DNA of 64,000 nucleotides from Macrostomum lignano. Its lineage: Eukaryota. Below are positions 1 to 64,000 of this stretch, piece after piece. The stretch lies in the NCBI GenBank assembly GCA_002269645.1, contig NIVC01000797.1:248001-312000 (forward strand), read 5' to 3'. The notes below the pieces were generated by a model, which was not told where the DNA came from, did no database searches, and saw nothing but the letters and a program-made list of their open reading frames with translations. The position numbers and the translations under genes were made by a program. Within the stretch, counting starts at the first letter, position 1, and every line of letters begins with the position of its first letter.

Positions 1-1846
1 GTCAGGTGAATGATTGGGTCAGGAGTCAGGTGAGCTATTGGGTCAGGAGTCAGGTGAATGATTGGGTCAGGAGTTAGGTGAGCGATTGGGTCAGGAGTCA
101 GGCGAGCTATTGGGTCAGGAGTCAGGTGAGCGATTGGGTCAGGAGTCAGGTGAATGATTGGGTCAGGAGTCAGGTGAGCTATTGGGTCAGGAGTCAGGTG
201 AGCGATTGGGTCAGGAGTCAGGTGAATGATTGGGTCAGGAGTCAGGTGAGCGATTGGGTCAGGAGTCAGGTGAATGATTGGGTCAGGAGTCAGGTGAATG
301 ATTGGGTCAGGAGTCAGGTGAATGATTGGGTCAGGAGTCAGGTGAATGATTGGGTCAGGAGTCAGGTGAATGATTGGGTCAGGAGTCAGGTGAGCTATTG
401 GGTCAGGAGTCAGGTGAGCTATTGGGTCAGGAGTCAGGTGAAAGATTGGGTCAGGAGTCAGGTGAAAGATTGGGTCAGGAGTCAGGTGAATGATTGGGTC
501 AGGATGCAGGTAAAAGATTGGGTCAGGAGTCAGGTGAAAGATTGGGTCAGGAGTCAGGTGAGCTATTGGGTCAGGAGTCAGGTGAGCGATTGGGTCAGGA
601 TGCAGGTGAATGATTGGGTCAGGAGTCAGGTGAGCTATTGGGTCAGGAGTCAGGTGAGCTATTGGGTCAGGAGTCAGGTGAGCTATTGGGTCAGGAGTCA
701 GGTGAGCTATTGGGTAAGGAGTCAGGTGAATGATTGGGTCAGGAGTCAGGTGAATCATTGGGTCAGGAGTCAGGTCAGCTACTGGGTCAGGAGTCAGGTG
801 AGCGATTGGGTCAGGAGTCAGGTCAATTATTGGGTCAGGAGTCAAGTGAAAGATTGGGTCAGGAGTCAAGTGAAAGATTGGGTCAGGAGTCAGGTGAGCG
901 ATTGGGTCAGGAGTCAGGTGAGCTATTGGGTAAGGAGTCAGGTGAATGATTGGGTCAGGAGTCAGGTGAATGATTGGGTCAGGAGTCAGGTCAGCTACTG
1001 GGTCAGGAGTCAGGTGAGCTATTGGGTCAGGAGTCAGGTGAATGATTGGATCAGGAGTCAGGAGTCAGGTGAGCGATTGGGTCAGGAGTCAGGTCAATGA
1101 TTGGGTCAGGAGTCAAGTGAAAGATTGGGTCAGGAGTCAGGTGAATGATTGGGTCAGGAGTCAAGTGAATGATTGGGTTAGGAGTCAGGTGAACGATTGG
1201 GTCAGGAGTCAATTGAACTATTGGTGAGGACTCGGGAATCGGGTGAATGATTGGGTCAGGAGTCAGGTGAGCGATTGGGTCAGGAGTCAGGTGAGCGATT
1301 GGGTCAGGAGTCAGGTCAGCTACTGGGTCAGGAGTCAGGTGAGCTATTGGGTCAGGAGTCAGGTGAACTATTGGGTCTGGAGTCAGGTGAGCTATTGGGT
1401 CAGGAGTCAGGTGAGCTATTGGGTCTAGAGTCAGGTGAGCGATTGGGTCAGGAGTCAATTGAACTATTGGTGAGGACTCGGGAATCGGGTGAATGATTGA
1501 GTCAGGAGTCAGGTGAGCGATTGGGTCAGGAGTCAATTGAACTATTGGTGAGGACTCGGGAATCGGGTGAATGATTGGGTCAGGAGTCAGGTGAGCGATT
1601 GGGTCAGGAGTCAGGTGAGCGATTGGGTCAGGAGTCAGGTCAGCTACTGGGTCAGGAGTCAGGTGAGCTATTGGGTCAGGAGTCAGGTGAACTATTGGGT
1701 CAGGAGTCAGGTGAGCTATTGGGTCAGGAGTCAGGTGAGCTATTGGGTCTAGAGTCAGGTGAGCGATTGGGTCAGGAGTCAGTTGAACTATTGGTGAGGA
1801 CTCGGGAATCGGGTGAATGATTGGGTCAGGAGTCATGTGAGCGATT
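1..1846. repeat. 24-bp minisatellite (GTCAGGTGAATGATTGGGTCAGGA)n with a 324-bp higher-order duplication near its end
   Basis: Unit read directly; it gives the 8-aa SQVNDWVR periodicity in the ORF track. The variant block AATTGAACTATTGGTGAGGACTCGGGAATC recurs at ~1211/1535 and ~1457/1781 (324-bp offset). Probably intronic to the pLGIC gene. Confidence 0.95.
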
Positions 1847-2336
1847 TGATAAGAAGTCATGAGACAAATCACGATAAAAAAGCGCTCAGGTATATAGTTT
1901 CTATTTCAGATCATTACTAACAAATCCGACAGCAGGCCTCCATGAAACGCACCAGCGGATTGGGATCTGGCTAATTATAAATCACAGTTACAGTTGTGCT
2001 CCATTAAAAAAATACCCCAGTCAGCAGGTAACTGAAACTCCAGACAGGGAGATAGAGAGACATTGGGAAGAGATTTTTTTAGTCGGGAAATGTGAACGTT
2101 TTTAGATGATTTGCCAATTTATTTGATGGGACTTTACGTGCACCAGTAGTTAGTCGCAAATATGATCATATATTAGATTGCCCAGATTCGTAATTAAGTC
2201 ATGCATCAGCAATCGGGCTGAGAAGTTTTGGCGCAATTAGACTATGGGTCCGTCCTAAAATATATGATATAGGGATTTATAAGGTGTCTAATGGCTTTGC
2301 AATAGATAACCAGGCGCTTCGTCTCTTGGGCAGCAC

Positions 2337-4150
2337 CCAAAGACATTCCCAAAGACAGCGCTCCCTCCCAAAGACAGCGTCCCTTTCCCAAAGACAGCGT
2401 CCCTTTCTCAAAGACAGCGTCCCTTTCCCAAAGACAGCGTCCCTTTCCCAAAGACAGCGTCCCTTTCTCAAAGACAGCGTCCCTCTCCCAAAGACAGCGT
2501 CCCTTTCCCAAAGACAGCGTCCCTTTCTCAAAGACAGCGTCCCTTTCTCAAAGACAGCGTCCCTTTCTCAAAGACAGCGTCCCTTTCTCAAAGACAGCGT
2601 CCCTTTCCCAAAGACAGGGTCCCTTTCCCAAAGACAGCGTCCCTTTCCCAAAGACCCTTTCCCAAAGACAGCGTCCCTTTCTCAAAGACAGCGTCCCTTT
2701 CCCAAAGACCCTTTCCCAAAGACAGCGTCCCTTTCTCAAAGACAGCGTCCCTTTCCCAAAGACAGCGTCCCTTTCTCAAAGACAGCGTCCCTTTCCCAAA
2801 GACAGCGTCCCTTTCTCAAAGACAGCGTCCCTTTCTCAAAGACAGCGTCCCTTTCCCAAAGACAGAGTCCCTTTCTCAAAGACAGCGTCCCTTTCTCAAA
2901 GACAGCGTCCCTTTTACAAAGACAGCGTCCCTTTCTCAAAGACAGCGTCCCTTTCTCAAAGACAGCGTCCCTTTCTCAAAGACAGCGTCCCTTTCCCAAA
3001 GACAGCGTCCCTTTCCCAAAGACAGCGTCCCTTTCCCAAAGACAGCGTCCCTTTCCCAAAGACAGCGTCCCTTTCCCAAAGACAGCGTCCCTTTCCCAAA
3101 GACAGCGTCCCTTTCTCAAAGACAGCGTCCCTTTCTCAAAGACAGCGTCCCTTTCTCAAAGACAGCGTCCCTTTCCCAAAGACAGAGTCCCTTTCTCAAA
3201 GACAGCGTCCCTTTCCCAAAGACCCTTTCTCAAAGACAGCGTCCCTTTCTCAAAGACAGCGTCCCTTTCCCAAAGACAGAGTCCCTTTCTCAAAGACAGC
3301 GTCCCTTTCTCAAAGACAGCGTCCCTTTCCCAAAGACAGCGTCCCTTTCTCAAAGACAGCGTCCCTTTCCCAAAGACAGCGCTTCCTCCCAAAGACAGCG
3401 CTCCCTCCCAAACAAAGCACTCCCTCCCAAAGACAGCGTCCCTTTCTCAAAGACAGCGCTTCCTCCCAAAGACAGCGCTCCCTCCCAAAGACAGCGCTCC
3501 CTCCCAAACAAAGCACTCCCTCCCAAAGACAGCGTCCCTTTCTCAAAGACAGCGCTTCCTCCCAAAGACAGCGCTCCCTCCCAAAGACAGCGTCCCTTTC
3601 TCAAAGACAGCGTTCCTTTTGCAAAGACAGCGCTCCCTCCCAAAGAGCCTCTTCACGGCAATTGGTTCTAGAACCAGAATAAATTCGAGTTATAGAACCA
3701 GAACCAGTGTGAAATGAGGAGCTTCGAACCCATTTTATGTTTGACAGTCTTTACAATTTAATTTTGTCGTTCTTCGACTTTGTTTCCTCTTGGATATGAC
3801 AAGAAACGGAATAATTATACAACAATAATAGAAAATTGACGATTTCAAATATATTTTACTGTTAAAGTGTAAACATGACAACGGTTCGAGAAAATTTCTC
3901 GAACCGTATTCCAGAACCTGAACCATGTTCCGGAACTGATTCTGTTTTTCGAACCATCGATATGAAGAGCGTCGAACCCGTTCGGAACTGGTTCCGTTTT
4001 TCGAACCGGCGATATGAAGAGGCTCAAAGACAGCGCTCCCTCCCAAAGACAGCGTCCTTTCGCAAAGACAGCAACTCTTACCAAATGCAGCACCCCTCCC
4101 TTACGACAGCAGCCCTTTTCAAGGACACGGTTGTTACCTAAGGACAGCAC
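2337..4150. repeat. 20-bp minisatellite (AAAGACAGCGTCCCTTTCTC)n, interrupted at 3645-4025 by a MITE
   Basis: Units align vertically in the 60-nt lines (3 units per line). The array resumes in register at 4026 and decays by ~4150. Confidence 0.95.
3645..4025. mobile_element. 381-bp MITE-like insertion with 11-bp TIR GAGCCTCTTCA and 3-bp AAA target duplication (possibly PIF/Harbinger-like)
   Basis: Left end CCCAAA|GAGCCTCTTCA, right end TGAAGAGGCTC|AAAGACAGCG. Removing the element and one AAA restores the host unit CCCAAAGACAGCG. Many subterminal GGTTC/GAACC motifs. Superfamily inferred from the 3-bp TSD only. Confidence 0.75.
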
Positions 4151-4234
4151 AAAAAACTTTTGATATGAGAAGAAGCAAAAACCACTTTCTAAATATTTCC
4201 AACACTATAGTCCACCTCTATTCGTGTTTCTCAG

Positions 4235-6465
4235 GACTTAACTATCACTGTGGCTTCGAATCTGTCGTCGGCAGAAATTCGTTTAGTGAACGACCCAGAT
4301 GAGCCGCACAGAATCAATAAGCAATCTTTTATCGGTGAGTCGTATTTGAAACGATATTAGCTATCAATTAAAATTCAGTTGAGCTCCAGTTCACCCTGTT
4401 GCGATTGGGTAGCAGCTCTGAGCTGCGGTAGAAATACAGGACCCTACACAGTGCCAGCACTGTGCAAGGCCGTTGGCTGTCACACCTGGCCACCTTACTG
4501 CAACGGGTCCAGAGTATTTCCATATGCAGGTACATGTAAACGCGTTTACCTGCAAAGATTCAGCTTGCTTGTGTACTGATCGTTGCGTGCGCTTTTATAA
4601 CGCACGTTAGGATCCGGCCCTCCTGGTTGCACAAGCAAACCCAAAATCGACATGCAACCACCCTGACATGTTCATGTCAAACTGTACCACTTTGGCACGA
4701 ACACAACTTTAACATTTCAATCAATAATTTTGCAAATGAGCAGATGAGCAAGAGTGGTTCCTGTACAAGCACATCGAGACGGAGCAGAAAGAGCTGGCAT
4801 GCGAGTACACGGACCCTGGCTCGATCCGGCCAGCCCTGTCTGTCAAGTGCAGAGCGGCTCGGAGACCGGCTTATTTTATTTGGAATATTTTTCTGGTCAC
4901 GGTAAGATGCTGATTGTTTGGGTGTTATCAATCACTGTCTAGCTATCCTTGGCCTATCTTCGAAAATGACTCTGACTCTCACACCACACACCCCAATCTG
5001 GCGTTGTGGTGCGATTAACGCCAGCAGGACCAGTGTACACATGCCTGACGATTAAAAGTAACACCCTGTGCGAGAGTGTGCATGAGTGCAGTGCCTGAGT
5101 ACAGTAAATGTGCTCAGGAGGGAAGAATTGCCTCAGCGCTAGTGGTCCGGGACGATGTCTCCCGAAGCTCTGCACCAGCTCAGCCGTCCTGTTTATATTA
5201 TTATTTTAAATATTATTAGTAACTGTTGCTCGAAAATATATTCGTCCGTGAGGCTAGAGTGTGCTTATATTTATTTTATAAGCGGAACAATGGCTTTTTA
5301 AAGTCGAGAAGTGTCTCAATAAAATCTATATATAAATTCGGGGGCTATTTAGGCACTTAATTAACTCTCTCAATATGAATTTACTTCATCACAATTGCAT
5401 TCAATTAATTCTCTCATCGCCTACTGCAGTTCCTAATCTGCTCCCTGTCGCTAGTGACATTCGCGGTGAAGCGCGATCTGCCTCAGAACCGGCTCCAGCT
5501 GACGTTCACTCTCGTGCTCACTTTGGTCGCCTTTAAATTTGTCGTCAATCAATGCCTGCCTAAGATATCCTACTTAACTTATTTGGTAAGTAGCAAGTTA
5601 AGCGTTTTTTCAGTAAATTTATCATTTTTACTCAAAATAAATAATTTCGATATTTTTCGGACCAGGACAAGTACGTGATCAGTAGTTTGTTTATCCTGAC
5701 GCTGATCTGTCTCTGGCACGGACTCATAGTAGTTATTGACAAGATCATTCTGGAGCACTTCGGCATGGTTTGGGACAACCTTGAGACCTACGTCATCATT
5801 GGCATGGCGTTCAGCTATGTGGCTTACAATGTTGGCTTTGTAATCATGATCTTTTCTGTGGTAAGTTACACTGAAGACACAAAGATCGAATGAATACTAC
5901 TGTAGTTGTAGTATGATGACTTTCCTAATATTGTCGTTCGCATTTCAAACCCCAGGCATGCAAGAGACGGAGAATCATGAAACAAAAGGACAGAGAGTAC
6001 ACGGTAAGCTGATCCAGGCTACATAATAACATATGCATGTACTAATTGTTAAGTCCCTGTGTGTGGTAAGGGTTAATGATAGCACCTTTCAGTAGGTACG
6101 TATAGGTGACATGGTTAATGATACTATCTTCGATAAAGCACCTGTCAGTAGGTGTTTAATTAGGTGACCAGGGTTAATGATACTATCCTCGATCAAGCAC
6201 CTGTCAATAAGTCTGTAGGTAAATATGATGCTATCCTTAGGCGCATGTCTGCTAGTCTGTAGGTTACGGGGGGGGGGCTAGTACTATCCTCCCAATGAAG
6301 TGGTGCCTGTAAATACTGTCCAGTTTACTAAAATTGGCAATGTAGGAGCGAGTGAAAATGCAGATGCGCTCAAAAGGAATGCGAGCGAAACGGATGCTGC
6401 AACAGACGCATCAGCTGCACGAGGTGAAGGAGAATGGACAGTCGCCTGCGGTTGCATTCATATAA
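4235..6465 (+). CDS. Pentameric ligand-gated ion channel subunit, probably Cys-less (Pro-loop) type; 3' part only, 5' exons lie upstream of the window
   Basis: Six GT-AG exons in a consistent frame: 4235-4334 (DLTITVASNL...KQSFI), 4744-4901 (DEQEWFLY...ARRPAYFIWNIFLVT; beta8 EW and pre-M1 RRP), 5430-5585 (M1-M2: QNRLQLTFTLVLTLVAFK, then LPKISYLTYL, the M2-M3 LPxxSYxT motif), 5666-5860 (DKYVI, M3, short loop, M4), 5956-6003, 6346-6465 (TAA). Confidence 0.9.
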
Positions 6466-6837
6466 ACGTAAAAACAATGACTTTTTTTTCAATTCCCAAA
6501 ATCTTATTCTGCATGTACTTCGTAATTTTGATAGTATATGTACCTGCTTTTACACGATGTCCATGTAACTAAGGTTGTTGGTATCGAAACTTTTTTGAAC
6601 TCGACTTTAAGAATACCTTTAAAAACCCAGTGATATTACTCGTATATAATAAGTCATAATTATAGATGTATGACCTGCACGAATTGCAGCAATTTGTACC
6701 GATTTGCATAAATTTGGATAACCAAAAGAATGTACATATATGAATGGCTATGCCACTGCAACACTGTAAAATGATTGTTTTCTTGATAGAGGAAACTTCC
6801 ACCAAAGAATTTTCGCCAAGTTGTTAGATAGGAACTT

Positions 6838-7495
6838 CACCTGTTAGACAAGAGTGTCACCTGTTAGACAAGAATGTCAGCTGTTAGACAGGAGTGTCAC
6901 CTGTTAGACAGAGGTGTTATCTGTTAGACAGAGGTATTATCTGTTAGACAGGAGTGTCACCTGTTAGACAGAGGTGTTATCTGTTAGACAGAGGTATTAT
7001 CTGTTAGACAGAGATTTCATCTGTTAGACAGAGATTTCATCTGTTAGACAGGGATGTTACCTGTTAGACAGAGATGTTATCTGCTAGACCGAGATGTTAT
7101 CTGTTAGACAGGGATGTCACCTGTTAGACAGGGATGTCACCTGTTAGACAGAGATGTCATCTGTTAGACAGAGATGTTATCTGTTAGACAGAGATGTCAT
7201 CTGTTAGACAGAGATGTTATCTGCTAGACAGAGATGTTATCTGTTAGACAGAGATGTTATCTGTTAGACAGAGATGTCATCTGCTAGACAGAGATGTTAT
7301 CTGTTAGACAGGCATGTCACCTGTTAAACAGGGATGTCACCTGTTAAACAGGGATGTCACCTGTTAAACAGGGATGTCACCTGTTAAACAGGGATGTCAC
7401 TTGTTAAGCAGGGATGTCACTTGTTAGACAGGGATGTCACCTGTTAGACAGGGATGTCACCGGTTAAACAGGGATGTCATCTGTTAGCCAACAGT
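6838..7495. repeat. 20-bp minisatellite (CTGTTAGACAGAGATGTCAT/CAC)n
   Basis: Units align in register across the 60-nt lines; variants drift gradually along the array. Confidence 0.95.
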
Positions 7496-9499
7496 GTTAT
7501 ACCTGTTAGAAAATATGACCAAACTTTTTATCAAATGACGGCGTGTGGGATGAGCTTTACAGTAAGCTACCAACTCTTAGCACCTTAAAAACGAGAAACC
7601 CTTAATCAGTTCATACTACCCATAGTACCCATACCACCCACAGCGCTTCATATAACTTTAAGATTGCTTGCACTACGAGTATACACTAGTTCAATACTAC
7701 ATAATTGACATATCATACAAATATACATAAACTTAAGTTATTATTCGTTCGAATTCGTACAAACATATTTTCCTAACACTTTTTAGATTTGCTTAACAAT
7801 TTTATATAACATCTGTTGCGATACTACTACTAATACTATTTTGTAGCTACAGTATCGTGCAACTTTTGTTAATTTACTACTTGTAAATAGTTTCTCACGT
7901 TACTTGATTATTTAGAAAATTACCTAAATTACAATTGAGTATATTACATGTACCTAAATATTATGATTGCCATTTTCGCCTACTTCGTACTTAATCAAAT
8001 GAACTCTGAATTTTATTTGACCATATAGGGGTTGTCGATCAAATATGTGTACTATTATTTTAAGTGCCATCTATATTGCACTTAAAGCGACTACAATGTC
8101 TCAATTTCTTCTCTTTGATTATATTTTAAAATGTGACTACTTTTTTACTTAACACGAATCTATCATACTTATCCTTGCGAAGAACTTGTCATAATTACGC
8201 TCATATACTGAACAATACAGACCTAACAACCGATTTTGAGTCTGTTGCAAAATTTTCTCTAATATTTTGCACGCCTACTTGTAGTAGTGTAAATAGGAAC
8301 TGCATCTCAGTTGAATAATAATTCATAAAATATTATCTATTTTCCAAATAAATGAACACGTGACTTCATTTGTTGCAGTTTCATGTTTTTGTAGCTTTAA
8401 AAAGCAACGCAAGTGAGTCTAAACAACTGACAAGAAGTTTCAGCTGCATGGTGACAAGTTATAATAAAAAAACTGCAAGTTATGATTTTTTCATAGATCT
8501 TTCGCCTTCAGTTCAAAGATAAAAACTACAGGTAATACTTTTTATCTGACACAAAAACGAAATTAGCCCGAGACAAGAGAGAGAGAGAGAGGTCACGAGC
8601 TGAGCTGGGTAAAAGTAGAACATTATTTTCAATACGATACATTAGTTTTAATCCAATGACGTCTAATTTGCTTCACCCGTCAGATCTACTTGTAATAATC
8701 GTACTGATCGTGACTAACACAAGTGAAGCCTGCTGCAGCAACAAGACAATTTCCCTGACTGAATCTCTCTCTGACCTACGCATTTCCTTGCCCCCACCCC
8801 AGCCCCCCCTCCCCACCACCTCATTTACTTCGTGCGTCACGCATTTGCCTCGTGCCTTTGGGGGAAAAGGGGCAAAGGGCCTTGTCGCAAGACCTGAGAC
8901 AGCTAGGTCCTGGGGAGGGGGAGTCGGGAGGTTACGGTTGTGTTTGATGACGGCTTCAACCTTTTCTGGTTAGTTAAAGACAGCTGCCCTCGGCCCGGCC
9001 CGTCCCCTCAGGCTAACTAAGAATTAACAGCCATCTTTCTCCGGCGACTGCACTTGCACTGCATAGTGCATACAGGCGGTATATAGTTGTAGGTCAATTT
9101 CTTTAGCATTTCTATCTATTCCTATAGCTGTGCCATAAATTTTACCGTCAATTGTAGCTCGTATTAGCTCGAGAAAGCAGTGCAGACAAAAGCGATATAA
9201 AGATCCAGACTCAGTTCTCTCTGCATATACTACGAGTGTAGGTCAGACTGAATAAACTTGAGATTGAGAGCATCCATGTGCAGTTATAATTGCCCCCAGC
9301 GATGTCCAGGCCTAGCTCTCAACCTGCAACTGCAACCAACAGAATAAAAGGCCCCTCGGGTCTGGACTCCGTCTCGTGTCTATGTTTAATTGACGAGATG
9401 CGTATACGATACAACTCACATGAAAACAATTTTGCTCCGACTGGTTTTAATTTGTTTTAAAATGAGCACAAAGTTTGAACTCTAATTTAAGCCGGTTCT

Positions 9500-10081
9500 G
9501 TCCAGACTCCGGAGTCCGGCTTGCGGGCCATATGCGGCCCGCAAAGCCTCTCTATCCGGTTCATTGGACACTTAAGAATAGCAATCCGGCCCGCTCAAGG
9601 TTTGTCTCTTCTCAGCTATCTCTCCTGTTCTCCTCTCATCTCTCCTCTCCTCTCGGCTCTCTCCTCTTCTCTCCTCTTCTCTTCTCCTCTCTTCTCTCCT
9701 CTTCTCTCCTCTCCTCTCTTCGACTCTACTCTCTCGTCTCATCTCATCTCCTCCTCCCTCTCATCTCCTCTCTTCTTTCCTCTCCTCTCCGCTCCTCTCC
9801 TCTCCTCTTGGCTCTCTTCTCTCCTCTCCTCTTCTCTCCGCTCCTCTACTCTACTCTCTCATCTCATCTCTCCCCTCTCATCTCAGCTCCTCTCCCCACT
9901 CCTCTATCTCTTCTCTCATAGCCGCTCTCATCTCGCTTCTCACCTCCACTCTCTTTTGTCATCTCTCATCTCATCTTTCTTCTCTCTCCCCCATTCCCTC
10001 TCCTTTCCACTCTCATCTGGCCCGCAGCCATGAGCTTGATTCTTTATCTGGCCCTTGAGGTCAAAAGTTTGCCCACCCCTG
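9500..10081. mobile_element. Degenerate non-autonomous hAT/Charlie-like element with an internal CT-rich expansion (~9605-10020)
   Basis: Right end TGGCCCTTGAGGTCAAAAGTTTGCCCACCCCTG followed by CTCTAAGA (fits the Charlie NTCTARAN target preference). Left subterminal motif GTCCGGCTTGCGGGCCATATGCGGCCCG. The left TIR and matching TSD are not recognisable. Confidence 0.5.
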
Positions 10082-11651
10082 CTCTAAGAGCGCCAGAATG
10101 TACGCTCTTAAGTCTGCACATGTTACTGTCGTGTGCAGTTACAGTCGCGTGGACCACCTACGAGTTCGTGTGTGATTCAAGCGATTCGTACAGTATAGCA
10201 AAACAACAATGCAACCTATGCAAGGCAACATGATAATAAGTGATCATAGAAATTTCTCAACAAGGCCAAAAAGTAATGTTTGCATTATTTAACGTGTGAA
10301 TCATGGACTGATCAACTATGCGAGACTAATCACGAAGCCATTTTAGTAGCCTATATTTACTGTATGCATGCCATAAGTCTACTCAAATAGAATTCTAATG
10401 GTTTATATTTTTGCCAATTGCCAGTATTGAAAAAGAAATTAATACATTAATACACGCTATTGCGTGGTATGTGTATCAAGTATGTATAGTTATTTAAAGG
10501 AAATATTAAATTGACAATGCCAATACGCTTGCCACTGCTAATGAATAAGTGAGCATCTGTAGATTACCACTCTGCACGAACACGAACATGCACAGAGACT
10601 AGGTACACATCCATCCTTGACTGCACAGGCATGGCAAAGACATCGCTAGCTACTTCGCTATAGGTAGAGGCCCAGAGTGGCAGAGTATATGATATGACAA
10701 GCTACATGTATAGCTACATGCATATTATTATGTTGCGCATTTCCGGCAACAGACCAACAGCTGCAATATTGTGCATGTGCATGCAGTACAGAACCGGCCA
10801 GCCGCCACTACAGTATAAATTACGACTTACGAGTCTATTTAATTGCATCATAATCATAACTATTGTAATAATTGGGCGGGTCTCTTAATCATTGCCAATT
10901 GCCCATGTATTATAGTATAATACATATTAGCTAGCTAGCTTACCACGTTATTTACATTGTCATTGAGTAATGCAGTAGTAGCCCCAAGTGGGGCTTGCTT
11001 AGTAAATGAATGAGTAAGTCAGTAAAATTCTACCCCACGTCTTTCCGCACACCGCATGAACGTGCACAAATGGTATTATAATAGCCGAATTTCTAGAAAA
11101 TGCTGAAAGAAAAACGAATGTACGCGCTTGTTAGTATTGTACTGTTGTACATACTGCCAAACGTACAAAGCATAACGTACATAAATCGTTGCCCCAGTGT
11201 ACAATCAACAAATGCCTTAATTTTTACTGTAAGTAGGTAAAACGAATTTTGCATACAAATTTTATCTACCAACTTAGTCAACACTACAATGCTGAAGCCA
11301 ACAGTGACAGTTCATGCTTGCTCTTGTGCAATAATAACGACCTTGAAATTTCTGTTACAAAATTTTTATCAGAAAATTGTAAATTGACTCTTACTATTTT
11401 TAATGATTGATTTTAAAAGGAATGAGAAAGGTTTTGAGTTTTATTTTTGTCAACAAATAAGGAAATATTTGTGTAGAAAAATAGTGGATCTACTTTATCC
11501 TACTTCACAGAGAAAACGTGACTCAGGCGAGTGGTGCCTTAAAAACGCTACTTCTTCACGTTAGACTCGTTTGATATCTCATCGAAAGCGCGCACGCACC
11601 GACATTTTACGTCTGCATTCTACATATCTTGCCGAATAATCAAAACTCAGT

Positions 11652-13550
11652 ATGTCGTCCTCCATGTCTGGCTGGCTCACTTCCTCCAACATCTCTGGAC
11701 GGGAGGATCTGGTGCACATTGCGAAGCTCGCCGAGCAGGCTGAGCGATATGACGACATGGCGACTGCCATGAAGGCCGTGACTGAAAAAGGTCAGGAGCT
11801 GGGTAATGAGGAGAGAAATCTGCTCTCTGTTGCCTACAAAAACGTTGTCGGCGCTAGGAGGTCTTCGTGGCGTGTGATCTCTAGCATCGAGAGCAAGACC
11901 GAGGGCAGCGAGAGGAAGCAGTCAATGGCTAAAGAATACCGTCAGAAGATTGAGAGCGAACTGCAGAGGATCTGCAAGGAAGTGTTGGTAAGTCGCTCAT
12001 CATTTTGAAAGTAAATTGAAATTTATGTAACGTTGTTATTATGGCATGGAGCTTGTCGCTTATTGCCATATTGTATAGTACTATCTTATTAATTAATTAT
12101 TAATTTAAAAAGTTCACAGGTAATATCAATGACAATGTTCAGTGACTGATCGATAATATTAGCCCTTTAGCATTAGGGAATTAAAAATACAAATTCTGAT
12201 AGGTAGGGGCCTAGGCTAGTTCTAGTATCAATGCCAATTGCTAATAGTATCATCTAATATGGCAAAATCTATTGCCAGTACTGGTATCAATTAGACATTA
12301 TGTCTTGTGATTCTTAAATTTAAGATTAGGCCTAAGACAATTATATTTTAATTTTTGTTACACTTAAGCTATAAGGTAGATATAGTTTATTTAATTTAAT
12401 AATTCTAGTTGCTCTAAATCTATATTATTCATTATTACAATAAAATAATTTTAGTAAGTAGATGCTTCTTAATCTTAGGCTGTTTTATTGTTAAACTATT
12501 GATTAAATGATAAAGTAATATATTTGTGATAAATTTAAAGAAAACATATCTGTATCAATGTTATGGCCTATCATAGCTTCAGTTTTTTTGTTGAGTATAT
12601 TTTAATGTAATTCTTGCATGCTTAATCAAATTCATGAATATTATATAATTAATAAAGTAATCCCATAAATAACTGAATAATTCAAATTAATTTTTTTAAA
12701 TGTTAGCAAAAATTTGGTTTTGTTGAACTCAACTTTCAATGCATGAAGACTGAAATCTGTATAGTAAGGTGCAACATTAAGGATTAAGCTTGAAAATTTG
12801 CATGGTTCTATTTGTTTGATCCCATTTTTTGCTTCTCTAGTGCATGTTGGTACAATAACGTTTGCTGTGTTATGCCATTTTTTAAACTAACATTTTTAGA
12901 GCCTCTTGGATGACTACCTAATTAAGAATGCTCCCAACTCGGAGTCGAAGGTTTTCTACTTCAAGATGAAGGGCGATTATTTCCGCTACCTAGCCGAGGT
13001 GGCCACCGGCGATGAGCGCAAGAACGTTGTCGACAGCTCCGAGGGCGCCTACAAGTCCGCCACTGACCACGCCGAAACTGAGCTGGCCACCACCCATCCC
13101 ATCCGCCTTGGCCTGGCCCTCAATTATTCAGTGTTCTTCTACGAGATCAAGAACGACCCGGAGCGGGCTTGCCAACTGGCCAAGAAGGTGGGCGATTTGT
13201 TTATTTCACGATGGCTTGCTGTAAATTTTACTGGCCTTTTAAGCACTTGGATGATTTTAAAGTTCTCGTCGCACTTTTTTTATACAGGCCTTCGACAATG
13301 CGATTGCGGATCTCGACGATCTGGCCGAAGAGTCCTACAAGGATTCCACTCTGATAATGCAGTTGCTGAGGGACAATCTGACTGTAAGTATATTAGCAAA
13401 TTTATTAAATTCTGTCCAATAGATCAATTTCTTTTCATTTAATAAAATTTATTACACTTTTCTGATTAATTTTTTCTCCAAACCCCTTCAAATTTGCAGC
13501 TCTGGACCTCCGAGCAGGGCGGCGACGATGGCGAACAGCAGGACAACTGA
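11652..13550 (+). CDS. 14-3-3 protein, isoform A (256 aa, 4 exons)
   Basis: Exons 11652-11987, 12900-13187, 13288-13383, 13500-13550 (TGA); all phase-0 GT-AG junctions. Motifs: [70 protein letters not shown]. Confidence 0.97.
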
Positions 13551-15366
13551 AATTAATTTATTAATAATTAATCATAAATCATACTAAGCGCAAATGTTAA
13601 AATGTAGAACAGAAGCAACACTCGCTACACGAATCAAACCAGTTTATTCAATTAGTTACTGAAGTATTTGAGACCATTATTGAACACATTCAACACGGAC
13701 TGGCATATTAATAATAACTAATATATGTATACAATTTAATGTAATATACGCGTACTTGTTCTCTGCTAAGCATACAAGACTGACTGAAAGTACTAAATGC
13801 TAATCTTAGGCGTTGGTTTTGACCGCAACTGAGGCGTGTAAATCTTGCTGTGTTTCTTTTTAAAAACAAAGTCTGTCATTGGATTATAGAATAGCATAAA
13901 TTGCTTCGCGCATTCTGCATATATATTTTTTACAAATTCGGTATATATATTTATAGATCTATATTAGCGTAAATAGTGGATTTCAAAAGAAAGGAGTTTT
14001 TTACGCTGAGAGAGATGGTTTCGCACAACAAGTCAAAGTAAAGAATGGACTTTACTATATATCTAGCCAGGCATAAAATTAGCAAAGAACTAGGCTTGTT
14101 ATCTGTTGTCCGTGGCTAATATTATTCGTCAAATAATCTTTGAGCATCGTATAAAGCTTATTTGAACTACTTTTTTTAGTTGGCGTGCTTTTCAATTTGT
14201 CCATCCGTAAGCTTTTCTGTTATCAACTTTATTAACCCTATATAAACTCGACCTCTCTTTTTTTCGGCCACCCTTTTTCTACTGTCTCGAATCAGTCAAA
14301 TCTGCGTTTAGGCGAAAGAAAGCTTTGGTTGAGCTTTAATTATTTGGTTATTATTAGTTAAAAAATCTGCCGTTAGAGTCAATTCTATTCAGGTCAGAAA
14401 CTAAGTAGTAATGCTTGCTAGAATTCGTTAATATATTTCAGAAACCGTAGTTGGTTTGTTAGTATTTTATATATAACTGTATGTGTAAGCAAAGCACCAA
14501 GTTGCATTCAAGTTATTATTATTATTCACAATAGGAATTCGGTACGCCTCTGGCGAAACGGTGTTCTAAGATCTGTCGCTTTGTACTCAGTCTGCAGCGT
14601 CGTCAGTCTGTCCTTTTTGGCTTTTTGAGCTTGATCAATAAAAATAAGCTTTCTTATCCTATTCAACACACCCAAATATATATTTGGCCTTGCTGCGCTT
14701 GACTTCAATCAATTACTAATTTCTGCTTTGAAAGCATGTGCGTTGTTTTCTGTTGCATGAGCCTGCAGAAGATTGGAATGTTTCATTATAATGTGTAGTG
14801 TGCTCTGCTCAATGTACCTGAGTAACAAAACCAATCAAATATCAATTATTACGCATTTCAGTGTCTTAAAATAGCACGTTGGGCTTAATCCACATCAGCC
14901 GCAGCAAATAGGGCTCCGCGTTCTCTAAAATTCCTGAAACCCTATTTTCAACCGGAAAAGCAACAACAGCCAAGTATAGAAGTGGCTCAGGTGTTTCATT
15001 CCTTTTGCCCTGCCCATATTTGGAGAATCTTTCACTGATCTACGAGAGCGCATATTGCGTAAACAAGAAAAATCTCATCAAAAAGTAATAATTTCGTACA
15101 CTCTGCCCTACTTTCAGTAATAAGTGTGCTTTGTATCGATTTTCAGTCAGTACAATAGAAAACCGAATAGTTCAGCGGATTGAACACTGTTTGTTAAGGT
15201 TTTTACAAGGCCCTTATTTTATGAAGCTTCTTATAGCCACGATCAAACTAAATAAATGAACTAAATTACATGTGCACTATGCAACACGCTTTTGGAACTG
15301 CTAAATTAGTATTTAAAAATCCCCGGCCAATATATTAATAAATTGATCTGTCTCACGAAATGCCAG

Positions 15367-18076
<2,710 letters not shown>

Positions 18077-18829
18077 GCAGAGAATGCGTTTCTATCCAAT
18101 GCGCTGCATAGAGACAAGGTCACCCATAATCAAATCATTATATCATCGTTGCTGCAGCCGCAGACAAGTAGAAGTACATCGCTTGCAGTCTGCACTTTAT
18201 TTATAAATTTAGCGTCAGTTATTTTACAGACTTTATTTGACAAGAAATGCCTCTCCTACAGTATTTATGGCTACTATAAATTTAATAGCAAGGTGTTAGT
18301 TCATATTTTTTGGTCTTGCATGCCTAGTTGACTTTTGGCTATAAGCCGCTTACAATTATATTTATAAGATTGTTCACTGCCGTTTAAAGTGGACCTCAAC
18401 TATCAAGTCGCATAAATTGTTCTTTACTGGACGCTTAGTAGATTAACCAAATTCAGCAATATCTCAATTATTTCTCTCGCAAACCAGCAAATATATCACC
18501 GGGATATCTGCTTTCCTATCCACCGAATGCTTTCCTTTGTTTAAGTATCTAATTTAAACGATTCTAATTTTGTTAAAATCTATTCGAAAAACTATTGATT
18601 TAAAGTTATTGACAAAAATTTAACGAAGCTCTACGCTAGTAAAAACAAGTACAAATTAAATTATTTTCTCTTTTGTTTAAGTTTCCCTAAAAAAATAAAT
18701 ATTTCGAATCTTTAAAGCCTGGAGCTTATATTGCTTTCAATTGTTGCCTTGCAGCAGCTGACTACTCCACGTTTTTCCTTTGCGTTGCTAAAGACTTTTT
18801 CTTCCATGCCATCTCTCTCATTTGCCTAA

Positions 18830-19545
18830 CCGTCTCCTCCTCCTACTCACTTCTCTCTCTACTCTCTCCTCTCCCTACTCTGCTCTCCCTACTCTCCTCT
18901 CCCTACTCTCCTCTCCCTACTCTGCTCTCTCTACTCTCTCCTCTCCCTACTCTGCTCTCCCTACTCTCTCCTCTCCCTACTCTGCTCTCCCTACTCTGCT
19001 CTCCCTACTCTGCTCTCCCTACTCTGCTCTCCCTACTCTGCTCTCCCTACTCTCATCTCCCTACTCTCTCCTCTTCCTACTCTCCTCTTCCTACTCTGCT
19101 CTCCCTACTCTGCTCTCCCTACTCTCCTCTCCCTACTCTGCTCTCCCTACTCTCCTCTCCCTACTCTGCTCTCCCTACTCTCCTCTCTCTACTCCCTGCT
19201 CTCTCTACTCTCTCCTCTCTCTACTCTCTCCTCTCCCTACTCTGCTCTCCCTACTCTCCTCTCCCTACTCTCCTCTCCCTACTCTGCTCTCCTTACTCTC
19301 TCCTCTCCCTACTCTCCTCTCCCTACTCTCCTCTCCCTACTCTCCTCTCCCTACTCTGCTCTCCCTACTCTCTCCTCTCCCTACTCTCCTCTCCCTACTC
19401 TCTCCTCTCCCTACTCTCCTCTCCCTAGTCTCCTCTCCATATTCTCTCCTCTCCCTACTCTCCTCTCCATACTCTCTCCTCTCCCTAGTCTCCTCTCCCT
19501 ACTCTCCTCTCTCTACTCCCTACTCTCTCTACTCTCTCCTCTCCC
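18830..19545. repeat. Pyrimidine-rich 14-16-bp satellite (CTCCTCTCCCTACT)n
   Basis: Read directly; same family as 20207-21555; lies between the convergent 3' ends of the 14-3-3 and MCT genes. Confidence 0.93.
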
Positions 19546-19926
19546 TCAACCCACTCTCTTTTTACACGCCTATTTTCCACATCCTGATGATGAAAACAAG
19601 TCGATTTGAATAATATCGGATTCTAAAATCGAATTTGAAGAACAGAACCAACTGATTATTGTCTCAGCAAAGATGATGAAAAGGAAAATTATCGAAATAG
19701 GAACTCATACTTCAGTGGTTATTTTATCCAGCTTGTTTACTCAATGACACAGATTGGTTTAAGCTTATATGTAGCTGTCAGATTTATAATGTAGGCTGTA
19801 AATATTTTCATACATGTACTGTATCAAATATTGTATCAATAGCATGCACGTTTAGTTTTGAAAATTAAAAATATGATTTCAATACCAGTATGTCAGCTAA
19901 GATATCTTGTTCATCAACAGTGACTA

Positions 19927-20327
19927 TCAGTCCGAGCAGTCATTCTCATCAGCTTTCGCTTTGTTCGACTTCTTCTTCAAGGTCACCATTTTGCGCAGCG
20001 GCAAGCAGAGCAGTCCGGCGAGCAGAATCACTGCTCCGGCAAAGTAGAATGTGCTCACCACACTGCCCGTGATGTCTGCCAGGAAGCCTGCGGGTTTTAA
20101 CACAGTGTGCCCAGGTGTGCGTTAAGTTGGTTGGCTTCATGCCAGATTGTGTAGCAATGACCCAATTTCTTTCTAATGTGCTTTTCTATGTAAAAACTCT
20201 CCTCTCCTTCGCTCCTCTCCGTACTCTATCCTCTCCCCACTCTATCCTCTCCCTACTCTCTCCTCTCCCTACTCTCTCCTCTCCCTACTCTCTCCTCTCC
20301 CTACTCTCTCCTCTCCCCACTCTCTCC

Positions 20328-20359
<32 letters not shown>

Positions 20360-20597
20360 TCCCTACTCTCTCCTCTCCCCACTCTATCCTCTCCCTACTG
20401 TATCCTCTCCCTACTCTCTCCTCTCCCTACTCTCTCCTCTCCCTACTCTCTCCTCTCCCTACTCTCTCCTCTCCCTACTCTCTCCTCTCCCTACTCTCTC
20501 CTCTCCCTACTCTCTCCTCTCCCCACTCTATCCTCTCCCTACTGTATCCTCTCCCTACTCTCTCCTCTCCCTACTCTCTCCTCTCCCCACTCTCTCC

Positions 20598-20629
<32 letters not shown>

Positions 20630-20755
20630 TCCCTACTCTCTCCTCTCCCCACTCTATCCTCTCCCTACTGTATCCTCTCCCTACTCTCTCTTCTCCCTAC
20701 TCTCTCCTCTCCCTACTCTCTCCTCTCCCTACTCTCTCCTCTCCCCACTCTCTCC

Positions 20756-20787
<32 letters not shown>

Positions 20788-21025
20788 TCCCTACTCTCTC
20801 CTCTCCCCACTCTATCCTCTCCCTACTGTATCCTCTCCCTACTCTCTCTTCTCCCTACTCTCTCCTCTCCCTACTCTCTCCTCTCCCTACTCTCTCCTCT
20901 CCCTACTCTCTCCTCTCCCTACTCTCTCCTCTCCCTACTCTCTCCTCTCCCTACTCTCTCCTCTCCCCACTCTATCCTCTCCCTACTCTCTCCTCTCCCT
21001 ACTCTCTCCTCTCCCTACTCTCTCC

Positions 21026-21057
<32 letters not shown>

Positions 21058-21215
21058 TCCCTACTCTCTCCTCTCCCTACTCTCTCCTCTCCCTACTCTC
21101 TCCTCTCCCTACTCTCTCCTCTCCCTAATCTCTCCTCTCCCTACTCTCTCCTCTCCCTACTCTCTCCTCTCCCTACTCTCTCCTCTCCCTACTCTCTCCT
21201 CTCCCCACTCTCTCC

Positions 21216-21247
<32 letters not shown>

Positions 21248-24200
21248 TCCCTACTCTCTCCTCTCCCCACTCTATCCTCTCCCTACTGTATCCTCTCCCT
21301 ACTCTCTCTTCTCCCTACTCTCTCCTCTCCCTACTCTCTCCTCTCCCTACTCTCCTCTCCCTACTCTCCTCTCCCTACTCTCCTCTCCCTACTCTCCTCT
21401 CCCTACTCTCCTCTCCCTATACTTCTCTCCCTTCTCTCTCCTCTCCCTAATCTCATCTCCCTATTCTCATCTCCCTACTCTCATCTCCCTACTCTCCTCT
21501 CCCTACTCTCCTCTCCCTACTCTCCTCACCCTATTCTCCTCTCCATACTCTCTACTCTCTAGTAAGCATCAGCATCAGCCTATCAGAAAAATTGATATCT
21601 GAATTTTCTTGAAACTTGAAACTAAAGTTCACCGATCTCAGATGAGGAATTTGCACTTTGTTCTTTGGTTACGCAAGATTGTCATTAATATTTTCTATTT
21701 GTCAGCTACATTTGCACTCATTGAATACACTGCACACCCTGAAGTTACCTGCTAGTGGCGTGCCAATGAAAGCGGACAGGCCCTGGCATAAAATGATAAA
21801 CCCGAACGCTTCTGACAAGTTGTCAATGCCGACCAGTTCAATGCCGATGATTGATCGAAGGGCAACGAAAATGGCTGAAATTGGCAGCATATACTCATGG
21901 CATATTGACAGGCCTATCGTAGGATTGTAGCAAATGCTCAAGACCGTATAGAATGATTGGTACGAGAGTGTCTTAGGAAGAATAGAACAGCGAGGATAGA
22001 ACAAAGACCAAAATGAATTGAGGACAAAGTTAAAACCAAGAAGAGTTAGAGGATACAAAGACCAGGAAGAGTTAGGTGGCACATAGACCAGCAAGAGAAA
22101 CTATTAAACAAAGACTAGGAAGAGAACGGAGGACACAAGGATCCGAAAGAGTTAGCGGATACAAAGTCCAAAAAGAGAAAGAAAGGACACAAAGACCAGC
22201 AAGTGTTTGAAAACACAAAGACAAGGAAGAGAGCGGTGGACACAAAACTAATCAATAAATTAAAAACGCAGAAAAAACAGGTAAGAATTGCCAATTTTCT
22301 GGTTGCCCCCTCATACGCACCGATGCAGCTCCCAAACACCACACACGCCATCACCAGCAGAGCGAAGCTCCGATACAGAACAAAAAATCCAGTAGCGATT
22401 CCACCAATAGTCAACGAGAAGCTGTTAATCAACAGACTGTCGGCCCAAGGTCGATCAGCCACCCAGCCAACAAGAAGGCGAGACACGAGGTTCACCCAGC
22501 CGGTGACGGAGATCAAGTCCTGCGGCGCCGAGTCTCTCAGCGACAGAGACTTAGCGTACACGGGTATGTAGGTGAACGGAATGTAGAATCCTGTGGGATG
22601 CGGTAACGAACGAATGCAATAATTTTAAGAATTGAGTAGCAATCTGAAATTCATTTAGCATATCGCAAAGTACTATCTGAAGCTAGGAATAGAAGTTTCT
22701 CGGAAGCCTCACCGGCCATGCAGAGGAAGCAGGCTGCTCCATAGATGGCCAAAGCTGGATTTCCTCGCAGCAGCCGGAGCAGTTTCAAAGCCTCCCGGCT
22801 CAGTCGTCGAAGTCGAGCTTTCAAGCTGTCATTCTCATCGTCGGCTGTTGAAGCCTGCGGCATCTCCTGCGAGGCCTCCAGTCGCAGAATTTCATCTCGA
22901 AGTACGTCTAGGTTAGTTGTAGAAGCGGCCGCCGCAGCCAACTGCCAGTCGCTGCCACCGACTGAACGATATTTCGGTCGAGAGATGTCGATCCGGTGTA
23001 GTCGACGTTGGCGATGCTGCTGAACGTTCGATGCACTACTCTGGGCGAGGCCTGTAAGGCTGCTGCGATTTGAGTAAGTATTTGATGCGATGCTTAAATT
23101 CTGAGAGGTGATTCATGAGGTTCTCTACGTTGCTTTGCACGAAACCTAAAACCCTCCAGAGTGCTCATCTGAAAGTGATTCATGAGGTTCTCTACGTTGT
23201 TTCGCACGAAACCTAAAATCCTCCAGAGTGCTCATCTGGAAGTGATTCATGAGGTTCTCTACGTTGCTTTGCACGAAACCTAAAACCCTTCAGAGTGCTC
23301 ATCTGGAAGTGATTCATGAGGTTCTCTACGTTGCTTTGCACGAAACCTAAAACCCTCCAGAGTGCTCATCTGGAAGTGATTCATGAGGTTCTCTACGTTG
23401 CTTTGCACGAAACCTAAAACCCTCCAGAGTGCTCATCTGGAAGTGATTCATGAGGTTCTCTACGTTGCTTTGCACGAAACCTAAAACCCTCCAGAGTGCT
23501 CATCTGGAAGTGATTCATTCATGAGGTTCTCTACGTTGCTTTGCACGAAACCTAAAACCCTCCAGAGTGCTCATCTGGAAGTGATTCATGAGGTTCTCTA
23601 CGTCGCTTTCCGCGAAACCTAAAACCCTCCAGAGTGCTCTGCATGATCTATTAGGCTCTCTACTGTTTTTTATCATGTCTGAAGCATAATTCCTAAGTGT
23701 TTTGAGCGATAATAGCACCTATGTGTCGATTTCAGTCTTCTCTTGAAGTTTCTAAACAAGTTCAGTGGTTGCTTTATCAAGCTAGGACGGCAATATTAAA
23801 CTAGATCGGAACTAGCCATGAATAGCTAGAACAACCATACCTCGCTGCATCAGCCTGTTGCTGCTTCTGCTGCTGATTCTTTGTAGCCGGTGGCTGCTTC
23901 TGCGGCTGCGTATGAAGATTCAACAACAGCATTGGCTGCGAGCCAGTCGTGTCGCCGCCACCGGCGCCATGGACTGTCGGTAGGCGAAATCGATGCTGAT
24001 GCTTGGCAGATGTTGACGTTGAAGAAATGCGCCAATCTGGTAGGCTGAGGTAAAAAGCGTCGCTGTTGCTTCGAGTGTTGGCCTCGGCGTCAGCGGTCGG
24101 CTGTAGCTCTACAAGATCAGCTGTGTCCGCTGTGTCATCCGGGTCGGGGTTCACAATGATGGTGGCCTCGAGCGGTCGGAGAAGTGCCCCGAAGACAACT

Positions 24201-26105
24201 CCGTTTAGTGCGATGCCTGTATCATCGGATAAGGAGAAAAACTTATGGTAGTAGCAAGCATTTAGTGTTCGGCATAGTTAAACTTGATCTGAGGCTCCCG
24301 AAGTCCTGGCTTTCTGTGATTTGAGGCTCCTGAAGTGCTGGCTAGCTGTGATCTGAGGCTCCCGAAGTGCATTGTGTAAGTATAGCTTTATCAGTGATTT
24401 GAGGACTTAAAAGCACATGGTACAACTTATTTTGTATTAAGCGGCTCTTGAAGTGCCTGACTATCTATCTGAGATTTGTATCTCCCTATTACTTAATTAT
24501 GATATTAGCTATCATTCAGTGTTCGGCTCTCTCAGTTTTCAACAAGTTTTACAACCCCATGAGGCCCTGTGGCATAGTTTAACTTGACCTGAGGGTCTCA
24601 AAGAGCTGACTGACTGTGATCTGAGGCTCCCGATGTGCTGGCTTTCTGTGATTTGAGGCTCCGAATTGCTGACTAACTGTGATCTGAGGCTCTCGAAGTG
24701 CATTGTGTAAATAGTTTTATCAGTGATTCGAGGCCTTAGAATCACATGGTACAATTTAATTTGCAATATGGGGCTCCCGAAGTGCCTGACTATCTATTTG
24801 TGATTTGTATCTACCTATACCTAAACTTGACATAGCTCAACAAATGACCGTCTCACCTGCTACAATAAGTGTGGCGCCTCTCCAGGTGAAAGTGTCAATG
24901 AGGAATTCTGCCAGGTAGGCGAAGACAAAAGCTCCGACTCCCGAGCCGCACACCGCAATGCCGGTTGCCAAGGCGCGGCGCTTGTCAAAATACTGGCCTA
25001 CCATGACCAGAGCCGGCAGGTACATCATGCCGAAGCCAAATCCTGCAGCGAGTGTTTCGAAAGCAAGTCCGAGAGTTCATTTGAGGTCAGTGTGCAAATA
25101 TCAAATCTGAATACAAATCAAATCATAATCGTCATAATATTTCAATCATAATCCCCAATGACCCAGCTGAGTCTCACCGCCCAGAAAACCGTAGGTGAGG
25201 ATCAGCAGAGACACCGAGTTGGCCAACACAGCGCACACGCAGGCGCCGCAGGCGAGCAGGCCACCGAACATGGACACTTTGCGGCAGCCGAATCTGTCGC
25301 AGAGAAAACTCACGAATGGGCCTATCGAGGCGAATGTACGACAAAGATGTTGGTGTCTCGAGTATCCAGATGCAGTTCAGGGTATTCAAGCTGCTGTAAC
25401 AAACTATCCAGGTATCCAGGGTAATTATCCAGGTATCTCTCGTAATTATTTAGGTATCCCGGGTAATTATTCAGGTATCATGGGTAATTTTTCAGGTATC
25501 AGGGTACTTATTCAGGTATCGAGGGTAATTATTCAGGTATCCAGGGTTTAATTATTCATGCATCTATAGAGTAGCTATCCAGGTATCCAGGGTAATTATT
25601 CAGGAATCCAGTGTATTTATTCAGGTATCTAGAGTATTTATCCAGGTATCTAGGGTAATTATCAGGTATTTTGGATAATTATTCAGGTATTCAGGGTAAT
25701 CATTCAGGTATCCAGGGTTCTTATTCAGGTATCTAGGGAAATTAATCACGTGTCAAGGGTAATTATTCACGTGTCTAGGGTAACTATTCAGGTATCCAGG
25801 GTAATTTTTCAGGTATCCAAGGTACTATTCAGATGCCAATATACTATTCAGACACTACACAGGTACAGCTAATAAAGGTACATCCACTGACCAATAAACA
25901 TGTACATCCCATTGTACACGCTACCAATCCAAGCCGTCTTAGCCTTGGACTCTTGAAAGTACTCCAAGAACTCGTTGTAGAACAGGCCAAATGAAAAGCT
26001 GATGCCGTCAAGAATGACGCCAACCATGAAGGCTGAAAATGTCACCACCCAGCCGTAGCCGCCATCGAGTGGGATTCGAACCACGGCCTCACCTGTAGAC
26101 TGCAT
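19927..26105 (-). CDS. Monocarboxylate transporter family (SLC16/MCT, MFS) member, ~608 aa, 8 exons
   Basis: Exons (minus) 26105-25892, 25321-25178, 25042-24857, 24216-23841, 23062-22713, 22590-22321, 21874-21749, 20087-19927 (TGA); total 1827 nt, frame-consistent. Signatures: [58 protein letters not shown]; long central cytoplasmic loop. Start codon uncertain (an upstream exon is possible). Confidence 0.93.
20207..21555. repeat. 16-bp pyrimidine-rich satellite (TCCTCTCCCTACTCTC)n in the last MCT intron
   Basis: Read directly; it produces the spurious [11 protein letters not shown]. Confidence 0.95.
23108..23640. repeat. 67-bp tandem repeat, ~8 copies, in MCT intron 4
   Basis: Unit TGATTCATGAGGTTCTCTACGTTGCTTTGCACGAAACCTAAAACCCTCCAGAGTGCTCATCTGGAAG; copies near-identical. 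Confidence 0.95.
24271..24820. repeat. Two diverged ~230-250-bp direct copies, each built from ~31-bp subrepeats (CTGTGATCTGAGGCTCCCGAAG), in MCT intron 3
   Basis: GGCATAGTT(A/T)AACTTGA starts at ~24271 and ~24571; both copies end near GTGCCTGACTATCTAT. Confidence 0.8.
25395..25830. repeat. 21-bp degenerate minisatellite (CAGGGTAATTATTCAGGTATC)n in MCT intron 1
   Basis: Read directly; 7-aa GNYSGI periodicity in the ORF track. Confidence 0.9.
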
Positions 26106-26472
26106 CTTTTGACTTACTTCAGTGCAGGATGAAGGAAAACTATTTGAACAATTGTTAGTTCCAATTAATAATCTAAACTGACATGCAAACCACAGTCTGC
26201 ATTGTAAAATAATAAAACACCTTTATCTGGAGTGTCAGGTGTCAAATTTACCGAATTCTTATATTGCAATTGCCTTTATAGAAGCAACAGACTGAGGGGT
26301 GCAAAGGTTCCTGATAACAGTGAATGACTTGTGAGCAGCAAGTGTAGTGTTGAGTACCGCAACGTTGCTCTTATCGGAATTAAACAATCAGGCTGCTTTG
26401 ATCTTGCTTTACATTGTCCAAGTCAATTGTGACTCCGAGTTCACCGGAAAATGACATTTTTTCTGTATGTGG

Positions 26473-26935
26473 ACACTAGAACAGACACAGGGACAGACAC
26501 TAGCTGGGACAGACACTGGGACAGACACTGGGACAGACACTAAGACAGACACTGGGACAGACACTAACTGGGACAGACACTGGGACAGACACTGGGACAG
26601 ACACTGGGACAGACACTGGGACAGACACTGGGACAGACACTGGGACAGACACTAGGACAGACACTGGGACAGACACTGGGACAGACTTTGGGACAGACAC
26701 TAGGACAGACACTGGGACAGACACTGGGACAGACACTAGCTGGGACAGACACTGGGACAGACACTAGCTGGGACAGACACTAGGACAGACACTGGGACAG
26801 ACACTGGGACAGACACTGGGACAGACACTGGGACAGACACTGGGACAGACAGTAGGACAGACACTGGGACAGACACTGGGACAGACACTGGGACAGACAG
26901 TAGGACAGACACTGGGACAGACAACTAGCACAGAC
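26473..26935. repeat. 12-bp satellite (CTGGGACAGACA)n
   Basis: Read directly; reverse complement of the array at 37148-38325. Confidence 0.95.
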
Positions 26936-26945
26936 ACCATGTTAA

Positions 26946-29592
26946 CAGTAGAACTACCAAGAGGGGGGGAAAAATTTCCCCCCCCCCCTGACAATTTTTT
27001 TTGCTGCGCCTGAACGGAGCAACGCAGGCACACGAAATTCAAGAACACGGGCTAACTTTTTGTTGCGCACCTTCTCAAACAAGAATCAAGTCGCCAACCC
27101 TCCGGACCGTCGAGATATTCGACGATTCTGCCAGAAGGTCGGATTTTTCCCATAAGCGCTAGTGTATTCAGTACACCCCTGTGCGCCAATTAGCACTGCG
27201 CCTCAGTGCAGCCTTGCCAAGTCTCCAAATTTCATCAGCACGTCGACCAAATGTGTCTGCATCAGCTCTGACTTCGTTGGTTACTGGCCTTTACCGAGAC
27301 GGAGCTTCTAGACCTTCAACAGGTGGCACCAGGTGACTATGAACACCTTGATGCGAATTTCTCGAGTTTCACCGATCAAGCCTCGACAGTAGGCAAGCCT
27401 CAACTGCCGGACACCCTCAGCTAGTCTCCTGAGCATTCCGTCATCATCCCGACACCGTCGGCTCCTTCAACAGGTGGCATCAGGTGACTATGGACGTCCT
27501 TTTGCAACTATGTCAGGTCTTTCTTATCAAGCTTCAATAATGGGCAAACCTCAACCGACGGACATTGTCAGCTAGTCTCTCAAGCATTCCGTCATCATCC
27601 CGACGCCGTCGGCTCCTTCAACAGATGACACCAAGTGACTATGGACACCCTGATGCGAATTTCTCTAGTTTCGCCGATCAAGCCTCGACAGTAGGCAAGC
27701 CTCAACTGCTGGACACCTTCAGCTAGTCTCCTAAGCATTCCGTCATCATCCCGACGCCGTCGGCTCCTTCAACAGATGACACCAGGGGAGTAAGGACACC
27801 CTGATGCGGATTTCTCTAGTTTCGCCGATCAAGCTTCGACAGTGGGCAAAAATCAACTGCTGGACATTCTCAGCTAGTCTCTCAAGCATTCCGTCATCAT
27901 CCCGACGCCGTCGGCTCCTTCAACAGATTACACCAGGTGACTATGGACAGCCTGTTGCAAATATGTCAGGTTTTTCTTATCAAGCTTCAATAATGAGCAA
28001 ATCTCAACTACTGGACATCCTCAGCTAGTCAGTCAAGCATTCAGCCATCACCCCGACGCCGTCGGCACCTTCAACAGGTGGCACCAGGGGAGTAAGGACA
28101 CCTGAGCGTGATTTTTCATCATGCTCTTAACATTTCTGAAGCTCTCAAAATTTTTAAAGCACGGACATTGCTATAGTTAAGCTTGAACTCATGTTGCTGT
28201 ATATTTATATTATTATTACACATACTTTTATGCATACGAGCTACATACATATTTTATTCGAAAAGCTGTTTAGTTTATTCAACTATAATATTGAACCGAA
28301 TTTTTATGCAGAAAGGGTTATGCTTATAAGAAGCCAGTAAATTCAATCCGTTTTTTCATTTTATAATGATTCAGAAATGTTAAGAGTATGATGAAAAATC
28401 ACGCTCAGGTGTCCTTACTCCCCTGGTGCCACCTGTTGAAGGTGCCGACGGCGTCGGGGTGATGGCTGAATGCTTGACTGACTAGCTGAGGATGTCCAGT
28501 AGTTGAGATTTGCTCATTATTGAAGCTTGATAAGAAAAACCTGACATATTTGCAACAGGCTGTCCATAGTCACCTGGTGTAATCTGTTGAAGGAGCCGAC
28601 GGCGTCGGGATGATGACGGAATGCTTGAGAGACTAGCTGAGAATGTCCAGCAGTTGATTTTTGCCCACTGTCGAAGCTTGATCGGCGAAACTAGAGAAAT
28701 CCGCATCAGGGTGTCCTTACTCCCCTGGTGTCATCTGTTGAAGGAGCCGACGGCGTCGGGATGATGACGGAATGCTTAGGAGACTAGCTGAAGGTGTCCA
28801 GCAGTTGAGGCTTGCCTACTGTCGAGGCTTGATCGGCGAAACTAGAGAAATTCGCATCAGGGTGTCCATAGTCACTTGGTGTCATCTGTTGAAGGAGCCG
28901 ACGGCGTCGGGATGATGACGGAATGCTTGAGAGACTAGCTGACAATGTCCGTCGGTTGAGGTTTGCCCATTATTGAAGCTTGATAAGAAAGACCTGACAT
29001 AGTTGCAAAAGGACGTCCATAGTCACCTGATGCCACCTGTTGAAGGAGCCGACGGTGTCGGGATGATGACGGAATGCTCAGGAGACTAGCTGAGGGTGTC
29101 CGGCAGTTGAGGCTTGCCTACTGTCGAGGCTTGATCGGTGAAACTCGAGAAATTCGCATCAAGGTGTTCATAGTCACCTGGTGCCACCTGTTGAAGGTCT
29201 AGAAGCTCCGTCTCGGTGAAGGCCAGTAACCAACGAAGTCAGAGCTGATGCAGACACATTTGGTCGACGTGCTGATGAAATTTGGAGACTTGGCAAGGCT
29301 GCACTGAGGCGCAGTGCTAATTGGCGCACAGGGGTGTACTGAATACACTAGCGCTTATGGGAAAAATCCGACCTTCTGGCAGAATCGTCGAATATCTCGA
29401 CGGTCCGGAGGGTTGGCGACTTGATTCTTGTTTGAGAAGGTGCGCAACAAAAAGTTAGCCCGTGTTCTTGAATTTCGTGTGCCTGCGTTGCTCCGTTCCG
29501 GCGCAGCAAAAAAAATTGTCAGGGGGGGGGGGAAATTTTTCCCCCCCTCTTGGTAGTTCGACGGGCGGAAAAATGGCTTGGTATTCCTACTG
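26946..29592. mobile_element. 2.65-kb foldback-type element: ~1.2-kb inverted arms (26946-28140 and 28370-29592) around a 229-bp AT-rich spacer; each arm holds ~5 tandem ~151-bp units
   Basis: Arms are reverse complements with only a few differences seen by eye; for example the two 74-aa ORFs at 27804-28028(+) and 28482-28706(-) are identical. Both ends sit in GTTAAC (TTAA or TA target duplication). The left arm lacks a 28-bp subterminal segment present in the right arm. No transposase ORF. Confidence 0.85.
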
Positions 29593-30127
29593 TTAACTAG
29601 ATTAGCAATCCATTCGATTCCTTCAGCAATATCCTGAACAGATTAGCGATCATAATCATGAACTGTGAGAGGCTGGCCATATCAAATTTCCTTTCTAAAC
29701 TGATAAAACCGAAAGCATTTCGCAGCTGAGCTGAGATTGCCAACACTCGCCACAACTTGCTGGTGGCTCCCGGAACAGAGATTTGCATTGTAAAAGTGCT
29801 TTTCCTCTCCTCTCCTGAAAGCGACTATCTGTTTGTCGAATTCACTCGCTGTCGACAGCTTCAGAGCTTTGCCTGTTACCCCCCCCCCTGCTCCAGCAGA
29901 TCAGCCGTAGAGGCTCGCGCAGGCCGCACCGTCACGCAATTCAAACAGTTTTTTTCCCCTAGAGGGGGAGAAAAAGGCTTGGCTTGGCCCGCGTGTCCTT
30001 GGGGTTGGCTGCGTGCTTCGCCAGCACCAAGTTTTTGCCGGCGCCTCGATCCCGCGGTCCGCGAAACGCAAGGAGAACGCGGAACCAGAAGCTGGATAAA
30101 CTAATGGCTCTTCACAGAGTGGCGACT

Positions 30128-30390
30128 TCACACCTAAACTTCACAAGACCTAAACTTCACAAAACCTAAACTTCACAAGACCTAAACTTCACAAGCCAAA
30201 CTTCATGAGACCTAAACTTCACAAGACCTAAACTTCACAAGACCTAAACTTCACAAGACCTAAACTTCACAAGACCTAAACTTCACAAGACCTAAACTTC
30301 ACAAGACCTAAACTTCACAAGACCTAAACTTCACAAGACCTAAACTTCACAAGACCTAAACTTCACAAGACCTAAACTTCACAAGACCTA
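30128..30390. repeat. 16-bp minisatellite (GACCTAAACTTCACAA)n
   Basis: Read directly. Confidence 0.95.
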
Positions 30391-30709
30391 ATAGTTAATG
30401 CAAGTTAAGATTTTCATTGACATTATCAATGCTCAAAACAGGTGAAGTTTAGGCTCTTGTAAATTCTTAGAAATGCACTATAAGCTTATAAGCTAGCTTT
30501 AGATAAATGCATTATTAAACTTATAAATTTTATGAAAATTTTAAGGCATTTGGCGGAAGGCCCTTGACTCCAAGTTGTAGTAATGGGTCTCTTTGGCCGT
30601 GGTCTCGCCGCGTGTTTTACTTTTACTATCAGGAAAATTAATTTTAACGCTAGGGTTAGAAAACTGAACTCCAGCTGGCTGCAAAGCGCGCTGTTTGAAA
30701 CCAACTGCT

Positions 30710-31500
30710 CTCTTGTTGTCACTCTCTGCTGTCACTCTCCTACGAGTATTCTCTTATGGTCACTCTCTGTCGTCACTCTCTGTTGTCACTCTCTGTTTTC
30801 AATCTCTGGTGTCACTCTCTGTTGTAACTCTCTGTTGTTACTCTCTGTTGTCACTCTCTGTTGTCACTCTCCTATTGTCACTCTCTGTTGTCACTCTCTG
30901 TTGTCACTCTCTGTTTTCAATCTCTGGTGTCACTCTCTGTTGTCACTCTCTGTTGTCACTCTCCTATTGTCACTCTCTGTTGTCACTCTCTGTTGTCACT
31001 TTCTGTTTTCAATCTCTGGTGTCACTCTCTGTTGTCACTCTCTGTTGTTATTCTCTGTTGTCACTCTCTGTTTTCAATCTCTGGTGTCACTCTCTGTTGT
31101 CACTCTCTGTTGTTATTCTCTGTTGTCACTCTCTGTTTTCAATCTCTGGTGTCACTCTCTGTTGTCACTCTCGTATAGTCCCAGTTTAGTATCACTCTTG
31201 TTACTCTCCTATTTTCACTCACGGTTATCACTCTCCTATTGTCACTCTCTTATTGTCACTCTCTTGTTGTCACTCCCCTATTGTCACTCTCTTATTGTCA
31301 CTCTCTTATTGTCACTCTCTTATTGTCACTCTCTTGTTGTCAGTCTCGTATTTTCACTCTCGTATTTTCACTCTCCTTTTGTCACTTTACTATTGTCACT
31401 CTCCTTTTGTCACTTTACTATTGTCACTCCTATTGTCATTTCCCTATTGTCACTCTTCTATTTTCACTCTCCTATTGTCACTCTCTGTTGTCACTCTCCT
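30710..31500. repeat. 13-bp degenerate satellite (TTGTCACTCTCTG)n
   Basis: Read directly; the second half shifts to TTGTCACTCTC(T/C)TA variants. Confidence 0.9.
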
Positions 31501-32079
31501 ATTTGTCACTTCTCATTGTTCCTCGTCATTTTATCTGTTACATACATGCAATTCTGTATATTTAAATCCTACACATTGTCACACTACATTGTCATTCTAT
31601 TGTCAAAAAGTTCAAATGTTCACTCTTCATTGGCACTAGCTCCAGTATCCATTAAGAACACTAAATACATGTATAAGAAAAAGTTTGAAGAAATCCTAGT
31701 GTACAGCAGCTATTAGCAATAATTTTCCCACTTGCCCATAACTGGAGTGGCGCCACTCCATCCCCCCCCCCTTTGGTCCAGTTTCATATTTTTCTCTGCT
31801 CTCATCAAATTTCAATAGCTTGGCCAAATATCGCAGCAGCCAGGATCGGCCGAGTTGACATCGGCTCCGTCCCGGTGATTAATCAAATCCTGTGCCCATA
31901 GAGGCGACTCAGCGCCGCCACACCGGCGAACTGCGCTATGTGTGGTTTCCTGATATTGGCATTTAACAATGAACTGCTCCCGAGACCGGAGACTCTCAGG
32001 AAATACTGTGAGGTCCTGAGTCATTTGTCTTTTACTCTCTACTGGATCCCATTGCTCACATCCTGTGCCACCGCCCCCT

Positions 32080-33610
<1,531 letters not shown>

Positions 33611-33882
33611 CACAGATGCCTCTTATTTTGTTCTTTGTTCGGTAATTACCGGAAAGGCAGCAGGCGCTGCATCAAAGGAAAGTCTGTAAAGAATTCTTAA
33701 AAGCCAAAAATCAGATCAGATCCAACTTATTCAGTGCGTCTGCTTTTAGAAAATTGGAAAATTCAAAGGTAGAAGATAATTGCGTAGAAAGGATAGGAAT
33801 TGTTTACAACTCATGAACCACGGGGACTTCTATAGGGATGGGATGCCCGTGTATTTATGTATTATATATGGATAGCATTTTC

Positions 33883-34535
33883 AGACAGACAGACAGACAA
33901 ACAGCCACTAAGACAGTCAAACAGAATGGCAGACAGACAGGCAAACAGAATGGCAGACAGACAGGCAAACAGAATGGGAGACAGACAGGCAAACAGAATG
34001 GGAGACAGACAGGCAAACAGAATGGGAGACAGACAGGCAAACAGAATGGCAGACAGACAGGCAAACAGAATGGCAGACAGACAGACAAACAGAATGGCAG
34101 ACAGACAGGCAAACAGAATGGCAGACAGACAGGCAAACAGAATGGCAGACAGACAGGCAAACAGAATGGCAGACAGACGGGCAAACAGAATGGCAGGCAG
34201 TCAGAAAACTAAATGGCAGACTGACAGGCAAACAGAATGGCAGACAGACAGGCAAACAGAATGGCAGACAGACAGACAAACAGAATGGCAGACAGACAGG
34301 CAAACAGAATGGGAGACAGACAGGCAAACAGAATGGCAGACAGACAGGCAAACAGAATGGCAGACAGACAGACAAACAGAATGGCAGACAGACAGACAAA
34401 CAGAATGGCAGACAGACAGACAAACAGAATGGCAGACAGACAGGCAAACAGAATGGCAGACAGACAGGCAAACAGAATGGGAGACAGACAGGCAAACAGA
34501 ATGGGAGACAGACAGGCAAACTAAATGGCAGGCAA
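33883..34535. repeat. 24-bp minisatellite (GGCAAACAGAATGGCAGACAGACA)n
   Basis: Read directly; 8-aa MADRQANR periodicity. Confidence 0.95.
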
Positions 34536-34925
34536 TCAGAAAACAGCACCAGATGCCCTAGCGGCTATCAGCTTTCAAAGGGTCAGTGCGGTTCGCTGCC
34601 AAAAAGGCGGACTTATAGCGTCAGGCCCGGAGCAGTCTTTATCTTAACGTGAAATACGAGCCCTTCGCGGGCTCTGCACGGGGCATTTCGCGCATTCCCA
34701 ATGCATGGAATATTAAAGAAGGCCAAGCAGTGCCTGCAACCCGAAGGGGAGGATGCGGTGTCGGGGATTAACGGCGGCAGGAAGGGGAATATTGCCCGAC
34801 AAAAATGCACATATTTTTAACCCCCAAACTGCGAACTGCACTGTATAAGCATACTGGCAGAGGGCCTTAGCGCTGAGCAGATCTATTCAGTGGAATGTCT
34901 GATGTACTACTGAGCGTTTCTGGGT

Positions 34926-35020
34926 CCCTCTCGCTGCACCCTCCATCCCGCCTCTCTACCCTCTCGCTGCACCCTCCATCCCGCCTCTCTACCCTCTCGC
35001 TGCACCCTCTATCCCGCCTC
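34926..35020. repeat. 33-bp repeat, ~3 copies (CCCTCTCGCTGCACCCTCCATCCCGCCTCTCTA)
   Basis: Read directly; abuts the next array. Confidence 0.85.
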
Positions 35021-35021
35021 C

Positions 35022-36437
35022 AGACACTGGGAAAGACACCAGGACACTGAGTTAGACACCAGGACACTGGGAAAGACACCAGGACACTGGGAAAGACACC
35101 AGGACACTGAGTTAGACACCAGGACACTGGGAAAGACACCAGGACACTGGGAAAGACACCAGGACACTGGGAAAGACACCAGGACACTGGGAAAGACACC
35201 AGGACACTGGGAAAGACACCAGGACACTGGGAAAGACACCAGGACACTGGGAAAGACACCAGGACACTGGGAAAGACACCAGGACACTGGGAAAGACACC
35301 AGGACACTGGGAAAGACACCAGGACACTGGGAAAGACACCAGGACACTGAGTTAGACACCAGTACACTGGGAAAGACACCAGGACACTGGGACAGACACC
35401 AGGACACTGAGTTAGACACCAGGACACTGGGAAAGACACCAGGACACTGAGTTAGACACCAGTACACTGGGAAAGACACCAGAACACTGGGAAAGACACC
35501 AGGACACTGAGTTAGACACCAGGACACTGGGAAAGACACCAGGACACTGGGAAAGACACCAGGACACTGAATTAGACACCAGGACACTGAATTAGACACC
35601 AGGACACTGGGAAAGACACTGGGACACTGGGAAAGACACTGGGACACTGGGAAAGACACCAGGACACTGAATTAGACACCAGGACACTGGGAAAGACACT
35701 GGGACACTGGGAAAGACACCAGGACACTGGGAAGGACACCAGGACACTGAGTTAGACACCAGGACACTGGGAAAGACACCAGGACACTGGGAAAGACACC
35801 AGGACACTGAGTTAGACACCAGGACACTGGGAAAGACACCAGGACACTGGGAAAGACACCAGGACACTGGGAAAGACACCAGGACACTGGGAAAGACACC
35901 AGGACACTGGGAAAGACACCAGGACACTGGGAAAGACACCAGGACACTGGGAAAGACACCAGGACACTGGGAAAGACACCAGGACACTGGGAAAGACACC
36001 AGGACACTGGGAAAGACACCAGGACACTGGGAAAGACACCAGGACACTGGGAAAGACACCAGGACACTGGGAAAGACACCAGGACACTGGGAAAGACACC
36101 AGGACACTGGGAAAGACACCAGGACACTGGGAAAGACACCAGGACACTGGGAAAGACACCAGGACACTGGGAAAGACACCAGGACACTGGGAAAGACACC
36201 AGGACACTGGGAAAGACACCAGGACACTGGGAAAGACACCAGGACACTGGGAAAGACACCAGGACACTGGGAAAGACACCAGGACACTGGGAAAGACACC
36301 AGGACACTGGGAAAGACACCAGGACACTGGGAAAGACACCAGGACACTGGGAAAGACACCAGGACACTGGGAAAGACACCAGGACACTGGGAAAGACACC
36401 AGGACACTGGGAAAGACACCAGGACACTGGGACAGAC
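35022..36437. repeat. 20-bp minisatellite (ACTGGGAAAGACACCAGGAC)n
   Basis: Read directly; the distal ~600 bp is a perfectly homogeneous run. Confidence 0.97.
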
Positions 36438-37147
36438 GGTGTCAGAACGGGCCATTCAAGCAAATCCATCTCCTACGCCTGAAAGCAATCGATTTGGAAT
36501 TTATGTTCCTATCAGCCAATCAAAAGCCTTCAGCTGGCACATAGCAGTTTTCAGAAAATATTAAATTGTCCAGGATTTTGGCCCCCTGATCCGCAGCTCA
36601 TCGAACCAGCTTCTGTCGGCCGTCTGTGATCAGCAATTCTTGAATAAAAGCAAATTTTCGATTAGGAAGAAAATCGTCTTTGACTTACCTCGAAAATATC
36701 GATAATTAACAGGCAAGCAGATTCTTAATTACCATTGAGTGTCAAAAATACGAGTGTCCTAACTCATTAACACTTGGGTCATCTGCTTTCTTATAGTTCC
36801 ACTCGACCCCATAGGCCAACTTATGCTAATTTAATATGGTACCTATAACTGTACAGTGAGAATTGAGTGTGCCCAATGTACATGCGAGCATTCATACTTA
36901 TCGTGCTGGATGCTTTCAGCTGTACACATTAAACAAATTGCATTGACGTAGTAAGCTATGCTCTTTTTGTGAAAATCTAAACAAAAGAGGCTTGCTAAAA
37001 GAATTACTATGCTCGTGAATAATTGTACTTTTTATTTCTGTCTGTCCTAAGTTTTCTGGCTGACTGTCGCACTGTTTATATAATTACTTAGCACTAAAAA
37101 TCCATAATATCCAAGTTGCCCGTCTCAGTAGCTCCCCTATTATTTCT

Positions 37148-38325
37148 TAGTGTGTGTCCCAGTGTCTGTCCTAGTGTGTCCTAGTGTCTCCCCTAGTGTC
37201 TGACCTAGCGTCTGCCCTAGTGTCTGACCCAGTGTCTGTCCCAGTGTCTGTCCCAGTGTCTGTCCCAGTGTCTGTCCCAGTGTCTGTTCCAGTGTCTGCC
37301 CCAGTGTCTGTCCCAGTGTCTGTCCCAGTGTCTGTCCCAGTGTCTGTCCCAGTGTCTGTCCCAGTGTCTGTCCTACTGTCTGTCCCAGTGTCTGTCCTAC
37401 TGTCTGTCCCAGTGTCTGTCCCAGTGTCTGTCCCAGTGTCTGTCCCAGTGTCTGTCCTAGTGTCTGTCCTAGTGTCTGTCCTACTGTCTGTCCCAGTGTC
37501 TGTCCCAGTGTCTGTCCCAGTGTCTGTCCTACTGTCTGTCCCAGTGTCTGTCCTACTGTCTGTCCCAGTGTCTGTTCCAGTGTCTGTCCTAGTGTCTGTC
37601 TTAGTGTCTGTCCTAGTGTCTGTCCCAGTGTCTGTCCCAGTGTCCGTCCCAGTGTCTGTCCCAGCTAGTGTCTGTCCCAGTGTCTGTCCCAGTGTATGAC
37701 CCAGTGTCTGTCCCAGTGTCTGTCCTACTGTCTGTCCCAGTGTCTGTCCTACTGTCTGTCCCAGTGTCTGTCCCAGTGTCTGTCCTAGTGTCTGTCCCAG
37801 TGTCTGTCCCAGTGTCTGTCCCAGTGTCTGTCCCAGCTAGTGTCTGTCCCAGTGTCTGTCCCAGTGTATGACCCAGTGTCTGTCCCAGTGTCTGTCCTAG
37901 TGTCTGTCCCAGCCAGTGTCTGTCCCAGTGTCTGTCCCAGTATCTGTCCCAGTGTCTGTCCCAGTGTCTGTCCCAGAGTCTGTCCCAGAGTCTGTCCCAG
38001 AGTCTGTCCCAGTGTCTGTCCCAGTGTCTGTCCTAGTGACTGTCCCAGTGTCTGTCCCAGTGTCTGTCCTAGTGTCTGTCCCAAAGTCTGTCCCAGTGTC
38101 TGTCCTAGTGACTGTCCCAGTGTCTGTCCAAGTGTCTGTCCTAGTGTCTGTCCCAAAGTCTGTCCCAGTGTCTGTCCTAGTGTCTGTTCCTGTGTCTGTC
38201 CTAGTGTCTGTCCCAGTGTCTGACCTAGCGTCTGCCCTAGTGTCTGTCCCAGTGTCTGTCCCAGTGTCTGTCCCTGTGTCTGTCCCTGTGTCTGTCCCTG
38301 TGTCTGTCCCAGTTAGTGTCTGTCT
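37148..38325. repeat. 12-bp satellite (TGTCTGTCCCAG)n, inverted relative to 26473-26935
   Basis: Read directly; shares rare variants (CCCAGCTAGTG, CCTACTG, CCCAAAGT, CCCAGTTAGTG) with the reverse complement of the 26.5-kb array. Confidence 0.95.
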
Positions 38326-38675
38326 TATTCTCACTGTGCGCCTTAATACATATAAGCAAGACACCTCATGAGCTGAGAACTCTCCTGTCCCAACGGAGAA
38401 AAATATTCATACCGCATCAAATTTCTTTGTTAAATCCACCAGAGAAAGCTGTCACGGGACTGGCACACGGTTACCTGTCTTCTGAATGAGTATTTCAAAC
38501 CTAATGACATACAATAGCAGTCATAATCTCGCTGAGTTGTGTAAGCCCATTTCCATCAGCAGGTGCTGATTAAAGCAAGCAAATATTCTATTTGACAATA
38601 TCCACTCCATGCCAATATTCAAAGCATTTTGTACTGCATGGACTATCACTAAATCGTCCTTGACGCTTTCAGGTC

Positions 38676-48828
<10,153 letters not shown>

Positions 48829-48969
48829 GGCCTTTTCGAGCAGAGCTTTCGCGAGTTCGAATAGCGATTGAGGGTTCGAAAATTTGTGGTTGGGAGATGA
48901 TTGACATGTGTGGCAGTTGGTGTGGACACCGGTTCAATTTTGCAATGAGTACCTACAGTCAAGGGAATA

Positions 48970-49885
48970 AGAAAGACAGGTAGATAAGAGAAGCAGACAA
49001 GTAGATAAGAGAAGCAGACAGGTCGATAAGAGAAGCAGACAGGTAGATAAGAGAAGCAGACAGGTAGATAAGAGAAGCAGACAGGTATGATAAGAGAAGC
49101 AGACAGGTAGATAAGAGAAGCAAACAGGTATGATAAGAGAAGCAGACAGGTAGATAAGAGAAGCAGACAGGTAGATAAGAGAAGCAAACAGATAGATAAG
49201 AGAAGCAAACAGGTAAGATAAGAGAAGCAGACAGGTAGATAAGAGAAGCAGACAGGTAGATAAGAGAAGCAGACAGGTAGATAAGAGAAGCAGACAGGTA
49301 GATAAGAGAAGCAGACAGGTAGATAAGAGAAGCAGACATTTATGATAAGAGAAGCAGACAGGTAGATAAGAGAAGCAGACAGGTATGATAAGAGAAGCAA
49401 ACAGATAGATAAGAGAAGCAGACAGGTAAGATAAGAGAAGCAGACAGGTAGATAAGAGAAGCAGACAGGTAGATAAGAGAAGCAGATAGGTAGATAAGAG
49501 AAGCAGACATTTATGATAAGAGAAGCAGACAGGTAAGATAAGAGAAGCAGACAGGTAGATAAGAGAAGCAGACATTTATGATAAGAGAAGCAAACAGGTA
49601 GATAAGAGAAGCAGACATTTATGATAAGAGAAGCAGACAGGTAAGATAAGAGAAGCAGACAGGTAGATAAGAGAAGCAGACATTTATGATAAGAGAAGCA
49701 AACAGGTAGATAAGAGAAGCAGATAGGTAGATAAGAGAAGCAGACATTTATGATAAGAGAAGCAAACAGGTAGATAAGAGAAGCAGATAGGTAGATAAGA
49801 GAAGCAGACATTTATGATAAGAGAAGCAGACAGGTAGATAAGAGAAGCAGACAGGTAGATGAGAGAAGCAGACAGGTAGATAAGA
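48970..49885. repeat. 21-bp minisatellite (GATAAGAGAAGCAGACAGGTA)n
   Basis: Read directly; has 22-23-bp insertion variants. Confidence 0.95.
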
Positions 49886-51101
49886 GTAGCATATTGATAA
49901 GTAAAATGACACTATAAACATTGTATTAAATGACTGCTTGTATTACAGTTGCAAAAGCACAGACTAAATCTACTGAAGATGTGACGCTGCAATAAACTTT
50001 GTTTATTGTAAATTTTCTTTATTGCAATCCATTTTTTGTACTTCTCTAGGGAATCTTAAAGGAATATGATGGTTCCCATACCTATTACAATATCTATTAC
50101 TCATTTTGTTGTGTTCCACTGAATATCTACAAAGTGTCTCCTTGAGAACCTCCCAGCTGCAATTGTTCTTCATCTCAATTCAAGCCTGGAGATCTACGCT
50201 ATTAATCAACTATCTTGACCTGTTTCATACCATTTTTATGGATTTTTATATTTTTTCTACGGACATGTTGGAGCTTTGGACGCATGCAGACGAGGCTGAT
50301 AGAGTCGTTCTAGCTACAGCGAAAAGAGAGCTACCTTTCTCAATTCTCGAAGGAATTACTTTCCCTAAATCAGAGCAACTGGGACTCGCTCCGTGCCTCC
50401 GGCAACTTGGCTTGTTTGCAATGTAGCAGCAGAGCTACGAGCTACCCTCTTGTTAGGGAAATCTATAATCACGATCTGCTTTTGGCAAGAAGTTGGCGGC
50501 AACAGAAAATCCTCAACTGTTTGATCCCTCCGGAGGCGTTCTTGGGGCCTTGAGGGCTTACATCCTGCACCGCAGCAGTGTGTGGGGGGTGGGGGGCAAT
50601 ACAGCCAAGATTTATGGAGTAGCTTAACCTCGGAGAGTGGGAAACCAAATCCCACTTGCTTTCAAGGGGAAATTTGGGGAGGGGGGAGAAAGATAAAAAA
50701 GGCCGTTCTAGCGTCTGCCTTTTTATCGGCCTTTTAAGTTTTCTACGAACAGATATTGCTTATCTCCCAGTGTTGCATGCCTTGGCAAGTACCTACTTTA
50801 ACTATTATTTTATACCTTCAAATTACTAGCCTGTTACCAGCTGCTTTACTTCTTGCAATTCTTATCTCGTGTTAAAGAAACGAAACTCTGTATGCTTGAA
50901 TAATACATGTACTAGTCCATGCAAAACTATGACTATAATGCAATACAAATGTACAATACCCTATTCTAATAACCAGCTTATTTGAATACCAAAACAATTT
51001 TGCTTTGCGTTCGTCAGCTCATTTCAGACTTCGCTTCTTCATTGGAAGGGTAGAAAACGCTAAATCCTTCTGTGTAAATTGAATATCTCTTATCCATTTT
51101 C

Positions 51102-51430
51102 TTGTAGCTGATTGGCTGCAGCAAACCTCTCCCCTAACACTAGGGACGAGAAGTTCTGTAGGCACTGTACACCCAATTTATTGCCTTGTGCCCCTTGTAG
51201 CTGATTGGCTGCAGCAAATCTCTCCCTAACACTAGGGACGAGAAGTTCTGTAGCACTGTACACCCAATTTATTGCCTTGTGCCCCTTGTAGCTGATTGGC
51301 TGCAGCAAATCTCTCCCCTAACACTAGGGACGAGAAGTTCTGTAGCACAGTACGCCCTATTTATTGCCTTCTGCTACTTACTTGCAGTTGATTGGCTGGG
51401 GAAAACCTCTCCCCCACTTTAGTGACGAAA
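51102..51430. repeat. ~91-93-bp tandem repeat, 3 copies plus a degenerate 4th, each with GCTGATTGGC (inverse CCAAT)
   Basis: TTGTAGCTGATTGGCTGCAGCAAA starts at ~51102, ~51195 and ~51286. Confidence 0.85.
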
Positions 51431-51964
51431 AGTTTATGCACACTGTAAATTCTGCTTATTATGGTAGAAAAGTTGAATGCACGTTAAGGCCATCAAGGAG
51501 GGTTACATGTACAAAATATCATATTGCTTTAATTACATTTTATTGCTCTGGGTCATTATCATTTTAACTAACATTGCTGTGCTCAGAAATCGGCAATCAA
51601 CAATTCAAGTAATGCTTGTTAAGCAAACAGTAAGGACTGCGTAGTTGGTGCAGTCACTATGAGTTATTATCGCTATTTTCCTAAAAATGGGATCAAGTGC
51701 AAACAGTTGCAATTAAATAGCGCTGTGAATAATGATACTGCTTGCTCATAGTCAGCTCAATTTTGTTGGGTTAATTGTATTATATGTAAAGCGATCCATT
51801 TGAGCCATTTGAAATTTAACTGATTTGATCAGTTAATCAGGAAATTTGACACAATTATTAAAAATATTTTGAGTCGGTAGTGAGGGTTCATGAATTGTTC
51901 AGTTTTAACTGCTTAAAGGTCCAATTGACTTAAAAGATCCATTGAGTCATGGAACTAAGAGAAA

Positions 51965-52310
51965 CATTGACTCAGGAATCCATTGGGCTCACGGACATTC
52001 ACATTGACTCGGACTCATTCACTCAGGCCCAGGGACATATTCACTCAGGGACATATTCACTCAGGGACATATTCACTCAGGGACACATTCACTCAGGGAC
52101 ACATTCACTCAGGGACATATTCCCTCAGGGACACATTCACTCAGGGACATATTCACTCAGGGACATATTCCCTCAGGGACACATTCACTCAGGGACATAT
52201 TCACTCAGGGACATATTCCCTCAGGGACACATTCACTCAGGGACATATTCACTCAGGGACATATTCCCTCAGGGACACATTCACTCAGGGACATATTCAC
52301 TCAGGGACCC
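51965..52310. repeat. 16-bp minisatellite (CAGGGACATATTCACT)n directly 3' of the sirtuin-like stop codon
   Basis: Read directly. Confidence 0.93.
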
Positions 52311-52321
52311 ATTGGCTCAAT

Positions 52322-53446
52322 TCAGTCGATTCTCTTGGAGCGCCAACTCGTCTCTCCCGGCGCCACCGTGAGCGCCAGCCAGAACTCGCCGCGCCAGCCG
52401 TCAGCCGCCAGGCTGCACTCGAACGCTGGCGGCCTCCAGCCGTCGCCACGCCGCAGCGGCCGGAACAGCAGCCGCAAAGTCAGCGACATCACCGACGCCG
52501 GTCTGAGCGGCCGGAGCTGCACGCAGCTCGCGTTCAACGGCACGTCGAATTCGAACGGCGGTCGTCGCCGCCATTCTGCGTCGCTGCCGCCGCCGTAGCC
52601 AAGCCCGACTGCCGCCAGCATCGTGGAGATGAAGTCCTCGTCGGGGTCCTTCAGCAGCACAGACACCCGATCCGCGGTGGCACGAACGCACAGCCGACAG
52701 TGGACGATCCATCGAAGCGACTTTGGCGACTGCAGCGGAGCCAGCAGTCGGATCAGGAGCTTGGCTGGCGACGCGGACACTCGCTCGTCTGCCTCGTCGT
52801 CCAGCGGGGATCGCGAAAGTCCGCAGACCACGAGACGGCGCCAACATTGGCGGCGCTGACGGCGCTCAGATCGGCGCCAATCGGCAACTCGGTAGTCGCG
52901 TCGAACAGTTCCAAGCAGCAGCAGCAGGTCCGCCGACTCGATTGTCGACGCAATGACGTCATCGTTCTTGATGACGTCATCGCTACGAAGAGGCGCGGAG
53001 AGAGCTCCTCCGCAGGCGGGGCACAACCTGCCCGACGAATCGCCGTCGCTGTCAAAGTCCCAGTGAACTACGGTGCTTCGCCTGCGGCAGGCGTCACTGC
53101 CTCTCAGGCGACATCGTCGAAAGTCCCGACTGCCGGCGGCCTGCAGCAGTTTGGCCGGCGGAAAACCGGCGCGACGCAACCGGCCGTCCGAGGTGTCGAC
53201 GATCGTGGCACTGACGAGGCCGGCGGCGGCCAGAGCAGCCAGAGCGAGGTGCCCGACTCCAGGCTCGTCGACGCCGAGGTCCGACTGGTTGTCAATGCCG
53301 CTGCCAACGATGGCAAGGACGCGGCCGTCAGGTGCCGACTTGGCCATCCAGGTGCCGATATCAGCCGCCTGTCTGTCGGTTGTTGCTTCAGGAGCTTCTG
53401 ACAGCGGCTGCAGAAATTTGTGATTGCCTTGGCGACGTCGGGGCAT
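52322..53446 (-). CDS. Class IV (SIRT6/SIRT7-like) sirtuin homologue with degenerate catalytic motifs and a possibly YEATS-like C-terminal domain, 374 aa, single coding exon
   Basis: Open minus-strand frame; ATG at 53446 lies 2 nt after an acceptor (TTCTCAG, AG at 53450-53449). Collinear with SIRT6 (from memory): [10 protein letters not shown]~[27 protein letters not shown]~[40 protein letters not shown]~[33 protein letters not shown]~GRLC...RGEL; [9 protein letters not shown]~[29 protein letters not shown]~[20 protein letters not shown]. Confidence 0.8.
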   Translation of the reverse strand: [374 protein letters not shown]

Positions 53447-53474
53447 TTCTGAGAATAGTGTTGAGCAATATGAC

Positions 53475-53795
53475 AACTCAGAAACTCAGCAACTCAGTAA
53501 TTCAACAACTCAGCAGCTCAGTAACTCTGCAACTCAGAAACTCAGCAACTCAGCAACTCAGAAACTCAGCAACTCAGAAACTCAGCAACTCAGCAACTCA
53601 GCAACTCAGTAACTCAGTAACTCAGCAACTCATCAACTCTGCAACTCATCAACTCAGCAACTCAGTAACTCTGCAACTCAGAAACTCAGCAACTCAGCAA
53701 CTCAGCAACTCAGCAACTCAGTAACTCAGAAACTCAGAAACTCAGAAACTCAGCAACTCAGCAACTCAGTAACTCAGCAACTCAGAATCTCATCA
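53475..53795. repeat. 8-bp satellite (CTCAGCAA)n, in a probable 5'-UTR intron (53449-53855) of the sirtuin-like gene
   Basis: Read directly; a minus-strand GTAAG donor lies at 53855, and the candidate upstream exon has in-frame stops, so it would be non-coding. Confidence 0.9.
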
Positions 53796-54334
53796 ACATG
53801 GGGAAACGACAACTTAGCTAAAAGATAACAAATAGTATTTTCAGGAAGAACTTACCGAATTCGCAGTCAGATTCCAATGTTTATTCGAAGAACGAGTTTC
53901 AACGCTCTATGCGCTAAGAAGTCGCGCAGTTGATGCATAGCGAGACAAAGTCGCTAAGATGCTTTGCGCGGATGCGGCTTCTTCATATATGGTAAAAAAG
54001 CCGTCTCGTTTTACTGTTCTCAGCCGGCTTCATAAATAATTAATACCAAAAATAACTTGACAACCTAAGATGGGGGCAATTCTGCTGAGTGGAACCGTGA
54101 CAACAATGAATGAATTTTTCATAGCTTTTTGGCGAAATTAGTTTGCAAGTACGATGCGGTGTGTTAAGACATGTTTTATATTGTTCTTTAGTGCTTAGGT
54201 TGACCGGATCTGCTGAGCTTCGTCACTAATTTTTACATGATTCTCATAGGTGATTTTAGGATTTTTCGATCACTTTACGAGCGTATGATTCGAGAGAGAC
54301 GTCATTATTTTTCTCTGATTTCACTGCTCGTCAC

Positions 54335-56020
54335 TTGACTCGTCACTGATTCCATGACTCGTCACTGATTCCATTGATCGTCACTGATTCCATCACTCGT
54401 CACTGATTCCATTGATCATCACTGATTCCATCACTCGTCACTGATTCCATTGATCGTCACTGATTCCATCACTCGTCACTGATTCCATGACTCGTCACTG
54501 ATTCCATCACTCGTCACTGATTTCATTAATCGTCACTGATTCCATCACTCGTCACTGATTCCATCACTCGTCACTGATTCCATCACTCGTCACTGATTCC
54601 ATTGATCGTCACTGATTTCATTATTATCGTCACTGATTCCATTAATCGTCACTGATTCCATGACTCGTCACTGATTCCATGACTCGTCACTGATTCCATG
54701 ACTCGTCACTGATTTCATTAAAAATCGTCACTGATTCCATCACTTGTCACTGATTCCATGACTCGTCACTGATTCCATGACTCGTCACTGATTCCATGAC
54801 TCGTCACTGATTTCATTAAAAATCGTCACTGATTCCATCACTTGTCACTGATTCCATTGATCGTCACTGATTCCATTGATCATCACTGATTCCATTGATC
54901 GTCACTGATTCCATCACTTGTCACTGATTCCATTGATCGTCACTGATTCCATCACTCGTCACTGATTCCATTGATCATCACTGATTCCATCACTCGTCAC
55001 TGATTCCATGACTCGTCACTGATTCCATCACTCGTCACTGATTTCATTAATCGTCACTGATTCCATCACTCGTCACTGATTCCATCACTCGTCACTGATT
55101 CCATCACTCGTCACTGATTCCATTGATCGTCACTGATTCCATTGATCGTCACTGATTTCATTATTATCGTCACTGATTCCATTAATCGTCACTGATTCCA
55201 TGACTCGTCACTGATTCCATGACTCGTCACTGATTCCATGACTCGTCACTGATTCCATGACTCGTCACTGATTCCATGACTCGTCACTGATTTCATTAAA
55301 AATCGTCACTGATTCCATCACTCGTCACTGATTCCATTGATCGTCACTGATTCCATTGATCGTCACTGATTCCATCACTCGTCACTAATTCCATTGATCG
55401 TCACTGATTTCATTAATAATCGTCACTGATTCCATTGATCATCACTGATTCCATTGATCGTCACTGATTCCATTGATCGTCACTGATTCCATTGATCGTC
55501 ACTGATTCCATTGATCGTCACTGATTCCATTGATCGTCACTGATTTCATTAATAATCGTCACTGATTCCATTGATCATCACTGATTCCATTGATCGTCAC
55601 TGATTCCATTGATCGTCACTGATTCCATTGATCGTCACTGATTCCATTGATCATCACTGATTCCATTGATCGTCACTGATTCCATTGATCGTCACTGATT
55701 CCATTGATCGTCACTGATTCCATTGATCGTCACTGATTCCATTGATCGTCACTGATTCCATTGATCGTCACTGATTTCATTAATAATCGTCACTGATTCC
55801 ATTGATCATCACTGATTTCATTAATAATCGTCACTGATTCCATTGATCGTCACTGATTTCATTAATAATCGTCACTGATTCCATTGATCATCACTGATTC
55901 CATTGATCGTCACTGATTCCATTGATCATCACTGATTCCATTGATCTTCACTGATTCCATCACTTGTCACTGATTCCATTGATCGTCACTGATTCCATCA
56001 CTCGTCACTGATTCCATGAC
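54335..56020. repeat. 19-bp minisatellite (TCGTCACTGATTCCAT[TGA/GAC/CAC])n
   Basis: Read directly; constant core with a variable 3-nt tail, plus longer TTAATAAT variants. Confidence 0.96.
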
Positions 56021-56979
56021 TACCTGTACAATCGTATGTACAGTTCCCCCCAGTGACATCGGAACTGAAACAAGAGACGTATTTCTCATCCTTTTGAACG
56101 ATTTGAAAAAGCATATTTACTTCTGCCTTCAATGCGTCAAATTACTGGCTTGAGTATCTATCCGTTTCCCTCGTCAATTGTTGCAGGCAGCAAAGGCAGG
56201 TGACTGGAGAAAGAAATTCCCGTCACGGTCTCACGCTAAAAGTACGATATTTCTTCGCAGCTGAGGCATGCCAGTTCTCACACCTCTCTTTCTTCATCTA
56301 ATTCTGCTTATTCCTCCAGAGATGCTGAAGAGACAGAGGCTGCAATGCTAGCCTTAGTTAAAAAACTCATGCTCAATTGCCGCACCTCAATGGAAGGGAG
56401 CTGTCTGTGGAAGGCTTTCTTTTCTAAAGTGGCAGCGGGCTCGTCTTGTGCTTTCTTATCTTCCCTCTTTTCCCCTCTCCTCCGTGTGAGCTGGTTTCAT
56501 CAATAATGGGACTGACTGCTGCAAGGCGTGGATTTGGGAGCAGGCAAATATCGATTAAAAAAGATAGTTCCAAGAAGAACTCGTACAATATTTCTGATGA
56601 TTTTAGTTCTACCGCAATTTTCTATTGCTGCAAAATTCCCATGAAAATTCAAGAACAGACTGGCTTTTCAGCATTCTATTTTTATTGTAAGTCTCACAGA
56701 CACAAAATTTCTGAGGACAAACATCGAAGTTGATGCGGACTGTTTGATGTACTTGACATTTTGATACTTCGGAGTGGCAGTCAAAGCTGCTGGTTTATAT
56801 CGAGGCCGAACGTCGGTAATCCATCTTAGCGTCAGATATGTAGCGATTTATTCTGCGCCTTGGGGGCTGGCCCGATAAGCATTAGGCTAATATTCTCGCT
56901 TTTTTTAATCAAAACCGATTACCTTTCCATGCCGAAGCCTGAAAATATAATAAACTGTTCCTGCCGTCACAGTCAATAG

Positions 56980-57468
56980 GACTGGCCATAGACTATCGCT
57001 GCCATTTCAACACACTGCTGTGGGGTCTGGCCATAGACTATCGCTGCCATTTCAACACACTGCTGTGGGGTCTGGCCATAGACTATCGCTGCCATTTCAA
57101 CACACTGCTGTGGGGTCTGGCCATAGACTATCGCTGCCATTTCAACACACTGCTGTGGGGTCTGGCCATAGACTATCGCTGCCATTTCAACACACTGCTG
57201 TGGGGTCTGGCCATAGACTATCGCTGCCATTTTAACACACTGCTGTGGGATCTGGCCATAGACTATGGATTCAATTTCAACACACTGCTGTGGGATCTGG
57301 CCATAGACTATCGCTGCCATTTCGACACACTGCTGTGAGGGCTGGCCATAGACTATCGCTGCCATTTCAACACACTGCTGTGGGGTCCGGCCAAAGACTA
57401 TCATTGCCATTTCAACACACTGCTGTGGGGTCCAGCCATAGACTATCACTGCCATTTGACACTGCTGT
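56980..57468. repeat. 45-bp tandem repeat, ~10 copies (CTGGCCATAGACTATCGCTGCCATTTCAACACACTGCTGTGGGGT)
   Basis: Read directly; 15-aa periodicity in the ORF track. Confidence 0.95.
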
Positions 57469-58454
57469 GCAAAGAGAAAGGAGCACTTATTCCATACGAA
57501 GGCTTAGCTCTAGAATTGAATCCAAGAGGTTTCCAGTCCACACCTTCTCTTGAAGCTCATGGCCCGGGGGTCGGGTGGGGTAGAAAGAGAAGATTAAATT
57601 GAGTATAGAGAGCGAGATAGAAGACTATCTGAGATACTATACAGATATGGGCAGGTGAAGGGTGCATGAGTTTTCAGGTGATTTTGTTGATGAAGAAGAA
57701 TCTCCAGGTCCCAGAGCGCCCGTCAGAAAAGTGACGCACAGTGGTACGAGCTGAGGAAGATCGGGCTGACTGAGTGTGTTTGCCCACTAGGTGGTGCCGG
57801 CTCATTTCGAGTGGGTGTCAAATTTCCTTTAAGACTGCGCCGCAGCGCTTCCTGTTTTTTGTTATTGCTGTGCAAATAATAATCAAGGAAAATTATTGAT
57901 TATTAACAGTAATATTTTTCTGACAGAAATCTGATTAGTACAAGTTGAGGGTATCGACGGGGGCCACATTGACAGGTAGGGTTTTGAGTTCGCAATTGGA
58001 TAGGTAGTTCAAATAAAAGTACACTGCATTTATCATCTAGACCTGTTAAAAAGATCTCGAAGTACTATTAAAAAACTATAGCTACAAAGAAAACGAGACA
58101 ACAGAATGACAACAGATTGTGGAATTATTTGCTAAGTTATAATCAACACTTATACTACTATTGCGTAGGACGTGCATTTTCAATCGCAAGACAAAAACAA
58201 AAGAGTAACTCCAAGAGTAACTTCTATGGTAAAGTCACCAGTTCGTGACAGAAAAATACACGGGGAGGAGGGAATTTTACATCATAGGAGTTTATTATCG
58301 GGTCTTCGAAAAGACAATTTTGCTTTGTGCATTACAACGTAACTCTTAGATAAGACAGCGCTATCTTTGACAGTCGTGTCATTTTATTACAGTATGATCA
58401 ATTTCAGGCTTTGTTTTCTAAATATAAACAAAATACACAACGAAACAAGGTCAC

Positions 58455-59706
58455 ATGGTAAATGGTCACATAGTGACACAAGTCTCAAAGCACAGTGCTA
58501 AATGGCCACATAGTGACACAAGTCTCAAAGCACAGTGCTAAATGGTCACATAGTGATACAAGTTTCAAAGCACAGTGCTAAATGGTCACATAGTGATACA
58601 AGTTTCAAAGCACAGTGCTAAATGGCCACATAGTGATACAAGTTTCAAAGCACAGTGCTAAATGGTCACATAGTGATACAAGTTTCAAAGCACAGTGCTA
58701 AATGGTCACATAGTGATACAAGTTTCAAAGCACAGTGCTAAATGGCCACATAGTGATACAAGTTTCAAAGCACAGTGCTAAATGGCCACATAGTGATACA
58801 AGTTTCAAAGCACAGTGCTAAATGGTCACATAGTGATACAAGTCTCAAAGCACAGTGCTAAATGGCCACATAGTGATACAAGTTTCAAAGCACAGTGCTA
58901 AATGGCCACATAGTGATACAAGTTTCAAAGCACAGTGCTAAATGGCCACATAGTGATACAAGTCTCAAAGCACAGTGCTAAATGGCCACATAGTGATACA
59001 AGTCTCAAAGTACGGTGCTCATTGGTCACATAGTGACACAAGTCTCAAAGCACAGTGCTAAATGGTCACATAGTGACACAAGTCTCAAAGCACAGTGCTT
59101 AATGGTCACACAGTGACACAAGTCTCAAAGCACAGTGCTAAATGGCCACATAGTGATACAAGTCTCAAAGTACGGTGCTCATTGGTCACATAGTGACACA
59201 AGTCTCAAAGCACAGTGCTAAATGGTCACATAGTGATACAAGTCTCAAAGTACGGTGCTCATTGGTCACATAGTGATACAAGTTTCAAAGCACAGTGCTA
59301 AATGGCCACATAGTGATACAAGTTTCAAAGCACAGTGCTAAATGGTCACATAGTGATACAAGTCTCAAAGCACAGTGCTAAATGGCCACATAGTGATAAA
59401 AGTTTCAAAGCACAGTGCTAAATGGCCACATAGTGATACAAGTTTCAAAGCACAGTGCTAAATGGCCACATAGTGATACAAGTCTCAAAGCACAGTGCTA
59501 AATGGCCACATAGTGATACAAGTCTCAAAGTACGGTGCTCATTGGTCACATAGTGACACAAGTCTCAAAGCACAGTGCTAAATGGTCACATAGTGACACA
59601 AGTCTCAAAGCACAGTGCTTAATGGTCACACAGTGACACAAGTCTCAAAGCACAGTGCTAAATGGCCACATAGTGATACAAGTCTCAAAGTACGGTGCTC
59701 ATTGGT
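58455..59706. repeat. 40-bp minisatellite (AAATGGTCACATAGTGATACAAGTTTCAAAGCACAGTGCT)n, ~31 copies, starting ~60 bp 3' of the GPCR stop codon
   Basis: Read directly. Confidence 0.96.
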
Positions 59707-59766
59707 CAGAGCGTCAATTACAGTTCTGGTTGAAACCACACAGTGTCCGATTTCGTCAGTGCCAAA

Positions 59767-61098
59767 TCAGTCGTACAAGGAGTCGTGCGACTTGGCCAGC
59801 TTCTGTCCGTGCCCTTCAATGTGCTGCAACGATCCACAACCCGTGGCCGCGTCTCCGCTGCCGCCGGCGCTGGTCCCGTCGCCACCATTGTTGGCGTACA
59901 GGCATTTCAGGTGCACGGTCTCCAAGGCGTGCGAATCTGCGCCGGAGGTCATATCGGCTGTAGCGTCGGCATTGGCGGCCGCGGCTTCGGCCGCCCGACG
60001 GCAAACTCCGCAGACCAGCGGACGGGCCGCCAGACGGTAGACGTCGCTGCGAAATTTGGCGGAGCTGGCCGAGTATACGAAGAAATTTAACAGAGAATCG
60101 GTGACGGACAACACGTTGGTGATGGTGTCCGGGTGGATCGGCAGCGTGCCCTGCAAGCTTGGAGACACAATCAGCATCGTAGTGGACACGAAGGTTGGAA
60201 ACTCGAGCACGGAGAACAGGATGGCCAGGCCGAGGACCATCTGGCTGGCTCTGCGCGAGCTCAGCGTCCGTTTCTGCTGACTGCGCCCGGCATTCTGACG
60301 GCAAGAGTGGCCGCACCGTTTCGCTGGCCGGCTGCGTCGAATCTTCACCCACATGATCACGGTGGGGATCGGGATGAGCACTGTTGGAATCAGCGACTGG
60401 AAAGCGTACAGAGCCCACTGGGCGCCTGACGAGTTCATGAGAGGCCGGATGACGACCAGGTCTGGCAGGTTGGTGCATAGCGCTCCCATGTGGCCGAGGT
60501 TGTTCAGGACGGCCAGCAGGAGGGCGACGGCGATCACGGCGCAGAACATCCCGGCCAGGCGAGTCCGGCTGAACAGCAAGAAACGACGCGAAGCCAACGG
60601 CCGGGCGATGACTTCGCAACGGGCTGAACTAATCAACAGTACGTTCCAGTTCCTGATGGACACCAGAGTGTTGATGCCGATGTGTACGCAGGTTGTCACC
60701 GTGTAGCTAGGCACAGTGTGCCAGTGCTCAAAGTCGCTACGAACAATGCCAGTCTCCACTAGCAGGATGCACTGCAGGCAGATCTCGGTGCACGAGATTG
60801 ACAGCAGGGAGAAGCGGACAGCTCGATTGTCGAATTTCTGCTTGGCGAAGATGAACAGCGAGAGCGAATTGGCAACCAGAGCCACGGCGGCGATGGGCAG
60901 AATGATGAGGCTGTTGAATTTTTCTGTCTCCACAAAGCCGTGTCCGTGATCTTTGAGGGTTTTATTGGGCTCGGATTCGTTGCACCAGTCTCTGATGTAG
61001 TATAGCATGGCTGCTGGAGCTGGGAAGCAAGTTGGGTAAGGGTTCAATTCGTTAGGCAATTTGGCTTTAATGCACTTGTCGATTTCAAGAAAAGTCAT
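59767..61098 (-). CDS. Intronless class A (rhodopsin-like) orphan GPCR of FMRFamide/peptide-receptor-like type, 443 aa
   Basis: Seven hydrophobic segments; TM1 VAN, TM2 SISCTE, TM3 LISSARCEVIARPL (DRY region), TM5 LIP, basic ICL3, TM6 FSVLEFP, TM7 DSLLNFFVY followed by helix 8 SAKFR. Confidence 0.92.
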   Translation of the reverse strand: MTFLEIDKCIKAKLPNELNPYPTCFPAPAAMLYYIRDWCNESEPNKTLKDHGHGFVETEKFNSLIILPIAAVALVANSLSLFIFAKQKFDNRAVRFSLLSISCTEICLQCILLVETGIVRSDFEHWHTVPSYTVTTCVHIGINTLVSIRNWNVLLISSARCEVIARPLASRRFLLFSRTRLAGMFCAVIAVALLLAVLNNLGHMGALCTNLPDLVVIRPLMNSSGAQWALYAFQSLIPTVLIPIPTVIMWVKIRRSRPAKRCGHSCRQNAGRSQQKRTLSSRRASQMVLGLAILFSVLEFPTFVSTTMLIVSPSLQGTLPIHPDTITNVLSVTDSLLNFFVYSASSAKFRSDVYRLAARPLVCGVCRRAAEAAAANADATADMTSGADSHALETVHLKCLYANNGGDGTSAGGSGDAATGCGSLQHIEGHGQKLAKSHDSLYD

Positions 61099-62324
61099 AA
61101 TGGTTTGGCATATTTAATGTGGTTCTGTCCCTGCCTAACCGGAAGACATCAGTTAGTATTAGGCGGCTTGTTTGTCACTGGCTCAGTTCTGCGACCTAAT
61201 TTTGTTTTCCCATGCGCCCATGCGGTAAATGCTTCCTGAACCTAATCGTAATTGGAAAATTCCACATATTGTCTCACAAAATCCGCCTTTGTCTGGCAGC
61301 CAGGGGATTCAGCCTCAGATCGAATCAAGGGAGGGAGGTTTGATAAAAAACGTTCTTTGGAAAAAGTATTTCTGCCTTGTGAATTGTAGGTTTCTGTTGA
61401 CACAAAAGCGTAACGATGATTTCTGGCTAAGAGGGCTCACGAGATAATAGCCTTCTATTATAGGGGCCGGTTCTGTAACGACCCTCGATTATATTTAGCA
61501 TTGGGCTTTTGCACATCGGGAAACGTATTTGCTAATTCATTCCACTTAAATATTGCGGAAATAGAAAAATTAGAGTTTTTCTGCAATAGTTCTCCAGTTT
61601 TGACATTTCCGATACGTATTTCCTTAGCTCAGAAGATTACCTAGGTTCCTATGAATCATGAAAATAATAAGCAGCCTCAATTGAAGCACGAATACCGGTA
61701 TCACGTGATTAACTTAATAAAATTAACCCTCAACTCGATATCTCTAATAGTAGCTCGAGTCTCATTTAGTTATAAATCCATCTGTCTTTGCTCATTTCTG
61801 CCGGAGCCAACGCCGCATGATCCACCCGCGGATGCTGCTGCCTCCCTCATCTGTGAGTTTGCGCTGGGTCGTGTGGCTTCCTTGTTGACTGACTGGCTCT
61901 CTCTCTCTCTCTCTCTCTCTCTGTGGCAGCAGGACGCATCTTTCCGCGCGAATCTCCTTCCAGCCTCGCTCCCCAACCTGGGCATCCCTCCTTTGCCACC
62001 GGAAGCCTGAACTTATCAAAGGCCGAGCTGTCAGCGGGCCGCTAACTGCCGCATCGGCTCCAGCAAACAAACCGCAGGCAGAGAAGCTGAGCTGGCTTGG
62101 ACTCTGCTTGTCTTTGTTCCCAGAGCTCGTTAAAAGTTGATCAAGTCCCGACTGGAACGGACTGTGAATCATGCAGGCTTATCTGCTATTTTTCCAAGAC
62201 GCTTTGGCAGACATTGGAGTCCATCCAAAATACTCGTATGTCGAAGAAGATTCAACTGCAAAATGCACAGAATAAATTCAAGAGACGACGTATCAGTCAA
62301 ATTTTTATCTAAGACACAAAATCA

Positions 62325-63447
62325 TCTACGATGCACACCAGACAGACACAACATCTGCGATGCACACCAGACAGACACAACATCTGCGATGCACACCAGA
62401 CTGACACAACATCTGCGATGCACACCAGACAGACACAACATCTGCGATGCACACCAGACTGACACAACATCTGCGATGCACACCAGACAGACACAACATC
62501 TAATGATGCACACCAGACAGACACAAAATCTAATGATGCACACCAGACAGACACAACATCTGCGATGCACACCAGACAGACACAACATCTGCGATGCACA
62601 CCAGACAGACACAGCATCTGCGATGCACACCAGACAGACACAACATCTGCGATGCACACCAGACTGACACAACATCTGCGATGCACACCAGACTGACACA
62701 ACATCTGCGATGCACACCAGACTGACACAACATCTGCGATGCACACCAGACAGACACAACATCTAATGATGCACACCAGACAGACACAAAATCTAATGAT
62801 GCACACCAGACAGACACAACATCTGCGATGCACACCAGACAGACACAACATCTGCGATGCACACCAGACAGACACAACATCTGCGATGCACACCAGACAG
62901 ACACAGCATCTGCGATGCACACCAGACAGACACAACATCTGCGATGCACACCAGACTGACACAACATCTGCGATGCACACCAGACTGACACAACATCTGC
63001 GATGCACACCAGACTGACACAACATCTGCGATGCACACCAGACAGACACAACATCTAATGATGCACACCAGACAGACACAAAATCTAATGATGCACACCA
63101 GACAGACACAACATCTGCGATGCACACCAGACAGACACAACATCTGCGATGCACACCAGACAGACACAACATCTGCGATGCACACCAGACAGACACAACA
63201 TCTAATGATGCACACCAGACAGACACAACATCTGCGATGCACACCAGACAGACACAACATCTGCGATGCACACCAGACAGACACAACATCTGCGATGCAC
63301 ACCAGACAGACACAGCATCTGCGATGCACACCAGACAGACACAACATCTGCGATGCACACCAGACAGACACAACATCTGCGATACACACCAGACAGACAC
63401 AACATCTAATGATGCACACCAGACAGACACAACATCTGCGATACACA
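62325..63447. repeat. 29-bp minisatellite (GATGCACACCAGACAGACACAACATCTGC)n with 30-bp ATCTAAT variants and internal higher-order repetition
   Basis: Read directly. Confidence 0.95.
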
Positions 63448-64000
63448 TTACACTCACACAGTGGCGCTGACACATCGATGCTTAGTTGATTTATGCCTGA
63501 TGATCATCGTGCATATTTTCCAGAATAACTTTGATCCTTTTAAGCAGAGTTTCCAGGCTAAAGAAATGGCTTCCAAGCCTTCTGGACATGATTTCCTTTT
63601 CATTTTTTCTGCAACATTCCATTTTCTAACCAATCTCGCTTCCTTTGAAGGCCATACATGCTCACTTTTCATTTCAGCTGAGTCCGCTTTCATCCGCTTC
63701 CTTGACCAATCTATCCAGGACTTCTCAAGGAGCCGGACATTCCCTCTTCCATGACTTCCTAAACCTCTATTCATTGAAAAGCAATGCCGCGCATATAGAT
63801 TGGGAATAAAAATAAAAGGGAAATTTTCCAGCGGACTCTCTCTCGACAATGGGATATTGGGGAGTAGTAGAGTTTGCAAAGCCCAGAGGAAGTTGGGTTG
63901 AAAAAGATCGCTTGATTAAATTTGACTTTTAATTAAAGCAAAGACTTCCTCTCGGTCCGACCGGAGGAGACAATCGCCATTTGCTCGAAGTGCTCGTAAA

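What the first reader, a model, noticed from the sequence alone, without database searches (positions are those of the whole stretch)
52322..53446. Catalytically dead SIRT6/7-like pseudo-sirtuin with a putative YEATS-like C-terminal domain
Seen: an intact 374-aa ORF collinear with class IV sirtuins over the whole Rossmann/Zn fold, with the chemistry-critical motifs altered. GAGIS becomes GSGID. The FRG cofactor-binding loop (SIRT6 R65) is essentially deleted: about 8 residues separate GSGID from EP, against roughly 30 in SIRT6. QNVDG becomes DTSDG, the catalytic His of ELHG (SIRT6 H133) becomes QAAG, GTS becomes GTV and NLQ becomes GLS. Candidate Zn ligands remain (RC-x7-C and CPAC). The last ~130 aa (about 52322-52717: [12 protein letters not shown]...RRPPFEF...SLTLRLLF) alternate like beta strands and carry PPFE, reminiscent of YEATS domains and of the C-terminal extension I recall in some fungal and invertebrate class IV sirtuins. 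Known: H133 and R65 are needed for SIRT6 deacylase activity, and YEATS domains read acyl-lysine. Inference: a retained, non-catalytic sirtuin acting as a chromatin scaffold, acyl-lysine reader or dominant-negative partner. The intronless CDS could be a retrocopy that took on a new function.
Basis: partly seen in the sequence, partly recalled or inferred. Interest (0 to 1): 0.78.

Follow-up and report, generated by a model that had tools for sequence, protein, structure and literature searches.

The report
Catalytically dead SIRT6/7-type sirtuin gene
An intact single-exon gene in an animal genome encodes a very diverged relative of the SIRT6/SIRT7 deacylases that keeps the fold and a little-known extra C-terminal beta domain but has lost almost every residue needed to bind NAD+ or its substrate, so it is either a rare sirtuin pseudoenzyme or a gene on its way out.

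Summary
Window 52322-53446 (minus strand) is an open 374-codon frame. It is homologous to class IV (SIRT6/7-type) sirtuins: best hit E 5.5e-11 among 1.84 billion proteins, the ten best hits scanned all carry PF02146, and the MSA-based model matches human SIRT6 at Foldseek E 2e-13. All the listed motif losses are real, and the acyl-lysine-peptide 'FGE' loop is gone too. The YEATS idea is not supported. The last ~130 residues are the degenerate copy of an all-beta C-terminal domain shared by 'long' class IV sirtuins of amoebozoans, a fungus, a metamonad and a euglenid. That domain has no Pfam model and no significant match to a solved structure, and shows no YEATS signal. Evidence that the frame has been kept open: P about 4e-4 by shuffling, all visible length differences in frame, 59 of 75 hydrophobic-core columns retained, and codon periodicity, GC3 and CpG content like the neighbouring GPCR gene. 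Evidence for relaxed constraint: sirtuin-domain identity to any relative is at most 30%, against about 60% between active members from different supergroups, and composition is strongly Arg/Ala/Gly/Pro-rich. No orthologue was found, so dN/dS and expression remain untested. Best reading: a non-catalytic, binding-only sirtuin paralogue (0.55). Main rival: a recently dead gene (0.3).

The parts
52322..53446 (-). Complete single-exon ORF, 374 codons plus TGA: degenerate 'long' class IV sirtuin
53327..53446 (-). N-terminal helix region (residues 1-40). '...[11 protein letters not shown]' lines up with '...GLATWMSRA' of P0001 by eye; MAFFT gaps this stretch. The start Met aligns with the Met of the relatives
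   Evidence: pLDDT 90-97 for residues 11-40
52715..53326 (-). Degenerate sirtuin (Rossmann plus Zn module) domain, residues 41-244
53291..53305 (-). GSGID, the remnant of the GAGIS dinucleotide-binding motif. Only 8 residues follow (53267-53290) where relatives have about 33, including FRG and W
53183..53200 (-). VDTSDG in place of SQN.DG. Q and N are lost; D87 and G88 are kept
53135..53137 (-). Ala104 codon in the column of the catalytic His (SIRT6 chain position 133). All 58 relatives have His
53012..53113 (-). Zn-module remnant: C112, R115 in place of the second Cys, an extra C120, then C142-P-A-C145. The loop 123-135 has low model confidence
52958..52993 (-). [12 protein letters not shown]. 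The substrate-peptide 'F-G-E-x-L' loop is replaced by a short near-duplication ([10 protein letters not shown])
52904..52915 (-). LGTV in place of LGSS (Ser -> Val181)
52799..52825 (-). CGLSRSPLD in place of CNLQxTPLD (N209G, Q211S, T213S)
52325..52714 (-). C-terminal all-beta domain (residues 245-374), homologous to the C-terminal extension of long class IV sirtuins. It keeps the PF motif (296-300) and W368
53474..53797 (.). 8-bp tandem array (CAACTCAG, about 40 copies) ending 28 bp upstream of the ATG
52030..52308 (.). 16/48-bp tandem array starting 14 bp downstream of the stop codon

Best explanation
Shown. The ORF descends from the 'long' class IV (SIRT6/SIRT7-type) sirtuins, which carry an extra all-beta domain of about 120 aa after the catalytic domain. 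It keeps the whole architecture in one uninterrupted exon:
- the N-terminal helix;
- the Rossmann core strands;
- three of the four canonical zinc cysteines;
- the C-terminal helix;
- the C-terminal beta domain.

It has lost the cofactor-binding loop, the Q/N of QN.DG, the catalytic His, the Ser of GSS, the N/Q of NLQ and the F-G-E substrate loop.

It cannot bind NAD+ productively, so it cannot deacylate or ADP-ribosylate.

Inferred. Because the frame and the fold-defining positions have been kept while the active site was erased, the product most likely works, if expressed, as a non-catalytic binding protein (a pseudoenzyme). It would use the retained C-terminal beta domain and the surface of the dead sirtuin fold to bind whatever the active class IV enzyme binds through those parts, whether a partner protein or chromatin. 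In that way it would act as a competitor or a scaffold. It would not be an acyl-lysine reader.
For: Homology:
- E 5.5e-11 in an exhaustive search; the ten best hits scanned are all SIR2.
- The nearest relative, P0001, matches human SIRT6 at 2e-61 and SIRT7 at 7e-59.
- The MSA-based AF2 model has pLDDT 81.5 and pTM 0.81, and its best PDB matches are SIRT6 (E 2e-13).

C-terminal domain:
- It is collinear with the family's extension.
- hhalign E 5.6e-4; hmmsearch E 1.3e-3, exceeded by 1 of 1000 shuffles.

Loss of function residues:
- 46 of 81 conserved columns are changed, including every NAD/catalysis/substrate motif listed.

Maintenance of the frame:
- Only 0.04% of position-preserving shuffles stay open, and 3.1% of possible single-base changes would create a stop. 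Yet the protein is about 74% diverged from every relative.
- Every length difference visible in the alignments leaves the downstream frame intact: the loop deletion of about 25 aa, the Zn-module changes, the FGE-loop shortening, and the insertions near residues 195 and 335. Homology runs to W368, six residues before the stop.

Fold retention:
- 59 of 75 hydrophobic-core columns remain hydrophobic, against a 42% background.
- C-terminal domain identity to relatives (17%) equals the identity among active relatives.

Gene-like DNA:
- GC1/2/3 is 0.69/0.56/0.74, with GC3 equal to that of the neighbouring GPCR.
- CpG o/e is 1.24, against 0.5-0.65 in the flanks.
Against: - No orthologue or paralogue was found anywhere, so there is no dN/dS. 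There are no expression data.
- The sirtuin domain has diverged about twice as far as normal for the family: at most 30% identity, against about 60% between members from different eukaryotic supergroups.
- Composition is extreme: Arg 13%, GARP 38%, FYMINK 10%. This fits relaxed constraint under a GC-driving process.
- In 66% GC DNA the mirror antisense frame is also open, so openness alone is weaker evidence than in AT-rich DNA.
- The confident model rests on the relatives in the alignment. The sequence alone gives pLDDT 34.
- Pfam's own SIR2 model does not detect the ORF.
Confidence: 0.55

Rival explanations
1. A dying gene. This would be a unitary or processed pseudogene of a class IV sirtuin that lost function fairly recently. 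Its frame would still be open only because GC-rich DNA is poor in stop codons.
For: - Accelerated divergence of the catalytic domain and GC-driven amino-acid composition.
- The antisense mirror frame is open too.
- Nothing with the same losses exists among the 58 relatives found in the 1.84 billion cluster representatives (standing for about 15 billion proteins).
- It sits in a minisatellite-rich region, with arrays abutting both ends.
- It has no introns.
Against: - About 74% amino-acid divergence without a single stop or frameshift is very unlikely under neutrality. The stop probability is 0.019 per codon, and P(open) is 4e-4 to 8e-4.
- All visible length differences preserve the frame.
- Hydrophobic core positions are preferentially kept.
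- CpG o/e of 1.24 and 66% GC, within flanks of about 40% GC and CpG o/e 0.5-0.65, show no decay towards the background.
Confidence: 0.3
2. One reading: a pseudo-sirtuin whose C-terminal part is a YEATS-like acyl-lysine reader.
For: The C-terminal 130 aa are predicted to be all-beta with nine strands. Only at the level of 'beta-sandwich-like' does this resemble a YEATS domain.
Against: - No PF03366 hit for the ORF or for 20 homologous domains at E<=10.
- No YEATS chain in PDB for the domain profile at E<=10.
- The domain is the ordinary extension of active class IV sirtuins.
- The sirtuin substrate loop is lost.
Confidence: 0.03
3. Still an enzyme, using NAD+ or another cofactor with non-canonical residues.
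For: - The G-x-G of the Rossmann motif, D87-G88 and three or four cysteines remain.
- Non-canonical sirtuins are still being discovered, for example FAM118 (PMC12700824, abstract seen).
Against: Several independent NAD-contacting elements are missing at once: the cofactor loop is deleted, and N85, H104, S181 and N209 sit in columns that are 98-100% conserved in 58 relatives.
Confidence: 0.03
4. A chance ORF in a GC-rich island with spurious similarity, or the real gene is the 472-codon ORF on the plus strand.
For: - The plus-strand ORF 51983-53401 is longer.
- Pfam finds nothing for the minus-strand ORF.
Against: - E 5.5e-11 against 1.84 billion proteins, with collinear matches to sirtuins only.
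- The plus-strand ORF starts inside a tandem array, lies in the mirror frame that stays open whenever the sense codons avoid TTA/CTA/TCA (1 such codon among those tabulated), and has no meaningful family match.
Confidence: 0.01

Closest known systems
Human SIRT6 (and SIRT7), class IV sirtuins
   Same: - Best sequence match in PDB and best structural match of the model.
- Same order of N-terminal helix, Rossmann core, Zn module and C-terminal helix.
- Shared P..TH.AL helix, D-G, G105, three Zn cysteines and L-G of LGTS.
   Different: - No cofactor loop, catalytic His, N114/Q113, S216, N240/Q242 equivalents or substrate FGE/DWE loop.
- It scores 19 bits against SIRT6, where an amoebozoan class IV enzyme scores 211 bits.
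- It carries a folded beta domain where the solved SIRT6 chains have no counterpart.
'Long' class IV sirtuins with the extra C-terminal beta domain. Examples: Balamuthia mandrillaris KAL6073944.1 (P0001), Xylaria longipes KAI8951282.1 'sirtuin-7' (P0010), Paratrimastix pyriformis KAJ4461701.1 (P0013), Pyxidicula and Ploeotia transcripts
   Same: - Same two-domain architecture and length (about 370-400 aa).
- The C-terminal domain is collinear, with the R-R-L start strand region, the PF motif, the L.L.F strand and the terminal W.
   Different: - All of these keep every catalytic motif.
- The window ORF shares at most 30% identity with them in the sirtuin domain, while they share about 60% with each other.
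- Its GHY.EP motif is replaced by [12 protein letters not shown].
Dead paralogues that regulate or replace an active enzyme, for example the trypanosome AdoMetDC prozyme (PMC5201418); general concept in PMC5106787
   Same: A paralogue that retains the fold and has an erased active site.
   Different: No partner, expression or activity data exist here. No sirtuin pseudoenzyme under the names searched was found in the paper library.
YEATS domain (PF03366)
   Same: Possibly the same broad fold class (beta sandwich), judged from predicted secondary structure only.
   Different: No sequence or profile similarity. The origin is different, since this is the native extension of class IV sirtuins.

Membership tests
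Sirtuin / SIR2 superfamily, class IV | Significant sequence similarity to SIR2-domain proteins, closest to SIRT6/7 | tested here: met
   58 hits at E<=1e-3, best 5.5e-11; the ten best are all PF02146. SIRT6 is top in PDB. The nearest relative is itself SIRT6/7-like.
Sirtuin / SIR2 superfamily, class IV | Passes Pfam PF02146 gathering threshold | tested here: not met
   hmmscan returns no family even at E<=10.
Sirtuin / SIR2 superfamily, class IV | Rossmann fold plus Zn-ribbon module | tested here: met
   The MSA-based AF2 model (pLDDT 81.5) matches SIRT6 at E 2e-13, TM 0.60-0.64 on the target. Caveat: confidence comes from the relatives; the single-sequence model fails.
Sirtuin / SIR2 superfamily, class IV | GAGxS motif and FRG cofactor-binding loop | tested here: not met
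   GSGID; the loop is deleted, with 8 residues against about 33.
Sirtuin / SIR2 superfamily, class IV | QN.DG motif and catalytic His (HG) | tested here: not met
   D84-T85-S-D87-G88. A104 sits in a column with His in 58 of 58 relatives.
Sirtuin / SIR2 superfamily, class IV | Four Zn-binding cysteines (2 x CxxC) | tested here: inconclusive
   C112, C142 and C145 are kept, and the second Cys is R115. A Cys five residues further on (C120) might substitute.
Sirtuin / SIR2 superfamily, class IV | NAD+-dependent deacylase or ADP-ribosyltransferase activity | not testable with these tools
   Needs recombinant protein.
Long class IV sirtuins (C-terminal beta domain, unnamed) | All-beta domain of about 110-130 aa directly after the sirtuin domain, with the family's motifs | tested here: met
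   Collinear alignment with W368 invariant. hhalign E 5.6e-4; hmmsearch E 1.3e-3, 1 of 1000 shuffles higher. Nine predicted strands at pLDDT mostly 87-95.
YEATS (PF03366) | Profile match to the YEATS family | tested here: not met
   No PF03366 hit for the ORF or for 20 homologous domains at E<=10. No YEATS chain in PDB.
YEATS (PF03366) | Ig-like eight-strand sandwich with an aromatic acyl-lysine cage | not testable with these tools
Pseudogene | Disabling mutations (stops, frameshifts, lost start) | tested here: not met
   ATG to TGA is uninterrupted, and homology is in frame from M1 to W368.
Pseudogene | Neutral evolution (dN/dS about 1) or no expression | not testable with these tools
   No orthologue was found. 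No transcript data.
Processed retrocopy | Intronless copy with a poly(A) remnant, target-site duplications and an intron-bearing parent | tested here: inconclusive
   Intronless: yes. No A-run after the stop. Tandem arrays on both flanks hide any duplications. The parent gene is not available.

The most novel reading that the evidence does not exclude
This is a true sirtuin pseudoenzyme, a class not found under the names searched in the paper library. It would be a non-catalytic class IV sirtuin kept by selection in an animal lineage for the binding function of its dead Rossmann/Zn scaffold and, above all, of the conserved but uncharacterised C-terminal beta domain of long class IV sirtuins. 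Because catalysis is absent, it would be a natural separation-of-function allele showing what that domain binds.
Probability: 0.35. Interest if true: 0.6.

Novelty: new variant of a known kind. Interest (0 to 1): 0.4.

Why it matters
Dead paralogues are known for many enzyme families. My searches of the paper library found no sirtuin pseudoenzyme under the names tried, and the phrase 'lacks the catalytic histidine' together with 'sirtuin' returned one unrelated review. If this gene is expressed and under selection, it would show that the class IV sirtuin scaffold has a function independent of NAD+ chemistry. It would also point to the C-terminal beta domain. That domain is shared by class IV sirtuins of several eukaryotic supergroups, has no Pfam model and has no significant match among solved structures, so it is the part worth characterising. 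If the gene is simply decaying, it is an ordinary lineage-specific gene loss caught before the first stop codon.

Tried and rejected
- Word-indexed protein search with the ORF and with the C-terminal-domain alignment A3: both returned nothing. The second did not even recover the members of the alignment, so that negative says little.
- Scan of metagenome contigs: no relative.
- Exact look-ups of the ORF (374-aa and 384-aa versions) and of the neighbouring GPCR (two start choices): not on record. The source organism stays unidentified.
- A 14-3-3 exon search to identify the organism returned only short fragments with at most 73% identity. Uninformative.
- Rfam: nothing in the window.
- Single-sequence AF2: useless (pLDDT 34).
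- Fold search against viral models: only viral Sir2 proteins and insignificant beta-domain hits.
This is a lead only.
- The plus-strand 472-aa ORF was rejected as a mirror-frame artefact that begins in a tandem array.
- A possible 38-nt GTAAGT...TAG intron upstream of the ATG (about 53818-53855) was judged too speculative to report as a part.

Full report
**What is at the coordinates.** On the minus strand, an ATG at 53446 opens a 374-codon frame that ends with TGA at 52322-52324. The frame sits in a 1.1-kb island of 63-69% GC, inside flanks of about 40% GC. Tandem arrays lie very close on both sides: an 8-bp array ends 28 bp upstream of the ATG, and a 16/48-bp array starts 14 bp after the stop. 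A longer ORF on the plus strand (51983-53401, 472 aa) overlaps it. That ORF begins inside the downstream tandem array and has no meaningful family match. It also lies in the mirror frame, the one antisense frame that tends to stay open opposite a GC-rich coding frame; the other four frames carry 5-11 stops each.

**Is it a sirtuin?** Pfam's SIR2 model does not detect the ORF, even at E<=10. The word-indexed protein search found nothing either.
- phmmer against PDB lists human SIRT6 first (E 0.005), collinear over residues 61-237, followed by SIRT3 and Thermotoga Sir2.
- The exhaustive HMMER search of 1.84 billion cluster representatives gives 58 proteins at E<=1e-3, best 5.5e-11. The ten best all carry PF02146.
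- Where a source name exists, the relatives are class IV sirtuins. They come from Balamuthia, Pyxidicula and Vexillifera (Amoebozoa), Xylaria (fungus, 'sirtuin-7'), Paratrimastix (Metamonada), Ploeotia (euglenid), Ditylenchus (nematode), Emiliania and a bacterial MAG.
- The best relative, P0001, matches human SIRT6 at 2e-61 and SIRT7 at 7e-59. Other sirtuin classes score 5e-33 or weaker.
- With the 58 relatives as alignment, AlphaFold2 gives pLDDT 81.5 and pTM 0.81. Foldseek then ranks 35 SIRT6 chains first (E 2e-13 to 3e-11).

Homology to class IV sirtuins is therefore secure.

**The motif losses.** In alignment A2, 81 columns are at least 75% conserved among the relatives, and the window ORF matches 35 of them. 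What is lost is exactly the chemistry:

| Element in relatives | Window ORF |
|---|---|
| T-G-A-G-I-S-T | V-G-S-G-I-D-N |
| I-P-D-F-R-G-P-x-G-x-W loop | deleted (8 residues between GSGID and E61-P62, about 33 in SIRT6) |
| S-Q-N-x-D-G | V-D-T-S-D-G |
| E-x-H-G-N | Q-A-A-G-S (Ala104 where 58 of 58 relatives have His) |
| second Zn cysteine | Arg115 (another Cys lies five residues on) |
| F-G-E-x-L substrate-peptide loop | a short near-duplication, [10 protein letters not shown] |
| G-S-S | G-T-V |
| N-L-Q-x-T | G-L-S-R-S |

Retained are G48, G50, P62, H66, L72, D87, G88, G94, G105, C112, C142, C145, D173, G179, L205, L210, P214, D216 and L238. From what is known of sirtuin structures (my own knowledge), these look like fold-defining rather than chemical positions.

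**The C-terminal 130 residues.** These are not an orphan extension. Most of the relatives continue after the sirtuin domain with a domain of about 110-130 aa. Its consensus is xF.L.RR...(V.G.D.DG.P.TLF..V)...EPF...L.F.GHY.EP.L...P...L.YDP....W.
- The window ORF is collinear with this domain: [59 protein letters not shown]. W368 falls in the invariant Trp column.
- Taken on its own, the window segment matches a profile of 20 such domains at hhalign E 5.6e-4. hmmsearch gives E 1.3e-3, a score exceeded by 1 of 1000 shuffles.
- The model shows nine strands here, mostly at pLDDT 87-95.
- The domain has no Pfam family. No solved structure covers it: the PDB matches of P0001 stop at residue 266. The only profile hit in PDB is a weak one to the Ig-like ferrous-iron domain of desulfoferrodoxin (E 0.011).
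- Nothing points to YEATS.

A bioRxiv report on rice SRT1 states that its long C-terminus is needed for ligand binding (10.1101/2021.11.05.467508).

**Alive or dead?** No orthologue exists in any collection I could reach, so dN/dS cannot be computed. Expression is unknown. Indirect evidence points both ways.

*For maintenance:*
- With the ORF's own position-specific composition, the stop probability is 0.019 per codon. P(open) is 8e-4 analytically and 4e-4 by shuffling. About 3.1% of all single-base changes would create a stop.
- The protein differs from every relative at about 74% of sites, which cannot have accumulated neutrally without stops.
- Each length difference visible in the alignments leaves the downstream frame intact as far as W368.
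- 59 of 75 hydrophobic-core columns stay hydrophobic, against a 42% background.
- The C-terminal domain is no more diverged from the relatives (17% identity) than they are from each other (17.5%).
- The DNA looks like a gene of this genome. Codon periodicity is clear (GC 0.69/0.56/0.74). GC3 equals that of the intronless GPCR 6 kb away (0.74). CpG o/e is 1.24, against 0.5-0.65 in the flanks.

*For relaxation:*
- The sirtuin domain shares at most 30% identity with any relative, while active members from different supergroups share about 60%.
- It scores 19 bits against SIRT6, where an amoebozoan enzyme scores 211 bits.
- Composition is pushed far towards GC-rich codons: Arg 13.1%, Lys 2.1%, GARP 38% against 29% in the relatives.
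- The sequence alone does not fold in AF2.

I read this as a paralogue that lost catalysis long ago and has since evolved fast, but with the frame and the fold under some constraint (0.55). A recently dead gene is the main rival (0.3).

**How it would work.** The following steps are inference.
- Without the cofactor loop, N85, H104, S181 and N209, it should not bind or activate NAD+.
- Without the FGE loop, it should not clamp an acyl-lysine peptide.
- What remains is the dead scaffold plus the C-terminal beta domain.
- The usual logic of pseudoenzymes is that such a protein binds the partners of its active paralogue and competes, scaffolds or regulates (PMC5106787; the prozyme example in PMC5201418).

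Which partner that would be cannot be said from sequence.

**Context.** The window is from an animal genome. It also holds:
- a Cys-loop channel exon (weak Pfam match, below the gathering score);
- two 14-3-3 genes;
- MFS-type exons that look like a monocarboxylate transporter by eye (Pfam matches MFS_1 for one exon only);
- a P2X receptor gene;
- a rhodopsin-type GPCR.

In all, 44% of the window is tandem repeats. A published survey reports that animals ancestrally had four class IV families (SIR6-9) with frequent lineage-specific loss (PMC9486876). Which of these the ORF derives from cannot be decided at this divergence.

**Verdict.** It is a dead class IV sirtuin with the family's native C-terminal beta domain. 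It is not a YEATS fusion, and function and selection remain unproven. I rate it a new variant of a known kind, of moderate interest.

Noticed in passing
window 26948-29562: Perfect (100%) inverted repeat with 1193-nt arms and a 229-nt spacer. Each arm contains about 5 copies of a 151-bp tandem unit. It is either a foldback-type element or palindrome, or an assembly artefact.
   Followed up: partly
whole window: 44% of the 64 kb lies in tandem arrays with periods of 4-263 bp, more than 30 distinct arrays, many inside introns and abutting genes. This is an unusually minisatellite-rich region.
   Followed up: partly
window 11640-13190 and 15310-16650 (+): Two neighbouring 14-3-3 genes, each split into at least two exons (Pfam E 3e-34 to 5e-42). 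The best identity to any database fragment was only about 70%.
   Followed up: partly
window 38664-46960 (+): P2X ATP-gated channel gene. Exons lie at 38664-38915, 44144-44368 and 46640-46960, with large tandem arrays in the introns.
   Followed up: partly
window 59767-61098 (-): Intronless 443-aa rhodopsin-type GPCR (7tm_1 E 1.2e-5, Srw E 1.3e-5). It is GC-rich like the sirtuin-like ORF (GC3 0.74), and a 40-bp tandem array ends 59 bp after its stop.
   Followed up: partly
window 24840-26222 (-) and 5409-5675 (+): MFS exons that look like a monocarboxylate transporter by eye (MFS_1 E 1e-9 for one exon; another exon has no Pfam hit), and a Cys-loop ligand-gated channel transmembrane exon (E 1.6e-4, below the Pfam gathering score).
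   Followed up: partly
relatives P0001, P0004, P0010, P0013 etc. (alignment A3): The all-beta C-terminal domain of about 120 aa in 'long' class IV sirtuins occurs in several eukaryotic supergroups. It has no Pfam model and no solved structure. Its profile weakly matches the Ig-like iron domain of desulfoferrodoxin (E 0.011). Some members add a zf-UBP finger after it.
   Followed up: partly
window 50000-61100: CpG observed/expected is 1.0-1.24 in the two intronless genes and 0.9 in 14-3-3 exons, but 0.5-0.65 in intergenic DNA (0.61 for the whole window). Genes therefore look like CpG islands in a CpG-depleted background.
   Followed up: no
window 52958-52993 (-): In-frame near-duplication GATGACGTCAT...GATGACGTCAT ([10 protein letters not shown]), exactly where the sirtuin substrate-binding FGE loop should be.
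   Followed up: no
window 51983-53401 (+): 472-codon antisense ORF that starts inside the 16-bp tandem array. It is the mirror-frame by-product of the GC-rich sense frame, not a gene.
   Followed up: yes
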